From: a virus
Strand: one strand, 5' to 3'
Virus record (IMG/VR): IMGVR_UViG_3300041956_000313
Location: 28,727-92,726 of that record
Length of the DNA: 64,000 nucleotides
The notes under the pieces are model-generated. The model saw only the letters and a program-made list of their open reading frames with translations, was not told the origin of the DNA and did not search any database. Positions within the stretch are counted from its first letter, which is position 1. The number at the start of each line of letters is the position of its first letter. A program made the translations under genes and the position numbers. Below, one piece after another: positions 1-64,000 of this stretch.

Positions 1-462
1 GAAGGCTCACCGGACAACATCAACCGTGTCGTCACTGTGCCCAATCCGGCTGCGACGTCGACGGTGATCGGTGACTTGACGAACGGTACGTGGTACTTTC
101 GCGTGACGGTCTACACGACCGTCACAGTGAACGGTGCAACGGTCACCTCCGAGAGCATGCCCTCTCAAGTCGTGAGTGGTGTAGTCACCGGTTCCGTCGT
201 CGTCAATCCGACTCCGCCCACCGGACCGAAAGTGGTAGCGGTCGTCGACGGGCTCAACATGTCACCGGTGTACGGCATCAGCTCTGCGGGCGCACGGCAG
301 GAAACGGTACTCGGCTTCGTACCAATTGGTAAGCTCTGCACCGGCAGTCCGGTCTTCACGTACCGCGGCCGCTCGTACTACCGCTACAACGTCACGGCAG
401 ACGTCGTGCCGTGGCAGAGTACGGTCACACAGAACTCTGCGGTGGCTTGCGCTGCTGAGTGA
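1..462 (+). CDS. Fibronectin type III domain protein (5'-truncated by window edge)
   Basis: Frame is open from base 1; FN3-like strands (IGDLTNGTWYFRVTVY...SESMPSQVVS). Confidence 0.7.
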   Translation, partial: EGSPDNINRVVTVPNPAATSTVIGDLTNGTWYFRVTVYTTVTVNGATVTSESMPSQVVSGVVTGSVVVNPTPPTGPKVVAVVDGLNMSPVYGISSAGARQETVLGFVPIGKLCTGSPVFTYRGRSYYRYNVTADVVPWQSTVTQNSAVACAAE

Positions 463-468
463 CGGATT

Positions 469-626
469 CCGGACTTCGTGTCTGCTCGTGTCTCCCACCT
501 TCGGCATTCTTTGAGTGCCGTTGTTCTTGCAGACACGGAGTCCGGTGCTGAAGGTCCCGGCCCCGCTCGTCGGGTCTGACGCTAGTTTCTAGGACTGAAG
601 CTAGAGTCGAAGCGAGCGGGGCTGGG
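469..626 (+). other. Two long intergenic RNA stems (possible RNA processing/stability elements)
   Basis: CCGGACTTCGTGTCTGC (469-485) pairs with GCAGACACGGAGTCCGG (529-545) around an inner CGGCATTC/GAGTGCCG hairpin; CCCGGCCCCGCTCG pairs with CGAGCGGGGCTGGG (556-626). Confidence 0.6.
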
Positions 627-747
627 TTTGATTCTCGTACGACCGCACACCAGAGTCTGTGAGCGACGATCGTACTCCCACCCCATGCGAGCCCCGTCCG
701 TATATCTGATCGGACGAACCAACACAGCAGATAACGAGGTAATTGAT

Positions 748-1029
748 ATGCCGAAACCGGTCGAGTTCAAGGAGCCGTCGTTCAGAGAACGTCTCATCCA
801 GAAGAAAGAGCGTGGTTATCGGCAATACAACGCGCGCTATGCCCGCGGCTACAAGAAGGCACGGCAGCAGCGTGTGCGCCGGCATGATCGGCCGCAGGGC
901 GGACCGTACAAAGTACGACTGGTGACGCGCAAAGAGGCTGCGCTCTTTCGCTCACTGTCGTACATCGACGTGCCGCTGACCGACTCGAAGCGCTCTTTCC
1001 TCGACATCTTCCGGAGCTCGCCACGATGA
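748..1029 (+). CDS. Hypothetical basic protein
   Basis: GAGG SD before ATG 748; stop overlaps next start. Confidence 0.55.
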   Translation: MPKPVEFKEPSFRERLIQKKERGYRQYNARYARGYKKARQQRVRRHDRPQGGPYKVRLVTRKEAALFRSLSYIDVPLTDSKRSFLDIFRSSPR

Positions 1030-1262
1030 GTAAGCAGCCGATGCGCGTGATGATCGGGCCGGGGCAGACTCTCGAAGTCAGCCTCTGTGACGAGTCTGGC
1101 GAGGAAATCGACGGCACGATTGAGGTGAAGTTCGGTGCGCAAGCACTCACCGTCGAGACGACCCGGCCGGACTCGTTCGGCCGCAAGGGAATCTTGTATG
1201 AGGAAAAGTTTGGAAAGGTCGGCAAGAACATGCGGCCGCTGATCAAGAGTAAGAGGAGCTGA
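1026..1262 (+). CDS. Hypothetical protein
   Basis: ATGA overlap with upstream gene. Confidence 0.55.
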   Translation: MSKQPMRVMIGPGQTLEVSLCDESGEEIDGTIEVKFGAQALTVETTRPDSFGRKGILYEEKFGKVGKNMRPLIKSKRS

Positions 1263-1264
1263 CA

Positions 1265-1696
1265 ATGCCGATGAAGATCGGTTTCACAGGCACACGAGTC
1301 GGCATGACGCCGAAGCAGGAGAAGGAAATAGCACACCTGCTGCGAGCTCAGTCAGAGCTGCACCACGGTGACTGCAGCGGTGCCGACTATCAGGCGCATC
1401 TCATTGCTCTGCGCTTGAACGTGCCGAAGATCGTCATCCACCCGCCGACTGATGACAAGCTGCGTGCTCACTGCGAGCGCTACAAAGTCGAGAACACTTC
1501 GGTAGTGGTGAAACCGGCCGCGGATTTTCTCGTGCGCGATAAGGACATCGTGCTGGCATGTGAGATGCTCATCGCTGCACCGTCGACGTTCAAAGAGAAG
1601 CGTCGTTCAGGCACGTGGACGACACTGCGCTATGCACGTGAGGCCGGCTGTCCGTGGGTGCTCGTATATCCGGACGGACGCACGGCACATTCATAG
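1265..1696 (+). CDS. SLOG (DprA/YspA-like) family protein
   Basis: KIGFTGTR, HHGDCSGAD, RDKDIV, SGTWTTLRYA motifs typical of the SLOG Rossmann fold. Confidence 0.7.
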   Translation: MPMKIGFTGTRVGMTPKQEKEIAHLLRAQSELHHGDCSGADYQAHLIALRLNVPKIVIHPPTDDKLRAHCERYKVENTSVVVKPAADFLVRDKDIVLACEMLIAAPSTFKEKRRSGTWTTLRYAREAGCPWVLVYPDGRTAHS

Positions 1697-1704
1697 GAGG
1701 AGAG

Positions 1705-2751
1705 ATGACGACGATGCCCAGCGGATTCGCCGCACATCAGTGTGATTCGAAGGGACCGTGGCAGACGAAGCGTTACTGGATAGACGGCAGCTTCGCTTTC
1801 ACGAATCATGCTACTTGTTCGGTGTGCGGCGCGCCCATGCCGAACCTCACGACCTACTTGACAGGAAAAACAATGCCCACGATACAGAACGACCCCGACA
1901 ACTCGAAGTATCCGCACATCGCTTCGAACGGTGACCCAGTCATCGACATCTTGATGGACTTGATAGTCAAGCTGCGCATGCGTTCTGATGAGCAGATGCG
2001 TGACAAGATCGAGCTGAAGAACGCGCTGACCGACCTGAACACGGCTCTGGAAGATGCCAAGAAGCTGCTCACACAGCGTGACGAAGCGCGGCAGACTGCC
2101 ACGATGTGGGAGAAGTCCGCAACTCAGTACTACAACACCTATGTCGAATACCAGAATCGTCTCAAGGCGATCGGTGAAGCGATCGGTGAAGAGGCCTATA
2201 CGTGTGATGACGGCACACGTGTGCCTATCAGTGAAGGACCGTTGCTCGGCAAAGTCACCGAGCTTGCTGTCAAGCGCATCAAGGCACTGCACATGTTCAC
2301 GTCGAATCGTGATCCGCTCGACTTTGCGTTTGATGTCATCAGGCGCGAACTCGAAACGGATGAGAAGAAGCGCGCGATGCTACTGGCTCAGTTGCGACAG
2401 TGGTTCATGCCGCTGGCTAGCAAGTACATTGGTGCCTGTGCACGTTGGGCCAGTGCGTGTGAGGGCCGCGTCTCGGAGTCCGCTGTCGACAGCGGTGGGC
2501 ATGTAATGTGGCCGCTGACGGCGGAAGCTGAGCACATCCGTGACAAGGGCGTTGCGGAGCTGCTGACTATTCTGTTCAATTTTCAGAGTGATGCTGTGTC
2601 ATCTCAGTCGAGCTGTGACAGCCAGAGCACACCACCTGCTCATCGACCTGAGTGGACTGACTGGCTCAGAGACGCAATCGTGCGTGATGTGTCTGAGCGC
2701 GTCAGGCGAGCTCTAGATCGCGACTCGGCAGCCAAGACGCCGAAGCGGTAA
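1705..2751 (+). CDS. Hypothetical protein with coiled coil
   Basis: AGGAGG SD before ATG 1705; long ORF. Confidence 0.65.
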   Translation: MTTMPSGFAAHQCDSKGPWQTKRYWIDGSFAFTNHATCSVCGAPMPNLTTYLTGKTMPTIQNDPDNSKYPHIASNGDPVIDILMDLIVKLRMRSDEQMRDKIELKNALTDLNTALEDAKKLLTQRDEARQTATMWEKSATQYYNTYVEYQNRLKAIGEAIGEEAYTCDDGTRVPISEGPLLGKVTELAVKRIKALHMFTSNRDPLDFAFDVIRRELETDEKKRAMLLAQLRQWFMPLASKYIGACARWASACEGRVSESAVDSGGHVMWPLTAEAEHIRDKGVAELLTILFNFQSDAVSSQSSCDSQSTPPAHRPEWTDWLRDAIVRDVSERVRRALDRDSAAKTPKR

Positions 2752-2999
2752 TGACTAAATCCGAGCGAGAGCAACTCAAGAAGGAGCGAGCTCTCGCTCG
2801 GATGATCTTTGGTCACAAGAACGTAGGGAAGCGGCAAACCGAAAGCATCAACGCTCGTTGTGAAGCACCGCGTGACATTGAGGTGTTGCGTACAGTTGTT
2901 GACATGAACGGCGGCAACGCTTTTCTCGCGGCTGCATTCGGACAAATCAACGGTGAGGAATACTTGCTCATAACCAGTGCAGCAGACACAGAGGAGTGA
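2751..2999 (+). CDS. Hypothetical protein
   Basis: TAATG stop/start coupling. Confidence 0.5.
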   Translation: MTKSEREQLKKERALARMIFGHKNVGKRQTESINARCEAPRDIEVLRTVVDMNGGNAFLAAAFGQINGEEYLLITSAADTEE

Positions 3000-3135
3000 C
3001 GATTGCAGACGAGGAGCAGGGGTACGTGGTGCGCTATGTCGATGAGTCTGCTGTCGTCAAGGGACAACGGCTTAAGTGCTGGCCGACCGAAATTTTGCGC
3101 GGCAAAGTCGAAATCATCGACCCGGAGAAGAAGTC

Positions 3136-3402
3136 ATGAAAACAATTCCTGTTTTGGTGCTTGCGAGCATCGTTGACCCGAACGTCACAGACCCCGAGCA
3201 TGAGCTGACTGTGCCGGTAGTGCATCTCGTGCGCGGTGCGCGTACCGGCAAGGCCGCACGGGTCACGCACACGATTGCCATCTGCGGCCGCAAGAAGAGT
3301 GCTAACCGCATCTGGAAGGCAGAAGCAGAGTACACCCGAGACACGTACGATGACGTGACGTGTGACCGCTGCAAAGAGCGCGGCCCACGCGTGCGGCTCT
3401 GA
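3136..3402 (+). CDS. Hypothetical protein (Cys/His)
   Basis: GGAG SD; coupled to next gene. Confidence 0.5.
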   Translation: MKTIPVLVLASIVDPNVTDPEHELTVPVVHLVRGARTGKAARVTHTIAICGRKKSANRIWKAEAEYTRDTYDDVTCDRCKERGPRVRL

Positions 3403-3602
3403 TGAACAAGGCACTGCTCGGAGCGATGCGCAAAGGCGCACGCGCTGCGACCCTCAATCAGCCGCGTGAAGCTCCGTACGGGGACATCCGTCAGTATGAC
3501 GGCAAGCTCACGTGGTCACGAGCTTTCATCGTAGCGTGGCTAAACGGCTATGACGAAATCATGAAGCAGCGTGCAGCCAAGAAGCGGAGGGCAAAGAAGT
3601 GA
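3402..3602 (+). CDS. Ribosome modulation factor (Rmf/CrpP)-like small protein
   Basis: A-x-x-x-G-x-x-A...PY...WLNGY pattern resembles RMF (RGYQAG...CPY...WLGGW). Confidence 0.5.
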   Translation: MNKALLGAMRKGARAATLNQPREAPYGDIRQYDGKLTWSRAFIVAWLNGYDEIMKQRAAKKRRAKK

Positions 3603-3940
3603 ACGAGAAATTAGCGAAAATCGGCCGGCTGGCACTCCGTGTCGAGAACGAACGCTGGGTAGCGTACTACGCGCTCGAAGGCACGATGAAGGGCGCCGTC
3701 TGGCTAGGCGCGATCAAACTTAGCGCAGTCAGTGAGGGCATCAAGGGCGGCAAAGAGCGAGGTCTAGCGTTCCGTACGCTCATGCAAGAGCTCGTGGCCG
3801 ATATTCTCGAAGAGCAGCTAGGTGTGCGGCCGTCGTGGCCCGACCAACCTAAGCCCGCCCCGGAGCACGAACGTGGCGCAGCGGGCGCCACAGAAGGTAT
3901 TACGCGTCATGCCGGCATCACCGGATTAGACGAGCACTGA
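3599..3940 (+). CDS. Hypothetical protein
   Basis: GTGA overlap with upstream stop. Confidence 0.55.
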   Translation: MNEKLAKIGRLALRVENERWVAYYALEGTMKGAVWLGAIKLSAVSEGIKGGKERGLAFRTLMQELVADILEEQLGVRPSWPDQPKPAPEHERGAAGATEGITRHAGITGLDEH

Positions 3941-3982
3941 CGCACTCGCATATCATCCTTTTTGATTCACAGGAGACTGACG

Positions 3983-4207
3983 ATGCCAACACCCGAAGAA
4001 GTTCAAGCCGAGATTCAAGCTGCGCGCACGACGTTCATCGACAACGTGCTCGCGGCCGTAGGTGCGACCGTGCCTGCAGAGTCGGTGTCTGCTCTGCGTT
4101 CGTTCGTGAACGGGCTGATAACAGAAGGCACGGATCACGACGCGGCAGTGATCCGCACGCGCGAGTTCCTGAGTAGCCCTGCCATGCGACCTGACTCACC
4201 GTACTGA
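3983..4207 (+). CDS. Hypothetical protein
   Basis: AGGAG SD before ATG 3983. Confidence 0.55.
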   Translation: MPTPEEVQAEIQAARTTFIDNVLAAVGATVPAESVSALRSFVNGLITEGTDHDAAVIRTREFLSSPAMRPDSPY

Positions 4208-4461
4208 GTTCCGCTCCGCTGCCTCAACTGTGTTACTCGGACTGCGTGCACGTGTCACGAGTATCCGACCGAGGCAGCGGAGTCGGAGCAATCCGAGTTC
4301 TGTTCTCGTCACTGGTGTCAAGTGGGCATCAACGTGATGGTCAACGCTTCCGATTTTCCCACTTTCCCGGAGCGGTGCGCCGAACTGGCAGACGGAGGGC
4401 TTCAGCGTTGCCGGTGACGAGGGCAGACGATTTCGCTTGTTTCAACTGAGGAGGAGTCGAG

Positions 4462-5142
4462 ATGAAAAAGTTTCTGTTGAGTGACGCCTTTCTGGCACGA
4501 GCAGTGATTTTCGTTTTGCTGCTGATGGCCGTGATTCTGTTCGTGCCCGAGAGTGAAGCACAGACGCCGACACCGACGACACTGAGCATGTGCCCGACGG
4601 CTACGGTGGGCACGCCGAAGAGTGCATGCAGCTCACCGAAGTGCATGACGCCGAAGACAAATGACGACATCGTGCTTACGACTATTGGCGGACTGCAGCG
4701 CTGGCAGAAGTGGTCGACGATTCCGCCGACGGGTGAAGTGCGCATCTGCTCGACGACGTCGACGGCGCAGACATGGACGACGCGTGACAAGGTGAACATC
4801 ACACCTCCGCCCGGTGACATTCCGTCTGTAGGCGCAAGTCCGACGTCATTTGCGTGGACGCAGCCGACGACAGGTGACGTGCTCGGATACAAGCTCTATA
4901 TGGGCACGAAATCAGGTAGTTACTCCGCTCCGGTAGACCTGGGCAAAGTGCAGCGTTATGAGCCAACCGGACTGACACCGGGGCCGTGGTTCTTTGCTGT
5001 CACTGCGTATAATGCAGAGAAGACGGAGGGACCGTTGTCGGCCGAGCTCAGCATCGTCATCGACCCTCCGAAGCAACCGGAGCCCGAGAGGGCGATTTAC
5101 TGCACTTCATCCGGCCGCACGGCGACCTGTGAGGTGCGCTAG
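4462..5142 (+). CDS. Exported protein with fibronectin type III domain
   Basis: Signal peptide ending SEA-Q; FN3 motifs FAWTQP..VLGYKLYMGT..GLTPGPWFFAVTAYN..EGPLS; strong SD. Confidence 0.8.
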   Translation: MKKFLLSDAFLARAVIFVLLLMAVILFVPESEAQTPTPTTLSMCPTATVGTPKSACSSPKCMTPKTNDDIVLTTIGGLQRWQKWSTIPPTGEVRICSTTSTAQTWTTRDKVNITPPPGDIPSVGASPTSFAWTQPTTGDVLGYKLYMGTKSGSYSAPVDLGKVQRYEPTGLTPGPWFFAVTAYNAEKTEGPLSAELSIVIDPPKQPEPERAIYCTSSGRTATCEVR

Positions 5143-5151
5143 GAGCGTGTC

Positions 5152-5595
5152 ATGCGTCAGCTCATTGACGCGGAGTGGACGACGGTCCGAGCGGCCGTCG
5201 TCTTTCTCGCGTTCTGCGGAGGTGTAGCGGTTTACAAGACTGAGTTTGTCGATTCTCTGAACATCAGCCGGTGCAAGGATGCGGGCTTCGATCACTTCGA
5301 CCCTGACACACGGACGTGCTACATCATTACCTACGACTATGTTTGGGACGTTGCGACGATGTACACCGTCGGGCACACGGACCTGCGCGCCGATCGTGTG
5401 CGCAAGCGACTCAAAGAGCTGCGCTATGAGCCGCGCGTCTCACCGGCGATGTATGAACGCCTCAGGCGTATAGCTGATCGAGATGAGCGCAGCAGACTGA
5501 TGGCAGACTACATAGCAGCAAGGAGAGAACGTGAAATCAGTAATTCTCTTAGCGATGGCACTCGCGCTGACGGCGTGCAAGACGGCGGATCATGA
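5152..5595 (+). CDS. Hypothetical protein with N-terminal hydrophobic segment
   Basis: AGGAG SD; hydrophobic AAVVFLAFCGGVAV. Confidence 0.55.
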   Translation: MRQLIDAEWTTVRAAVVFLAFCGGVAVYKTEFVDSLNISRCKDAGFDHFDPDTRTCYIITYDYVWDVATMYTVGHTDLRADRVRKRLKELRYEPRVSPAMYERLRRIADRDERSRLMADYIAARREREISNSLSDGTRADGVQDGGS

Positions 5596-5683
5596 CAAGC
5601 GGGCACGCTATCCGGTGTATTACCTCTGCAAAGATGACAACGGCGTGCAGCCGTGTGACACGGTCAAGCCGGTACCGCAATGA
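5531..5683 (+). CDS. Small 50-aa lipoprotein (not in ORF track)
   Basis: AGGAG SD, GTG start, MKSVILLAMALALTA-C lipobox, stop overlaps ATG of next gene. Confidence 0.65.
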   Translation: MKSVILLAMALALTACKTADHDKRARYPVYYLCKDDNGVQPCDTVKPVPQ

Positions 5684-6171
5684 GACGTGAGTGCGCAGAG
5701 ACCAGAGACGGTCGTTACCGCTGGGTGCTCGAAATCATCTGGCGGAACGATCTTCCAAAGGTCGTGTTCGTCATGCTGAATCCGTCGACAGCGAACCGGC
5801 ACAAAGACGATGCGACGTCGCGCAAGTGCACCACGCTTGCCGATCGTTGGGGCTATGGTGGTGCCGTGCTCGTGAATCTGTTCGGCCGGCGCGCTACTTC
5901 ACCGCGACTCATGAAGGCGTACGGTCCGGCGGCATGTGGTGACATGAACGACGTGTGGCTAGACATCGTTTGGGAGCGGCATCCGAACGACATCATTGTG
6001 GCATGGGGCAATCACGGCACGTTCAGAGACCGTGACCGCAAAGTGCTCAAGATGATGCGTGATCGCGGGCTCACGGCTCGCTGCCTCGGCATCAACAAGA
6101 ACGGCACGCCGATGCACCCTCTGCTCGTCGAGCACGCGCGCAAGCCGCAAGTCTATCAGTGGCCCGTATAG
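5680..6171 (+). CDS. DUF1643 family protein
   Basis: YRW, FVMLNPSTA, VNLF, IIVAWG, GTPMHPL motifs. Confidence 0.85.
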   Translation: MRRECAETRDGRYRWVLEIIWRNDLPKVVFVMLNPSTANRHKDDATSRKCTTLADRWGYGGAVLVNLFGRRATSPRLMKAYGPAACGDMNDVWLDIVWERHPNDIIVAWGNHGTFRDRDRKVLKMMRDRGLTARCLGINKNGTPMHPLLVEHARKPQVYQWPV

Positions 6172-6190
6172 CTCTACACGGAGGTAAACG

Positions 6191-6616
6191 ATGAACATGA
6201 ATAGAACTATAGAAATCGTGCGCACTCGCGGCCGTCGCTTGATGCTGCAGAACTCGGAGCGTTTCGGGTACGTGACGAGAGAAGATATTTTGCGGTTCGC
6301 ACAGGAAGGCAGATACGTTCGTGTGACGGATCGTGCCACAGGCGCTGACATCACGAACAATGTGCTGCTGCAGGCGATGTCATTGTCCGTGCTGGCCGAC
6401 GAGTTCGACACGAAGCTTCTGCACGAGATCATTCGCAAGAGCCCAAAAGCTCTTGCGTTGGTGGCTGGCACAGCAGGCAAGCATGTGCGGCCGGTTGAAG
6501 AGAGGCAAATACAAGCGATAGGAGATTGCACTAATGCTGATACTGACACGCAGGACGGGCGAGACGGTGATGATAGGCAACGAGGTCACCTTGACAGTGC
6601 TGGGAGTCAAGGGTAA
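6191..6616 (+). CDS. PhaR/PhbF-like protein (PHB accumulation regulator N-terminal DNA-binding-like domain)
   Basis: RRL...YVT..DI.....G..VRVTD..TG.DIT..VLLQ pattern matches the PhaR N-terminal domain. Confidence 0.6.
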
Positions 6617-6767
6617 TCAGGTGCGCATCGGCATCAATGCGCCGAAGTCGGTGCCCGTGCATCGTGAGGAGATTTACGAGCGCATTCAGCGCGAGCTGGC
6701 GGGCGATGTGAACGGCAACAGACAGGAGGAACCGTGCCAGGTCAAACGACCTGAGTTTACTCGCTAG
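6534..6767 (+). CDS. csrA: Carbon storage regulator CsrA/RsmA
   Basis: [52 protein letters not shown], near-canonical CsrA. Confidence 0.97.
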
Positions 6768-6837
6768 AGGTCAATCGAGTCTGAAACACGGACGGCCGAG
6801 ACAGCATAGTCTTCTCGGCCGTCTTGCTGACAGGAGA

Positions 6838-7149
6838 GTGAAAATGGCTGTGAAGGTCGTCAACTACGGGACGTTGATGCAGAAGGTCGCTAGCGGTGAC
6901 GTCTTCGTCGAAGGCTTGCACGAGGGCGATGGTACGACGGGCCGAGTTCGTTATGACGAGCTCCGCATTCGGTGTGGCAAGCTGGACGAGTTCTTGCCGC
7001 TCGTGGCTGAGTGCTGTCTTTGCGGTGAGGTGCTCGTGGTCATTGAAATAGAACGAGACCGCGGCTTTGCTTGGGCATCGATCAAACACCCTGGAATGTT
7101 GCAGTTCAAGCTGACAGGACCGGGCATCGAGGAGGTGCGGCATGTCTGA
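6838..7149 (+). CDS. Hypothetical protein
   Basis: AGGAG SD; ORF in + strand run. Confidence 0.5.
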   Translation: MKMAVKVVNYGTLMQKVASGDVFVEGLHEGDGTTGRVRYDELRIRCGKLDEFLPLVAECCLCGEVLVVIEIERDRGFAWASIKHPGMLQFKLTGPGIEEVRHV

Positions 7150-7471
7150 GCAGAATGTGCAGATGGAATCAGGACCGGGCGTTGATGTCGAGAGTGACGA
7201 AGTGCAGCCCGATTTCTCGAAAGTGAAGTTCTTTGAGGCAACGTACGACGCCCACTTGCCTCCGTACATCGTGCGTGTGTGGCGCTCGGCACCGTCGTAT
7301 GACGAGGCAGTAAAAACGGACTTCTCTGACGTCAACGCAATCCTTGAGCAGTGCGTCTTCGGGCATGCGGTGCTGCTCGCGGAGCTCACGAAGCTGCCCA
7401 ACGTCACGGCCGTGCAGGTAGTCAGTGACGGCAATAATCTCGGAGTAGTTGCGTACACGGAGTGGCCGTGA
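7142..7471 (+). CDS. Hypothetical protein
   Basis: GGAGG SD before ATG. Confidence 0.6.
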   Translation: MSEQNVQMESGPGVDVESDEVQPDFSKVKFFEATYDAHLPPYIVRVWRSAPSYDEAVKTDFSDVNAILEQCVFGHAVLLAELTKLPNVTAVQVVSDGNNLGVVAYTEWP

Positions 7472-7646
7472 GCTCTTTGAAGTTGTTGAAGAGCGGCGCA
7501 CCGGCTTTGAAAGCCGGTGACATCATCACGATCGCCGGACTAAGTGCTCCGCGCCCACCGTGGTATCGTCCCATCAAGTTGTACTGCTGGTGGCGTAATC
7601 CGGTCAGGCCGCTGCAAAAGTTTGTTGTGCGTGAAGCGAGGAACGA

Positions 7647-8132
7647 ATGAATCCGATAGAAATACCCGGCGCTAACTCGTCTCTCACGAAACCCAAGAAC
7701 TGGGACGAGGCACGTGACGGTGAGTGCGAGACGCTCAAAGTTCTTACCGGCGTCGATGAGGCAGGACGGCAAATACTAGCAAGCGCGTGGCGGCCGACGA
7801 AGGACGAGTTAGAGGCGCTGAGTCACGGGCATGCCGTTATGCTGACGATTTACGGCCGGTCGCATCCGCCGGTGTGGATCGGTGTGACGCCCACTGCTGT
7901 CGACGTGCCCGTTGAAAACCTGAAGATCGAGGAGATGCAGAAACAGTACTTTCATGACACTGCGAAGCGCGAGATTGAAATTGTGGTGGCGTCACTAGGA
8001 CTTAGTTGGGAGGTCAAGACTCCGGCTGATGTCGTGAAGCTCATGATTCTGTCGTGGTTGCGCGGTCGTGTGTGGCAGGAGACGTATAGTGAGCCGCCCA
8101 CAGCAGAAGCACGCAACGCGGGAGCAACATGA
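7647..8132 (+). CDS. Hypothetical phage protein
   Basis: GAGG SD; P.NWD...G.C..L...W.PT..EL..L..G pattern. Confidence 0.6.
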   Translation: MNPIEIPGANSSLTKPKNWDEARDGECETLKVLTGVDEAGRQILASAWRPTKDELEALSHGHAVMLTIYGRSHPPVWIGVTPTAVDVPVENLKIEEMQKQYFHDTAKREIEIVVASLGLSWEVKTPADVVKLMILSWLRGRVWQETYSEPPTAEARNAGAT

Positions 8133-8292
8133 ATCTGGTGCCGATGTTGATGCCACGGCCGGTCACGGTGACGCCGCGACGGATTGAGCGCATCGTGTAC
8201 GACGACGAACCGTTTACTTACGATGTGTGCGCCGTGTGCGGCTGTGGCTGGCCGGATCTAGATCCGAATCACAAAGATCCTTGTGAGGACAA

Positions 8293-9102
8293 ATGATTCA
8301 CTATCACGGTGCCGACATCACGCCACAGGAAGTCGGTAGAGCAGCACTCAAAGGCAAGCACGTGCTGTTCAGTTTTCTGAGCCCGCGTGACATCAAGCAC
8401 GTCACTGGACTCTGTCAGTCTTACGTGTTCGATTGCGGCGCCTACAACGCGTTCACGTCGGGCAAGCCGATCACGGAGTGGGAGCCGTACTACGATTGGG
8501 TCGATGAGTGGCGGCATCATCCGGGCTTCGACTGGGCGGTGATTCCTGATGTCATTGACGGTGACGAGCGCGCGAACCGCAGGCTGTTAGACGAATGGTG
8601 CAAGCGGTTCGACGACGTGAATCGTGCTCCCTGGGCGAAGGCATACTCAATGGGTGTGCCGGTGTGGCATCCGCACGAGTCGATGCACTATCTGCGGACG
8701 CTCGCAGCGAATTTCCGTACGGTTGCAATCGGTGGCAGCCGGCGCTTCCCACTCGGACGCAAAGCGTGGTGGCACCGGATCGATGAAGCGTTTCGCACGC
8801 TGAGCCTCGAGGACGGCACGATGACGTGTCGTGTGCATGGCATGCGGATGCTCAACCCGAAATACGTGAGCCGCTTGCCGATGTCGTCGGCTGACTCGTC
8901 GAGTGCCGCTCGCAATGGCAACAACCGCGCACACGGGCGCGGCAGCTTTCATGCACCGACACTCACACGTGTGCGACAAATCATCGATCGACTAGAGGCG
9001 TATAACTCACCGGCACGCTATGTGCCTCAAGTAATCACGCACAACCATCTTTTCAGTGACGCCTATGTCTTACCCAAACTGCAAAAACGGCCGCGCAAGT
9101 AA
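8293..9102 (+). CDS. tRNA-guanine transglycosylase (TGT)-like TIM-barrel protein; candidate DpdA-type DNA transglycosylase
   Basis: FDCGAY, PDVI, GVPVWH, VAIGG, VHG, SADSS motifs follow the TGT/DpdA order; genome also carries queF, gat-queC, queE. Confidence 0.55.
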   Translation: MIHYHGADITPQEVGRAALKGKHVLFSFLSPRDIKHVTGLCQSYVFDCGAYNAFTSGKPITEWEPYYDWVDEWRHHPGFDWAVIPDVIDGDERANRRLLDEWCKRFDDVNRAPWAKAYSMGVPVWHPHESMHYLRTLAANFRTVAIGGSRRFPLGRKAWWHRIDEAFRTLSLEDGTMTCRVHGMRMLNPKYVSRLPMSSADSSSAARNGNNRAHGRGSFHAPTLTRVRQIIDRLEAYNSPARYVPQVITHNHLFSDAYVLPKLQKRPRK

Positions 9103-9335
9103 GTGTGGCATGCGTGACCCCGTCGGAGTCTTCGACGTGCAACGTGACGTGCTTCGAGCACTGAGCGGTGAGGAGATGGGCAGTGCTTTGCGCAAGGCAT
9201 TGCACACACTTGCTACGGCGTATGCAAAGCGACTCAGCAAGGGTGACAGCTTTGTCGAAGGTTTCAAACATGGTCATTTGTTCGTCACGTTGCGCACGAC
9301 GAGCAAATTTTACCCACGCAACAACAGGAGATTGT

Positions 9336-10613
9336 ATGTCCTCCCGCGACTCAACCCCCGTGCTCGCTAAGAAAGCTTGTCCGTTCTGTTCGTTAGGAAC
9401 GTCAGCGCTCATCATTCAGAGCTCGAAAGAAATGCTGCCTGTGCCAGATGCTTGCGTTGTTGAGATGTGGGCAGTTATTTGCAGTGTGCACAAGGGAGGA
9501 TGCGGCGCTTCAGGTGGGTACTATCTCAGTCCGAATGAAGCTGTGACGAAGTGGAACACACGTGTCGTCAAGTCGTGCGTGATGGTAGAGGCAGAGGCTG
9601 CTGCAATGGATGCGGCTGATGTGCAGCTCACGTCGCATGAGGCGGAGGTGACCCATGTCATAGTTGAGGGCAAGTTGTTTGTCCCTGCGCCGTTTCACGA
9701 TGTGCCCACGCCTATGCTTTTGCAGTGTCCGGAGTGCAAGCAGCAACACATTGACGTGCCTGACGACTCGTGCAAGAACTGCGGCAATACATATCGAACG
9801 GCGTCACATCATGTGACAGTAGAGAATAGCGGTGCGTGTTGCGCTCATCCGGAGAAATGGGACAATCCGCCGCACAAGACACACCGCTGCAAGTTCTGCG
9901 GTCACAAGTGGCGGCCATTTCCGTTTCCGTCTTTCGGCGTCACCGAGGAAGAAATCCGGAAGTTCTGGTCGCAGCTCAGTGACAAGGACTGGGACGAAGC
10001 TCTGTCGATGGCAAACGAGATGGTCAACTCGCCGGAGGCAAAGACCGCGGCGATAGTCGAGCTCGTGCAGTCGTCGGGTTTCAAGAAGATCGGCTTGCAG
10101 ATGAATCTGTGGGCACGCTTCTTGCGCGAGCCCGCTGATCAAGTCGATCACATACGCCTTGCCTTCATCGACACGAACGGCGCGCAATTCGGTGACAGCA
10201 TTCCGTGGGACCAGTTCCTCAGCAGTGTCATGCAGCTCTGCGGAGTCGAGGCAGCACGAGCAGATTTGCTGATTACTGCTTTCAAGAATGATTACCCGAT
10301 CACGATCGAGATGGACCCAGGCGACAAGTACAAACTCGAAGCCGTGCCCCTCGCGGACATCGATGCAGAAGCACGCGACCCTGTGCACGAGGAGAATGGC
10401 AAATGGTATTTTTGGGAAGAGACGTGGGCAGACAGGCAGGGACCGTTCGATACTGAGCTTCAAGCGCGCAACGCGTGTGAGCAGTATGCGCAAGCACTCG
10501 TGGGAGATGCGACACGAGGATGGCTAGAGACTTTGCAGAAGATCACGCGTGATGGATCACGCAGTGCTGGGCAGATAGTTCCGATACGCAAGCCCTCTAC
10601 ACCGCAAGATTGA
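9336..10613 (+). CDS. Multi-domain protein with N-terminal Lar-like zinc ribbon
   Basis: CPFC...C....GCGA..G......EAVTKWNTR resembles Lar restriction alleviation proteins; further CxxC clusters; AGGAG SD. Confidence 0.55.
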   Translation: MSSRDSTPVLAKKACPFCSLGTSALIIQSSKEMLPVPDACVVEMWAVICSVHKGGCGASGGYYLSPNEAVTKWNTRVVKSCVMVEAEAAAMDAADVQLTSHEAEVTHVIVEGKLFVPAPFHDVPTPMLLQCPECKQQHIDVPDDSCKNCGNTYRTASHHVTVENSGACCAHPEKWDNPPHKTHRCKFCGHKWRPFPFPSFGVTEEEIRKFWSQLSDKDWDEALSMANEMVNSPEAKTAAIVELVQSSGFKKIGLQMNLWARFLREPADQVDHIRLAFIDTNGAQFGDSIPWDQFLSSVMQLCGVEAARADLLITAFKNDYPITIEMDPGDKYKLEAVPLADIDAEARDPVHEENGKWYFWEETWADRQGPFDTELQARNACEQYAQALVGDATRGWLETLQKITRDGSRSAGQIVPIRKPSTPQD

Positions 10614-10657
10614 TCGTGATACGGCCGAGGGTAACGTATGCACCTCGGCCGTTCTCT

Positions 10658-10678
10658 GTGTCACACGGACGGTGACAC
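10658..10678 (+). promoter_or_regulatory. Putative CsrA-binding hairpin
   Basis: GTGTCAC-ACGGACG-GTGACAC, ANGGA in the loop, intergenic. Confidence 0.45.
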
Positions 10679-10803
10679 CACCCACACTGAGATAGCCGAT
10701 TACCAGCGCTCATATTCGCTGGCATGCGCGCTCTGTGTTCTGCTTGCCCGTAGAACAGTCAATAGAACAGTGATATCAAGCACATGCGTCCCGCGCGCCG
10801 TGG

Positions 10804-10832
10804 TAGGTGCACAACATGTGCACGTGTATAAT
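10804..10832 (+). promoter_or_regulatory. Putative promoter with palindromic operator-like site
   Basis: TATAAT at 10827-10832 preceded by inverted repeat GTGCACA-ACA-TGTGCAC; -35 is weak. Confidence 0.5.
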
Positions 10833-10896
10833 TCTGGTTGCGAACGTCTGCATGTCGCGGACGTTTCTACGGGCAAACGAAAGAGGGCAAATAGCA

Positions 10897-11229
10897 ATGG
10901 CTAACAAACGAGCAAAGCGTCTCGCACGATTGACGCCGGCACAGAAGGAGGCACTCGCGAAGGGCAGGCCGCTCCGCCACGTGAAGCGTCCGGTAGACAT
11001 CACGACGGTCGGCAAGCAGGTGGGCACTACTTGCCTGCTCCACGGCACGATGATGGGTGTGAAGCAGTGCCCCGTGTGCAAGTTGCAGAAAGCAGCACCT
11101 GAAATGTTTGCTGCACTCGTGGCTGTGCGTGATTGGGCGCAGTACGGTACGCACGGCAAGATGCTGCCTGCTGGACTGCGAGACGAAGTTCTTGCGGCGA
11201 TCAAATCTGCGGAGGCCGAGAAACTATGA
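10897..11229 (+). CDS. Hypothetical protein
   Basis: GAGGG SD, ATG 10897. Confidence 0.6.
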   Translation: MANKRAKRLARLTPAQKEALAKGRPLRHVKRPVDITTVGKQVGTTCLLHGTMMGVKQCPVCKLQKAAPEMFAALVAVRDWAQYGTHGKMLPAGLRDEVLAAIKSAEAEKL

Positions 11230-11867
11230 AAACTGAAGACGTGTTGACGATTCTGGCCGCGTTGGGCCATGCGGAGGAGCACATACTCAACTGGCGTGAG
11301 CAGCTTCCCAAAGCAACGGTTGTCGGCAACGACTGGCCTCGCTTGGAGAGAGACTTCAACGCTGCAACGAAACTTCTGCGCGCCGAGATGATTGCCAATC
11401 AACGTCGGGAGGGCAGTCGAAGCATTCGAACTCTCTACAAGAAGATAGACAGGAAGACGGAAAAGAAATTTCTCAAACTGCCCTTTGATCCGAATCCTTA
11501 TCGTAGCGCGCAAGCGGCTGACGCTATTTACGTGAAGCTGTGCAAGAAGTACGGCGTCAAGCCGTGGAAGAAGGGCGAGCCCATGCCGATGCCGGATGAT
11601 GAGAATGAGATTCCTCTCGGCAATCTCACCGACGTCTTGCTGGGCAGGGACTGCCGGTACGCTTCGGCAATACTGGGAGAGAAGCGCACGGCTCGCGCTG
11701 TGAAGCGTGCTGTGTCTGCCGCGAAGCGTCCCAAGAAGAAATCCGCTGCCGCACTCGTACGCGAGAAGAAGATGCAGATGCGACGCGACGACAATGCTTT
11801 GTCGGATGCGGAGTTTCTGAAGAAGTACGGCCATGAACGCGCCACGCCCGGTCGCACGAGGTACTGA
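11226..11867 (+). CDS. Hypothetical basic protein
   Basis: ATGA overlap with upstream gene. Confidence 0.6.
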   Translation: MKTEDVLTILAALGHAEEHILNWREQLPKATVVGNDWPRLERDFNAATKLLRAEMIANQRREGSRSIRTLYKKIDRKTEKKFLKLPFDPNPYRSAQAADAIYVKLCKKYGVKPWKKGEPMPMPDDENEIPLGNLTDVLLGRDCRYASAILGEKRTARAVKRAVSAAKRPKKKSAAALVREKKMQMRRDDNALSDAEFLKKYGHERATPGRTRY

Positions 11868-11868
11868 C

Positions 11869-12945
11869 ATGAACGAACAAGGTGAGGGCATCGTCGACGA
11901 GCTCATCCGGTACTTGGATACGAACAAGCGCATTTATGTACTGTTCGGTCCCAATGGGAATTCATCCTTCAGAGAGATGACAGTCGAGCCGCGCGTGGTG
12001 CCACAGCTCATTGCGTCGGTGAAGTTCCGGCTGCCGACGAACGGGCGTTTTTATCGAGGCGACGAGTTCTACGCGCCGAATGATCGAAACAAGTTTCGCA
12101 TGGATGCAACGGCCACTGAGCTAGACATGCTGCATTACCCTCCTTACACACGGTTCGTGCTTGAGTACGACGTGCGGGGTGATTACTACCCGCATTGGGA
12201 GACTGAGGGTGCAACACCGGAAAAAGTCGTCATCATGTGTGAGCATCTCAAGTCACCCGATGCCGAAGTCAACAAGACTCTTTCAGGCATCGGCTTCAAG
12301 ACATTCGAGTACCGTTCGGCTGATGTGTATGTCGATGAGCGAGTCATTCCGAAGGGCTGGGCGACGAACGGCGTTGCTGCAATCACTGACGACTACGACA
12401 ATCGTGTGACTTCCCCGCACGACAAGAACGTTTATGCGCTTCCGCTCGGCTTCACGAGTCCGAACAAATGGGAACCGCGTGAGGCTGAGCTGAATGCACT
12501 CAGCACGATGTGGATGGAAATCGGAGCACTCTTGCAGTTCTGTGTGGCCGTGCATGCAAAGAAAGGCGTCACGCGCTCCGAGGTGAAGTCGAAGCCGCGG
12601 CGTGCGATGACGATCAAGGGCCGCCGTCTCGGCTACACGTATCACGTGCTCGACATCGATCACGAATACGTCGAGCCAGCTCCGCTCGAAGGCGAGTACA
12701 TTCCGAAGGGTCATCACGCGTCACCGCGCTTCCACATGCGCCGTGCGCACCTGCGCAGGCTGCCGGATCACACGCTCGAAAATCCGCATGTGACGTTTGT
12801 CCGGCAGTGTGCGGTGGGTAACTTGACGCGTGGTGTCGTGGAGAAAGACTATCGTGTCAAAGAGTTTGAGCCTCCGCAGATGTGCACGGTTGAAGAGATT
12901 CAGGAGATTCATCGAATTGGGCACGAGAAGTTCAAGGAGAAGTGA
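11869..12945 (+). CDS. Hypothetical phage protein
   Basis: Long ORF; C-terminal HASPRFHMRRAHLR motif. Confidence 0.7.
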   Translation: MNEQGEGIVDELIRYLDTNKRIYVLFGPNGNSSFREMTVEPRVVPQLIASVKFRLPTNGRFYRGDEFYAPNDRNKFRMDATATELDMLHYPPYTRFVLEYDVRGDYYPHWETEGATPEKVVIMCEHLKSPDAEVNKTLSGIGFKTFEYRSADVYVDERVIPKGWATNGVAAITDDYDNRVTSPHDKNVYALPLGFTSPNKWEPREAELNALSTMWMEIGALLQFCVAVHAKKGVTRSEVKSKPRRAMTIKGRRLGYTYHVLDIDHEYVEPAPLEGEYIPKGHHASPRFHMRRAHLRRLPDHTLENPHVTFVRQCAVGNLTRGVVEKDYRVKEFEPPQMCTVEEIQEIHRIGHEKFKEK

Positions 12946-13400
12946 TGTCAAGGTCAGCAGGAGTCGGGCAGCCGATTCGGTTTCTTTGTACGAAGTGCCG
13001 CAGTCACAGAGCCTGGACGCTACGTCACGGCGGCAGGACGGGAGTCAGAGGCAGCCGCTGGCACATCACCGGCTGGCGCAGAGAGTCACGAGCTCCGCGC
13101 GGCAATGCAGGCGGTCGCAGTGATCCGAGTTACGTATATCAATATCGGTGTGCAACTTGCGGACATGTCGGCTGGTCGCGGCACATAGAAGTCTCACGGG
13201 CATGGCATCACTGGCATGTGAACGTCGCGCACTCAGGCCGTGCCGGTGAGGCGCAGCAGTGCATTATGGAGGGACTATGGGTTCTTCACGTAGCAATGAG
13301 TGGTGGGAAGAGCGAAACGAGCGGCAGGCAGCGCTCATTGAAGAGCTGTCAGCAAAGCAGCTTTACGAACAGACATCGAGCGCGAAAGACGGCAAGGTAA
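12942..13400 (+). CDS. Hypothetical zinc-binding protein
   Basis: CTKC and CATCGH motifs; coupled start. Confidence 0.4.
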   Translation: MMSRSAGVGQPIRFLCTKCRSHRAWTLRHGGRTGVRGSRWHITGWRRESRAPRGNAGGRSDPSYVYQYRCATCGHVGWSRHIEVSRAWHHWHVNVAHSGRAGEAQQCIMEGLWVLHVAMSGGKSETSGRQRSLKSCQQSSFTNRHRARKTAR

Positions 13401-13516
13401 TAGCGATACGCAAAGCGTTCGAGCAGCATCGAGGTTTGTCAGATAAGCAACGTGCAGTGCTCGCCGGATGGCTTGCCGAACGGGAGATGGAAGATGCGGA
13501 GGACGAAGAGAGCTGA
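13277..13516 (+). CDS. Hypothetical protein
   Basis: GGAGGG SD before ATG 13277. Confidence 0.5.
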   Translation: MGSSRSNEWWEERNERQAALIEELSAKQLYEQTSSAKDGKVIAIRKAFEQHRGLSDKQRAVLAGWLAEREMEDAEDEES

Positions 13517-13690
13517 TCATTTGGGACGGAACAAAGTGCTGTGGGTTTCGGCGCCCAAGCTACGTCCGCATATTCGTTTTTCGCATGGCAGGTGGCGAGT
13601 CTATAACTGGAACTGGCCGGTCATGGATTCACTCGGCTACGTGAAGAAGGCACAAGAATTCTGTGAACGATTGAACGAGGAGAAGGTAGA

Positions 13691-14119
13691 ATGATGAAGC
13701 GTGAAGAGTTCAAAGGTCTCGAAGTGTTTGACGCACCCTTTGCGGTCGGCAGTGAGAACCTGATTCACATCACAGTACCGGAGTTCACATGCTTGTGCCC
13801 GAAGACTGGGCAACCGGACTTCGGCAAGATCGAACTGCATTACCTGCCCCGCCGGCATTGTGTCGAGCTGAAATCACTGAAGCTCTACATGTGGACGTTC
13901 CGTGATAAAGGCGCGTTTCACGAAGCGGTGACGAACGAAATAGCCGACACGATCGGCGTTGCCATCAGCCCTCTGTGGATGCAGCTAACCGCGCGCTTCT
14001 TCGTGCGCGGTGGTATCTACACGACTGTCACGGCGGTGCGCGGCGACTCCGAGTTCAGGGAGAGGCATTTCAAGATACTGCCAGACACGTCTCGCGACGG
14101 CTCGGAAAACTACGTATGA
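13691..14119 (+). CDS. queF: NADPH-dependent preQ0 reductase QueF (type I)
   Basis: [15 protein letters not shown], QueF motif [15 protein letters not shown]. Confidence 0.95.
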
Positions 14120-14700
14120 AGATCGCCGCCGCTGAACTTCGCATGCAGTACGTGCTGCCCAGCAAACTGCTTGCGAAGTATGCACTGATGAGGCTGGTGG
14201 AGGTGGTGGTGATGCCGGCCGCGTATGGCCTGCCCTGGTGGCAGGCCGAGCAGCACATCATCCTCACATTCATTCCGAGTGAAGCGAAGCCTCTGCCTGC
14301 AGATTCACAGTACGATCAGCGCGAGGACCTGGGCAAGACGTGTAGCTCGTGTGGGCAGTGCTGCACGCGTCTGCCTGATCATCAGATTGCCATTTACATG
14401 ACGCGCATGGAACGTGCACGGGCAGAGATGGCAGGCTTTCCGATTTGGGAAGGAGTCTCCGGAGTCATCCGGATTGATGATTGCAAGTTTGACGTGCTGC
14501 GTACGAAGGAGAACGGAGACTGCCATTTCCTCGGTTCGCAGGGATGCACACTCGGGGACCACAAACCACTTTGGTGCAAACTGTACTACTGCGAGAAGCA
14601 CTATGGTGGGCACTATCCATTCGAGACCGTTGTACCACCTCCGGTGCTCCCTTCTGCGAAGCGATCGGAACCGCAGACGGACGAGACTGGGTCCAGTTGA
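14116..14700 (+). CDS. YkgJ/CxxCxxCC family metal-cluster protein
   Basis: CSSCGQCC...CHFL...CTL...KPLWCKLY; ATGA-coupled to queF. Confidence 0.75.
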
Positions 14701-14734
14701 ACGCGCGGCACTGAGCGCGTTATAAGAGGTCTCT

Positions 14735-14941
14735 ATGCCCGAACCGAAAAACCAGAAACAAGAGCTACTGGACGCGTTCAATTCTCTTGTGAGTGCAGCG
14801 CCTATCGAGTTCTATGCTGATGCAGAGTTTGACGCATGGAACGTAAACATCGCGAGAGTTCGTCAACTGATTGAAGCCTTGCCTGATCCCAATTGCGACT
14901 GCGGTGCGAAGTCTGGTGAACCGCATCAGGTTACGATATGA
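14735..14941 (+). CDS. Hypothetical protein
   Basis: GAGG SD. Confidence 0.5.
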   Translation: MPEPKNQKQELLDAFNSLVSAAPIEFYADAEFDAWNVNIARVRQLIEALPDPNCDCGAKSGEPHQVTI

Positions 14942-15135
14942 ACAGCCCCGTCATAACAGTTGAGAAGATCACGGGCGACACGGTAGTCCTTCGTGTTGAT
15001 CCGTGGTTTGTTCCGGCCACTCGGGAATTGAAAGTGGGTGACAGTCTCAGACTCGACATGCTAGACGCTCCGACCCAAAGGAATGTTTCTCTCGCGCGCA
15101 CGCGTGAAGAGTACAAGCCTGACGCAGCTTGGTGA
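14938..15135 (+). CDS. Hypothetical protein
   Basis: ATGA overlap. Confidence 0.5.
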   Translation: MNSPVITVEKITGDTVVLRVDPWFVPATRELKVGDSLRLDMLDAPTQRNVSLARTREEYKPDAAW

Positions 15136-15217
15136 TTGACATTTGCGGCGTGCCTGTGACTGCAGCGCGCCGCATGTCCCTGCACTGAACATCTCTGTTC
15201 AGTCGCTTAACTTCCAC

Positions 15218-15245
15218 TTGTCATTTCTGATCAGCGCGCTATAAG
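15218..15245 (+). promoter_or_regulatory. Putative sigma70 promoter
   Basis: TTGTCA-16 nt-TATAAG in an intergenic gap. Confidence 0.5.
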
Positions 15246-15294
15246 CGCCCTCGATGTTGGCTTGGGGTTTGCCGACGTTTGGGGGTTGAAATTA

Positions 15295-15873
15295 ATGGCA
15301 GCACTGAATGGAGCCGCGACTACGCTCGCGATGCTCCGGTTTATCGCGAATCATTCCGGGCAGTACACGCGTGACGAGATAGTCAAACACTATCAGCCGC
15401 AGATACGCCGCAAGAAAGCGCAGCACACGGTCATGAATCTGCTGACCACGCAGCTCGTTGCGCGTGGTGCAGCCGACCGTCTCATGCCCACGGCAAAAGG
15501 ACGGCTGCAGCTTCAACCAAAGAAACGTGATGCACTCACGTCGTTCTCAGTCAAATCAGTAGAGCGCAGAGACAACTGGCTAGCCGGTGATCTTGAGGGC
15601 AGCGTCTTTACACAGCCAGTGACGACACGTGTGCCGACGTTGCGCGAGCGGCCGCGCAAAGCGCCCATTGATCCGCTGCGCACGGCTCGAAGACTCTACT
15701 TCGAAGCTGACTTGGTCTATGCGCCGCGGCTCAAAGAATACCTCTGCAAAGTTCGCACGCGTTCGTCCGAGTTCGCACACGGTGAGCGCGTGCTGATGTT
15801 TGATTTGCAGCATGCAAAGAATCTTCATGCGTGGCTGGGCCGCGCAATACCTGTCATGGAGTCACGCAAATGA
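15295..15873 (+). CDS. Putative winged-helix DNA-binding protein
   Basis: N-terminal helical pattern ending L...LV.R....L.PTAKG. Confidence 0.5.
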   Translation: MAALNGAATTLAMLRFIANHSGQYTRDEIVKHYQPQIRRKKAQHTVMNLLTTQLVARGAADRLMPTAKGRLQLQPKKRDALTSFSVKSVERRDNWLAGDLEGSVFTQPVTTRVPTLRERPRKAPIDPLRTARRLYFEADLVYAPRLKEYLCKVRTRSSEFAHGERVLMFDLQHAKNLHAWLGRAIPVMESRK

Positions 15874-16127
15874 CCGATCAACTACCTGTGCCTTCAACGG
15901 TTGAAGTGCCTGCAAGCGAGCTGGCAAAGTCACTCGCACAGCTATCTGTGTCAGTGCTGCAGAAAGGTCGTTGTCAGATGTGCTGGCAGCGTGAAGGGAC
16001 TCCGCCTGATTGCACGCCCGGTCGGAGGTTCGTCGTCAACTTTGGTGTGCACGGTGGGCTGATTCTCTGTGAGGAAGCACTCACGAAGCTCGTGCAGTTA
16101 TCGGACAAGCATCTGGAGGGTCAATGA
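15870..16127 (+). CDS. Hypothetical protein
   Basis: ATGA overlap, CxxC. Confidence 0.5.
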   Translation: MTDQLPVPSTVEVPASELAKSLAQLSVSVLQKGRCQMCWQREGTPPDCTPGRRFVVNFGVHGGLILCEEALTKLVQLSDKHLEGQ

Positions 16128-16783
16128 AAAGGCCGCTGACTGCAGTTGAAACGGGTTCGGGGCTGTCGCTTGATCTGGCCCAGCCCTCTGTGTCGCAAAT
16201 CTCCGTCATCGACATCGTCCACTCACTCGCGATGACACCACGCTTGCTGGGCGCGGTAAACAACCGTTACTCGATCGCGCAGCACGTACTGCACATGTTC
16301 GACCTGTTGACTGCGCGTGGCGTGTCGGCGGATCGATTGTGCTTGCGATACTTCGTCACCCAAAGCCACGTGCCTTACATCGGTGACATACCAAGTCAGG
16401 TACTCAAGCTGCATGCGATGACGTCAGTGCTTGCAGACCTGATAAGAAAACTTCACTACGCAGTACGCAAGCACATTGAGGAGCGTTACAGCGTGCCCAC
16501 GCACATGTTCGCGCGCCCGAATGAGGACGAATCACGGGCAGTTGCATCGATGTCTCGTGTGCTGCGTGCTTACGAATCGTTTCACTTGCTTCAGGGAGGT
16601 GGGTGGAGCATGCAGCTGGAGCCGCAAGAGCTCGTCACCGTGGCAGGAGTGCTGTGGGAAAAGTCAAAGTACCGACTCGACTTTGATCGTCCACCACAGT
16701 GGATGGATGAGCGCACAGCACATGCAAAGCTCTTGAATCGTGTCAACGAGCTGATAACCACACCCAAGAGTGCCGCGGCATGA
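16124..16783 (+). CDS. YfbR/YfdR-like HD-domain nucleotidase homolog lacking the HD dyad
   Basis: DIVHSLA..PR..G....YSIAQH and YIGDIPS retained; the LHD..EAY segment reads FVTQSHVPY. Confidence 0.65.
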   Translation: MKRPLTAVETGSGLSLDLAQPSVSQISVIDIVHSLAMTPRLLGAVNNRYSIAQHVLHMFDLLTARGVSADRLCLRYFVTQSHVPYIGDIPSQVLKLHAMTSVLADLIRKLHYAVRKHIEERYSVPTHMFARPNEDESRAVASMSRVLRAYESFHLLQGGGWSMQLEPQELVTVAGVLWEKSKYRLDFDRPPQWMDERTAHAKLLNRVNELITTPKSAAA

Positions 16784-17151
16784 AGAACAGAAAGAAGCTG
16801 CTAATCGTGCTGACGAAGCGCATCCTGTTTATTTTTGGGCTGCAGGTCTTGGGCGTTGTCAGTGCTGTCGGACTCTGGATCTTTGTCATGCTCATGTGGT
16901 TTGCAGGGTTCTTCGTGCTGCCGGTGGCGTTGATGCGCTCGACGTCAGACAAGGGCGAGATAGTACTGCCGACGTGGGCAAGGCATTGGGACGACACTGC
17001 GGACCTCGAGATCAGAGGCCGACCCGCGGCGCAGTTTGTGTGGCAGTACGACTTGGGGTGGCACATGGCGACGTTCTTGTGGCTGCAGTTCTACAATCCA
17101 CTCGCTAACATGCGAGTTATGTATCGCCGCAAGGTCGGACTGCCGCAATGA
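16780..17151 (+). CDS. Hypothetical membrane protein
   Basis: Long hydrophobic N-terminal half; ATGA overlaps at both ends. Confidence 0.6.
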   Translation: MKNRKKLLIVLTKRILFIFGLQVLGVVSAVGLWIFVMLMWFAGFFVLPVALMRSTSDKGEIVLPTWARHWDDTADLEIRGRPAAQFVWQYDLGWHMATFLWLQFYNPLANMRVMYRRKVGLPQ

Positions 17152-18542
17152 GCGCGATAGTCATGCCTTTACGACGCCGGCCGCGTGTGCCGGTGCCGAT
17201 GCTGGATCACAAGCAAGAGTTCTGGCGCAAAGAAGATCCGATACTCAATGACAAGGGCGAGGTCATCAAGGGTGGGTTTTGGGAGCCGCAACGCAACTGG
17301 TGGAGTCTGCCGAACTTCATAAAGTCGTTCGTCGCAGGCTATGGCAGCGGCAAGACGTTCATAGGTGCAAAGCGTGACATCGCCCAGTGTTTGCTGAATG
17401 CGCCTGCGCCACAGTTAGTCGTCAGCCCGTCCTACAAGATCGCAAAGCGCACAATCATTCCCGTGATTCGTGCTTTGTGTCAGGGCAAAGCGGTGCGTGA
17501 CCCGACGTTCACGTGGAGTGAGCATCGCACTGACTTTGAATTCACTATCAAGCACGGTCCGCGAATCGGCACGATCTGGATTGCATCCGGAGACGAGCCG
17601 GACAGCTTGAAGGGTCCGACAGTCGGCAGCGCTCACATCGACGAGCCCTTTGTGCAGGAGAAAGAAGTACTCGACCAGTGCATAGCACGTGTGCGCGATC
17701 CGCGCGCAAAGCGCAAAGAGATTACTCTGACGGGCACGCCTGAGCAGCTCAACTGGGGGTATGACATCTGCGCAGGAGACGAGAAGGAGGACTATGACGT
17801 CGGTGTCGTGCACGCATCGACTCACTCGAACCGTGCTCTGGCTGATGATTACGCGAAGCGCATGGAGAGTGCTTACACGGATCGTGCCACGCAGGCGTTC
17901 GTTGACGGACTGTTCGTCAATCTGTCCAAGGGCGTGGTGTACTACGGCTTTACAAATCTTAACGTAGTTCAGATTCCTGACCCGGGCGGTGAGCTCTGTG
18001 TGGGCATGGACTTCAACGTCAACCCGATGGCGTGTTGTGTGTTTTGGGTTTACGGCAATCACATGCATGTCATTGCAGAGCACGAGTTCGACAACGCTGA
18101 TACACCGTATGTCTGCCAAGTTCTGCACGAGAAGTACAGGTTTCTAGCCGGTCCGCGTCAGGGCGAGTGTCGCATAAAGAATGTGTACCCCGATCCGGCT
18201 GGCAATCAGCGGCACACGAGCTCGCCCGGTGGAAAGACGGACTTCCACTACATTCAGGAAGCAGGCTTCATCGTGCAAGCACGACGTTCGCACCCTGCCG
18301 TGCGCGATCGTGAGAACGCAGTAAATGGCAAGCTCGGACCGATGATGGGAGAGCCCACACTGACGTTCGAGCCTTCGTGCAAACGTCTCGTCAAATACTG
18401 TCGAATCTACACGCACGAGAACAAAAACAAACCGCATGCAAAGGCAATGAGTCACCTGCTTGATAGTCTCGGGTACCCTGTTGAATACTTGTTTCCAGTT
18501 GTTCGGCCGATTGTTGAAGTCCGAAACTTTCAAGGCGCGTGA
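17148..18542 (+). CDS. terL: Terminase large subunit
   Basis: Walker A AGYGSGKT, Walker B AHIDEP, motif III LTGTP, nuclease GMDFN, C-terminal HLLDSLGY. Confidence 0.93.
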   Translation: MSAIVMPLRRRPRVPVPMLDHKQEFWRKEDPILNDKGEVIKGGFWEPQRNWWSLPNFIKSFVAGYGSGKTFIGAKRDIAQCLLNAPAPQLVVSPSYKIAKRTIIPVIRALCQGKAVRDPTFTWSEHRTDFEFTIKHGPRIGTIWIASGDEPDSLKGPTVGSAHIDEPFVQEKEVLDQCIARVRDPRAKRKEITLTGTPEQLNWGYDICAGDEKEDYDVGVVHASTHSNRALADDYAKRMESAYTDRATQAFVDGLFVNLSKGVVYYGFTNLNVVQIPDPGGELCVGMDFNVNPMACCVFWVYGNHMHVIAEHEFDNADTPYVCQVLHEKYRFLAGPRQGECRIKNVYPDPAGNQRHTSSPGGKTDFHYIQEAGFIVQARRSHPAVRDRENAVNGKLGPMMGEPTLTFEPSCKRLVKYCRIYTHENKNKPHAKAMSHLLDSLGYPVEYLFPVVRPIVEVRNFQGA

Positions 18543-18552
18543 GGGGAAAAGC

Positions 18553-20010
18553 ATGGCGGTCAAAAGAAACCCGGCTGTACAGCACCCGACCTACCAGAAG
18601 TATTTGCCGAGATGGAAACTCGTGCGTGACTGCGCACAGAATTTGGTGAAGGCAAAGGGCAATGAGTATTTGCCGTCGCTGAGCGGTCAGACTGGGAGTG
18701 AGTACGACTCATATCGTCGACGAGCGTTCTGGCTTGGCGCGACCCAGCGCACTCTTGACGGCTTTACGGGCATGGCTTTCAGAAAGCCTCCGATCATTTC
18801 GACTGCAGGCGAGACGAAGAAAGAGCTAGAAATAGAAAAGGACAGCTTTCTTGCTCGCATCACTCCGAAGCGCAAGCCGTTTGTGTCTCTCGCGCGCATG
18901 ACAGTGCGTGAGTTGTTGCAGACGGCCCGAGTTGCATTGCTGCTCGATTTGCCTGATGACGCGGATTCGTCAATTGATCCGTGGGTGGCGGTGTATCAGG
19001 CAGAGAGTCTCATCTCGTGGGAATACGGCTCAGATGACAAGGGTGAGCCGGTGCTCATTCAAGCTGTGCTAGAGGAAATCGTCGAAGAACGCAAAGCTCC
19101 ACCGGACGATGACGAGATAATTCTCGTCACGCAGTGGAAAGTTCTGATGCTGGAGGACAATGAGTACAAGGTACAGGTGTGGCGCAAGGGCGAAGGGCCG
19201 CGTGCCAATCCGTACGTCGTGCACAAGGAGACGATTACACCGCAAATACGCGGCAAGCGTTTCACTCGTATTCCTCTAGTCATTCTCGACATGATGGACG
19301 ACAACGGTGACTTGACTCCGCCCTTTGAGCCGATTGCCGAGGCAAATGTCAGCCACTTCTTGTCGTCCGCTGACCTTGAACATGGCCGGCATTACACGGC
19401 GTTGCCTACTCCGTACGTGTGTGGCATTCAGCAGAGTGACAAAGAACTGAAAATCGGTTCGATGTCAGCATGGATGATCAGTGACGCACAGGCGAAGGTG
19501 GGCATGCTCGAATTCACCGGGCAAGGTCTCGGCTCGCTAGAGAAGGCGCTCGAAGCGAAAGAGAATCTCATGGCTGTGCTTGGAGCACGCTTGCTCGAAG
19601 CGCAGAAGAAGGGCGTCGAGGCTGCTGACACGCACCAGATGCGCGGCTCGGGTGAGCAGTCGGTGCTTGCATCGGTCGTGCTGCTTGCTCAGCAAGGATT
19701 GAATGAAGTGCTCACGATCGCACAACCTTACGTCGCAGGCATGCAATCTGCAGTTGCCGAGTTAAATCTCGACTTTGCTGCACTCACTCTGACGTCGGCG
19801 GAGCTAGACTCACTCGTGAAAGCGTTGCAGAGCGGAGCAATCAGCGAGGAAACGTTCTTCTACAACATGCAGCAGGCAGAGATGTATCCGCCTGACAGAA
19901 CGTTTGAAGATGAACAAGCCGCACGTCAGCAAGACTCCGACAAGGGTCTTGAGAATGAGATAAAGCGCATCAAGGCGATGCCGGAAACAGACCTCGGGAA
20001 TGCGGCGTAA
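18553..20010 (+). CDS. Portal protein (DUF4055 type)
   Basis: HP.Y.....W..VRD, YLP, Y..RA, N.SH...SAD..H motifs; directly after terL. Confidence 0.88.
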   Translation: MAVKRNPAVQHPTYQKYLPRWKLVRDCAQNLVKAKGNEYLPSLSGQTGSEYDSYRRRAFWLGATQRTLDGFTGMAFRKPPIISTAGETKKELEIEKDSFLARITPKRKPFVSLARMTVRELLQTARVALLLDLPDDADSSIDPWVAVYQAESLISWEYGSDDKGEPVLIQAVLEEIVEERKAPPDDDEIILVTQWKVLMLEDNEYKVQVWRKGEGPRANPYVVHKETITPQIRGKRFTRIPLVILDMMDDNGDLTPPFEPIAEANVSHFLSSADLEHGRHYTALPTPYVCGIQQSDKELKIGSMSAWMISDAQAKVGMLEFTGQGLGSLEKALEAKENLMAVLGARLLEAQKKGVEAADTHQMRGSGEQSVLASVVLLAQQGLNEVLTIAQPYVAGMQSAVAELNLDFAALTLTSAELDSLVKALQSGAISEETFFYNMQQAEMYPPDRTFEDEQAARQQDSDKGLENEIKRIKAMPETDLGNAA

Positions 20011-21108
20011 GTGGCGAACCTGTCCGATCAGTTTGCGGCGGAGCTCATCGGCAATACGGTCGATGTGCTCCGTTTTGCTGAGGGAGCCCGAGCGCGGTTG
20101 GTCGGGCGTCTCTTCATGCTGCGTGACGAGCTGATTGAAAAACTGATGGCGTTAGACGGAACTGACGCCTTCTCGTTTCGCGAGAAGAAAGCAAAGCTGA
20201 CTGCCACGTTACTCCGCACCGAGGCGACGATTCGCACGGCCTACAGAGACCTGCGTGATGCTCATCTGCGTGAAATGACGTCGCTTGCTCAACTGCAAAA
20301 CGAATTCGTGCCGCGCATGTTCAATGACACACTCGGAGTGTCCGTGGTCGAGTCCGTGTTTACTGTCGAGCAGTTGAAAGCAGTCGCGCGTAACTCACTC
20401 GTGCAAGGCTCGCCGTCCGGTGAGTGGTGGGGCAGACAAGCGACTGCGTTACGTCAGAAGTTTGAAGATCAGATGCGCATGGGCTATCTGCAGAACGAGA
20501 CCGTGGGTGACTTGGTGCGCAGAGTGCGTGGCGCGTCTACAGGCAAACGTATTACGTCGGTGGTTGATGGCAAGCGGCACACGTTCACGGAGTTCAAGGG
20601 CGGCATAATGGACGTGAGCACGCGCAACGCTGAGGCGTTGGTGCGCACGTCGATACAGACACTGTCGAATGATGTGATATTTGAGACGTATGAAGGCAAT
20701 GACGATCTCATCAAGGGATTGCAAGCACTCGCGACGCTCGACTTTAGAACGACTGAGTTCTGTCAGGAGCACGATCATCAAGCATGGTACATTGACGGTT
20801 ACCGCCCGATACCGCCTAACGCACTTCCGTGGCCGGGTCGGCCGCCGTATCATTGGAACTGCCGTACGGTGCTCGTGCCGCTGACGTACTCATGGGAGGA
20901 ACTCGTGAAGCGTGCGAAGGGCAGTGCGTCTGCGCGCCGGCTAGCACGCAAGGTCGACAAAAGCATTGAGCCGGGCACCCGAGCGTCTATGGACGGAGCA
21001 GTCTCGAAAGAATTCGACTATGACACGTGGTATGACACGCAGTCATCGGCACGACAGATTCAAATTTCTAGCGTCCTCAAAACGAGGAATAAAACCGGAG
21101 GTAGATGA
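20011..21108 (+). CDS. Minor head protein (SPP1 gp7/Mu gpF-like)
   Basis: ATLD.RTT..C...D and PPYHWNCRTVLVP motifs. Confidence 0.88.
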   Translation: MANLSDQFAAELIGNTVDVLRFAEGARARLVGRLFMLRDELIEKLMALDGTDAFSFREKKAKLTATLLRTEATIRTAYRDLRDAHLREMTSLAQLQNEFVPRMFNDTLGVSVVESVFTVEQLKAVARNSLVQGSPSGEWWGRQATALRQKFEDQMRMGYLQNETVGDLVRRVRGASTGKRITSVVDGKRHTFTEFKGGIMDVSTRNAEALVRTSIQTLSNDVIFETYEGNDDLIKGLQALATLDFRTTEFCQEHDHQAWYIDGYRPIPPNALPWPGRPPYHWNCRTVLVPLTYSWEELVKRAKGSASARRLARKVDKSIEPGTRASMDGAVSKEFDYDTWYDTQSSARQIQISSVLKTRNKTGGR

Positions 21109-21902
21109 CAATGGCTCTGAAATTCAGATACGAGAAGCAGGAAGATGTGCCGAAGGAGCACGAGACTCTTTACAAGGAAGTGAACGGTGCGTGGATTCTC
21201 GAAGTCGAGGGCGTCGTGCCGCTCGAACGTGCGAACGAACTCAGCTCGAAGGTGAACGAGTTTCGCAAGACGAATGGCGAGCTCACGGCGAAGCTCGCAG
21301 CGTTCGATGGCAAGAAAGTGCTGACGGAGGAGGAGCACAAAGAGCTGATCGAAGCGAAGGAGAAGCTGGAGAAGGGTCACAAGCCGGAAGAGCTTGAGGC
21401 GCTCGTCGAGAAGCGCACTGCGAACATGCGCAAGGCGCACGCGTCTGAGCTTGCCTCTGCTCGTGCCATTGCCGAAGAGGCGACGACGAAGCACAAGAAG
21501 ACCTTCCGCGAACTCGAAACTACGCGCGTGCAGGCCACGCTTGCTCAAGTGGTCAGCGAAGTCGGCACACCGGCGAAGGGGGCTCTGCAAGACATCAACT
21601 CGCGTGCTGCGGGGGTGTTTCGTCTGAACGATGACGGCAACATCGTCGCCATGAAGGACGATGGTGAGGAGGTCATGGGCACGGATGGCAAACCGCTCAC
21701 GATGAAAGAGTTTGTCACGAATCTGACGAAAGAGGCGCCGTATCTGTTCGAGCGCTCGAATGGCTCGGGCAGCAAGGGCCCCGGTGATCGCAGCAGCCGG
21801 TCGTCGACGCGCACGATTTCACGTGGGGACTCTGCTGGGTTCGGGCAGAATCTGGAGGCAATTGCGAAAGGAGAAGTGTCCGTCGACATGGAAGCAGACT
21901 GA
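21105..21902 (+). CDS. Capsid scaffolding protein
   Basis: Coiled coil, APYLF..SNGSG; between minor head and capsid genes. Confidence 0.75.
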   Translation: MTMALKFRYEKQEDVPKEHETLYKEVNGAWILEVEGVVPLERANELSSKVNEFRKTNGELTAKLAAFDGKKVLTEEEHKELIEAKEKLEKGHKPEELEALVEKRTANMRKAHASELASARAIAEEATTKHKKTFRELETTRVQATLAQVVSEVGTPAKGALQDINSRAAGVFRLNDDGNIVAMKDDGEEVMGTDGKPLTMKEFVTNLTKEAPYLFERSNGSGSKGPGDRSSRSSTRTISRGDSAGFGQNLEAIAKGEVSVDMEAD

Positions 21903-21905
21903 CAC

Positions 21906-21933
21906 TTGCACCCGGTTCCATTGTGACTAGAAT
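21906..21933 (+). promoter_or_regulatory. Putative sigma70-like promoter upstream of the major capsid gene
   Basis: TTGCAC-16 nt-TAGAAT about 155 nt before the ATG. Confidence 0.55.
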
Positions 21934-22088
21934 CCGTTTCTGGTAAAGCGAACCTTCAGGGCGAATCCCTCCGCAGAGTGTGAGGGGTTGATAGCTGAGA
22001 AACTCTCGACAAGGCACCGGCAGAGTCGGTGCCCATCGGGGAAGGTGCAGCAGCAATCAATTCATCAACTCTGTGAGGGGATTCGTTC

Positions 22089-23249
22089 ATGGCCAATAAT
22101 CTTGCCGTGGCAGTGCCGAAGATTCTGGCACGTGGTCTGATGGCGCTACGCTCCGAAACTGTCATGCCCGCGCTCGTGAACCGGGACTATGGCAATGAGG
22201 CCGCACAGCGAGGCACCGTCATCACCATTCCGATTCCGTCTGCGGTTGCAGTCCGCGACGTCGTTCCAGGTGTTACGCCGGTGGCTGCACCGGATCAGGG
22301 TCCGACGCAGGCACTCGTGCCGCTCGATCAGTGGAAAGAAGCTCCGTTCTATCTGAATGACAAGGAGCTTCAAGAGATCAACGCGAGCGCGACGTTCATT
22401 CCGATGGAAACATCGGAGGCGATCAAGTCGCTGGCGGAAGTGATCAATGCCTTCATTCTTTCGAAGTACAAGGGTGTCTACGGGTACGCCGGCACTGCTG
22501 GCACGACTCCGTTCAACGCGACGCCTGCCAACCTCGACATCAGCTCGGCCACGGCTCTGCGCAAGGTTCTCAACAACCAGCGCGCGCCGAAGCGTCCGCG
22601 CTATGCCGTGCTGGACCCGGACGCCGAAGCCAACGCACTGAATCAGCGTGCGTTCCAGGACTACAGCTGGGGCAACACGACTGACGTGATTCGCGATGGT
22701 GAGATGCGTGAGACGCGCATGGGCTTCGGCTGGTTCATGGATCAGCAGGTCCCGACGCACACGGCCGGTACGCTGACGGGCACGATCAACGTCGCGGCGA
22801 ACGCGGCCGCGGGCGTGTCGTCCGTCACCGCTGCAACGGACGGTGCCGAAGCGATCGCGCTGAAGGAAGGCGACATCATCACTTTCAGCAATCACACGCA
22901 GACGTATGTGGTGACTGCTGATGTGACGGCGGGCGCCTCGGTTGCGTCGACGGCGATTCCGATTGCGCCGGTGCTGCAGGTGGCGGTGACGACTGCCGCG
23001 ACGATTGCAGTGAAGGCGACGCACGTCGTGAATCTCGGCTTCCACCGCGATGCTTTCGCGTTCGCGTCGCGTCCTCTGCAGGACGTCAACGGTCTCGGCA
23101 ACCTCATCCTGAGCGCGGCCGACCCCATAACTGGTCTGTCACTGCGGCTCGAAATCTCGCGCCAGCACAAGCAGACTGCGTGGTCGTTCGACATTCTCTA
23201 CGGTGCCGCACTCGTGCGTCGCGAGCTCGCAGCACGCCTCGCTGGCTAA
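22089..23249 (+). CDS. Major capsid protein (P22 coat-like, HK97 fold)
   Basis: LVNRDY.......GTVITIP, FHRDAFAFASRPL, FDILYG..LVR.ELA; position after scaffold. Confidence 0.88.
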   Translation: MANNLAVAVPKILARGLMALRSETVMPALVNRDYGNEAAQRGTVITIPIPSAVAVRDVVPGVTPVAAPDQGPTQALVPLDQWKEAPFYLNDKELQEINASATFIPMETSEAIKSLAEVINAFILSKYKGVYGYAGTAGTTPFNATPANLDISSATALRKVLNNQRAPKRPRYAVLDPDAEANALNQRAFQDYSWGNTTDVIRDGEMRETRMGFGWFMDQQVPTHTAGTLTGTINVAANAAAGVSSVTAATDGAEAIALKEGDIITFSNHTQTYVVTADVTAGASVASTAIPIAPVLQVAVTTAATIAVKATHVVNLGFHRDAFAFASRPLQDVNGLGNLILSAADPITGLSLRLEISRQHKQTAWSFDILYGAALVRRELAARLAG

Positions 23250-23279
23250 GGCCGCAAGTCCCTCGCAAACCCCCGCATT

Positions 23280-23301
23280 GGGTCGGCACGGATGCTGACC
23301 C
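23280..23301 (+). promoter_or_regulatory. Putative CsrA-binding hairpin
   Basis: GGGTCGGC-ACGGAT-GCTGACCC; loop region CACGGATG fits CANGGANG. Confidence 0.55.
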
Positions 23302-23340
23302 TGTGCACTTCTGAAAGAAAAGTTTCTTGGAGGTAGTTTC

Positions 23341-23964
23341 ATGAGTGTCCAGACGCTAGTAGAACAACACAAGGCCATTCGCAAGTCAGGCGTGCCGCTT
23401 CACGATCAGTTCGCAGCGCTCAGCCAGAACGAGCGAATGGCATTCGCGCAAGCGCTCGGCCAGACGCTTAACATTCCCGTCGGCCGAGAAGCAGAAGCGC
23501 AGCCCGAGAACGCGCAGACGCTGCATATCTTGCAGTACATGACGCGACAGCCTCCGCCGCTGAAGAACCTCGCACTGCTGGGCGTGCATCGTACGCAGTG
23601 CGTGTGGGTGAAGAAGGCGAGCGGCAAGATCGTGGAAGTTCCGGTCGATGCTTTCGACCCGGCCGTGCACGAGCTGTCGAAGAAGCAGCCGATTGAGGCA
23701 CGTGCCTATATCGGCAAGGTCAAGAAGAAGATCAAGGAGTATGAGGAACACAAGGCCGCGAACGAAGTGGACGACGGTGACGAGGAGTTCGACGACGAGG
23801 TGGATGAGGGTGATTCCGAGATTCTCGACCGGGACGAGCCGGCCGACTCGGACATCTCGGATGAAGATGATGAGGACGCAGGTGGCGAGACTCCGCCGCA
23901 CTCCGTCACGCGCAAGCCGAAGACTTCGAAGAAGTCAAAGTTGAAGGCGCGCGGCCGCAGGTAA
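23341..23964 (+). CDS. Hypothetical protein with acidic tract and basic tail
   Basis: GGAGG SD; D/E-rich region then K/R-rich end. Confidence 0.7.
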   Translation: MSVQTLVEQHKAIRKSGVPLHDQFAALSQNERMAFAQALGQTLNIPVGREAEAQPENAQTLHILQYMTRQPPPLKNLALLGVHRTQCVWVKKASGKIVEVPVDAFDPAVHELSKKQPIEARAYIGKVKKKIKEYEEHKAANEVDDGDEEFDDEVDEGDSEILDRDEPADSDISDEDDEDAGGETPPHSVTRKPKTSKKSKLKARGRR

Positions 23965-23975
23965 GGCAATCAGTC

Positions 23976-24500
23976 ATGGCACTCGTTCTCGTATCTACTC
24001 CGGGCGCGGCTAACGCGAACTCGTACACGTCTCTCGCAGAGGCAGAGGTGTATTTCGAGTCTCGTCCGTTCTCGGGCAAGTGGACGAGTGCCTCGACTGC
24101 TCAGAAAGAGGCCGCGTTGGTGTGGGCCACGCGGCTTCTTGATCGATCGATTACGTGGCAAGGGTCTCCGTACACGCTGACACAGTCACTGCGATGGCCG
24201 CGTGTCGGTGCCGTCACGCTCGATGGCAACCTGTACAACTCCGACGTCATTCCACCGGAGTTGAAAGAAGCCACCGCGGAACTCGCGCTCTGGCTGCTGA
24301 CGAAGGATCGTACGGCGGAGACCGGCCGCGAGGGAATCAAGAAGTTTGCAGTCGGCACACTTGAGGTGGAGTTCGATTCGACGACGAATGCCTCTGTGAT
24401 TCCTGACTCTGCCTTTCAGCTCATTGCACATCTAGGCAGTCTCGGGACAGTGGCTCAGAGTGCTGTCGGCATTCAGACTGTCAAGCTGCTACGGACGTGA
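23976..24500 (+). CDS. Head-tail adaptor (DnaT-like/gp6-type)
   Basis: ANSYTSLAEA..YF, ATR.LD, QSLRWPR, IP.ELKEA..ELA. Confidence 0.8.
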   Translation: MALVLVSTPGAANANSYTSLAEAEVYFESRPFSGKWTSASTAQKEAALVWATRLLDRSITWQGSPYTLTQSLRWPRVGAVTLDGNLYNSDVIPPELKEATAELALWLLTKDRTAETGREGIKKFAVGTLEVEFDSTTNASVIPDSAFQLIAHLGSLGTVAQSAVGIQTVKLLRT

Positions 24501-24503
24501 GCC

Positions 24504-24905
24504 ATGAGCTTTCGCGAACTTGCCGCGCAGTTAGCCAGCACCGCGTTCACGGTTGCGGATGACATTCCTGAGTCGTGCTTGTACAAGCACGGTGGCTCAT
24601 CTCGTCCCTACGATACGAAGTCAGGAAAAGTTCTGCAGTCATCGACTGCCGCAGAAAGCACTGTCAGCTTTATCTTCGGACCTGCGCAAGGTTTCGGCAC
24701 GCCTGACGGTGACACGACTCAGTCAGACCACACAGGCGACTTGAGTGCGGTTGCTCAGGCTGCCGAATTCAATCAGACGCCGGCCGAGGGTGACGAGCTC
24801 GTGCGTGGCGTCGACGAGTATCGAGTCATTGCACTGAAGCCGGATGAGGCCGGTGCGACCTACACGTTCTTGATTGCGCGCATCGGTGGCGGAATCGAGC
24901 CATGA
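24504..24905 (+). CDS. Putative head closure protein
   Basis: Position and size; YD..SG motif. Confidence 0.55.
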   Translation: MSFRELAAQLASTAFTVADDIPESCLYKHGGSSRPYDTKSGKVLQSSTAAESTVSFIFGPAQGFGTPDGDTTQSDHTGDLSAVAQAAEFNQTPAEGDELVRGVDEYRVIALKPDEAGATYTFLIARIGGGIEP

Positions 24906-25333
24906 TATCTCTCGACACAAGAGACTTCGAGGCCGACCTTCTTGCCTTTGCTCGCAAGGTAGAGCTCGGGCCGGGCATCGTCACTCGTAAACTCGTGCTC
25001 GACATCTTCGGAGACTTGCTGGCATCGACTCCGGTTGATACGGGCAGGGCACGCAGTAACTGGAAAGTGTCGGTGGGCGCACCTGACTTCACTCAACTTG
25101 AGTCTCTCGGAGATGGCCCCGGAGCGGAGTCTATTCAGTTTCTGTCAGCGCAGGCTCGCTTGTATCGGTATCGAGCTAACCGCCCTGTCTACATCACGAA
25201 CGGATTGCCCTACATAGAGAGGCTTAACGAGGGCTGGTCGCAGCAAGCACCGGCAGGATTTGTTGAGGCCGCGATCTTGCGCAACGTGCGGCCGATCATC
25301 GCCGCCAGTGATTTTCTCAGTGGTGGTGTATGA
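24902..25333 (+). CDS. HK97 gp10-like neck/tail completion protein
   Basis: TPVDTGRARSNW, NGLPYIERLNEGWSQQAPAG. Confidence 0.85.
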   Translation: MISLDTRDFEADLLAFARKVELGPGIVTRKLVLDIFGDLLASTPVDTGRARSNWKVSVGAPDFTQLESLGDGPGAESIQFLSAQARLYRYRANRPVYITNGLPYIERLNEGWSQQAPAGFVEAAILRNVRPIIAASDFLSGGV

Positions 25334-25791
25334 ATGAGGCTGAGGTACTGCACGCGATTGAAGATCGAATGCGAACTCGATGGCCGTTAGTGTGGGACCG
25401 ACAACCGCCTATCACGATCATCTTCGAAGACACTCAGACGCGTGTGCCGCTGCCGCCGTTCGTGCGGCTGTATGTCGATGCTATCGGAGACAAGGACGAG
25501 GCCTACGCAGGCAGCCGAATCGATTATTCGAAGCTGGGGATTATCACTGCGCAGATTTTCACGAAGAAGGGAGAGGGCACGACTCTCGGCCGTGAGATTG
25601 GCGCAGCGATTGAAACGATCTTTGCTGGGAAGAGCTTTGGCTCAGATGTCGCTAAGCCGATGTCGGGCATCATCTGCCGCGAGTGCACGGTGACTGTCAT
25701 CCGGGGTCGTGACCGGGCGAATGCTGAGTTGTCGCAAGTCAATGCACGCGTGCCTTACGAATATCACCAATCGGTAGAAACCGGAGACTAA
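25330..25791 (+). CDS. Tail terminator protein
   Basis: G.ITAQIFT..G.G motif; precedes tail tube. Confidence 0.7.
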   Translation: MNEAEVLHAIEDRMRTRWPLVWDRQPPITIIFEDTQTRVPLPPFVRLYVDAIGDKDEAYAGSRIDYSKLGIITAQIFTKKGEGTTLGREIGAAIETIFAGKSFGSDVAKPMSGIICRECTVTVIRGRDRANAELSQVNARVPYEYHQSVETGD

Positions 25792-25793
25792 AC

Positions 25794-26969
25794 ATGGCAG
25801 ACAGTTCACGCGTCCAGCTGGCTTACGTCAAAGAGTCGACACTGGGCGTCACACCGGCAAGTGCATTGAAGGCTTTGCGATACACGCGTGAGACACTGGG
25901 CCGTCGTTTCGAGTCGGTTCAGTCTGACGAGGTTCGTGAAGATCGTCAGGTGGTAGACATCACACGTGTTGGTGCGAACGCTCAGGGCGGTATCGAGATT
26001 GAAATCTCGCACACTACCTACAATGAGTTCCTCGAGGCTGCGCTCGGGAATCTGATGAGCGCCCCGGTGGAAGTGATTGCAACTGACATCGCTGCGAACG
26101 GTGGCGGTACACAGACACTCACGCGTCCTGCTAGCATGCCGATTTATCAGGTCGGACAGTTCGTGTGGGTGTCGGGTTTCTCGAACGCTGCGAATAACGG
26201 CTACTTTGAAGTCGAGACGTCGAGTGGCACGACTCTCAAGCTGAAGAACGGTCGCGTTGCGCTCGTCAACGAGTCTGCCGGCCAGAGCGTGAAGATTTCG
26301 GCGTCATCAATCGTCAATGGCTCGACGCCGATGTCATTCACGATCGAGAAGAAGTTTGCTGACCTCAACGGTGGGTCCGGCATATTCTACCCGTTTACGG
26401 GCATGCGCCTGAACACGTTCGAGATGCGCATTGCTTCGCGCGCTAAGGTCACAGGCAGCATGGACTTCTTCGGTGGCGGCGGCCGGCTGCTGACTGCGAC
26501 AGTCGGCACAGGCGCCTACACTGCTGCCACGACTACTTCGACGCTGAACGCATCAAACAACGTCGGACAAGTACTTGAGAATGGTTCGTCACTAGGCGCC
26601 GGAGCCTTCGTGAAACAGATGACTATTCGCATTGCCAACAACCTGCGTCCGCAAGATGCGGTAGGTAGTGTGAATCCGATCGGCATCGGTTACGGCAGTC
26701 TCGTCATCACAGGAACGATGCAGATTTATTTCGTCAGTGAAGCGCTGTTCAACCGGTTCCTCGATGACATCGATTCGAGCTTTGCTCTGGTCATCGGCTC
26801 GGGCGGCACTGAGAACGACGCCTATGCGATCACGATGCCCAAGATAGAGTTCACGAACGGTGACGTGCTGGGAACGGGCAACAACGACGACGTTCTCTGT
26901 AACATGGAGTATCAGGCGAAGTTGTCACCCACGCACGGCTACTCGATGAGGATCGACAGTTTTTCGTGA
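25794..26969 (+). CDS. Tail tube (major tail) protein
   Basis: ESTLGVTP, SDEVREDR, SFTIEK.F.D, ITGTMQIYF motifs. Confidence 0.85.
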   Translation: MADSSRVQLAYVKESTLGVTPASALKALRYTRETLGRRFESVQSDEVREDRQVVDITRVGANAQGGIEIEISHTTYNEFLEAALGNLMSAPVEVIATDIAANGGGTQTLTRPASMPIYQVGQFVWVSGFSNAANNGYFEVETSSGTTLKLKNGRVALVNESAGQSVKISASSIVNGSTPMSFTIEKKFADLNGGSGIFYPFTGMRLNTFEMRIASRAKVTGSMDFFGGGGRLLTATVGTGAYTAATTTSTLNASNNVGQVLENGSSLGAGAFVKQMTIRIANNLRPQDAVGSVNPIGIGYGSLVITGTMQIYFVSEALFNRFLDDIDSSFALVIGSGGTENDAYAITMPKIEFTNGDVLGTGNNDDVLCNMEYQAKLSPTHGYSMRIDSFS

Positions 26970-27114
26970 GGCTGTGTTGGCGTAAACCGACTGTGCCTTT
27001 TCGTGTTGCAGTTTTCACGGACAGCGTGGAGTGCCTCCTCACGACTGACGGGTACAGTCTTTTCAAGGGCAGTCTGCAATCGGACTGCCCTTCTTTTCAA
27101 ACAGGAGAAGTCAG

Positions 27115-27369
27115 ATGACGACACGAGTGAAGGTGTCTGCGGATCACGTCGACTCACGCGTTGCAGTTCGTGTGCGTTCCGTGAGTCGCAATCACAGTCA
27201 GGTGTACAGTGAGCAAGTCATTCGCACGGACGAGCCCGATGTGACTTTCGAAGTGCACAGCGGTGCCGTCCTCATCGTCGATGAGGTGCCGATTGAGTCG
27301 GTGCCCGTGAAGACGAAGGAACAGACTGCGGAGGATGCAAAGCGCGCGCGCAAGAATCTCGGCGTCTGA
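27115..27369 (+). CDS. Hypothetical protein
   Basis: AGGAG SD. Confidence 0.55.
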   Translation: MTTRVKVSADHVDSRVAVRVRSVSRNHSQVYSEQVIRTDEPDVTFEVHSGAVLIVDEVPIESVPVKTKEQTAEDAKRARKNLGV

Positions 27370-27404
27370 GGTTTCTACAACACAAAAAGTGAGTGAGGCA
27401 TGAC

Positions 27405-27842
27405 ATGGAACTGATGAATTACGCGATTGACACGAAGAAACAGGTGGAGGGCTCGTGGGTGATGCTCAGCCCCGGCACGGAGTTTCTTCTCGGCCGCATG
27501 AACTCCGAGCACTGGTTCATGACCCTCGACAGAATCCGTGACCCACACATCAAGCAACTGCCGCGCGGCGTCGCGTTGCCTGAGGAGAAGGGTGCGGAGC
27601 TGTTCAACGAGGCACTCGTCGAGTGCATTCTGTTGGGCTGGCGCGGCAAGTTCACGCTCAATGGCAAAGAGATGCCTGAGTACTCAAAAGAGCTTGCGCT
27701 GAGGATTCTCAACACGAAAGAACTCGCACCCTTCCGAGCAATGATCGTCGAGCAATCAGCGATGCTGAACAATTTCGCGCTCGATGATTTCGAGTACCTG
27801 GAGGGAAACTTGTTGAGCTCATCCGGTTCGACGCCTCAATAA
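27405..27842 (+). CDS. Tail assembly chaperone (gpG-like)
   Basis: EG.W, ILLGWRG, YS.E.A..L motifs; slippery G GGA AAC near the 3' end. Confidence 0.8.
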   Translation: MELMNYAIDTKKQVEGSWVMLSPGTEFLLGRMNSEHWFMTLDRIRDPHIKQLPRGVALPEEKGAELFNEALVECILLGWRGKFTLNGKEMPEYSKELALRILNTKELAPFRAMIVEQSAMLNNFALDDFEYLEGNLLSSSGSTPQ

Positions 27843-28165
27843 CGGATGAGCTCAGAGACATTTACCTAGCTGATGAAGAAGAGTCACCGGGCTCGTCACC
27901 GCTGTCAAACAGACCACGTAAAGAGGCCGATGTCGAAGATTTGTGTGCGCAGTTTTACGACCTGATGAATCTGAGGTCGGGAGACTCGTGGATAACACTG
28001 CACGACATCAAGGCTTATATGGAGCTGTACTCAGCTAGACACCCCGAAGACTTTCCCCGCCTGATGTTGAGCGCGCAACGCGCTCATGTGAGAGCCAAAG
28101 CTGCCGCGAAGCAGAAGCTGCAAGCAGCACAGGAACGTGCCAACGCTCTGAAACGAGAGCGTTAG
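27803..28165 (+). CDS. -1 frameshift extension of the tail chaperone (gpGT-like)
   Basis: GGGAAAC at 27803-27809 in X XXY YYZ register; -1 frame open to 28165 and continuous with ORF 27941..28165. Confidence 0.8.
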   Translation, partial: GKLVELIRFDASITDELRDIYLADEEESPGSSPLSNRPRKEADVEDLCAQFYDLMNLRSGDSWITLHDIKAYMELYSARHPEDFPRLMLSAQRAHVRAKAAAKQKLQAAQERANALKRER

Positions 28166-28174
28166 TTGCGTAAA

Positions 28175-28200
28175 GCCGCGTGCCATGGATGGTGCGCGGC
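28175..28200 (+). promoter_or_regulatory. Putative CsrA-binding hairpin upstream of the tape measure gene
   Basis: GCCGCGTGCC-ATGGAT-GGTGCGCGGC; CATGGATG fits CANGGANG. Confidence 0.55.
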
Positions 28201-28276
28201 GATCTTGATGCTAGTGCGGCATGCACACGGCTCACCTCACGATCGCCGCTCATAGCCCGTTACCTTTTGAGGTGTA

Positions 28277-30445
28277 GTGATGTCTGCACAGTCCGGTATT
28301 GCAATCAACGTTGACCCGCGTCCGGCTCAGTCTGGTGCGGCGCAAGTCAACCGCGCCATATTGTCGATTCGAGACAATGTGGTTGGTCTGCGGCAAGACA
28401 TCGACCGTCAATCGCGGCAGATGCGAGAAGACTTTCAGCAGATGGCCACGACTGTTAATCAGTCAGCCAATCAGACCACGGCTGCTCTGCAGAGAAACAC
28501 GGCCGGTATCAATTCGGTGATGGGCAGCTGGCGGCAACTTCGCAGCGTCATACCTATTGCAATCATCGCCGGACTCACGCGCGAGCTCATCCAGCAAGCA
28601 GATGCTTACACGAAAGTTCAGTCACAGTTGCGACTGGTAGTAGAAGACCAGAGGCAGCTTGCTGCAGTCTCAGATTCGGTTTACAGGATTGCGCAGGACA
28701 CACGCAGTGCGTTAGGTCCGACTGCGGAACTATATGCGCGTCTGTCACGCTCGACACGTGATCTAGGACTAGAACAGCAGCGTGTTGCAAACCTGACGAC
28801 AACGATCAACCAAGCCATTCAAGTCGGTGGCTCGACGGCGAATGAGGCAGCCTTCGGCGTCATTCAGTTTGGTCAGGCACTCGCGTCAGGTGCACTGCGC
28901 GGTGACGAACTTCGGTCGGTGATGGAACAGATGCCTCGCCTGTCGCGCGCGATTGCCGAAGGCATGGGTGTAAGTATCGGTGAGCTGCGCAGGCTGGGTG
29001 AGGCCGGTGAGCTCACGACTGGCAGACTGATTGCTGCCCTTGAAGATGCAGCACCGAAGATCGCGGCTGAATATTCAAAGATGACGCCGACGATTGGCTC
29101 TGCCTTTACGGTGCTCGGCAATTCGGTGACGCGGTTCATAGGCGAGCTGAATCGTGCAACCGGAGCAGGCGGGCGATTCAGTGAGATGCTCACGGGCGCT
29201 GCCAGTGGCGTCGACAAGATGACTGAAGGCATCAAGGGCGTGAATGTCGAGATGGTTCGGTACAACGCCAACCTTGAGAAATCGAAAGAGTTTTGGTCGT
29301 CGGGAGGAATCACCGGACTCATACCTGGAGCCTTCAAAGTAGGGCAGAGTATAGGTGACTCTATTTCGGGTGCGCTTCAGGGCCCCGGCCCACCGTTAGG
29401 CGGCCCGCTTGCTGATCCTGTGAGCGCAGCTCTGCGCGGCCGCGGAGCTTCATTGCTGCAGCCGATAGACACACGTGCGATTGGGCAGACTGCGCGCATT
29501 CCGTCAATGAACTTGCTGACGGCCGAAGACCTGCGACGTCTGCGTGAGAGGCAGGAAGAGGAAGACTTCGAGAACTTCATCAGCAATGTCGGGCGCAATT
29601 CAGCGGCGCAACGTCGTGCCGGCATCGGTACGAACGTCGGTCGGACAATCAACCCTGACGACACCACTCGAATTCGTTCAAGCACGGGTGGTGCGAAAGA
29701 GATTTTTGACGAAAGCATCGTCAAGAGAGTTGACGAGACGGTGCGCAGCACCGAGGAGAACATCCGGAACATTGAGCACACCACCGAGACGTCTGCGGAG
29801 TCTATGCGCAATCACTATGCGCAGTTCTTCGATTACGCGAAGTTTGCATTTGACGAGCTCGACAATAGCAGCAGCACGTTCATGACGAGCTTCTCGGAAG
29901 GCTTCGCGCAAATGGTTGCGTCCGGCAAGTTTGATTTCCGCAGTCTGGCGCAGGCAATCATCGCAGACCTCATCCGGATTCAAGTGCGTGCCATTGTCGT
30001 GCGCACTATCTTGTCTTTCTTCGGCGGCAGTTCTGGTGCAACGAGTGCAACGAGTCTGAGTGGGTCGTCCGGAGTCGGTGCGTTGAATGGCTCGACCGTT
30101 GGGTATGCTGCGCGCGGCTCCAGCTCATTGCGTGAAAACACGATCGTAGGTGAAGAGGGCATGGAATTGCTGCAGTCAAGGAACAATGCCGGCGCGCGCA
30201 TCATGAACAACCGGGACACACAGCGTCTTTTGCGTGACATGAATGGCCGTCGTGTCGACGTCGAGTCAGGCAGCAGCGGAAGCGGTGGTGGCAACACCTA
30301 CATTTCAATTGAGCAGACTAATCAAATCAGCACTGTGGGTGTCACTTCCGATGAGCTCGATGCGAAGTTGGGTTACACGACACAGCAAGCTGTGAAGGCC
30401 GCTGTCGCTAAGGTCCAGGTGCTGAACTTGAACGGTCGTCTGTAA
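28277..30445 (+). CDS. Tail tape measure protein
   Basis: QFGQALASGALRGDELRSVMEQMP tape-measure motif; GKFDFRSLAQAIIADL; VGEEGMEL. Confidence 0.92.
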   Translation: MMSAQSGIAINVDPRPAQSGAAQVNRAILSIRDNVVGLRQDIDRQSRQMREDFQQMATTVNQSANQTTAALQRNTAGINSVMGSWRQLRSVIPIAIIAGLTRELIQQADAYTKVQSQLRLVVEDQRQLAAVSDSVYRIAQDTRSALGPTAELYARLSRSTRDLGLEQQRVANLTTTINQAIQVGGSTANEAAFGVIQFGQALASGALRGDELRSVMEQMPRLSRAIAEGMGVSIGELRRLGEAGELTTGRLIAALEDAAPKIAAEYSKMTPTIGSAFTVLGNSVTRFIGELNRATGAGGRFSEMLTGAASGVDKMTEGIKGVNVEMVRYNANLEKSKEFWSSGGITGLIPGAFKVGQSIGDSISGALQGPGPPLGGPLADPVSAALRGRGASLLQPIDTRAIGQTARIPSMNLLTAEDLRRLRERQEEEDFENFISNVGRNSAAQRRAGIGTNVGRTINPDDTTRIRSSTGGAKEIFDESIVKRVDETVRSTEENIRNIEHTTETSAESMRNHYAQFFDYAKFAFDELDNSSSTFMTSFSEGFAQMVASGKFDFRSLAQAIIADLIRIQVRAIVVRTILSFFGGSSGATSATSLSGSSGVGALNGSTVGYAARGSSSLRENTIVGEEGMELLQSRNNAGARIMNNRDTQRLLRDMNGRRVDVESGSSGSGGGNTYISIEQTNQISTVGVTSDELDAKLGYTTQQAVKAAVAKVQVLNLNGRL

Positions 30446-30455
30446 GGGGTAGAGC

Positions 30456-31451
30456 ATGAGTGTTTTTCATTGGCCTGCGTCCGTTCTTCCCAAAACTACT
30501 GATTGGTGGTACGACTCGCCCAGCAGGCCGGCCATATCGCCGTTCGATGGCGACTTGACGATTGTGGGAAGGCCGACTGACAGATGGATGTGTGAGGCGA
30601 CGTTTGACCCGATCTTTGACGACAGACGGCAAGACCTGATTGCGTTCGGTTTGCGTCTTCGACATCAGTACAACCAGTTTACGCTGCCGCCTCACTTCTA
30701 TCGTCGCATGGGCTCTTTTGCTCCGGCCAACGTCGCACCGAATGGTGGGCTGTTCGCGCAGATAGGTCCGTGGACAGGAGCGTCTGCGAATGCGTTCATT
30801 GACAGTCGCACACTGTGCGTCCGAAACACCGGAGCGGCCGCAGGACAAGCGCGCTCTGGCGCGATCACAGTAACGGCCGACCTGTCCTACGCACTGCGGA
30901 TTGAATGCATGCGGGGCAAGGCCTCGACGTTTCGTGTGATGGTAGGCACCGCTGCCGGTGGCTCGACGCTGCTCGACTCCGGATCGATAGGCGAGGGCGT
31001 CTACACAGGAAGGTTTACGTCGACGTCGACGACAACCATTCACGTCACTCTCGTGTGTAACACATCAACGACCAGTGACTTCGTTTTCTTCGATCAGCTC
31101 GTGATTGAGAGATGCGGCCGCATAGCCACGCCGCTGTACACGACACCGCGTGACAACGTCGTCATTTCTGACTTGCCTGCAACGCAATTCGGTTTGCTGC
31201 AGAAGGCGGACATGATCGAAGTGAACGGCGAGCTCAAAGGCTTGCTACACGGACTCAACACTCTAGGTGATGGCACCGGGTACGTGACTTTCAATCCTCC
31301 TACCAGAGTCGCTATTCCGGAGAACTCGCCGGTGGTCATCGGGTCGCCTCGAGGCCGCTTCTTCATGCGTGAGGATCCTATGAGATTCAAAACGCAAGGC
31401 TTTTTCTCGTCTTCGTTTTCCGTGTCTCTGATTGAGGACATATCGACATGA
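30456..31451 (+). CDS. Distal tail protein with probable carbohydrate-binding insertion
   Basis: Follows TMP; SPF.G and W motifs, C-terminal FNPP.R; central beta-rich insert. Confidence 0.6.
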   Translation: MSVFHWPASVLPKTTDWWYDSPSRPAISPFDGDLTIVGRPTDRWMCEATFDPIFDDRRQDLIAFGLRLRHQYNQFTLPPHFYRRMGSFAPANVAPNGGLFAQIGPWTGASANAFIDSRTLCVRNTGAAAGQARSGAITVTADLSYALRIECMRGKASTFRVMVGTAAGGSTLLDSGSIGEGVYTGRFTSTSTTTIHVTLVCNTSTTSDFVFFDQLVIERCGRIATPLYTTPRDNVVISDLPATQFGLLQKADMIEVNGELKGLLHGLNTLGDGTGYVTFNPPTRVAIPENSPVVIGSPRGRFFMREDPMRFKTQGFFSSSFSVSLIEDIST

Positions 31452-32071
31452 GGACAATGGCATCAGGGCAGTTAACTGCTCTAGAAAAGAAAGTAGTTCC
31501 GCAACTGTTCTTCATGCGGATCGACTTGCTCGACAACCCCATCTATGTGCACAACGGTGCTACCAAAATCACGTTTGACAGCAAGACGTGGATTGGCATC
31601 TATGACTTTGCGATGATGGACGTGATTGAGGAGCAGTTAGAGAATCGCCCCTCTGACATTCGAGTGGGAATCAGAAAGATTCCCAAGTTGCTGATTGACC
31701 CGGTGATCATCAAGAAGAATCACGGGCGTCCTGCATTTCTATACCACTCAGTAGCCGACTTTCTAGGTCAACCGGTTGACACACCGACTGAGGTGTGGCG
31801 AGGCACAGTCGACTACCCGAATCTGATCATCGAGGACGATGGAGTGCAGTACTTCATCGTTCTGAAGAACGTCGCTAATAACTGGAATCGCGCGAAAACC
31901 AGAAGAATCACGGATGCTGAGCAGCAGCGTCGTTTTCCCGGAGACACAGCCTACAAACGGCTGCCAGGACTCGAAGACAAGAAAATCTTGTGGGGTCCGG
32001 ACCCGAACAAAGAGACAGCAGTGCCTCCTCCGCGCGACAACACACCGCGTTATCGCAATCGCGTGAACTGA
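31448..32071 (+). CDS. Tail tip/hub-associated protein
   Basis: TDAEQQRRFPGD motif; position in tail tip cluster. Confidence 0.65.
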   Translation: MRTMASGQLTALEKKVVPQLFFMRIDLLDNPIYVHNGATKITFDSKTWIGIYDFAMMDVIEEQLENRPSDIRVGIRKIPKLLIDPVIIKKNHGRPAFLYHSVADFLGQPVDTPTEVWRGTVDYPNLIIEDDGVQYFIVLKNVANNWNRAKTRRITDAEQQRRFPGDTAYKRLPGLEDKKILWGPDPNKETAVPPPRDNTPRYRNRVN

Positions 32072-32081
32072 GGAAAGACAG

Positions 32082-32501
32082 ATGGAAAGGGTGAGACTCA
32101 CTGAGCGCGCCATGATTATTACGTCGGCGCTCAACTACATGCGCGATCGTCCCTTCAAGTACGGTGAGTTTGACTGTCACATTTTCGCGGCTGACATCGT
32201 CAGGATGTACACATTCGTCGATTATGCTGAGTCGTTCCGTGGCAAGTATCACGATGAGAAGTCTGCTTACAAAATAGTCACGCAAAACGGTGGACCGGCC
32301 GAGTTCGTCAGCAAGGTACTGGGCAAAGAGTCGCGTGCATCGTTCATGGCGCATGTCGGTGACGTCGTGGCGTATCGGGTCGAAGATCGCAAGATAATGA
32401 TTGGTGTTTGTGTTGGTGCACGAGCAGTGTTTCTGAATCAGCGGGGCGGCTTCGAGTTCCGTGAACTGGGTGAGTGCTTGTGCTCATGGGAGATTGAATA
32501 A
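32082..32501 (+). CDS. NlpC/P60-like tail assembly protein
   Basis: PFKYGEFDCHIFAAD, GDVV, GVCVG. Confidence 0.75.
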   Translation: MERVRLTERAMIITSALNYMRDRPFKYGEFDCHIFAADIVRMYTFVDYAESFRGKYHDEKSAYKIVTQNGGPAEFVSKVLGKESRASFMAHVGDVVAYRVEDRKIMIGVCVGARAVFLNQRGGFEFRELGECLCSWEIE

Positions 32502-32502
32502 C

Positions 32503-35500
32503 ATGCCTGCTGCAATTGCCTACGTCGCTCAAGCCATAGCGACGTATTTCACGGCAAACTCGTTGGTCGTCGCGGTCATTCAGGTTGCGATTTACGCAGC
32601 ACTTGCCGTGGGCGTGTCAAAGGTACTGTCGGAGAAACCGAAGTTCGGAGACGGCTTCAACTCGGAAGCCGGACAAATGGTTGTGTCACGCGGCTCAGTG
32701 AACACCGACAGTATTGCTTATGGCCAGACCCGCAAGGGTGGAACGTTGATGTTCCTTGACGTTTCAGGTGAAGAGAACGCGCATTTGTGGCAGGCGGTTC
32801 ATGTCATAGGGCATGAGGTTGATTCTGTACAAGCGTTCTATCTAGACGATATAGAGATTCCGGTTGCATCGATCACGCCAGGAGGCGGCGTGGTCACTGC
32901 CGGTAAGTATGAGGACCGGGTGTATATTTGGTGGCATCTAGGCACCGACACACAGATGGCCGACGCGGCACTGATGGCGAACTTTCCTGATGACTGGACT
33001 GCGAGTGACCGAGCGAGAGGAAACTTTTACTTTGTCATTGCGATGACTCGTGATGGAAGCAACGCGGACGACCCCAAAGTATTTCCGACTGGTGCACCGT
33101 CTGCTGTGACAGTAGTGTTCAAGGGCTCAAAGGTCTACGATCCTCGTCTCGACAGCACGGTGGGTGGCTCGGGTTCGCACAGGCAGGCAATTAAGTCAAC
33201 GTGGCAGTGGTCGGACAATGTGCCGTTGTGCACGCGGGATTACATCTGTCGCGGCAACAGCGTTAATCCGTTCGAGTCTGGTTACGCTGAAGAGTATTTA
33301 ACCATCAACTTGTCGGAGCTCGCCGCTGCTGCGAACAGAGCAGATGCGACCATAGAATTTCCTGGAGATGTCTTTCTCAAGCAGTACACGTGCAATGGGT
33401 TGTTATCAACTGCTGATACGCTTTCGGCGAACCTAGAAATACTCGAAGAGGCGATGTCGGGCAAAGCATTCTATGCACAGGGTCAGTGGCATATTTTTGC
33501 GGGCGGTTACGATGTGCCTACTGTGATCATCCGGGGCCGTGACTTTGCAGGGCAAGTGTCGTTCATGCCCGAGGCACCGCACGACAAGCGATACAACGAG
33601 GTGCGCGCGATCTATCAGAACGCCGTGCAGTTGTGGCGTGATATCGAGTGTCTAGCGAGACAGAATCTCGACTATCAAGAGGACGATGGCGAGTATTTGC
33701 CGTTGACGATCAAGTCCAAACTGACGACTCACGAATACACGGCTCAATATCTGAGCTTCATACGTCTGCAGAAAACGCGAAACATGCAGGCGTTCTCTGC
33801 TGACATGAAGCCGCGTCTGCTTCAGATTCGACCGTGGGACACGGTCATGCTTGATGTGCCGGAGCTGCTTTGGGACATGGATGTGTTTCGTGTGCAGAAT
33901 TTCAAGATCAGCAGTGAGACAGGACTGCCTGAAGTTCTCTTCAAAGAAGAGCGGAGTGAGCTTTGGGAATGGGATCCGGAAAACGCTACTGAGCGTGAAT
34001 TTCCTGACGCAACCACTCCGCCGTTAGAACTGCCACCGGCCCCGACTAACCTGTCTGTTGCGTCACAGCCAGACAATATTCACTTGAAGTGGACGAACCC
34101 TGCACTGTCGTCATTCGAGTACATTGAGGTATGGCGCTCGACCGCTGCGCAGAACTTTTCGAACGCAACGAAGATCGCACGCGGTGTGTTCGATTCCTAC
34201 AATGATGCACAGACGGCCGCGGCCGGACAGTTTCGATACTGGGTCGTTGCAAGAAACAGGTATGGTGGTTCGTCAGCACGCGAGCCGAATGACAACTCTG
34301 GCAAGCTAGGGCAAGCGACGTCCATCGTTCCTACGATGACACTCGTGCCAAGAGGGCAGTGTGTTGCCACGTCTTCGAGCATCGAAAAGGTCGGTGGCAG
34401 CTCCGCGTGGGACTCCGACTGCTACTCACTTGAGACGTTCAGCAACGGCGTTATCTTGACTTGGAAGGCTGCGCAGACAAACAAAAACATCATCATGGGT
34501 CTGAACTCGGACCCGACGACAAATCAGAGTTACACGTCGATTGACTACGCAATGCAGATGCGTGCTGATGGACTTGTTGACATATACGAGTCCGGAGTAT
34601 TGGTGGGCTCGGCAGGCTCGTACACAACGAATTCGCAGTTCGCAATAATCTTCGACCAGACGACTTTGCGTTACATGATAGATGGTGTCATCAAACGTGC
34701 TGTCTTCTTGATCGGTCCGCGTACGTTGTTCCTTGACAGCTCGTTCAACGATCCAGGCGGCAAAGTTCTCAGTGTGAACATGGCGCCGACGTCACCGACT
34801 CCGGTAGCGGCGTTTCAGCTTATCGCGCGCGGCAATTGTCAGTATCAGAACGGCATGATTCAGAAGGTGGGCGGGAGCGGAGCATGGAATTCTGATTGCT
34901 ACTCGCCGCAGTTGTTCAATGCGTGCTCGCTCAAGTTCCGGTTCCCACAGCATCCGAGCATAGCCAACTGTCTCATCGGGCTCAACTCGGATCCCACCAC
35001 GGATCAGAATTACACGTCACTAGACTATGCATTCGAGCTCTATACAGCAGACGGCACGAATTACAGCTATTACATCTATGAAAGTGGTGTCAACGTAGTG
35101 GGGTCGACTGCGGCCTCTGCAAACGACAGATACGAAGTCAGATACGACGGGCAGTGGGTGAGGTACTACCGGAACAACACGGTTGTGCGTCAAGTGTTTG
35201 ACCCCGGCCGTCAGTTTGCTATGGACTCGTCGTTTTTCGAGCCGGGCACGACGGTCGTCGATGTTGAGTTTGGCGTACTCACTGAGTATGCACTCACTGC
35301 ATTTCTCACGACTGGCAACTGTCGGGTCAGTGACACGAACATCATCAAGCAGGGCGGCAGCTCCGCGTGGGACTCACAGGCTTACTCTGTTTCCGGTTAT
35401 CCGGTGTGCCACATCAGTGCGAAAGCAAATGGTGTGGGGGACATCATGATAGGCCTGAACAAAGATCCTACGACGGATGCAAATCACACGTCAGTCGACT

Positions 35501-36234
35501 ATGCGATGTACTTCACCGGCAGTGCAACGGTGCAGATTTATTTGAGTGGCACTCTGCAGGACACCTACGGCGGATACGACACGAACACAGAGCTGGCGAT
35601 TACATACGATGGCTCAGTAGTTCGCTTCTACAAAGACCGTGTGCAGATTTACAGCGTGAGTGACTCTGGCAAGACGTTTTTCATGGACTCGTCTTTCTAC
35701 ACGCCTGGAGCGGGGCTCAACTCAGTGAACTGGGGCCCGACGACAAATCTTGCAACCAGCAGCACGGCGCAGATTTCTCCTAATGCAGTTACTGAGGTTT
35801 CTTTGTCACGGGTGACTGGACCAGTCACAACAACATTGACGGGTGCAGGCAGCAAAACTGCGCAAATTGGGTACATATCTCGAACTGTGCCTAGTGACGA
35901 TACCCTAGTTTATGAGGTAATTGTTTCTTTTAGGTATGCAATCACGTTGACTGGGACTAATGCAAACTGGTCTGTGGAATTTTGCGCTGGGGACGGACCT
36001 ACAGATGTCGATGTTATCGCAGCTAGAGGCAGTCTGACTCAAGATTACATCAATGCCCTCCCTGATGGCGTGTATCGCTTTGCTACTGTGGTCGGGTCTG
36101 TTTCAAACGGAATTTTGGCGCCGGGCACTACGAGACGTTTTGGATTGGGAGTAAACATGGCTTACGCGCAAGCAGCAAATCTTAGTGTGCTCATTCAAGA
36201 CGTCACGATTAACTTGGGAGTAAGAAAGCGATGA
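32503..36234 (+). CDS. Central tail tip / host specificity protein with FN3 and three internal repeats
   Basis: AYGQTRKGG, KGSKVYDPR, WSDN, Y.CNG tip motifs; FN3 segment; 3 copies of K.GGS.AW.S..YS...GLN.DPTT....TS.DYA. Confidence 0.85.
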   Translation: MPAAIAYVAQAIATYFTANSLVVAVIQVAIYAALAVGVSKVLSEKPKFGDGFNSEAGQMVVSRGSVNTDSIAYGQTRKGGTLMFLDVSGEENAHLWQAVHVIGHEVDSVQAFYLDDIEIPVASITPGGGVVTAGKYEDRVYIWWHLGTDTQMADAALMANFPDDWTASDRARGNFYFVIAMTRDGSNADDPKVFPTGAPSAVTVVFKGSKVYDPRLDSTVGGSGSHRQAIKSTWQWSDNVPLCTRDYICRGNSVNPFESGYAEEYLTINLSELAAAANRADATIEFPGDVFLKQYTCNGLLSTADTLSANLEILEEAMSGKAFYAQGQWHIFAGGYDVPTVIIRGRDFAGQVSFMPEAPHDKRYNEVRAIYQNAVQLWRDIECLARQNLDYQEDDGEYLPLTIKSKLTTHEYTAQYLSFIRLQKTRNMQAFSADMKPRLLQIRPWDTVMLDVPELLWDMDVFRVQNFKISSETGLPEVLFKEERSELWEWDPENATEREFPDATTPPLELPPAPTNLSVASQPDNIHLKWTNPALSSFEYIEVWRSTAAQNFSNATKIARGVFDSYNDAQTAAAGQFRYWVVARNRYGGSSAREPNDNSGKLGQATSIVPTMTLVPRGQCVATSSSIEKVGGSSAWDSDCYSLETFSNGVILTWKAAQTNKNIIMGLNSDPTTNQSYTSIDYAMQMRADGLVDIYESGVLVGSAGSYTTNSQFAIIFDQTTLRYMIDGVIKRAVFLIGPRTLFLDSSFNDPGGKVLSVNMAPTSPTPVAAFQLIARGNCQYQNGMIQKVGGSGAWNSDCYSPQLFNACSLKFRFPQHPSIANCLIGLNSDPTTDQNYTSLDYAFELYTADGTNYSYYIYESGVNVVGSTAASANDRYEVRYDGQWVRYYRNNTVVRQVFDPGRQFAMDSSFFEPGTTVVDVEFGVLTEYALTAFLTTGNCRVSDTNIIKQGGSSAWDSQAYSVSGYPVCHISAKANGVGDIMIGLNKDPTTDANHTSVDYAMYFTGSATVQIYLSGTLQDTYGGYDTNTELAITYDGSVVRFYKDRVQIYSVSDSGKTFFMDSSFYTPGAGLNSVNWGPTTNLATSSTAQISPNAVTEVSLSRVTGPVTTTLTGAGSKTAQIGYISRTVPSDDTLVYEVIVSFRYAITLTGTNANWSVEFCAGDGPTDVDVIAARGSLTQDYINALPDGVYRFATVVGSVSNGILAPGTTRRFGLGVNMAYAQAANLSVLIQDVTINLGVRKR

Positions 36235-36605
36235 GCTGGCATTTCTACAGTCTTGAAACCGGAGTATTCGTCGACTACGTGTATGAGGGTCCTGATGTCA
36301 CGTTGAACACTCCTGCTGGGTGCGCAGCGATCAGTGGGAATTTTGATCATCGGTTGCAGATGGTGGACGTTGAAACTAATGAGGTCATAGATGCGCCCGA
36401 ACCGATTGAGAGAGAGCTGAGTCAGGAGGCATCACGTGCAAGTGGACTAGCGAGTGCGTCAAGCATGGAAGTAAAACAACTACGTGCGTTGCGTGAGGCT
36501 GTTTTGCATCTTTTTGCAGGACAATCTAACGAGGAGGTTCCGGAATCAGTGCTCCGTCTCAGACAGATAGAAAATGACATTGGCAGCCTCAGTATCAGAA
36601 CTTGA
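36231..36605 (+). CDS. Putative tail fibre assembly protein
   Basis: Coupled to tip gene; C-terminal QLRALRE helix. Confidence 0.5.
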   Translation: MSWHFYSLETGVFVDYVYEGPDVTLNTPAGCAAISGNFDHRLQMVDVETNEVIDAPEPIERELSQEASRASGLASASSMEVKQLRALREAVLHLFAGQSNEEVPESVLRLRQIENDIGSLSIRT

Positions 36606-36633
36606 AGGCTCAAGTTTTGTGTGAATAATCACG

Positions 36634-36745
36634 TCAGGTCAGTCGGCCGCAGAGTGGTGCAGACTTTCTTGATGTTTGTCACCGTCACGAGCAGAGCTCG
36701 TGACGGACATCTCGGCCTGACCAAATCTCAAGTTTCTTCCTGACC
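36634..36745 (+). other. Structured intergenic RNA
   Basis: CCGTCACGAGC-AGA-GCTCGTGACGG hairpin nested in GATGT/ACATC and GGTCAG/CTGACC pairings. Confidence 0.5.
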
Positions 36746-36758
36746 TTACGAGGGTTCT

Positions 36759-37169
36759 ATGGCAAACTCATGGTACGATCAAGGACTTCAGTCCTTCGCC
36801 GGCGGAGACGTCGCGTGGGACACGTCTGACATCCGCTGCATTCTCATCGATGAAGCCGATGACGTCATCGATCTGGTGGTGGACGACTTTCTCGACGACC
36901 GTGCGGCCGCGTCGCGTGTTGCGGTGTCGACGTCCTTCGCGTCGAAGACGTTCACGGACGGCTACCTCGATGCAGCGGATATCACACTCACGTCGGTGTC
37001 GGGGGATCCGTCAGAGTCGGTCGACATTTACTGCCACGACGGTGGTGCGGACTCGGCGCGTGCGTTGCTGCTGAACTTCGACACGGCAACGGGGCTGCCC
37101 ATCACACCGGATGGCGGCAACATCACAATTCAGTGGGACAACGGTACCAATAAGATCGCACGCCTGTAG
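36759..37169 (+). CDS. Putative virion structural protein
   Basis: DAADIT, GLPITPDGGNITIQW pattern typical of small tail-associated proteins. Confidence 0.65.
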   Translation: MANSWYDQGLQSFAGGDVAWDTSDIRCILIDEADDVIDLVVDDFLDDRAAASRVAVSTSFASKTFTDGYLDAADITLTSVSGDPSESVDIYCHDGGADSARALLLNFDTATGLPITPDGGNITIQWDNGTNKIARL

Positions 37170-37195
37170 GCGATAGACGATCAGGAGGCACTACT

Positions 37196-37633
37196 ATGTC
37201 CACTACACCAATTATCACTTCTCCGAAACGGCCGGAGAAGCTGACCATCCGTCGTGATCCGAACGCGCCTACTGAGGTGGTTCTTCTCGTCGATGGTCAG
37301 TACGTCTGCAACATTCCGTGGCAGGCGGCCGACAGAGTTGCACAGGCGCTCATCAGGTCAGCTCGTCTCTGTGAGCAGGAAGCGAACGCGAACAAGATCA
37401 TTCGAGCGGATGCTCTTTTGATCCGCACTGGAGCACCGTTCTCTTTGACCAGTGACCCGCGCATGCGGGCTGCTGCGTTCACAGATGCACAGTGGGACTC
37501 CGCTGCTCGCAAGGGAATGCCGATTCGCAAGAATCCGGTGACGGGTGCATGGACGGTTCCGTCAAAGCGTGACACTGGGACACCTGAGCTCAAGTTCACA
37601 GACCAATTTGGCAATGAGAGGAAGAAGTCATGA
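37196..37633 (+). CDS. Hypothetical protein
   Basis: AGGAGG SD. Confidence 0.6.
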   Translation: MSTTPIITSPKRPEKLTIRRDPNAPTEVVLLVDGQYVCNIPWQAADRVAQALIRSARLCEQEANANKIIRADALLIRTGAPFSLTSDPRMRAAAFTDAQWDSAARKGMPIRKNPVTGAWTVPSKRDTGTPELKFTDQFGNERKKS

Positions 37634-37878
37634 GCAAAGAAGGCACCCCGAACTCGACGCTGGCCGAGTCGCGTGCAAAGAAGCAGGCGAAGCTCGACGG
37701 TCTCAAGAAGCGTCAGGAAGAGCTGAAAGCAACGCTCGACAAGGGCAACGCAATGCGCCTGAAAGGGAATGAGATCGCACGCGGCGCGCTGCCTGAGTAC
37801 AACTCCGTCACGGAGCAGATTCGGCGCCTCGAACAGCCGAATCAGAAAGAGCAGCGCGCCGAAGAGTCTGCTGCCTAA
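37630..37878 (+). CDS. Hypothetical coiled-coil protein
   Basis: ATGA overlap. Confidence 0.55.
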   Translation: MSKEGTPNSTLAESRAKKQAKLDGLKKRQEELKATLDKGNAMRLKGNEIARGALPEYNSVTEQIRRLEQPNQKEQRAEESAA

Positions 37879-37890
37879 CACGCAGTAGTC

Positions 37891-39018
37891 ATGGCCAATC
37901 AGTTCGTCAGGATCGGTACCGGTCACTCGACCGGTACCGTACCGGCCGGAGTACGGGCCGGGCATTATCCGAATACATACTCACCGAACGGCTTTCCCGC
38001 TTCGCAAATCAGCGAGGTAGCCGGGCTGCCGAATTGTGCTGGCATTCATGCGTGGATCACGCACAGAGCTTGTGAGCCCACTCGCGGCTCGTACAGCTTC
38101 GGTCCCTTTCTCGATTACATGGACGACTGTGCCGCGGCCAACGTCGCAGTCAGTGCGTACGTCCAGGACAGGTCATTCGGCGCTTCTATCAAGAACATGC
38201 CGGATTACTATGATACGGAGATCGCAGGCGGCGGCATCTTTCAGAAAGCATTTGGCACGACTCCGAAGTCGTGGAAGCCGGGCATCGCCGCCCGAATATT
38301 CGCGTTCTGGACAGCATTGCTGAACGCGGTCAAGAATCACCCGGCTCTTGAGTTTCTAAAGTACGAGGAGGGTGACTCCGGTCTCTCGACATCGGAGTGG
38401 TCTGCAGCTCAGTTTGATCCAGATGACTATCTGCAGTTTTTGAAGGACTGGGTGTTGTGCTGTCGAGCGGCCGCGCCCAACGTCATCATCATTGCACCGG
38501 CAAACTTCTTGCCCTCCGGTCCTCAGGACATGGAAGAGTGGGTGCAATTCTGTTTCGACAACAAAGTAGGCATGGGTGGACCGGACGTCTTCCCGCAGCC
38601 GACTGCACAAGCACGTGGTCCCACTTGGACTGACAGAGTCATCAAGGGTCAGCACTATGTGAGTGGTCCTGGCTCGAACGATGCCGACTGGGACAACACC
38701 GGCATCGATCGCCGCGGCTCTATGTGCTACATGAATGACGTGCAAGACCCTGAGATGGGTAAAGGCTACGTCTGGACGCCTCAGCAGTTTTACGAGTACG
38801 CGAACAGCACTACGGTAGGGCTTGGGCAAAATCATCTCGTGTGGTGGAGGAAGAACTACACGTGGGGTAATCGTCCGGGGAATCAGCAAGTCTACTGGTC
38901 TGCGACGGGGCAGGACCCGGCGTTCTCGCAGACGAATCCGAACATGATTATCAAGTCGTGGCTACAGATGGGCGGACATCCGATGCGCACGACGAAGCCG
39001 ACTTACTGGAACGTCTGA
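37891..39018 (+). CDS. MANQF-leader protein 1, glycoside hydrolase-like
   Basis: CEPTRGSYSF, MPDY, YEE, GMGGPD resemble GH TIM barrels. Confidence 0.55.
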   Translation: MANQFVRIGTGHSTGTVPAGVRAGHYPNTYSPNGFPASQISEVAGLPNCAGIHAWITHRACEPTRGSYSFGPFLDYMDDCAAANVAVSAYVQDRSFGASIKNMPDYYDTEIAGGGIFQKAFGTTPKSWKPGIAARIFAFWTALLNAVKNHPALEFLKYEEGDSGLSTSEWSAAQFDPDDYLQFLKDWVLCCRAAAPNVIIIAPANFLPSGPQDMEEWVQFCFDNKVGMGGPDVFPQPTAQARGPTWTDRVIKGQHYVSGPGSNDADWDNTGIDRRGSMCYMNDVQDPEMGKGYVWTPQQFYEYANSTTVGLGQNHLVWWRKNYTWGNRPGNQQVYWSATGQDPAFSQTNPNMIIKSWLQMGGHPMRTTKPTYWNV

Positions 39019-39020
39019 CC

Positions 39021-40172
39021 GTGGCGAATCAGTTCATCACGATTGGCTCGCAGGGCGGCATCGCGGCTGAGCTCGACTGGCAGGCGCGTGCGTTCGCTCC
39101 GGGTGTCGTGTGGAATCAGCCGATGTTGAGCGCAGCGGAAGTGAACAACTTCCGCCGGCAGAACTCTGCGGGCGGCATCGCTCCTAACATCAACGTCACT
39201 GACGGCAACACGAGATGGATATCAGGTGATTCGGTGACACCGGGGCATGGCTGCCTTGAAATTTTCGTCCCGGTTAATGCAGGCGGCTCTGCCGGCTTGC
39301 CGCTGTCCGGATGGCAGCGGCCGTTTCATGCGATGTTCGCCTCAATGAACGGTTTGCCGTACGATGATCCGGCCGCAGGCGGCACGGTCACGCGTCGCAA
39401 CTACAATCCGAACAATCCGGGCGCCTACAACTACAACACTGGATGGTATGGGCACGCTGACTATCACTCGCAGTCACCGGGTAACTTCGATGGCACTGAG
39501 TTTTACATTCAGTGTTGCGCAAAGATTTCCGCGAATGGCTTCAACGCCGGCAACGACGATGGCAAGCTCTTTTACATCGATCATCAGGACGGTGGCTCAC
39601 AAGAGTTGATTTGGCGCCGTCGTATTGGTCGGTATTGGGAGGGCTACACCGCGTTCGGTGATGCGAACGGCACTGTGCACGGACCACAGGGAGACCGGAA
39701 CGCTTACAACGCGCCCTTTGCCAAGACGTATCTGCAGCCGGGCTCTGATCCGCACAGAGAGCAGTGCTACTGGGAGAACCGTGCTGTCAGTCCGAACGAT
39801 GCAGCTCCGAATTGCTGGGGGTTTCGCGACGACCAGTGGTGCTCTTACCTGTTCTACGTGAAGTGCGGGCATGGCAATTACGACAACATCGGCAACGACT
39901 ACCCGAACTTGTACGACGTAAACAGCACGCTGAACAAGGACTCGATCATCCGTGCATGGGCCGCGCGTCCGGGGCAGACGTCGTACACGAAGCTCGTCGA
40001 CGTCCCGAACTTTATGTTCGTCTTTGACAGCACTCAGCCGAAAGGCTGGAATCAATTCACGTGCAGTGCTTACAACAACAACTCGCAAGTAGTGCAGTCG
40101 TGGTATCACAGATACACGGACATCATTTTCTCGAAGCTGCCTATAGCGTGTCCTCAGGTGTGGGCGGTTTGA
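39021..40172 (+). CDS. MANQF-leader protein 2, beta-jelly-roll/lyase-like
   Basis: GTG start at 39021 gives MANQFITIG; EFYIQ...K, GKLF, DQW, YTDIIFS. Confidence 0.5.
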   Translation: MANQFITIGSQGGIAAELDWQARAFAPGVVWNQPMLSAAEVNNFRRQNSAGGIAPNINVTDGNTRWISGDSVTPGHGCLEIFVPVNAGGSAGLPLSGWQRPFHAMFASMNGLPYDDPAAGGTVTRRNYNPNNPGAYNYNTGWYGHADYHSQSPGNFDGTEFYIQCCAKISANGFNAGNDDGKLFYIDHQDGGSQELIWRRRIGRYWEGYTAFGDANGTVHGPQGDRNAYNAPFAKTYLQPGSDPHREQCYWENRAVSPNDAAPNCWGFRDDQWCSYLFYVKCGHGNYDNIGNDYPNLYDVNSTLNKDSIIRAWAARPGQTSYTKLVDVPNFMFVFDSTQPKGWNQFTCSAYNNNSQVVQSWYHRYTDIIFSKLPIACPQVWAV

Positions 40173-40173
40173 C

Positions 40174-41439
40174 ATGGCGAATCAATTCATTCGAGTCGGC
40201 TCGGGCGGCACACCGGAGTGGTTCCTAAACCTTCCGTACTGGGAACGTCGCTACATCGCGGGCGGGCCGGGGTTCGGGCAGCCGTATCAGAACGGCGCAA
40301 CGATGTTCAGCGTCATGCCCAATCCGTACCCCTACAGTAACAACTGGGGCACGAACAGTCACATTGTTCCGTGGACGTGCGGCGAAGTCATTCAGTCGAC
40401 TGGTGAGTTCATCACTGCGGCTGAAGGTGGGCACGGTGACGGTGTAGATCATAGTATTTACGCTTTCCTCGTGCGCACTGCTGTGCCGTTCTGGAGTCGC
40501 ATTTGGGGGCCGAATATCGTTGCAGGCGGACATGATGCGAGTGCCGGTGCAAACTTGCCGTACTGTGCATGGGGCAATGGTACGCCGCGCACGGCGCACG
40601 GATGGTTCTCGCGAGTCGTCTCTCAGAGAGATAATCGCATCTGGCTGACGATGTGCAATGAAGGCGCGAGCGGCGCGTGGTCGTCTGATCAGTGGTCGAT
40701 ATCGCGAGACAATCTAGGCCCCGGAGTCGTCGCGGCAAATCTGTGGATGTATCACGGTCGACTCTGGACTGACGGCGTGCCCGATCGTTACTACCAGTCG
40801 GCGCCGCACGCGTACGATGAGGTCGCGCACGCTGTCATGCATGCAGTTGAAGGCTCGGGCACAGGGCAGGGCGTGCACAAAGTCGATGTTGCGACGTGCA
40901 TTGCAGCCGGCAATCAAGCCACGACCGGACCGAAGACGCCGGGCTGCACGACGTATGACGTGGGCTATGGGTCGAGTCTCTCGAACTCGTGGTCTGTCAT
41001 CACCTACAACACGTCGCCGCGGTGCTGGATCATGGGCGGACCGGACAGCAACGTGATTGCGGTCTGGAACCTCGAGGCTCCGAACGGCATTCGATTCAAG
41101 ACAGTGGGCGGCAGCATTTCGAATACATCGGGCATGGGAGCTTTCTACAATCCAGGCGGCCGCAAGATCATCGTAGGCGGTCCGTTGAACACGGACGTCG
41201 CAAATGACACGAACTTTTACACGATGAACGTGCCAAGTGATCCGTGGAATGCGTCGACCGGATTTACGGTAGCAACGCGCCCAACCACCGGTGATGCAGT
41301 TCAACGAGCCCCGGTGTACCGTGGAACTTACGGCAAGTTCCGCGCAATCGACATGCCTAACGGTGAGCAGTGCGCGGTGTGGCACAGCGGTTCAGCGAAT
41401 CAGCCGTCAATGGTCGCGCGGATTCCTCAGGTAGCGTGA
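40174..41439 (+). CDS. MANQF-leader protein 3, beta-propeller-like
   Basis: EGGHGD, PRTAHGW, YGKFR; Gly/Trp-rich. Confidence 0.5.
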   Translation: MANQFIRVGSGGTPEWFLNLPYWERRYIAGGPGFGQPYQNGATMFSVMPNPYPYSNNWGTNSHIVPWTCGEVIQSTGEFITAAEGGHGDGVDHSIYAFLVRTAVPFWSRIWGPNIVAGGHDASAGANLPYCAWGNGTPRTAHGWFSRVVSQRDNRIWLTMCNEGASGAWSSDQWSISRDNLGPGVVAANLWMYHGRLWTDGVPDRYYQSAPHAYDEVAHAVMHAVEGSGTGQGVHKVDVATCIAAGNQATTGPKTPGCTTYDVGYGSSLSNSWSVITYNTSPRCWIMGGPDSNVIAVWNLEAPNGIRFKTVGGSISNTSGMGAFYNPGGRKIIVGGPLNTDVANDTNFYTMNVPSDPWNASTGFTVATRPTTGDAVQRAPVYRGTYGKFRAIDMPNGEQCAVWHSGSANQPSMVARIPQVA

Positions 41440-41446
41440 GGGCAAC

Positions 41447-41896
41447 ATGAGAACTATCAAGCTAAGTCTTGCGTCTCCGGGAAAGTACGGTCTGGTGACG
41501 GTCAAGTCGGACGCTCAGACGATCGAGCGCGAGTATCGGATCACTGCAGACGAACTGCGAGCTCTGCATGCGTCAGTGAACGATGCGCCTCCGGGTCTCA
41601 CACAGCAAAAGTGGAATGAAGGCTTTTGCTACGTCGCGGGCAAAGACCATGACGTCGGTGATTGCGACGTGCAGAACGGCGAATTTTTGCGTGTGATGTA
41701 TCACGAAGAGATGGTTGCCGGGCGCATCATCAGTGAATTTGCGATCTTCGGCAAAGGTGAGTGGAGCGGGGACGCGCCTAATGTGAGTGTCACTGTTGAA
41801 GCGATCAGAGAGCTTGCCGATGCAGCAGCCGAAGCTGGCAAGACAGTTGTCATTACTAGGATCGAAAATGGCGAGATGACTGTGGAGAGCATCTGA
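41447..41896 (+). CDS. Hypothetical protein
   Basis: GAGGG SD. Confidence 0.6.
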   Translation: MRTIKLSLASPGKYGLVTVKSDAQTIEREYRITADELRALHASVNDAPPGLTQQKWNEGFCYVAGKDHDVGDCDVQNGEFLRVMYHEEMVAGRIISEFAIFGKGEWSGDAPNVSVTVEAIRELADAAAEAGKTVVITRIENGEMTVESI

Positions 41897-41897
41897 C

Positions 41898-43970
41898 ATG
41901 GCGGCGCTATACAGCAACGCGAGCAGCGGTGAGAACACTGCCTCCTCGTCTCTGACCTGGGCACACACTGCGGGCGGCAACGGCCGCGCGCTGTTCGTGT
42001 TCGTCGCAGGCGAAGTCTTCGGACCGACGTTCACTGGCGCAACCTATGCCGGCGTCGCGATGACGCAGGTCGTGCAGTCACAGTATCTGACATTCCTGCG
42101 GTATGCAGCGTGGGCACTGGGCGGCCCGACGGGTGCCACCAACAATGTCGTTGTCACGGGTTCGAGTGCCTGGGACCGTCTGTGCGGCACTGCTGTCAGT
42201 GCGGGTGGCGCAGACGCCGTCACGCAGTTCAGCGCGGCGAACTCTGCTACAGGCAGTGGCTCGACGGCGAGTGTGAATCTCGCCTCCACCGCAAATGACC
42301 TTGTCATTGATGCGTGCTGTTTCTTCAACGGATCAAAAGACGATGTAGTGCCTGGCGCAGGTCAGACGCAACGTGTGCGTGCCGGCGTGAACTGGGACCA
42401 AGTCATGACGACTCGGACCGGTGCTGCCACGTCAACGACGATGACGGAGACGACCAACGGCAATCCGGGCTCGTGGGTCATCGTTGCGGTCACCGTGCAG
42501 GGCGCGTCCGGAGGCACGAGCCAGTCATTCAGCTTTGCAGGCGTGGGCTCACAAGCTGGGTACGGTAGCCCGACGATTGCTGACGTTGCACTGTCCATTC
42601 AGCCCGCTGGTAAGTCGTCTGCAGCCGTTTACGGCGCACCGGTGGTACTAGGAGACGACCTGCTCATTTCGCCGGCGGGTAAGTCTTCTGCGGCAGCATA
42701 TGGCAGCCCGACGCTGACGAAGCCGCTCACGGGCACGCTGACTCCGAGCGGTGTAGGTTCGCGTGCAGCGTACGGTGGGCACCTGATTGCGGATGTACAG
42801 CTCACTGTCAACGTGCTTGCGGGTGTGAGCTCAGCGGCACTCTACGGCTCGCCGATACTGGCACTGCCCGGGCACATGGTGTTTCCGAATGGCATTGGCA
42901 CTCGTGTGGCGTACGGCTCGCACATCTTCTCGAAGCTGTCCATCAAGACGATATTGCCTGCCGGTATTGGTTCGGCGCGCACTACCGGCTCGCATACGCT
43001 CGTCAAGCCGACTGCAAATCAAGGTGTCTTCTCGGCCGCGTCGCAGGGCACGCACACGATCAGCAAAGTCACTGCGAAGTCGATCCAACAGCCTTTTGCG
43101 ACGTCGAAGGCTGCGTACGGCAACTTCGTCATCACCGAGGTGCAGCTCAACATTGCTGTGCCAGGCAAAGCGTCTGCCGCGGTTTACGGTTCGCACACGT
43201 TGATGAATATCGGCGTTCTCGCGCTGTTCCCACTCGGGGTCAGCTCGTTTGCAATGCTGGGCAATCACATCTTTGCCAAGATCAGTGCCAAGAACATCAT
43301 TCCGCCGTCCGTGACGTCAGCGGCCGTGTTCGGCAATCTCACGATTGCGGACGTCGTGCTCAGTGTCTCTATGACCGGAGTGCCCTCGGCCGCGGCATAC
43401 GGCTTGAGCGTCGTGAACAAAGTCGGCTTGCAGAACATTCAGGTTCCAGGCAAGACGTCAGCAGCCGTGTATGGCACGCCGACTCTGTCTCTGCAGTCGT
43501 TGCGGATCACGCCGGCGGGCATTGTGTCGGCCGCGCTCTATGGCAATCTCACGATTGCGCACGTGGCGCCCAAGGTTGTCACGATCACTGCCGGTGTCGC
43601 ATCGATTGCGGCGTATGGCACGTTCGAGATAAAGAACCTGCCGAAGGAAGTTCTGCCGGAAAGCACACCGTCGAAAGCTGCGTACGGTAGTCACAACATT
43701 TCCGATGTGTTCTTGCAGTTCTTTCCGTTCAGCGCACCGTCTAAAGCGGCAGTGGGCGTGCCGTTCATCTTCTTGCGGAATGCGCAGCTCGTGCAGATGT
43801 TCAGCGGCGTGGTCTCTGCAGCCGCGTGCGGCTTTCCCACTCTGCAGCATCTTGTGCAAATCATCGGCATGAACGGAGTGCCGTCAGCACAGTCATTTGG
43901 GAACAATCTGTTCGGCCCCGGCAACATGCCGACGTTCCGCAATCCTGACATCCTCGTCCTTTCGTACTGA
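41898..43970 (+). CDS. Repeat-containing fibre-like virion protein
   Basis: N-terminal beta domain then about 20 copies of a ~24-aa G-x-x-S-x-A-x-Y-G-x-[PH]-T-h repeat. Confidence 0.75.
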   Translation: MAALYSNASSGENTASSSLTWAHTAGGNGRALFVFVAGEVFGPTFTGATYAGVAMTQVVQSQYLTFLRYAAWALGGPTGATNNVVVTGSSAWDRLCGTAVSAGGADAVTQFSAANSATGSGSTASVNLASTANDLVIDACCFFNGSKDDVVPGAGQTQRVRAGVNWDQVMTTRTGAATSTTMTETTNGNPGSWVIVAVTVQGASGGTSQSFSFAGVGSQAGYGSPTIADVALSIQPAGKSSAAVYGAPVVLGDDLLISPAGKSSAAAYGSPTLTKPLTGTLTPSGVGSRAAYGGHLIADVQLTVNVLAGVSSAALYGSPILALPGHMVFPNGIGTRVAYGSHIFSKLSIKTILPAGIGSARTTGSHTLVKPTANQGVFSAASQGTHTISKVTAKSIQQPFATSKAAYGNFVITEVQLNIAVPGKASAAVYGSHTLMNIGVLALFPLGVSSFAMLGNHIFAKISAKNIIPPSVTSAAVFGNLTIADVVLSVSMTGVPSAAAYGLSVVNKVGLQNIQVPGKTSAAVYGTPTLSLQSLRITPAGIVSAALYGNLTIAHVAPKVVTITAGVASIAAYGTFEIKNLPKEVLPESTPSKAAYGSHNISDVFLQFFPFSAPSKAAVGVPFIFLRNAQLVQMFSGVVSAAACGFPTLQHLVQIIGMNGVPSAQSFGNNLFGPGNMPTFRNPDILVLSY

Positions 43971-43979
43971 GGCATTGCA

Positions 43980-44372
43980 ATGGCTGCAATCACTGTATTC
44001 AACGGCCGCGACAACGAAATCAAGATTGCGCTGATCAACGACGGCGTGCCTATCAGTGCCGAATTCGTAGGCGGTGTCTGTGTCAATGTCTACGATAGGA
44101 AGCACGGATCGTTGCTGCGCTTTGTCGAGGGCCGTGCCAATCAGCCGAACTTCCAGAGCGTGTTTGACGTCGGTCAGTCGGAGCTCGTGCCAGGTGGCGG
44201 GGACGTTCCTATCCGCATCATCTCGATGGCACTCGGACTCGTGCAGCCGCGACTGCCGGTGGGTCAGTATCTGTGGGCCGAGCTGATTCTGTTCTCGCCC
44301 AACAAGCCGCACGGTGTCAGTTGGGCGCAGTTTGCGCTGGCTGTATATATCGAGAGCCCGGTGATTGTATGA
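43980..44372 (+). CDS. Hypothetical (putative structural) protein
   Basis: GAGG SD; beta-rich. Confidence 0.55.
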   Translation: MAAITVFNGRDNEIKIALINDGVPISAEFVGGVCVNVYDRKHGSLLRFVEGRANQPNFQSVFDVGQSELVPGGGDVPIRIISMALGLVQPRLPVGQYLWAELILFSPNKPHGVSWAQFALAVYIESPVIV

Positions 44373-44941
44373 CCACCGACGACACGGCCGTTGGCAGACT
44401 AGAGTTTCGTCTCGACGGAATGCTAGAGACATTCCGTAAGCGACTCATCGACGCCGTGCAGGGCATTTTGATCAAAGCAGTTACTTTTGGAGGACGTGTG
44501 GAGACACAAACGAGTGTGGCGGGTCCGACCGCGCAGACCTTGCCAGCACAAGTCGAGAGCCCGAACGGTGTGAATGCACAGACGGGGCAGGGAGGTGCGT
44601 TGATCATCAACAACGAGACACTGGGCAAGGGAGTTGCAGCTCTGCTGATAGGTGCCGTGATCTTTGCAGCGTTGCTCGCAGGTGTATCAATCACTTTTGC
44701 AATCGTCGCTCAGATGCAGGTGAGTGCGGAGCGCAGTAATGCACTCGCTCGTGAAGCTGAAGCACGTGCACGCAGTGAGCAGGCACTTGCAGCTCTGCAA
44801 AGCCGCTTCGAGGCCGTGAACACGGAAGCGCGCATGGCCGAGTACTACATACTCGAACTTGACGGGAAGCTGATGGCAGGCGGATTCATTCCGCCGTCAC
44901 GCGGCTATGGGCAGTGGAAAGCGGAAAGGAGCAAGAAATGA
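44369..44941 (+). CDS. Single-TM membrane protein
   Basis: ATGA overlap; hydrophobic segment followed by coiled coil. Confidence 0.6.
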   Translation: MTTDDTAVGRLEFRLDGMLETFRKRLIDAVQGILIKAVTFGGRVETQTSVAGPTAQTLPAQVESPNGVNAQTGQGGALIINNETLGKGVAALLIGAVIFAALLAGVSITFAIVAQMQVSAERSNALAREAEARARSEQALAALQSRFEAVNTEARMAEYYILELDGKLMAGGFIPPSRGYGQWKAERSKK

Positions 44942-45138
44942 GTGGTGGTGGCGGTGGACGGATCATCATCCGTGCAGCGATTCGCGAGACTCTCGAAGAC
45001 CCGACTGTTTCGGGGCACATCGAAGGGCAGCGGAAGTTGCGGATGGAGTCGATTCTCGCGAAGGAAGACGATGAGTGGACGGACGACGACACGCATTTCA
45101 TGATGCGTTGTCAGTCGCACGCCTACGACTGCATGTGA
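44938..45138 (+). CDS. Hypothetical protein
   Basis: AGGAG SD, ATGA overlap. Confidence 0.45.
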   Translation: MSGGGGGRIIIRAAIRETLEDPTVSGHIEGQRKLRMESILAKEDDEWTDDDTHFMMRCQSHAYDCM

Positions 45139-45184
45139 AGTCCTGTGAGGGCGTTCGCGCGCCCTCACTCTTCAGGAGTATGAG

Positions 45185-45724
45185 ATGGCACTGACAGCGT
45201 TCATTGATGCGTGGACTGCGACGAAGCGCGAGGAGGGCGGCTACGTCAACAATCCGCGCGACAAAGGCGGGCCGACGAATCACGGCATCACTGAAGCTGT
45301 CGCACGTGCTAACGGCTTCTCAGGCGACATGCGTTCGATGACTGTTAGCTGGGCACGCATCATTGCAAAGAAGCAGTATTGGGACATCATGCGGCTAGAT
45401 GACGTCGCAGTGCTTTCTGCAGCCGTTGCTGCCAAGCTCTTCGACGCGGGGTTTCTGTGCGGCACCGGTAGAGCAGGCATGTTCTTGCAGGAATCGCTGA
45501 ACGTGCTCAACCGTGACCAGAAGCTTTACGGAGATGTGAAGGTTGACGGAGTGATTGGTCCGGTGACGTTGATGAACTTGCGGCTGTACATGAACGCGCG
45601 TCGCGGAGACAATGGCGAGGCAGTGCTGCTGAAAGCGTTGAACATCAAGCACGGCGCATACCTGATGAGTATCGACAATGAGGAGTTCACATTCGGGTGG
45701 CTCGCGAACCGCGTGAATATATGA
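45185..45724 (+). CDS. Endolysin, glycoside hydrolase family 108 with peptidoglycan-binding domain
   Basis: EGGYVNNPRDKGGPTNHGIT, VDGVIGP.T, FTFGWLANR. Confidence 0.93.
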   Translation: MALTAFIDAWTATKREEGGYVNNPRDKGGPTNHGITEAVARANGFSGDMRSMTVSWARIIAKKQYWDIMRLDDVAVLSAAVAAKLFDAGFLCGTGRAGMFLQESLNVLNRDQKLYGDVKVDGVIGPVTLMNLRLYMNARRGDNGEAVLLKALNIKHGAYLMSIDNEEFTFGWLANRVNI

Positions 45725-45740
45725 GGGGGCCGAGAGCAAC

Positions 45741-46226
45741 ATGCATCTGGGAGAGGAAGAGCTTAAAGCAATTGTTGCATGGCTAGTTGCAGGGGGACTG
45801 GGGCTGATTGCGACGCTGTTGGTTTGGTTTGCGCGTCGTGAGTGGGGACGACGTGATACTGATTTGAGTCTGATTCAGACACGAGTGACTAGCATAGAAG
45901 GCAAGCTGGACACGTTTGTGACCTGCGAGGACTTCAACAAAGTAATCACTGAGCTGCGCGCCGAACGCCGTGCGCAGCATGATCAAGGCACCGCTTTGCT
46001 AGAGAAGATCGATGCAAAGATGGATCGCAACGAGGCGAAAGATTCGAAGACGCGGCACGATATCAATGACACCGTTCACACAGTCAAATTGCAGAATGCT
46101 GTCATGAAGGCTCAGTTGGAGGGACTCGACAAGTCAATCAGCAGCCTCAAAGGTAACGTAGACAAATCGCTAGAGACATTGAGCGAGCAAGTTCAGGGAC
46201 TGTTGAATCGCGAGAGACAGAAGTAA
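45741..46226 (+). CDS. Membrane-anchored coiled-coil protein (lysis module)
   Basis: One N-terminal TM then heptad repeats. Confidence 0.55.
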   Translation: MHLGEEELKAIVAWLVAGGLGLIATLLVWFARREWGRRDTDLSLIQTRVTSIEGKLDTFVTCEDFNKVITELRAERRAQHDQGTALLEKIDAKMDRNEAKDSKTRHDINDTVHTVKLQNAVMKAQLEGLDKSISSLKGNVDKSLETLSEQVQGLLNRERQK

Positions 46227-46249
46227 GTTTCACCGACAGGAGAGCTGAC

Positions 46250-46711
46250 ATGCGTTTCCCATCACTTCAAGCCGAGACCTTCACCCGTGCGACGTTCGGT
46301 GCTCTTATCGTCATGACGATTGTCTGCGCGCTGACAGCGTGTGCCATGCCAAACGGTCAGTACCCATCGACAGCAGCCGAGATAAAGGAATTCATTCAGC
46401 AGCCGCTGCCACTGCTGATTCTGATGCTGCTCGCGGCTCTAGGTTCTGCGTGGAAGCAGATGTGGGTAGCTGTGAAGGGCGACGCTGAACGCAAAGTGAC
46501 TCCTTACACTTACTTCGTGCGCAACTGGCCAGAGACGCTCATTTCGCTCGGCGTGACTATCGGACTCTGGCTTACGTTGATCGTGACTGATTCACTGAAC
46601 TGGGCTGCGATCGGCTTCGGGTACATCGCGAATGACACTGCGGACATATTCACGAAGCGCGGCCGCTCGGAGCTCGTCGCGACCGGCACGCAACCGCCCA
46701 AGCCTGAGTAA
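46250..46711 (+). CDS. Putative holin
   Basis: Several TM segments; near endolysin. Confidence 0.55.
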   Translation: MRFPSLQAETFTRATFGALIVMTIVCALTACAMPNGQYPSTAAEIKEFIQQPLPLLILMLLAALGSAWKQMWVAVKGDAERKVTPYTYFVRNWPETLISLGVTIGLWLTLIVTDSLNWAAIGFGYIANDTADIFTKRGRSELVATGTQPPKPE

Positions 46712-46739
46712 CGTTTTCTTTCAACCGGAGGTCAATGCA

Positions 46740-47234
46740 ATGAAGAAGTTCATGATTGGGGTGCTCAGCACGATTGGCGTGCTGATGCTGATGACAGGGT
46801 GCATGGGCACACGCACGGCGTACAAGGCGGCGCAGTCACCGTCCGACTATGCATGGGTAATCTCGAAGCATTACGAGGCCCTGCAGACGGAAGCGATCCG
46901 GTTGAAAGATGCCGGCACGCTGAATGGCGCAAACCTCGAGAACGTGCGCGCGATCGATGCCAGTGCAGCTCCGCTAGTCACGAAGCTCGGACCACTCGCG
47001 CAGACTTTCACGGATGCGAAGGAAGCGTATCAAGCCGGCAAGAGTGCACAGACGCAAGCAGCTTTCGAGAAGGCGCAAGCAGACTTACAAGCTGCGATCG
47101 ATGCGGCCGTGGTCCGAGTTGCGGAGCTCTCGCGGATCATCACGAGCTTCGGCGGCAAAACCGGAGCACTGCCTTTGCACGGTCCGCCGCTTGCATACAC
47201 AGAGGTTATCGGTCTCGTTCCGATTTACGATTGA
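46740..47234 (+). CDS. Lipoprotein, possible spanin component
   Basis: MKKFMIGVLSTIGVLMLMTG-C lipobox; helical body; GGAGG SD. Confidence 0.6.
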   Translation: MKKFMIGVLSTIGVLMLMTGCMGTRTAYKAAQSPSDYAWVISKHYEALQTEAIRLKDAGTLNGANLENVRAIDASAAPLVTKLGPLAQTFTDAKEAYQAGKSAQTQAAFEKAQADLQAAIDAAVVRVAELSRIITSFGGKTGALPLHGPPLAYTEVIGLVPIYD

Positions 47235-47260
47235 GTCAACACTGAAGAGGAGCAACGACG

Positions 47261-47869
47261 ATGGCAAAAGCAAAGACGGCGCGCAACGAGGAACCCTCGA
47301 CACTCGACGCGTTACACAGTGATGGTGATGAACACGAGTTCGTCGAGGGTGAAGAGCCGGAAGCGCCGGAGTACAACGGCCCGACGTCGTTCAACACTGC
47401 AGGCTCACTGCTCGTGCTGCGCGGCCTTGCGCATCTGTTCGCAGCCGTGACCACGCAGCATGCAAACGCCAAGATCACGATCCTGAATGGTCTGGCGGAT
47501 GCAATCGAGTCCGGGCAGAACGTCGACAGAGAAATGCGCAAGGTGGCGCAAGCTCTGAAGACTGGCGAGCTGAAGGACTGGGACGCGGTCGCGAAGTCGA
47601 TCAACGAGAACAGTCGGCTGCTGAATTTGCCGGCAGCTTCTGGCAATGCACCGCCTGCGGGTGCAGCCGCACCGGCTCCGATCGGCAAGCCGCCTGGTCC
47701 CGATTCGGGCTCGGGTCCGCGCTCGACACCGCCCGTCGCAACTGACGAAGACGTTGCGCGCGTCACCGGCAGTGCCACGCCGCTGACTGCGGGTGCAGGT
47801 CCGGTCGGCGGACTGCCGAAGGATGATGAAGAAGACAAGGAAGGCACGGACGAGGACGACGATAAATAA
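47261..47869 (+). CDS. Hypothetical protein with Pro/acidic tail
   Basis: GAGGAG SD. Confidence 0.65.
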   Translation: MAKAKTARNEEPSTLDALHSDGDEHEFVEGEEPEAPEYNGPTSFNTAGSLLVLRGLAHLFAAVTTQHANAKITILNGLADAIESGQNVDREMRKVAQALKTGELKDWDAVAKSINENSRLLNLPAASGNAPPAGAAAPAPIGKPPGPDSGSGPRSTPPVATDEDVARVTGSATPLTAGAGPVGGLPKDDEEDKEGTDEDDDK

Positions 47870-47895
47870 TCGTCTAGCCTCGCGGGGGTCTACGG

Positions 47896-47933
47896 AAAGA
47901 GACCGGCACGACTGACAGTGCCGGTTTTCTTTT
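47896..47933 (+). terminator. Intrinsic terminator ending the late operon
   Basis: GACCGGCAC-GACTGACA-GTGCCGGTT hairpin followed by a T-rich tail. Confidence 0.8.
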
Positions 47934-48169
47934 GGCTGAAACTGTCACTCAAGACGCATCACACCTCGATTTATAACGTGCGTGGTTGCCGCGATCTATG
48001 CATCACCCATGCATCGGTACCTGGTCGCACTAGAAAACTCGAACCACACGCTGTGCGTTCGTTATAAAGCATTCTCCGTATATTTCTGCAGTGAGACGCG
48101 TGGTGCTTGCACGAATGAGCATCGTGTACACTCCGCCCTTCCTGTTCAATGTGAAAGAGGATTCGAGAA

Positions 48170-48589
48170 ATGAATGTCAGTCTGCAGACGAAGCGCTGGG
48201 TGGTGCTTGCCGAGATGATGCACCTGTTCCAGATGAAATCACGCACGGCGATCTACCGGTGGATGGAAGAAGGAATGCCCTCACATCAGTTGCTTGCTGC
48301 TCCTGGTGGGAAAGGCTTTCGAGCGTTTGACATCATCGAAGTGGTGAACTGGTGTCAGAGAAACGGCCGCGCCCTTCCTCTGGCACTTGCAATGCATGCT
48401 CGTCGAGTCCAGGACAACGAGGAAGAAGGGCACACACTCAGGTATGACGACGCGGTGACGGAAATCGTCCGTGGTTCTGTTTTGCGTGCGCCTGTGTTGA
48501 AGAATCGCATTTCCTCGGTCAAGCGCAAGCCGGTGCGTGATGATTCGAGGAAGTCTGGTTCGCGCGTGCGCACGAATTTCCTTGGCTAG
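48170..48589 (+). CDS. Winged-HTH protein resembling the lambda Nu1 (terminase small subunit) DNA-binding domain
   Basis: SRTAIYRWMEEGMP...GGKG...FDIIEVVNW versus Nu1 SIRTIQNWQEQGMP...GGKG...YDSAAVIKW. Confidence 0.6.
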   Translation: MNVSLQTKRWVVLAEMMHLFQMKSRTAIYRWMEEGMPSHQLLAAPGGKGFRAFDIIEVVNWCQRNGRALPLALAMHARRVQDNEEEGHTLRYDDAVTEIVRGSVLRAPVLKNRISSVKRKPVRDDSRKSGSRVRTNFLG

Positions 48590-48736
48590 GCTTACTTTGT
48601 CCTTTCAAGACCTTTCCTTGCGTCTATCTTATCTACTACTACGTAGTATCTAATCTATCCCCAAAGAAAGGAATGTAAAGGAACGCGAGGAAAAAATTTT
48701 CGATGGTGCTGCAGAAATACGAGAGTGAGGCACAAA

Positions 48737-49267
48737 ATGAGTCCGAAAGCATCGAAGATCAGAAACGAGCTGCTTACCACAGAATTAACACGTCAGGAAC
48801 TTGAGTCTCTGTTCGCAATCATTCAGCTCAAGTTAGGGAACTTGCGAGAACAGATAAAGGTGCAGGTAGAGACTGCAGACAGCGGCGATCACAGCCAGAG
48901 CATTCTTTACTCGTGTCTCGCAGAGCTTTGGCTTGCTCAAGTAGGTGAGAAGTCACCTACCTTGAATGAAGTCAGACATCGTAACCGTGCCTTGTTCGAT
49001 GAACTCAAAGAGTGTGCCTCTGTGCTCGAAGAGTTCACGAAGCAGAACATCGTGAAACCGTCGCGAATGCAGACAACTGCCTTGTTCAAACTCTTCCTGC
49101 GCCTTGCATACGACGAGTGTCGTGCAGTAGGTGGCATGATCACTCCGACCCGAGTAATTGCCTTGCGTGACCGGTGTGGCGCTCTGATCGATGACCAGTT
49201 TCCCGGCTACCTGAAAAGCAAGCTCTTGCGAGTCGTCTTGAACGGCGCTTCTTCTCGTCTCAGGTAG
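48737..49267 (+). CDS. Hypothetical protein
   Basis: GAGG SD, ATG 48737. Confidence 0.65.
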   Translation: MSPKASKIRNELLTTELTRQELESLFAIIQLKLGNLREQIKVQVETADSGDHSQSILYSCLAELWLAQVGEKSPTLNEVRHRNRALFDELKECASVLEEFTKQNIVKPSRMQTTALFKLFLRLAYDECRAVGGMITPTRVIALRDRCGALIDDQFPGYLKSKLLRVVLNGASSRLR

Positions 49268-49419
49268 CTTCTTTTGAGCGGCGATCGTGCAGCCGGCCCC
49301 TCTGCGGTAGCCGGCCGGCTGCGCACCGCTACAAACGCTCTATAGCCGTTTTATGAGGCGTGTGCGGCCGGACATCCGTCACAAAACCCTACAAATGTCG
49401 GTGTTTCCTGAAATCAAGG

Positions 49420-49494
49420 TGTAAAAATTACAACAAAATCAATTGGTTATTTCGTACAAAAGTAGTTGCATGAACAACGTGTACACATTACTAT
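49420..49494 (+). promoter_or_regulatory. Strong sigma70 promoter (early-type) with UP-like element
   Basis: TTGCAT (49466-71), 17 nt, TACTAT (49489-94); A/T-tract-rich sequence upstream. Confidence 0.8.
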
Positions 49495-49500
49495 TTGTGC

Positions 49501-49870
49501 CTGCAGAGACGAACTGCAAACCGGAACGAAATCCGGACCGGCCGAGACCGAAGCTGCAAGCTGAGGCAGAAGACGGCAACCGACAAAGTCCGCACTAATC
49601 TGCGGTTCGAGCGGTAAACGGTGAAGACGCCAACGGCCGGCGGCAGAAGTGCGAAGGGTCGAGGCGGTAGAACATCGTGACTAGCAAGTCAGCGCGTGTG
49701 CACTTCTCCGGACGTGCAATCGTCAAAGCAACTCGTCCCACACGCCCGCATCTGTCTTACTCACGAGCTCACGCAACGTAAACACTGATGACCCCGCGGT
49801 TATGAGACGCGCGACATCAGAACGCACGTTAAAGCGCATTCACACGAGTGCGCTTCAATGTGCGTTATCT
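49501..49870 (+). ncRNA. Long structured 5' leader
   Basis: No convincing ORF; hairpins TGCAG/CTGCA, CCGGA/TCCGG, CCGGCCG/CGGCCGG, AGAAGTGC/GCACTTCT and a ~21-bp stem at 49821-49866. Confidence 0.55.
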
Positions 49871-49887
49871 ACACAGAGGGCAAGGCA

Positions 49888-50079
49888 ATGAACGTCAAAC
49901 TCACGTCAAACGGCAAACCTGTAAGGTACGTCAAGAAGCAAGTCACAGAAGGGCCAAAGGCCGGCAAATGGGTCGTCGTCGATACCATGAAAGGCGATAG
50001 CGTTTGCACTAATCCAACAAAAGAATCTCAAGCTTCTGATACGGCGAATTACTGGAACAAGAGAGAGGCAGTAGGATAA
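49888..50079 (+). CDS. Hypothetical early protein
   Basis: GAGGG SD, ATG 49888. Confidence 0.6.
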   Translation: MNVKLTSNGKPVRYVKKQVTEGPKAGKWVVVDTMKGDSVCTNPTKESQASDTANYWNKREAVG

Positions 50080-50282
50080 TGAGCACGACATACGAAGTGA
50101 CGTACGGCGGCAAGACGTTCACGAAGACGGGACATAAAGTTGCCTACACCCATGCACTCGTCAGAGTCACTGACGGAGTTGCTTGGGTGACTAGCTGGCA
50201 CACGAGCAAGGGCGCAGCCGAGAAGCGTCTTGCAGGATGGAGTGATGCGACACTCGTCGAAGTTCGGAGGGCAAAGAAATGA
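50079..50282 (+). CDS. Hypothetical early protein
   Basis: TAATG coupling. Confidence 0.6.
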   Translation: MSTTYEVTYGGKTFTKTGHKVAYTHALVRVTDGVAWVTSWHTSKGAAEKRLAGWSDATLVEVRRAKK

Positions 50283-50563
50283 AAGATTCAACGTTCTGTG
50301 TTGCGTGTGGCGGTGTAGACGGCGACCACACAACGCGCTGTGACAGAGACACGGCGATTATCACGAGCACGCCGGAGCGAGTGGCCGCCGCACTCGTGAG
50401 TGCGTTCCGGCTCAACATCGGTGCCAACTTGCACGGACGTGACGGCAAGCGATGCACTGAGGCGATGATGACTGCCTTCGCTATAAGCGAAGCGAGCGCC
50501 GAAGAGTACTTGCTGCGATCGGCCGTGAGGATGCGTGGCGAACCCGCTGACGAGCCGGTGTAA
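50279..50563 (+). CDS. Hypothetical early protein (ends inside hammerhead 1)
   Basis: GGAGGG SD; C-terminal EPADEPV is encoded by ribozyme sequence. Confidence 0.6.
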   Translation: MKDSTFCVACGGVDGDHTTRCDRDTAIITSTPERVAAALVSAFRLNIGANLHGRDGKRCTEAMMTAFAISEASAEEYLLRSAVRMRGEPADEPV

Positions 50564-50597
50564 CTCCGGCGAAACACGGCGCAAGCCGTGTCCGGGT
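50542..50597 (+). ncRNA. Hammerhead ribozyme 1 (type I)
   Basis: ACCCG-CUGACGA-GCCGG(UGUAACU)CCGGC-GAAA-CACGGC(GCAA)GCCGUG-UC/CGGGU; predicted cut after 50592. Confidence 0.93.
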
Positions 50598-50619
50598 AAA
50601 ACAATCGGAGGGACTTGAA

Positions 50620-51090
50620 ATGGCTAAGGTAACAAAGGCACAGCTTCGGCATGTCGCGGATGGCGTGACTGACAAGCAGATGATTGAGATTCTCGCGCGC
50701 TTCTTCTGTCGCACCTCGGTGCTCGTGCTGAAGCGTGATGAGAAGTTTCCAAGTGCCGGCAACATCGCGAGCTACGCACATGATGTGCTCGCGGGCTCGA
50801 AGATTCTTTGGGACGTTGGTGAAGTGATCGACAACGTCTCGACGGATTACGAGAAGAAGCCACCGGCGCGCATCACCGGGCCGCTCAAGCGAGGACGTCT
50901 TGAGGGTCGCATGCGGTACTACCGCGAGGTCGCGCTCATGGAGCTGCGCGCCGGTGACGAAGTCGATCAGGGCGTAGTCGTTCGCGTCTCGAAGAAGAAC
51001 GAAGCACCGTCTGCTGCCACTCGCATCGTCTTTCTTGAGGAAGGGCAGTATGTCGAGTCTGTCGGTGCCAAAGTTCGAGTGTGGGAGTGA
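50620..51090 (+). CDS. Hypothetical early protein
   Basis: GGAGGG SD just downstream of ribozyme 1. Confidence 0.7.
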   Translation: MAKVTKAQLRHVADGVTDKQMIEILARFFCRTSVLVLKRDEKFPSAGNIASYAHDVLAGSKILWDVGEVIDNVSTDYEKKPPARITGPLKRGRLEGRMRYYREVALMELRAGDEVDQGVVVRVSKKNEAPSAATRIVFLEEGQYVESVGAKVRVWE

Positions 51091-51092
51091 GA

Positions 51093-51148
51093 GCCCGCTG
51101 ATGAGTCCGTGAGATTCGGACGAAACACTCCTCACGGAGTGTCCGGGT
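51093..51148 (+). ncRNA. Hammerhead ribozyme 2 (type I)
   Basis: GCCCG-CUGAUGA-GUCCG(UGAGAUU)CGGAC-GAAA-CACUCC(UCAC)GGAGUG-UC/CGGGU; cut after 51143. Confidence 0.93.
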
Positions 51149-51169
51149 AAACAATTAGTAGGAGGGCAT

Positions 51170-51403
51170 ATGAACAAAGAACGACGCAAGCGACTTGACG
51201 GCCTCGTCAGCCGTGTCGAGGAACTCAAAACGGAGTTTGAGTCAATCAAGGACGAAGAACAGGAAGCGTATGACAACCTGCCGCCCGGCATTCAAGAGGG
51301 TGACAGCGGCGAGAAGATGCAGACTGCTCTGAGCGCGCTCGAAGACATCGACACGTCTTTGCAGGAAGTTCTCGACAAGATCAAAGAGGCTAAGGAGGCG
51401 TGA
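51170..51403 (+). CDS. Small acidic helical phage protein
   Basis: MNKERRKRL...EEQEAYDNLP..IQ motif; GGAGGG SD. Confidence 0.75.
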   Translation: MNKERRKRLDGLVSRVEELKTEFESIKDEEQEAYDNLPPGIQEGDSGEKMQTALSALEDIDTSLQEVLDKIKEAKEA

Positions 51404-51404
51404 C

Positions 51405-51590
51405 ATGCATTACGAAATCAATGTCTCACTGAACGGCAAGCATTACTTCGGCACGCACGAGCGATCACTGTTGAGCGAGCAGGACACGCGCACGTTGCTG
51501 CGACAGTTTCGTGAGTCATTTCCGGAAGCGAGAGGCTTCAAAGTGGAAGCTGTGAAGGTTGAAAAAGTCACCACTTACTTGAAGTGGTAG
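51405..51590 (+). CDS. Hypothetical early protein
   Basis: AGGAGG SD; YEINVSLNGKHYF.T. Confidence 0.7.
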   Translation: MHYEINVSLNGKHYFGTHERSLLSEQDTRTLLRQFRESFPEARGFKVEAVKVEKVTTYLKW

Positions 51591-51645
51591 CCTGCTGATG
51601 AGTCCGTGAGATTCGGACGAAACGTCGCGCAAGCGACGTCCGGGT
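51590..51645 (+). ncRNA. Hammerhead ribozyme 3 (type I)
   Basis: GCCUG-CUGAUGA-GUCCG(UGAGAUU)CGGAC-GAAA-CGUCGC(GCAA)GCGACG-UC/CGGGU; cut after 51640. Confidence 0.93.
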
Positions 51646-51671
51646 AAAACACAAACGTAGAGGGTACGAAG

Positions 51672-52076
51672 ATGGAACGAGCAAAGATCGGTGACGACCT
51701 GTTCCGTGTCGTCTGTGTGACGTTCTTCTGTGATGCGTCAGGTGATCAGCAGATTGCGACGTCGCGAGGCGAGTGGACCGCTGCGCAAATCAAGTCCTCT
51801 GTCATCGAGGACTCGGAGAAGTACGGCAAGTGCGGTGACTACGGGCAGCGATACTTTCACAAGGATGGTAGCGCAGTTCTGGAAGTGATCTACTGTGGCA
51901 TGAGCACTCAGCCGTTGCGCGTGCACGTTCCGAGTGCGTATCGGCGGTCCGATGACGTCGGTTGTCCTACTGAGGACTCGGATGCTTGCCGCAAGCAGCT
52001 CGCGAAGCTGTTTGACGTGCGCTGTCCGAGCGTTCCGCAGGCAGAGTTCACTAGGAACCGGAAGCAAGCCCGCTGA
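51672..52076 (+). CDS. Hypothetical early protein
   Basis: GAGGG SD; stop codon is the UGA of the ribozyme 4 core. Confidence 0.65.
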   Translation: MERAKIGDDLFRVVCVTFFCDASGDQQIATSRGEWTAAQIKSSVIEDSEKYGKCGDYGQRYFHKDGSAVLEVIYCGMSTQPLRVHVPSAYRRSDDVGCPTEDSDACRKQLAKLFDVRCPSVPQAEFTRNRKQAR

Positions 52077-52123
52077 TGAGTCCGTGAGATTCGGACGAAA
52101 CGTCACGAGAGTGACGTCCGGGT
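52068..52123 (+). ncRNA. Hammerhead ribozyme 4 (type I)
   Basis: GCCCG-CUGAUGA-GUCCG(UGAGAUU)CGGAC-GAAA-CGUCAC(GAGA)GUGACG-UC/CGGGU; cut after 52118. Confidence 0.93.
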
Positions 52124-52157
52124 AATTTTCTACTCGAATCAACTAGAGGGCAGGACA

Positions 52158-53120
52158 ATGTCACATGGTGTAAAGCAGATGGCGTACGTGGGCGACACTC
52201 CGTGGCACGGGCACGGCGACGTCATGAAGCCTGGCATGTCGCGCGCAGATTGGGAGAAGGCTGCCGACATGAATTGGGAGGTGAAGCGTCAGACGATGTT
52301 TTACGAAGTCGGCGGGCGCAAGTACAAGGTGGGGATCCGCGATGTGCTCGTGCGCAGCGATGATCCGACGACAGTGCTTGGCGTCGTCGGCCAGGACTAC
52401 AAGCCGGTGCAGCCGAAGCAGGTCATGGACTTCTTCTTCGATGCCACGGACAAGACCGACTTCGAAATGGAGACGGCCGGCACGCTGCAAGAAGGGCGGC
52501 GCTTGTGGGGGCTCGCGCGGATGAAGGACGGGGACATCGTCATCGGCAAGAAAGATGTCATCAAGCCGTATTTATTACTTGCCAGCTCGACGGACGGGTA
52601 CAGCGCGACGTTCGCCGCGTTCACCACGGTGCGTGTCGTGTGCTGTAACACGCTCGAAGCCGCGCGCCGTGACATCGGTCAGGATCAGGTGCGCATCTCG
52701 CATTCGGTTGCGTTCGATCCGAAGGCGGTGCGGGCAATGCTCAGTGGCGCCGAGAAGACTTACGGTGAGTTCCGCAAGAACGTCACTGTGCTGTCAAAGC
52801 GGAAGGTGTCAAACGCTGAAGCGGTCGCTTACTTCGTTGACGTGCTCAACAAGAAGGACAGTGAGAAGCTCGACGTCAAGGACGCGTCGACGTTCGGCAA
52901 GAAGATGAACAAGATGCTGGAACTGTTCAAAAACGGGCCGGGTGCGAACCTCGACTCTGCGAACGGCACAGCGTGGGGTCTCGTCAACGCGGTTACGCGT
53001 TACGCAGACTTCGAGGCGAAGGCAGAGAACTCAAGCAACCGGCTGACGGCTGCGTGGTTCGGTGCCGGCGCGAAGCTGAAGGAACAGGCGATGCTGAAAG
53101 CAATGGCGATGGCAGCATGA
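52158..53120 (+). CDS. DUF932/DUF945 family protein
   Basis: MAYVGDTPWHG, AGTL..GR..W.LA, VRVVCCNTL, GTAWGLVNAVT.Y.D. Confidence 0.88.
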   Translation: MSHGVKQMAYVGDTPWHGHGDVMKPGMSRADWEKAADMNWEVKRQTMFYEVGGRKYKVGIRDVLVRSDDPTTVLGVVGQDYKPVQPKQVMDFFFDATDKTDFEMETAGTLQEGRRLWGLARMKDGDIVIGKKDVIKPYLLLASSTDGYSATFAAFTTVRVVCCNTLEAARRDIGQDQVRISHSVAFDPKAVRAMLSGAEKTYGEFRKNVTVLSKRKVSNAEAVAYFVDVLNKKDSEKLDVKDASTFGKKMNKMLELFKNGPGANLDSANGTAWGLVNAVTRYADFEAKAENSSNRLTAAWFGAGAKLKEQAMLKAMAMAA

Positions 53121-53290
53121 CAAAGCAAGAGATGATTGAGGAACTGGAGCGTATGCGCGGCGCCGAAATAGGATCGTCGCAGTTGCTGCGGACGTGCAGC
53201 GCTGTGTTCGTGGAAAAGATGTTTTTCGGCAGAATTCGGATAGTTCTTCGGGAGGAAGCGAGACATGAAGAAGATGAGCAACGAAGATGA
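53117..53290 (+). CDS. Hypothetical small protein
   Basis: ATGA overlap with the DUF932 gene stop. Confidence 0.5.
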   Translation: MTKQEMIEELERMRGAEIGSSQLLRTCSAVFVEKMFFGRIRIVLREEARHEEDEQRR

Positions 53291-53390
53291 GCAGCACAAC
53301 CGGTATATGGCCGGCCTGCTCTTTCTCGGAGGAATTGCGGTGATCGTTGTCATAGCAATCATCGCCGGAAGCCTGCTGATGAGTCCGTGA
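53265..53390 (+). CDS. 41-aa single-TM protein (not in ORF track)
   Basis: GGAGG SD; MKKMSNEDEQHNRYMAGLLFLGGIAVIVVIAIIAGSLLMSP; stop in loop II of ribozyme 5. Confidence 0.55.
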   Translation: MKKMSNEDEQHNRYMAGLLFLGGIAVIVVIAIIAGSLLMSP

Positions 53391-53426
53391 GATTCGGACG
53401 AAACGCGACTCAAGTCGCGTCCGGGT
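53371..53426 (+). ncRNA. Hammerhead ribozyme 5 (type I)
   Basis: GCCUG-CUGAUGA-GUCCG(UGAGAUU)CGGAC-GAAA-CGCGAC(UCAA)GUCGCG-UC/CGGGU; cut after 53421. Confidence 0.93.
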
Positions 53427-53449
53427 AAACAACACAGATGGAGTTACGT

Positions 53450-53680
53450 ATGAGGAACATTCCGAACGTTCCAGAGCCGCTCACCGTCGTCGCAGACCTT
53501 GCTAACTGCATCGTCGACTCGAACGGCAGGAGAGTGATTGAGTTTGCATCGTGGATGCCACTCAATTACGAGTTCATTCAAGCGACAATCGCGGGACTGC
53601 GGTCGCAAGGGTTTGAAGTGAAGATCGAGGGGCGGCTGGAGAGGAGGTTGATGAGCGAACCCGCTGACGAGCCGGTGTAA
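53450..53680 (+). CDS. Hypothetical early protein (ends inside hammerhead 6)
   Basis: GGAG SD before ATG 53450 (alternative start 53438); C-terminal EPADEPV. Confidence 0.6.
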   Translation: MRNIPNVPEPLTVVADLANCIVDSNGRRVIEFASWMPLNYEFIQATIAGLRSQGFEVKIEGRLERRLMSEPADEPV

Positions 53681-53714
53681 CTCCGGCGAAACACGACGCA
53701 AGTCGTGTCCGGGT
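53659..53714 (+). ncRNA. Hammerhead ribozyme 6 (type I)
   Basis: ACCCG-CUGACGA-GCCGG(UGUAACU)CCGGC-GAAA-CACGAC(GCAA)GUCGUG-UC/CGGGU; cut after 53709. Confidence 0.93.
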
Positions 53715-53734
53715 AAAACACAGTTGGAGGGCAT

Positions 53735-54235
53735 ATGAAGATTGTGAAAGTGGTCGGACTCGAAGTGACTACGGAGTCTGAGATAGTGCTGAAGTCGGCA
53801 CTGCTCATGTACGTGCTTCATTGTGAGGCAGAGATGAAGCGCGACACGTCAGCGTCAGGTGTCGCGAAGTCATCTAAGGCTCGGAGCATGGCAGTCGAGT
53901 TCTTGTCTCAGATTCAGAAGACGACGATAAAGGGCTACACGTTCGATGTGCAGAGCGCTGTGCGTGAATCGCTGCCTGACCTGTTCCGTTTCTGTCCGTG
54001 CGGACTTCCGTATCACGGTAACGGCTGCGCGAACGAGCCGGGCGCGCATCGCGTGCATTGCCTCGTGTTTGATGACGGTCGCAAAGTCGTACTCAACTCG
54101 CGGTGCGCGACTGAGAAAGATGCGCGCGAGTTACTGTCTGATCGGATCGCGAACAAGGAGGCGTTCAAGGATGAGCGTTACGAGTACGCACCTAAGGTGG
54201 TGTACGACCGTGCACACTTGGGAGTCGTGACATGA
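53735..54235 (+). CDS. Hypothetical early protein
   Basis: GGAGGGCATATG start context. Confidence 0.7.
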   Translation: MKIVKVVGLEVTTESEIVLKSALLMYVLHCEAEMKRDTSASGVAKSSKARSMAVEFLSQIQKTTIKGYTFDVQSAVRESLPDLFRFCPCGLPYHGNGCANEPGAHRVHCLVFDDGRKVVLNSRCATEKDARELLSDRIANKEAFKDERYEYAPKVVYDRAHLGVVT

Positions 54236-54687
54236 ACACTGGAATGTTTCTGACGGTCGGCTTCGCGCGCGCTCCGGAAGTCGTGATGATCAGCGAACAG
54301 GAACTCACGTTTCTCGACATGCGCATCAGACGTGAAGGGCACACGCGCAAGGCGTATGAACCGGTCTTCGGTGAGGGCGTTGATCACGTCTGGCCGTGCT
54401 GGTCGAAGGACCTCATGACAGACGTCGCGATGAACTACACAGGAAGCTTTGAAGTTCCTACGCGGTGGTTCGCGTCACGGATCGCGCTGGGCATGACGTA
54501 CTCGCGCGAGGAACTCGAAAAGGGCGGAGACGGTGACACGGCTAAGCCCGTGAAGCCGGTTCCGAGAAAGCCGCCTCCGGCACCGGCGCAAAAGCCGGAG
54601 ACGAAGACGGAAGAACGTGAAGCCGTGCTTGCAGGTGCGGTTGGTGATCAAGCTCCGCGGCTTCGACCGCGGCCGAGGAGAAAGTGA
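54232..54687 (+). CDS. Hypothetical early protein
   Basis: ATGA overlap; Pro-rich C-terminus. Confidence 0.65.
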   Translation: MNTGMFLTVGFARAPEVVMISEQELTFLDMRIRREGHTRKAYEPVFGEGVDHVWPCWSKDLMTDVAMNYTGSFEVPTRWFASRIALGMTYSREELEKGGDGDTAKPVKPVPRKPPPAPAQKPETKTEEREAVLAGAVGDQAPRLRPRPRRK

Positions 54688-55103
54688 TGGAAACGAAGTT
54701 GCTGAAGCCGTGGGCGATCGTGCAAGTTAACCGTGGCACGTACACACATGTCGGTGAGCTCGTCAGCTTCCCATGTCCTGGCGGCACGATCATGGTGCGG
54801 CAAGTGCCTGGACTTGCCGCCACTGCGATTGAGTTGCCACTGTCGGCGATTCTGCAGCCGGTCGAGATTCGGTGGCTGCACTACGCTGAAGTGTTCGGGA
54901 CGACGTCGTTCCCGGTCGATATGCTTCGGCGTGAGAACGCAGCACCGGCTGACTTCGATCCTGAGGAGACGGTGCTGAGTAATGACATGCGCCGTCATGT
55001 CATTGTGAAAGCATCGACGCGGCGTGTGCCACAGTGGAACGTCGATCGATGGAAGTCGTTCGGCTGGACTCTGAGTGAGCTGCGTACTGATCGGTGGGGG
55101 TGA
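54684..55103 (+). CDS. Hypothetical early protein
   Basis: GAGGAG SD; FPVDMLR...RWKSFGW motif. Confidence 0.65.
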   Translation: MMETKLLKPWAIVQVNRGTYTHVGELVSFPCPGGTIMVRQVPGLAATAIELPLSAILQPVEIRWLHYAEVFGTTSFPVDMLRRENAAPADFDPEETVLSNDMRRHVIVKASTRRVPQWNVDRWKSFGWTLSELRTDRWG

Positions 55104-55106
55104 AAC

Positions 55107-55352
55107 GTGGGTCTTCATGCAGTCGACAACTTGAGTCATCTCGCGCATCAGGAGAAGGAGCCGGAGGTTGAGGACCGGTATACGTACGACGAGTTTGTGA
55201 TCGTCGCCAAGAACGGTCCGGTCGGCACGCAGTTAACTGTGGAGACGTACTACGGTGACGTGACTGCGTGGGAGGTCGCACGAAAGCACTTTCTGCGCCT
55301 GTTCAACGAACAGAAGAAGCCGGTTGTTTTGCTGGGCAGAGTCTTTAACTAA
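55107..55352 (+). CDS. Hypothetical early protein
   Basis: Fills the gap; stop abuts ribozyme 7. Confidence 0.55.
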   Translation: MGLHAVDNLSHLAHQEKEPEVEDRYTYDEFVIVAKNGPVGTQLTVETYYGDVTAWEVARKHFLRLFNEQKKPVVLLGRVFN

Positions 55353-55407
55353 CCCGCTGATGAGTCCGTGAGATTCGGACGAAACGTCGCGCAAGCGACG
55401 TCCGGGT
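55352..55407 (+). ncRNA. Hammerhead ribozyme 7 (type I)
   Basis: ACCCG-CUGAUGA-GUCCG(UGAGAUU)CGGAC-GAAA-CGUCGC(GCAA)GCGACG-UC/CGGGU; cut after 55402. Confidence 0.93.
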
Positions 55408-55423
55408 AAACACTGGAGGGCAT

Positions 55424-55768
55424 ATGAACGCCAAAATTGGAGCGAAAAAAGTCATCGTCGACGATTTGAGGGTGACCGTTGTGACGGACACGTTCTGCGA
55501 TCGTCCGCGATTGACCGTTGACAAGCACGAGCATGTCCCGAGTTGGATGCGTCCGGGCACTGCTGTGAACGGTTACGCGCATGTTGATGTGACTCTGGAG
55601 AGCACGGGCAGCGCAGTGTTCGCAGTCGTCGAAGGGCACAAGACTGGAAACAAGTCCGTTCTTGTCACGATTCCGGAGCAAGCGACACGCGAACTCTATC
55701 GCATGCTGAAGAAGCATTATGACGAGAAGGCGGCTGCGATGAAGGAGAAGTCTCATGGCACGGATTGA
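55424..55768 (+). CDS. Hypothetical early protein
   Basis: GGAGGGCATATG start context. Confidence 0.7.
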   Translation: MNAKIGAKKVIVDDLRVTVVTDTFCDRPRLTVDKHEHVPSWMRPGTAVNGYAHVDVTLESTGSAVFAVVEGHKTGNKSVLVTIPEQATRELYRMLKKHYDEKAAAMKEKSHGTD

Positions 55769-56054
55769 CCTGGAGACCGGCCCTGAAGGGCCGAAGCACG
55801 ACCCATATCACTATGATGAGTGGACTGTCACTCTCACGTCGGGCAGCATAGTCCGTATTCATGACGGCGGATGGGTTGAGTGGGTCGAGACGGAGCGGCC
55901 GGTTGTGCGTGAAGTCAGCATCGGCGGCAGCAACACCCGCATGGCGGCGCGCAGTGGCAAGCGGGGTACCCCGGAGAGTCGCTACTTTTCTGCAAGTGTG
56001 GGGAGTTGCTCGATTACTCGTTCAATAGGTCAGCAATCGAGTAGAGCCCGCTGA
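55755..56054 (+). CDS. Hypothetical early protein
   Basis: AGGAG SD; stop is the UGA of the ribozyme 8 core. Confidence 0.55.
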   Translation: MARIDLETGPEGPKHDPYHYDEWTVTLTSGSIVRIHDGGWVEWVETERPVVREVSIGGSNTRMAARSGKRGTPESRYFSASVGSCSITRSIGQQSSRAR

Positions 56055-56101
56055 TGAGCCGGTGTGATTCCGGCGAAACGCGACCTCGGTCGCGTACGGG
56101 T
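56046..56101 (+). ncRNA. Hammerhead ribozyme 8 (type I, GUA triplet)
   Basis: GCCCG-CUGAUGA-GCCGG(UGUGAUU)CCGGC-GAAA-CGCGAC(CUCG)GUCGCG-UA/CGGGU; cut after 56096. Confidence 0.9.
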
Positions 56102-56130
56102 TGATACAACACTAATTGGAGGGCATAGAC

Positions 56131-56400
56131 GTGAAGAAATCAGTACCTATTGTTGAAGTGAAAGACATCAACGGGCTCGTGTATCTGTTCATCGAAGGCG
56201 CACAGCAGCCGATGTGCTGGACCGGAGATGAGGAGCACAACGCGTGCAGTCATGCTGCAGCGATTCTCGGCACGCGCTTCAGGAAGCTCAATAACGAGCG
56301 TCGCACGCTGCGAGAGAGTCCGGTGACGTTTGACAGCTTCGCTGCCGACGTTTCAGTGAAGATCCGGGCCGCGGCTTCTTACCTGGGAGTCGCAGCATGA
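56131..56400 (+). CDS. Hypothetical early protein
   Basis: GGAGGG SD, GTG 56131. Confidence 0.6.
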   Translation: MKKSVPIVEVKDINGLVYLFIEGAQQPMCWTGDEEHNACSHAAAILGTRFRKLNNERRTLRESPVTFDSFAADVSVKIRAAASYLGVAA

Positions 56401-56936
56401 GCCTCTGTGTTGTCGGTCGTCTGATCACGGCAGGACAGATGATCTACCTGCGGAAGTGCCGAGAAACGGAGCTCCGACAGAGCTTTGTGTGGTCGAGTGA
56501 TCGTGATCATGCGCGCTGGATGACTGCTGAGGTCGCAGTGCGCGTCATGCGGGCAGCTCGTGAGTTCTGCAGTGCTCCTACTTTCGCACTCGACAAGCGC
56601 GGGCAAATCATCTCGATCGGACCGCGCATCTTGTCGAAGGCAGAGCAGAGGGACGCGAAGCAGGCACTGCGTGCGAGCACTCGTGCCTACAAGAACGTCG
56701 GTAAGACTCTGCAGATTGCTGCAGAGTGGCACAAAGGGCGGTATCTCACGACATTGAAGCCTCGTCGTCGGAATACGGAACATGTGAGCACCACTCGTGC
56801 TTCGGAGGCAGAGGTCGTCGCAGACATGGTGACGTCGACGGTCGCGCGGCTGCTCCGGCTGCCGAAGCGCCCGCGGAAGATTTACGTAGGGAAGATTTAC
56901 GTAGTTAGCAACATCAAGCGGAGGGCACGCAAATGA
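56397..56936 (+). CDS. Hypothetical basic protein
   Basis: ATGA overlap. Confidence 0.6.
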   Translation: MSLCVVGRLITAGQMIYLRKCRETELRQSFVWSSDRDHARWMTAEVAVRVMRAAREFCSAPTFALDKRGQIISIGPRILSKAEQRDAKQALRASTRAYKNVGKTLQIAAEWHKGRYLTTLKPRRRNTEHVSTTRASEAEVVADMVTSTVARLLRLPKRPRKIYVGKIYVVSNIKRRARK

Positions 56937-57205
56937 GAAGTCTGAAGAGTCTGGTGATTGCAGTGTGGGTCGTCATACTGCTGTTTGTGGTCGCTGTGCT
57001 TGCTTCAGAAGCGCACGGCGCTGAGCCGGAGAAGGTGATGGACGACAGCATCATCAAGGAGAGCAGTGACGTGATAGCCGCGCTGAAGTGTCGCAAGCGC
57101 GGTTACAAGTTCTTCGAGCGTCAGCGCGACAGTGACTGGGTCATTTGTCTGAACGACAAACGCTTCGCGCCGTATGCGAAGTCGGTGGAGTCGGTGCTGC
57201 GATGA
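56933..57205 (+). CDS. Hypothetical exported/membrane protein
   Basis: Signal-peptide-like N-terminus. Confidence 0.6.
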   Translation: MRSLKSLVIAVWVVILLFVVAVLASEAHGAEPEKVMDDSIIKESSDVIAALKCRKRGYKFFERQRDSDWVICLNDKRFAPYAKSVESVLR

Positions 57206-57339
57206 CAGCGCAAGAGTTGTATGAGTTGTTGGCCAACATTACGGACGAGCAACTTCAGGAACTCATGCGCGAGTGTGAGAAGCACAAAGTAAATGAGTTT
57301 GTGCGATTCTCACTGTACGAGGGCATTGGCGGTTTGTGA
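57202..57339 (+). CDS. Hypothetical small protein
   Basis: ATGA overlap. Confidence 0.45.
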   Translation: MTAQELYELLANITDEQLQELMRECEKHKVNEFVRFSLYEGIGGL

Positions 57340-57347
57340 GGCAAGTC

Positions 57348-57399
57348 AACGGGACGTGCGTACAGTTAACTCTGTGCGTGCGTCCCGTTTTTTTTTTTT
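57348..57399 (+). terminator. Strong intrinsic terminator closing the early operon
   Basis: CGGGACGTGCGTACAG-TTAACT-CTGTGCGTGCGTCCCG followed by T12. Confidence 0.85.
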
Positions 57400-57413
57400 G
57401 CTGGAGAAATTCT

Positions 57414-58808
57414 ATGTGTGCTCTTGTTGGTGCGGTGTTCAGAGGCAATGTCCTGCGGGGGATGATCCGTACGGCGTTGCAGAGGTCAAAGCAGCGGGGT
57501 CGTGACTCGTCTGGCGGAGCTTTGTTGGCTGATAGCCGGGGCTGTGCGCGTCGGAGTGCTGCTGGTGTGAGCTTCGAAGATTTTCCCTTGACGATAGAGC
57601 CTGACGAGAAAGCAACGTTGATTGCCAATTTGCGCGCCGAACCTACGCACGAGTTTCTCGCGACGAAGACTGAGGACGACATACAGCCTTATGTCGTTGG
57701 CAAGTGGCTCATCGTGCACAATGGCACGATCGCTAACGACAAGGAGCTGACAGCGCAATACGGCTTTCAGCGGAAGACTTCTGTCGATAGTGAAGTGATT
57801 GCACATGTGCTCAACCACTTCAATCCTCTCTTTCACGAGCAAAGTGTGGGGGAGGTGTTATTCGAGAATTTGCGCGGCTCATTCGCTGTTCTAGTTGCGC
57901 GCTATGATCATCCGGGCGATTTGATTGCAGTTACCAACTACAAGCCGCTCTATTTTCGGTATGAATCAAGCGGAGTTGTCATTGCCTCACAGCGTGCCTA
58001 CCTCGACCGTGTTTCGGATTACGAGCCACATTTACTGCATGACTTTAACGCTGCCATACACGAAATACGCCCGTACTCCGCCTATTCCTTTTTTATCGGC
58101 CCTCGTGTGTCGGCTGTGTCAATGCGACAGCACTTGGCGGTGGGCAAGCGCAGAGCTCTTGCCGTGTGCAGTGGTGGACTCGACAGCTCTGTGGCTGCTG
58201 CAGCTTTGCGTGCCAAAGGTGATGAGGTCACGCTGATGCATTACCTGTACGGCTCGCGCGCTGATCGACGTGAGTGTGACGCGGTGGCATCAATCAGTGC
58301 TGCGATTGGAGCTCGTTATCTTGTGACGCCGCTCGACTTGGGACTTCGCCCGAGCGATTCCCCGCTGCTCAACACCGACGCATCTCTTGCAGTTGGCAGC
58401 GCCGGTGCAGAGTTTGCACATGAGTGGGTGCCCGCACGCAACCTAATCATGCTTGCGCACGCGACTGCGTTCGCTGAAGCGAATGGTTATGACGTCATCT
58501 GCCTCGGAAACAATCTCGAAGAGTCGAATAGTCACCCGGACAATGAGATGGAGTTCATCAACCGCTTTAACGCACTTCTGCCTTTTTCTGTAGGCGTAGA
58601 CAAACATGTCGTAGTGGAGATGCCGGTCGGTCACCTCATGAAGCGCGAAATAATCCAACTCGGAGTGAGCCTCAATCTGCCATTGCAGCACACATATTCG
58701 TGCTACGAGGGGCGTACGAATCACTGTGGGAAGTGCGCGTCTTGTTACTTGCGCCGGTCCGCATTTAGAATTGCGGACGTCGAGGATCCTACTACATACG
58801 ACGCCTGA
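57414..58808 (+). CDS. queC: Gat-QueC fusion (class II glutamine amidotransferase + preQ0 synthase)
   Basis: N-terminal MC, RGRDS, HNGTIAN, DSE, GSFA; then SGGLDS, VPARN, PDN, TYSCY...CGKCASC; GGAG SD before ATG 57414. Confidence 0.92.
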   Translation: MCALVGAVFRGNVLRGMIRTALQRSKQRGRDSSGGALLADSRGCARRSAAGVSFEDFPLTIEPDEKATLIANLRAEPTHEFLATKTEDDIQPYVVGKWLIVHNGTIANDKELTAQYGFQRKTSVDSEVIAHVLNHFNPLFHEQSVGEVLFENLRGSFAVLVARYDHPGDLIAVTNYKPLYFRYESSGVVIASQRAYLDRVSDYEPHLLHDFNAAIHEIRPYSAYSFFIGPRVSAVSMRQHLAVGKRRALAVCSGGLDSSVAAAALRAKGDEVTLMHYLYGSRADRRECDAVASISAAIGARYLVTPLDLGLRPSDSPLLNTDASLAVGSAGAEFAHEWVPARNLIMLAHATAFAEANGYDVICLGNNLEESNSHPDNEMEFINRFNALLPFSVGVDKHVVVEMPVGHLMKREIIQLGVSLNLPLQHTYSCYEGRTNHCGKCASCYLRRSAFRIADVEDPTTYDA

Positions 58809-58822
58809 GGAGGCAAAAGAAA

Positions 58823-59731
58823 ATGTGGATTGAAAACGGCGGAACGGCAGAGGGCGCAGCGTCTTCAGAGGGGGCGAGTGCCTCTGATCGGAAGTCGTCG
58901 CCCAAGGGACTCAAGGGCAAGGGCGCAACTCTGCTCATTCTCGATCCAGCGGATGTCGAGTTTGAAGCAGACTTCAATCCGCGCTCACAGGACCTGGGAG
59001 ACATCAAAGAGCTCGCGCGCGGCTTGTGGGAGAGTGCGCAGGCTGGTCGTGATATTTCTCCGATCCACGTACGACGTGAGGGCAGCAAGTACATTGTTGT
59101 CGATGGGCACCGGCGTGTGCTCGCGGCGCGTGAGGCAAAGATCGACCTGCCTGCGCTTCGCGTGAAGCCGACTGACGAATCCGACACGCTCATACGCGCG
59201 CTCATCGGCAATCAGGGCAAGCCGCTCATGCCCGTGGAAGAGGCGCTCGCGTTCAAGAAGCTCGTTGATGAGCACAAGGTCAAGCCGAAGGACATCGCGC
59301 GCGCCACCGGCAAGTCGCTTGCCAACGTGAAGGAGCGACTGCAGCTTGCCGAGGGTGACCGTGAAGTGCTCGAAGCGGTCAGCAAGCGTGAGATTTCCGC
59401 GAGCCTCGGCGCGGGCATTGCCCACAAGTCGAAGGGCAACAAGAAGAAACAGAAGAAGCTCGTACAGCGCGCTAAGTCGTCGAAGTCCGAGAAGCGGCGT
59501 GTGCACGTCGAGGTCGGCCTCAACGCGCCTGACAACAAGCGCAAGCTTGCTGTGTCGAAGTACACCAAGCTCTTCGAGAAAGAGGCGAAGGCGTATAACT
59601 TGAAAGCGAGTGGCGTGAAGGTCACCACAAAGGCGATGAACTACCTGAAGAAGATGAAGAAGACGCGTAACAGTGTGGCGCGTCTCGGCTACCTTGCCGG
59701 AGTGCTCGCGGGGTGCCTGGGCAAAGTGTGA
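58823..59731 (+). CDS. ParB/Srx N-terminal domain protein with HTH
   Basis: FNPR, PIHV, VVDGHRRV.A, L.PVEEA.AF, IARATGKS. Confidence 0.85.
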   Translation: MWIENGGTAEGAASSEGASASDRKSSPKGLKGKGATLLILDPADVEFEADFNPRSQDLGDIKELARGLWESAQAGRDISPIHVRREGSKYIVVDGHRRVLAAREAKIDLPALRVKPTDESDTLIRALIGNQGKPLMPVEEALAFKKLVDEHKVKPKDIARATGKSLANVKERLQLAEGDREVLEAVSKREISASLGAGIAHKSKGNKKKQKKLVQRAKSSKSEKRRVHVEVGLNAPDNKRKLAVSKYTKLFEKEAKAYNLKASGVKVTTKAMNYLKKMKKTRNSVARLGYLAGVLAGCLGKV

Positions 59732-59900
59732 TGCGCTGAAGTTTTCTCGTCGTCCGGGGACAGCCCTCCCCTCGACGGCGGCCCGCGTGGGACACCTATG
59801 CGATAACTCCGGTACGCGCTCCGGGGAGTGGTGTGACTTAACCGGTGGAGAGTAACCGGTTTGTTTTAACGGGTCGCAAACAAAGTGGGCGGGGGCAAGA

Positions 59901-60695
59901 ATGACAACGCACGAGCTTGGCGTGCTTTCTGTATTTCTGACAATCGACGGTGAGTGCAACGAACACGGTCCGGGCATCTGGTCCGTGTTCGTTCGGTTTA
60001 GAGGGTGTAGTGTTGGGTGTATCTGGTGCGACACGAAATACTCGTGGCGTGACACGGGCGGCACTGTTCTTACACCGCACGGTCTTGCTGACTTGATTAC
60101 GAAGATCGGCAAGGGGTGCACGAAGGTGACGCTCACAGGCGGTGAGCCGCTAGAGCAAGATTGGGCTACATTAGGAATACTCATACGCCAGCTCACGTCA
60201 CGGATGTCATCGGTCAGTGTCGAGACCTCTGGCACGTACGACGTAGAAAAGTTTCGAGTGTCAGCCGGAGTGCCGCACGACCCGAATCTCTCTTTTATCG
60301 TCGACTGGAAGCTCAGCTCAGCGAAGGCAAAGCCCAATCAGCCTTTGTCGATGTACGTGAAGCTTCGTGAGCGAGACCGCATCAAGTTCGTGGTGAGCTC
60401 CGAAGCGGATTTCAATGAAGCTGTCGAAGCAGCGCGCGCGATCCGCGCTCGCAATCGACGCACGCCCATTTACTTCAGTCCTTCCTTCAATGCGCTGGCT
60501 CCGGCATTGCTCATGGAATGGATGCGCAGAGCGGGCGTGCAAGTCGACGACATTCGGCTCAATCTGCAGATACACAAGATCATCTGGCCGGGCGACTCTC
60601 GTGTTGAGGAGGACGAGGGCGTCGACTTCACGAAGCGCTCATTAGGTCGTGAGCAATTCATAGAGCGAGCACGCACGCCTGACGAGAAGCTGTAG
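59901..60695 (+). CDS. queE: 7-carboxy-7-deazaguanine synthase QueE (radical SAM)
   Basis: TIDGE, FVRFRGCSVGCIWCDTKYS, LTGGEPL, VETSG, IKFVV, LQIHKIIW. Confidence 0.93.
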   Translation: MTTHELGVLSVFLTIDGECNEHGPGIWSVFVRFRGCSVGCIWCDTKYSWRDTGGTVLTPHGLADLITKIGKGCTKVTLTGGEPLEQDWATLGILIRQLTSRMSSVSVETSGTYDVEKFRVSAGVPHDPNLSFIVDWKLSSAKAKPNQPLSMYVKLRERDRIKFVVSSEADFNEAVEAARAIRARNRRTPIYFSPSFNALAPALLMEWMRRAGVQVDDIRLNLQIHKIIWPGDSRVEEDEGVDFTKRSLGREQFIERARTPDEKL

Positions 60696-60706
60696 GCGTC
60701 CGCATC

Positions 60707-61570
60707 ATGAGGCGCGTGCTGCTGGTCGACTTGTCGAACGTCGCGTGGCGGGCGGTGTGCTCGCATGCAATGCTTTCCCATCGCGGAGAAAACACCGGAG
60801 GTGCGTACGGCTTTCTGCAGATGATTTGCAAGATCGTCAACACACACGACATCAACAGGATAATTGTTTGCGACGACGCGAAGCCCTACCACCGCGAGAA
60901 AGTCTTTCCGACGTATAAATCCGGTCGTGGCACGGTACACGTCAACACAGATAAGGTGGACATGCGTGGCCCCGTGCAGAAGGGCAAAGCGCAGATAGCT
61001 GAGCTGCTCGACTTCTTCGGACAGCACGTGATGCGCGTCAAAGGCTACGAAGCGGATGATTTGATTGCACGTGCCACGCTCAATCTTACCTCTCAGCCGG
61101 CGCGCAGTTGCCGAGTCTTCATTGCCTCAAACGACTCCGATCTTTACTCGTTGCTGTCGAAAGAGCGCAAAGTGGCAATGTGCAAGAAGGACGGTCTCTA
61201 CACGTTCAATGACTTCATGGCCGAGTACGAAATCTGGCCGGTCAAGTGGCCCCGCGTATTAGCGCTCTGCGGCTCGCATAATGGTGTTCCAGGCATTCCG
61301 GGCGTCGGAGTGAAGACGGCCGTCAAACTCGTCTCTGAGAGCGCGTCCGACCGTTACCTAGCCCGTACATATCACCTTGATGTAGAGACTCTCTCACTGC
61401 GGGAAAAGCTGTCGACTTACCCGTGGGAAGACGGCTTGCAGGAGGTCAAGTTCCGGTGTGTGCCGCTGATGTATGAGCGACGCCGGACAATAGCGTGGAT
61501 GCACATGCGGTTCGGAATCGACTTTGCTCCGTACATGCAATCAGCTTTTGAATTGTTAGCGACACCATGA
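60707..61570 (+). CDS. 5'-3' exonuclease / flap endonuclease
   Basis: LLVD, YK.GR, YEADDLIA, SNDSDL, PGIPGVGVKTA. Confidence 0.9.
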   Translation: MRRVLLVDLSNVAWRAVCSHAMLSHRGENTGGAYGFLQMICKIVNTHDINRIIVCDDAKPYHREKVFPTYKSGRGTVHVNTDKVDMRGPVQKGKAQIAELLDFFGQHVMRVKGYEADDLIARATLNLTSQPARSCRVFIASNDSDLYSLLSKERKVAMCKKDGLYTFNDFMAEYEIWPVKWPRVLALCGSHNGVPGIPGVGVKTAVKLVSESASDRYLARTYHLDVETLSLREKLSTYPWEDGLQEVKFRCVPLMYERRRTIAWMHMRFGIDFAPYMQSAFELLATP

Positions 61571-62976
61571 ACCTAACCGGCGCACTTCAGGAAAACATTC
61601 TGACGCTACTGTGCTTCGATGCGCAGTCAGCGGCGATCATTGTTGGTTCGATAGATGTGGAACTATTCGAGAACTCGATATACCGGAACATTGCCAAAGC
61701 AGCGGTAGGGTATTTGCGGAAGTACAAGCAGCCTGCTGCTGATCATCTGCCAGACTTGCTTGAGGACCATCTAAAAGACGAGCGCAAGGGCAAGCTCTAC
61801 GTCCGCGCACTGCAGGACCTAAAAGAGCTGTCCGAGAAGATCAATTCTGAGTATGTGCTCACACAGCTATCCACGTTTGTTCGTCGTCAGTCGCTTCGTA
61901 AAGCAATCACAGAAGCGGCCGCGCACATAGACGACATAGATCAGGCTGAGTCGATAATCCTGAAAGGAATAAAGCGACGTCTGGAGTTGTTCAAGCCCGG
62001 ACTGTACGTCTCTGACAGCAGCCTGCTGGACATCAACGATTTCGATAGACCGGACATGTCACCGACTGGCATCAAAGCGCTTGATGACTTGGGAATTCAG
62101 CCGGCACGCAAAGAGCTCTACACGATTCTTGGGCCGCGTAATCGGGGTAAGACGTGGTGCTTTGTCAATATAGGCAAGTATGCGTCAATGGCTTCTCATT
62201 GGAACGTCGTGCACATCACGCTTGAGATGAGAGACATGCTGGTGTGGGGAAGATACCTGCAGGCGTTCATGTCGCTTACTAAGCGTGAGGCTGGGTCGGT
62301 GCAGATTCCGCAGTTGATTCGGGGCAAGCGGGGAGACTTAGAAAACATCGTTTTCAAGAGTCTTGAGCGACGACGTGCCATAAGTGATCCGGTAGCGCGC
62401 AAGAAGATTAAGGAGAAGTTTGAGGGCGTGAAGGGTCGAATGAACATCATCGTCAAGCAGTTCCCGACGTCTCAATTGACGACAGATGGCTTGGTTGCTT
62501 ACATCGAATCGCTTGAAGCAAGTGAGGGCTTTATTCCGGACATGGTTCTTGTTGACTATCCGGAGTTGATGAAGCTCGACGTACGTAACCTGCGCGTCGA
62601 CATAGGACGTCAGTTTCGAGAGCTGCGTGGGCTAGCAGTAGAGCGCAACATATCGGTTGTAGGTGCGTCGCAGACGAACAGAGACGGACAGGACGCGAAG
62701 TTGATTACGATGACTCACATGGCAGAGGACATCAGTAAGGCGGACATCTCTGACAACATCATTACCTTGAATCAGACCAAGCATGAAGAACGGTTGGGAT
62801 TGATGCGTGTGCATGCGGCAAAAGTCCGCAATGAGCGTGCCGGTGCTACAGCGTTGCTGGCACAGTCGTTTGCAATAGGACAGTTCTGTCTCGATTCAAT
62901 GTTGTTGGGCAAAGAGTATTGGCCGGTAGTCAACCGGCACAAGAAGCGAGATGCCAATGACGACGAAGACGATTAA
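61567..62976 (+). CDS. DnaB-like replicative helicase
   Basis: Walker A GPRNRGKT, ITLEM, LVDYPELM, ASQTNR, KVRN. Confidence 0.88.
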   Translation: MNLTGALQENILTLLCFDAQSAAIIVGSIDVELFENSIYRNIAKAAVGYLRKYKQPAADHLPDLLEDHLKDERKGKLYVRALQDLKELSEKINSEYVLTQLSTFVRRQSLRKAITEAAAHIDDIDQAESIILKGIKRRLELFKPGLYVSDSSLLDINDFDRPDMSPTGIKALDDLGIQPARKELYTILGPRNRGKTWCFVNIGKYASMASHWNVVHITLEMRDMLVWGRYLQAFMSLTKREAGSVQIPQLIRGKRGDLENIVFKSLERRRAISDPVARKKIKEKFEGVKGRMNIIVKQFPTSQLTTDGLVAYIESLEASEGFIPDMVLVDYPELMKLDVRNLRVDIGRQFRELRGLAVERNISVVGASQTNRDGQDAKLITMTHMAEDISKADISDNIITLNQTKHEERLGLMRVHAAKVRNERAGATALLAQSFAIGQFCLDSMLLGKEYWPVVNRHKKRDANDDEDD

Positions 62977-63100
62977 GGTCACTCGAATAGATCTGGATGC
63001 CGCGAACCGCATGCTCCGTATTGGTGTCGGCAAGCATGACGGTCGGTGGTTTGCGCGCATCGATTTGTGGGCACGCGGCTGGAGGTTCACGCGAGAATGA
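62957..63100 (+). CDS. Hypothetical small protein (not in ORF track)
   Basis: MTTKTIKVTRIDLD...WRFTRE; bridges the two helicase genes with overlaps. Confidence 0.45.
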   Translation: MTTKTIKVTRIDLDAANRMLRIGVGKHDGRWFARIDLWARGWRFTRE

Positions 63101-64000
63101 TCAAAGCTAGTGCAGTCAATCGGTGGTTGCGTCGTGAAGTCCGCGACGTCAACCGTGTGCGCAAAGTGCCGTCACAGCGCTTACGGCTGCTTCTAGCACG
63201 TCTTGGGTTTCACAGTGACTCACCGGTGGCGCCGTGGAAGCAGCAGCTAGAGGCCTTCTATTGCGGAATAAAGCTGCGTGGGTTCGTCGCAATGCTGCCG
63301 GGTGGTGCGGGCAAGGCACGAATAGCGCTGGAGCTAGCGCAGTACCGTGTGCAGCAGAAGCACACGGGCTGCGTTCTTTACGTCACGCTGAATGATCAAG
63401 CGTGCGGTGAAGTGGTCGACGGTGCTGCGCTTCACACGCCTAACTTGCGTGTCGTGCATCTGTCTGGAGACAGTACTGAGAAGCGTTGGGAACGCCGTAA
63501 CATGGAAGCGGATGTCTACGTTGTTGCATACCCCGCGCTTCGAAACATGATTTTTCGCGAGACGTCCGGTAACAAGGTTTACAACACGAAGACTAAGTGG
63601 AAGAGCAAGCGGGGCCGCTCTTTGTCGAGTGAGCAGGTTTCGCGGGTACTCAAGTTGCTGGGCAGAGCAGCCATGATCATCATGGATGAAGTTCATGAAG
63701 CCGGCTCGACACGCAGTGACACGTATCAGGTGTTGCTGCGCCTGACGAAGCACTGTGACATTCGTGTCGGCATGTCTGCAACGATGACGAGTCGCAAGCC
63801 GGATACTCTGTGGCCGCAGTTCAATCTGATCGATCGCGGTGAGTCTCTAGGTGCGACACTCGGATTGTTCCGAGCGGCTTTCTTTGACGTGAAGCACAAC
63901 AAGTTTTTTGGTACATGGGAGTATGTGTTTCGCAAGGACATGATGCCGGAGTTGCGGCGCATGTGCGCGAATCGTGCCCTCATGTACGAGGATAACGAAA
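63097..64000 (+). CDS. SF2 (SNF2-like) helicase, 3'-truncated by window edge
   Basis: PWKQQ Q-motif, GGAGK, IIMDEVH, GMSAT, LWPQF..ID.G..LG. Confidence 0.85.
   Translation, partial: MIKASAVNRWLRREVRDVNRVRKVPSQRLRLLLARLGFHSDSPVAPWKQQLEAFYCGIKLRGFVAMLPGGAGKARIALELAQYRVQQKHTGCVLYVTLNDQACGEVVDGAALHTPNLRVVHLSGDSTEKRWERRNMEADVYVVAYPALRNMIFRETSGNKVYNTKTKWKSKRGRSLSSEQVSRVLKLLGRAAMIIMDEVHEAGSTRSDTYQVLLRLTKHCDIRVGMSATMTSRKPDTLWPQFNLIDRGESLGATLGLFRAAFFDVKHNKFFGTWEYVFRKDMMPELRRMCANRALMYEDNE

Follow-up and report, generated by a model that had tools for sequence, protein, structure and literature searches.

Eight type I hammerhead ribozymes at the block junctions of a phage operon and the probable self-processing of its mRNA

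The mRNA of a 21-gene operon in a phage contig carries eight type I hammerhead ribozymes, which on sequence grounds are probably active (with a probability of roughly 0.7) and would cut the transcript into nine mRNAs. This reading draws on the motif, its fold, covariation within it, its placement in the operon and the architecture of the junctions, all of which are shown here. The window (the whole 64,000-nt stretch of DNA analyzed) comes from an IMG/VR virus record and encodes terminase large subunit, portal, major head and tape measure proteins; its source is probably an uncultured soil siphovirus-like phage, and the operon is probably an early one. A search for sequencing runs containing this DNA listed a single DNA run, from a soil metagenome that may be the source sample, and no RNA run.

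Searches for close relatives of the phage gave no megablast match among phages and no exact match in viral contigs to a 29-nt core that recurs among the units; queries of viral contigs with the operon's DUF932 protein and of genome contigs with the portal protein led to no relative either. Among cultured phages, those with the closest portal homologues (~33% identity) are phages of Proteobacteria, and the cultured Ralstonia phage C22 has a single unit of the same hammerhead subtype after its first early gene; together these give a weak hint of the host.

Hammerhead units

The eight units in the window are each exactly 56 nt long and all lie on the + strand, sense to the genes. Their starts, which the first-pass annotation had read from the letters of the sequence, are correct to the base.

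50542–50597, + strand: HH1, type I hammerhead; 80.2 bits; MFE structure is the hammerhead fold; predicted cut after 50592
51093–51148, + strand: HH2, type I hammerhead; 80.6 bits; predicted cut after 51143
51590–51645, + strand: HH3, type I hammerhead; 83.3 bits; predicted cut after 51640
52068–52123, + strand: HH4, type I hammerhead; 81.7 bits; predicted cut after 52118
53371–53426, + strand: HH5, type I hammerhead; 83.4 bits; predicted cut after 53421
53659–53714, + strand: HH6, type I hammerhead; 79.8 bits; predicted cut after 53709
55352–55407, + strand: HH7, type I hammerhead; 84.9 bits; predicted cut after 55402
56046–56101, + strand: HH8, type I hammerhead, cut-site triplet GUA; 77.6 bits; predicted cut after 56096

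The alignment bears out the claim of a full hammerhead core in every copy, with C3 U4 G5 A6 N7 G8 A9 (CUGAYGA, N7 being U or C) and G12 A13 A14 (GAAA) as invariant columns. The G10.1-C11.1 pair that closes stem II (columns 13 and 29) is G-C in 8/8 units, and the A15.1-U16.1 pair at the base of stem III is likewise kept throughout; the cut-site nucleotide H17 is never G, the triplet being GUC in seven units and GUA in HH8. A partial core pattern occurs eight times in the window against 0.30 expected (0/100 shuffles reach eight), and there is no occurrence outside the eight units in the whole 69,208-bp contig. Five copies carry one identical 29-nt stretch, and HH1 and HH6 share 91% identity across 77 nt, of which 15 nt belong to the upstream ORF. 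By every sequence and structure criterion applied, the eight units are type I hammerheads.

Each unit forms a three-way junction with stem I open, comprising 17 pairs in three helices, and all 136 pair cells of the alignment are standard pairs. This includes the two versions of stem II (five and three copies) and the six stem III sequences noted in the first-pass annotation. Six pairs show compensatory changes on both sides, two in stem II and four in stem III; when partner columns are slid by 1–3 positions, pairing falls to 17–42% and only 0–1 compensatory pairs remain. The covariation score, computed on eight copies that are paralogues within one genome, is 0.468 vs 0.207 in shuffles, and none of 500 shuffles reaches it. 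For isolated units the hammerhead junction is both the MFE and the centroid structure in 8/8 cases; when they are folded within 146 nt of native context, the predicted MFE structure retains stem III in 8/8 units, stem II in four and stem I in none, and a competing 8-bp helix is predicted for HH3 and HH5.

A covariance model built from the eight units recovers them and no others in the window; they score 78–85 bits, and the next best hit 13.6. The Rfam hammerhead models, proposed earlier as a check, give no match at their gathering thresholds. Five units score 16.8–24.7 bits with RF00163 (Hammerhead_1, clan CL00010; gathering score 34) and two score 35.2 and 23.5 bits with RF00008 (gathering score 48.5); in all, 7/8 units have sub-threshold matches to the hammerhead clan and one has none. 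The units share with RF00163 the open stem I, the core, the G-C pair closing stem II and the GUC/GUA cut site, but the model has a 6-bp stem I and a stem III shorter by ~12 nt; reading of the alignment attributes the low RF00163 scores to these two differences. No other ribozyme class was found in the operon with Rfam, the one candidate, a Twister-P5 match of 19.9 bits, merely overlapping HH6.

Stem I of the units has only 5 bp, and loop II is a 7-nt, UGAGAUU-like loop that is similar across unrelated arrays. Inspection of the flanks by eye for a tertiary partner between stem I and loop II, a pseudoknot or a stem I extension revealed no conserved complement to loop II, the only recurring flank features being an A present in every copy 5' of stem I and a 3' tail rich in A. 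With so short a stem I and no tertiary partner found, the units may act as slow "minimal" hammerheads at cellular Mg2+.

Operon organization

The operon consists of 21 co-directional genes, mostly for small proteins of unknown function. Every intercistronic gap of more than 3 nt holds a hammerhead, whereas the other junctions overlap or nearly touch; the ORF list thus yields the nine blocks of 1–4 genes described in the first-pass annotation, with 3, 1, 2, 1, 3, 1, 4, 2 and 4 genes.

49466–49494, + strand: candidate sigma70-type promoter, proposed in the first-pass annotation; hexamers 3/6 and 4/6
49495–49887, + strand: ORF-poor leader of ~390 nt ahead of the first gene, with strong predicted structure
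49888–50563, + strand: block 1, three overlapping small genes (49888–50079, 50079–50282, 50279–50563), the last stop in HH1 loop II
50620–51090, + strand: block 2, one gene, 156 aa (ORF list, SD context)
51170–51590, + strand: block 3, two genes of unknown function, 77 and 61 aa (phrog_4068 and phrog_18878)
51672–52076, + strand: block 4, a single 134-aa gene ending in the first UGA of the HH4 core
52158–53390, + strand: block 5, the DUF932 gene (52158–53120) and small overlapping genes (53117–53290, 53265–53390)
53450–53680, + strand: block 6, one gene, 76 aa, its stop in HH6 loop II
53735–55352, + strand: block 7, four genes, 166, 151, 139 and 81 aa, overlapping or 3 nt apart
55424–56054, + strand: block 8, a pair of overlapping genes, 114 and 99 aa, the second ending in the first UGA of the HH8 core
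56131–57339, + strand: block 9, four overlapping genes, 89, 179, 90 and 45 aa (ORF list, SD context)
57348–57399, + strand: intrinsic terminator closing the operon, its 18-pair stem containing 10 G-C pairs and followed by a T10 tail

The two ends of the operon differ in how well the earlier claims hold. The claimed terminator stands, its stem (57348–57389) having 18 pairs and being followed by a T10 run. 

The proposed sigma70 promoter at 49466–49494 fares poorly, agreeing with the consensus at 7/12 positions and being absent from the list produced by a consensus scan; read-through from upstream + strand genes may enter the operon. The leader (folded as 49495–49890) has an MFE of -149.3 kcal/mol vs -129.2 in shuffles (z -3.29; 0/100 shuffles as stable), and its 49495–49887 segment has no Rfam match.

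Among the operon proteins, Pfam and PHROGs searches identify DUF932 (the product of 52158–53120; PF06067 at 2.2e-51, phrog_1221) and otherwise only families of unknown function, with no family match for the block 1 genes. The product of 53265–53390, whose stop lies in HH5 loop II, looks like a small membrane protein, judging by eye from a hydrophobic stretch. Paralogy between blocks was considered and rejected, the only shared peptide being the C-terminus encoded by HH1 and HH6.

The upstream stop codons always lie 5' of the cut, 29–53 nt away; 5/8 fall within the ribozyme, and another two share a single nucleotide with it. Downstream of the cut, the expected CGGGU is present in 8/8 units, followed by a GGAG/GAGGG sequence like a Shine-Dalgarno (SD) site and a start codon at +22 to +40, which agrees with the earlier description and leaves 21–39 nt between cut and start codon. 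An SD-to-start motif of ~15 nt recurs after HH2, HH6, HH7 and HH8.

Proposed processing of the transcript

From this architecture we infer cleavage and effects on mRNA stability and translation. Each unit of a putative single 7.9-kb transcript would fold during transcription and self-cleave after GUC or GUA, whereupon the weak 5-bp stem I would melt and the two halves part. The product upstream of the cut would retain its stop codon, have the hairpins of stems II and III at its 3' end and bear a 2',3'-cyclic phosphate. The product downstream would begin with a 5'-hydroxyl, and its leader of 21–39 nt would be near-standard, rich in A and C, unstructured and equipped with a strong SD. The result would be nine mRNAs, each one translationally coupled block of 1–4 genes, with the initiation region of each block insulated from upstream sequence and its stability independently settable. 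Several observations count against this reading: five upstream ORFs end inside a ribozyme, which terminating ribosomes would unfold; stem I is short and is lost in the context folds; the Rfam scores stay below the gathering thresholds; and the promoter is a weak match.

A 5'-hydroxyl protects against 5'-monophosphate-dependent RNase E, and the 5'-hydroxyl product of the glmS ribozyme is a target of RNase J1 in Bacillus; the effect of such an end on decay depends on the host. T7 early mRNA is a polycistronic phage transcript that RNase III cuts between cistrons to give defined mRNAs. Synthetic ribozyme insulators, RiboJ among them, standardize the 5' context of a cistron. The likeness of both to the present array is one of functional analogy only; the array's RNA would do its own cutting, with no host enzyme involved.

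Alternative readings

Near-identity among the copies invites the reading that ribozyme, leader and SD are mainly a mobile or recombinogenic intercistronic cassette acting at the DNA level, which would spread within the genome and permit swaps of accessory genes between phages, RNA cleavage being a side benefit or payload. The 29-nt identity in five copies, the 77-nt similarity of HH1 and HH6 and the recurring SD-to-start motif fit such a cassette, as do leaders homogenized separately in each array while the gene content of arrays is otherwise unrelated. Among fetched loci one 283-nt hammerhead-bounded indel was observed, and homology breakpoints fall inside a hammerhead in 9.2% of cases vs 2.0% for random positions, a comparison uncontrolled for intergenic position and for redundancy between loci. 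Most variable slots, however, are flanked by a hammerhead on one side only, and no close phage relative was found with which to compare cassette content. The catalytic nucleotides are strictly conserved while the stems covary, and selection therefore acts on RNA. A mainly DNA-level role is judged quite improbable. A combined version, in which stop codon, hammerhead, leader and SD form a self-propagating cassette that is both RNA insulator and recombination joint, shuffling accessory (possibly anti-defence) genes between unrelated phages, is somewhat less improbable but still doubtful; the 29–77-nt near-identical DNA copies would serve as the joint, by analogy with the PeSL cassettes of T4-type phages.

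Two further readings concern the RNA itself. Cleavage may be conditional and not constitutive, in which case the array would govern how the nine blocks are dosed relative to one another, or when they are expressed, and would not simply mature them; given the overlap of ribozymes with ORF ends and the weak stem I, ribosome traffic, Mg2+ or co-transcriptional folding would set the fraction cut at each junction. The position of the upstream stops, the loss of stem I in 8/8 context folds and the competing helix in HH3 and HH5 are consistent with this, and regulated cutting of phage hammerheads is raised in an earlier study (Perreault et al., 2011; PMC3088659). Thermodynamic folds leave out hammerhead junction stabilization, though, the copies share no conserved ligand-binding or switch element, and the near-identical design of all eight units points to one uniform behavior; conditional cleavage is judged unlikely. 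It is very unlikely indeed that the units are dead repeats acting as hairpins (3' stabilizers, RNase III/E sites or translational spacers), or that excised segments are re-ligated into circular RNAs. Sub-threshold Rfam scores and a short stem I would suit these readings, and since all eight stem I halves are mutually compatible, a hammerhead could be reconstituted from the two ends of whichever block is excised; yet every catalytic nucleotide is kept in 8/8 copies while the stems drift, and spliced or circular products were sought by Perreault et al. but none were found (PMC3088659). Circularization as a general design is rejected because stem I sequences differ between neighboring units in other arrays, whose halves are not interchangeable.

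Known hammerhead clusters and other arrays

The punctuation of genes by an array of hammerheads is not new to phages, contrary to the novelty suggested in the first-pass annotation: clustered prophage hammerheads with the same proposed role were published in 2011 (PMC3088659), and arrays as large or larger are present in other phage contigs. Perreault et al. (2011, PLoS Comput Biol) describe clustered hammerheads flanking genes in prophages; polycistronic transcripts of ~2 kb underwent cleavage in vitro, and one cloned set did so in vivo as well. Hammerheads near phage-like genes also cleave in Desulfovibrio cells (PMC8782182). The clusters of the 2011 article resemble the present array in having several same-sense hammerheads around single genes or short blocks of variable identity in phage DNA, in the proposed cutting of long phage transcripts to gene- or operon-length mRNAs, and in a similar accessory-gene context (ardA there, DUF932 here). 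A cluster whose size is stated there is a triple arrangement, and the fragments assayed were ~2 kb, whereas the present array, known from sequence, packs eight type I units of one template into 5.6 kb, has the upstream stops in or at the ribozyme and continues from each unit into a near-standard leader.

Two other IMG/VR contigs, IMGVR_UViG_3300033153_007262 and IMGVR_UViG_3300015371_000033, contain arrays of 10 and 11 hammerheads, respectively, with the same order of stop, ribozyme, leader, SD and start and the same strand logic. They are denser, with mostly single genes between units, and each array has its own leader. The major head protein of the present phage has no match in either contig, and the only operon gene in common is DUF932 (33% identity) in IMGVR_UViG_3300033153_007262, which also has the stem I sequence of the present array.

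Significance

The arrangement has been known in phages since 2011, and the present array, a clean and dense example, opens no new question. It adds a well-defined type I case with strong internal covariation, and the same architecture recurs in unrelated phages; Ralstonia phage C22, being cultured and having a single unit, offers a practical test bed. Reviews continue to describe the function of hammerheads in bacteria and phages as open (PMC6765202; PMC6155905). Such arrays are the clearest natural argument for hammerheads as protein-free devices of mRNA processing and insulation, because one template is reused eight times, fills every uncoupled junction and has stop codons built in.

Hammerhead units of the operon

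The 21-gene operon, whose genes span 49888-57339 (+), contains eight 56-nt units, at exactly the starts that the first-pass annotation had given; all are predicted type I hammerheads.

Hammerhead units HH1-HH8 (+ strand, within 50542-56101): start, cut-site triplet, and position of the upstream stop codon
HH1, 50542 (+): GUC; UGA or UAA in loop II
HH2, 51093 (+): GUC; 2 nt 5' of the ribozyme
HH3, 51590 (+): GUC; overlaps the ribozyme by one base
HH4, 52068 (+): GUC; first UGA of the core
HH5, 53371 (+): GUC; UGA or UAA in loop II
HH6, 53659 (+): GUC; UGA or UAA in loop II
HH7, 55352 (+): GUC; overlaps the ribozyme by one base
HH8, 56046 (+): GUA; first UGA of the core

In an ungapped alignment of these units the conserved hammerhead positions are invariant in 8/8; the columns contain CUGA(U/C)GA, GAAA, the G-C pair closing stem II, and the A-U pair at the base of stem III throughout, confirming that every unit has a full core. 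The partial core pattern CTGANGAG-gap-GAAAC, with an expectation of 0.30, is present eight times in the window, a count reached in 0/100 shuffles, and is absent from the rest of the 69,208-bp IMG/VR contig of which the window is part. With the structure written on the alignment, standard pairs fill 136/136 pair cells; as had been described, stem II has two versions (five and three copies) and stem III six. When, as a control, the 3' side of each pair is shifted by 1-3 columns, pairing falls to 17-42%. Both sides change at six pairs (two in stem II, four in stem III), and the covariation score is 0.468 versus 0.207 for shuffles, reached in none of 500. Folded alone, each unit adopts the hammerhead junction as both its MFE and its centroid structure. 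With a covariance model made from the eight units (R1), run with filters off, they obtain 78-85 bits, and the runner-up in the window has 13.6 bits.

A search with the Rfam hammerhead models, proposed as a check in the first-pass annotation, recovers 0 units at gathering score, and no other Rfam family reaches its own. At a permissive threshold five units match Hammerhead_1 with 16.8-24.7 bits (gathering score 34), two match the type III model instead with 35.2 and 23.5 bits (gathering score 48.5), and one has no match. On our reading of the alignments, the scores are low because stem III is about 12 nt longer than that of the model and stem I has 5 bp versus 6. By every structural test the units belong to the type I hammerhead, and the Rfam score cut-off is the sole failure; as an observation the units are confirmed, and they had been precisely described.

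For loop II, reading the flanks by eye revealed no tertiary partner. In MFE folds of 146 nt of native context, stem III is kept in all eight units, stem II in four, and stem I in none, which is a weak negative because nearest-neighbour folding ignores stabilization by the junction. For HH3 (51612-51645) and HH5 (53393-53426) the same context folds predict a competing helix of 8 bp, in which the 3' strand of stem II pairs with that of stem III plus stem I; this helix is a possible inactive conformer.

Operon organization and genomic context

The 21 small co-directional genes lie between a structural module and a downstream module. Upstream are genes for terminase large subunit, portal, major head, and tape-measure proteins. 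The downstream module (57414-62976), right after the terminator, has a Gat-QueC-like gene (phrog_10428 and a QueC-like match) followed on its 3' side by genes for a ParB-like protein and a DnaB-like helicase, a gene set that we take to suggest 7-deazaguanine DNA modification. On this gene content the contig is a tailed, siphovirus-like phage; it comes from a soil metagenome, and CheckV estimates it to be ~77% complete. A search for sequencing runs with this DNA gave no RNA run. No close relative was found by nucleotide search of phages, by searching viral contigs for the exact 29-nt core or for the DUF932 protein, or by searching genome contigs for the portal protein. The portal homologues (~33% identity) are without exception from proteobacterial phages, a weak hint that the host may have RNase E.

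The only named family in the operon is DUF932 (PF06067, 2.2e-51); a few other proteins match PHROGs of unknown function. Twelve gene junctions overlap or have gaps of at most 3 nt, and these genes are therefore considered translationally coupled. At the other eight junctions the genes are 54-81 nt apart, with a hammerhead in each of these gaps, giving nine blocks of 3, 1, 2, 1, 3, 1, 4, 2, and 4 genes. In five units the upstream stop is within the ribozyme; in the other three it overlaps the ribozyme by one base (two units) or lies 2 nt 5' of it (one unit). The stop is always 5' of the predicted cut, at a distance of 29-53 nt, so cleavage would never leave a message without a stop codon. On the 3' side of the cut all eight units have the leader that had been described: CGGGU, an A/C-rich spacer, GGAG or GAGGG, and the start codon, with 21-39 nt between it and the cut.

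Repetition extends beyond the ribozyme fold. HH2, HH6, HH7, and HH8 are each followed by a shared ~15-nt motif that starts at the Shine-Dalgarno sequence and reaches the first codons. HH1 and HH6 have 91% identity across 77 nt, a stretch that takes in 15 nt of the upstream ORFs. Because this identity extends into coding sequence, two otherwise unrelated ORFs (50279-50563 and 53450-53680) have identical last seven residues, encoded with the stop by HH1 (50543-50563) and HH6 (53660-53680). What is repeated is thus the entire intercistronic module and more than its catalytic fold. Separately, a 15-nt unit inside ORF 56397-56936 is perfectly duplicated in tandem (56875-56904), which repeats a five-residue motif near the C-terminus.

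The operon ends, as had been reported, in a strong terminator (57348-57389, 18 pairs, with a T10 tail). The promoter proposed at 49466-49494 fares less well: it matches 7/12 consensus positions only and is absent from the list of a consensus scan. Genes upstream of the operon share its strand; given these genes and the weak candidate promoter, a single 7.9-kb transcript from one promoter stays an assumption. The predicted fold of the ~390-nt ORF-poor leader before the first gene (49495-49890) is unusually stable (z -3.29; 0/100 shuffles equal it), with a long near-perfect hairpin at ~49820-49870 immediately 5' of the first Shine-Dalgarno sequence. It has no Rfam match; conceivable roles are attenuator, processing site, or small RNA.

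Proposed mechanism and alternatives

Cleavage by the hammerhead core falls after NUH and produces 2',3'-cyclic phosphate and 5'-OH ends. Co-transcriptional self-cleavage at the eight sites, the reading of the first-pass annotation, is the best-supported explanation of the array, its direct basis here being motif, fold, covariation, and placement. The eight sites would be cut as the transcript is made, and the 5-bp stem I would melt once cut. The 3' end of each upstream mRNA would then be the stem III hairpin with an overhang of one base, on which 3' exonucleases would act poorly, and each downstream mRNA would carry a 5'-OH at the head of a standard, unstructured leader. Any stabilization of the downstream mRNA by this end would depend on the host: a 5'-OH protects against 5'-monophosphate-dependent RNase E, but in Bacillus RNase J1 attacks the 5'-OH product of the glmS ribozyme. 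In living Desulfovibrio, cleavage by hammerheads near phage-like genes is documented (PMC8782182), and a 2011 study describes clustered prophage hammerheads that cut ~2-kb polycistronic transcripts in vitro, one set also cleaving in vivo after cloning (PMC3088659).

The positions of the stops leave room for conditional rather than constant cleavage, since ribosomes terminating within a ribozyme would unfold it. A further idea, that the modules double as recombination joints for gene shuffling, has a low probability. Among loci L009-L197 compared all against all, 9.2% of internal homology-block ends fall within a hammerhead versus 2.0% at random positions (~4.5-fold), a comparison that ignores intergenic position and redundancy among loci. 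A hammerhead-bounded 283-nt indel separates L161 from the related contigs L097 and L124; most variable slots have a hammerhead at one side only. The enrichment and the indel would fit the idea, but for these reasons it is only a lead.

Related arrays and precedent

A degenerate pattern with the window's stem I 3' strand retrieved 67 stretches from IMG/VR, and searching these with R1 revealed arrays in other contigs. By structural scan, two of them contain the following.

Hammerhead arrays in other, unrelated phage contigs (contig coordinates)
IMGVR_UViG_3300033153_007262 (L076), 49362-56080: 10 type I hammerheads in 6.7 kb
IMGVR_UViG_3300015371_000033 (L077), ~24800-29500: 11 type I hammerheads in 4.7 kb

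Neither contig has a match to the major head protein of the window phage, and the one operon protein in common is DUF932, in L076 at 33% identity. The L076 array has the stem I sequence of HH1-HH8. Both arrays share the architecture of the operon, mostly with one gene per unit: the upstream stop is at -4 to +19 nt relative to the ribozyme start, and the next start codon is 18-37 nt past the ribozyme end in 19/21 units; by a simple search for a Shine-Dalgarno sequence plus start, one of the remaining two has a start at 7 nt and the other has none. The leader between ribozyme and Shine-Dalgarno sequence is array-specific and homogenized inside each array.

The gene-punctuating array had been considered new; the 2011 precedent (PMC3088659), which proposed this same cutting of long phage transcripts, and the equally large arrays of L076 and L077 contradict this. 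Later reviews restate the transcript-cutting idea and call the function of the hammerheads unresolved (PMC6765202; PMC6155905). The earlier interpretation is thus sound on mechanism but wrong on novelty, and the array, its catalysis predicted, is a further example of an already known arrangement.

Metagenomes commonly contain the stem II/loop II subtype of HH1-HH8, in at least 120 contigs; among the matches listed, most contigs have one unit and a few have 2-5. The cultured Ralstonia phage C22 has one unit of this subtype (OR538033.1, ~33140-33195; 8824-8879 of comparison locus L198; 65.9 bits with R1). In a rightward operon made up of small genes, this unit starts at the stop of the first one; its only annotation is as part of a hypothetical protein. 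Phage C22 is a possible experimental model for such units.
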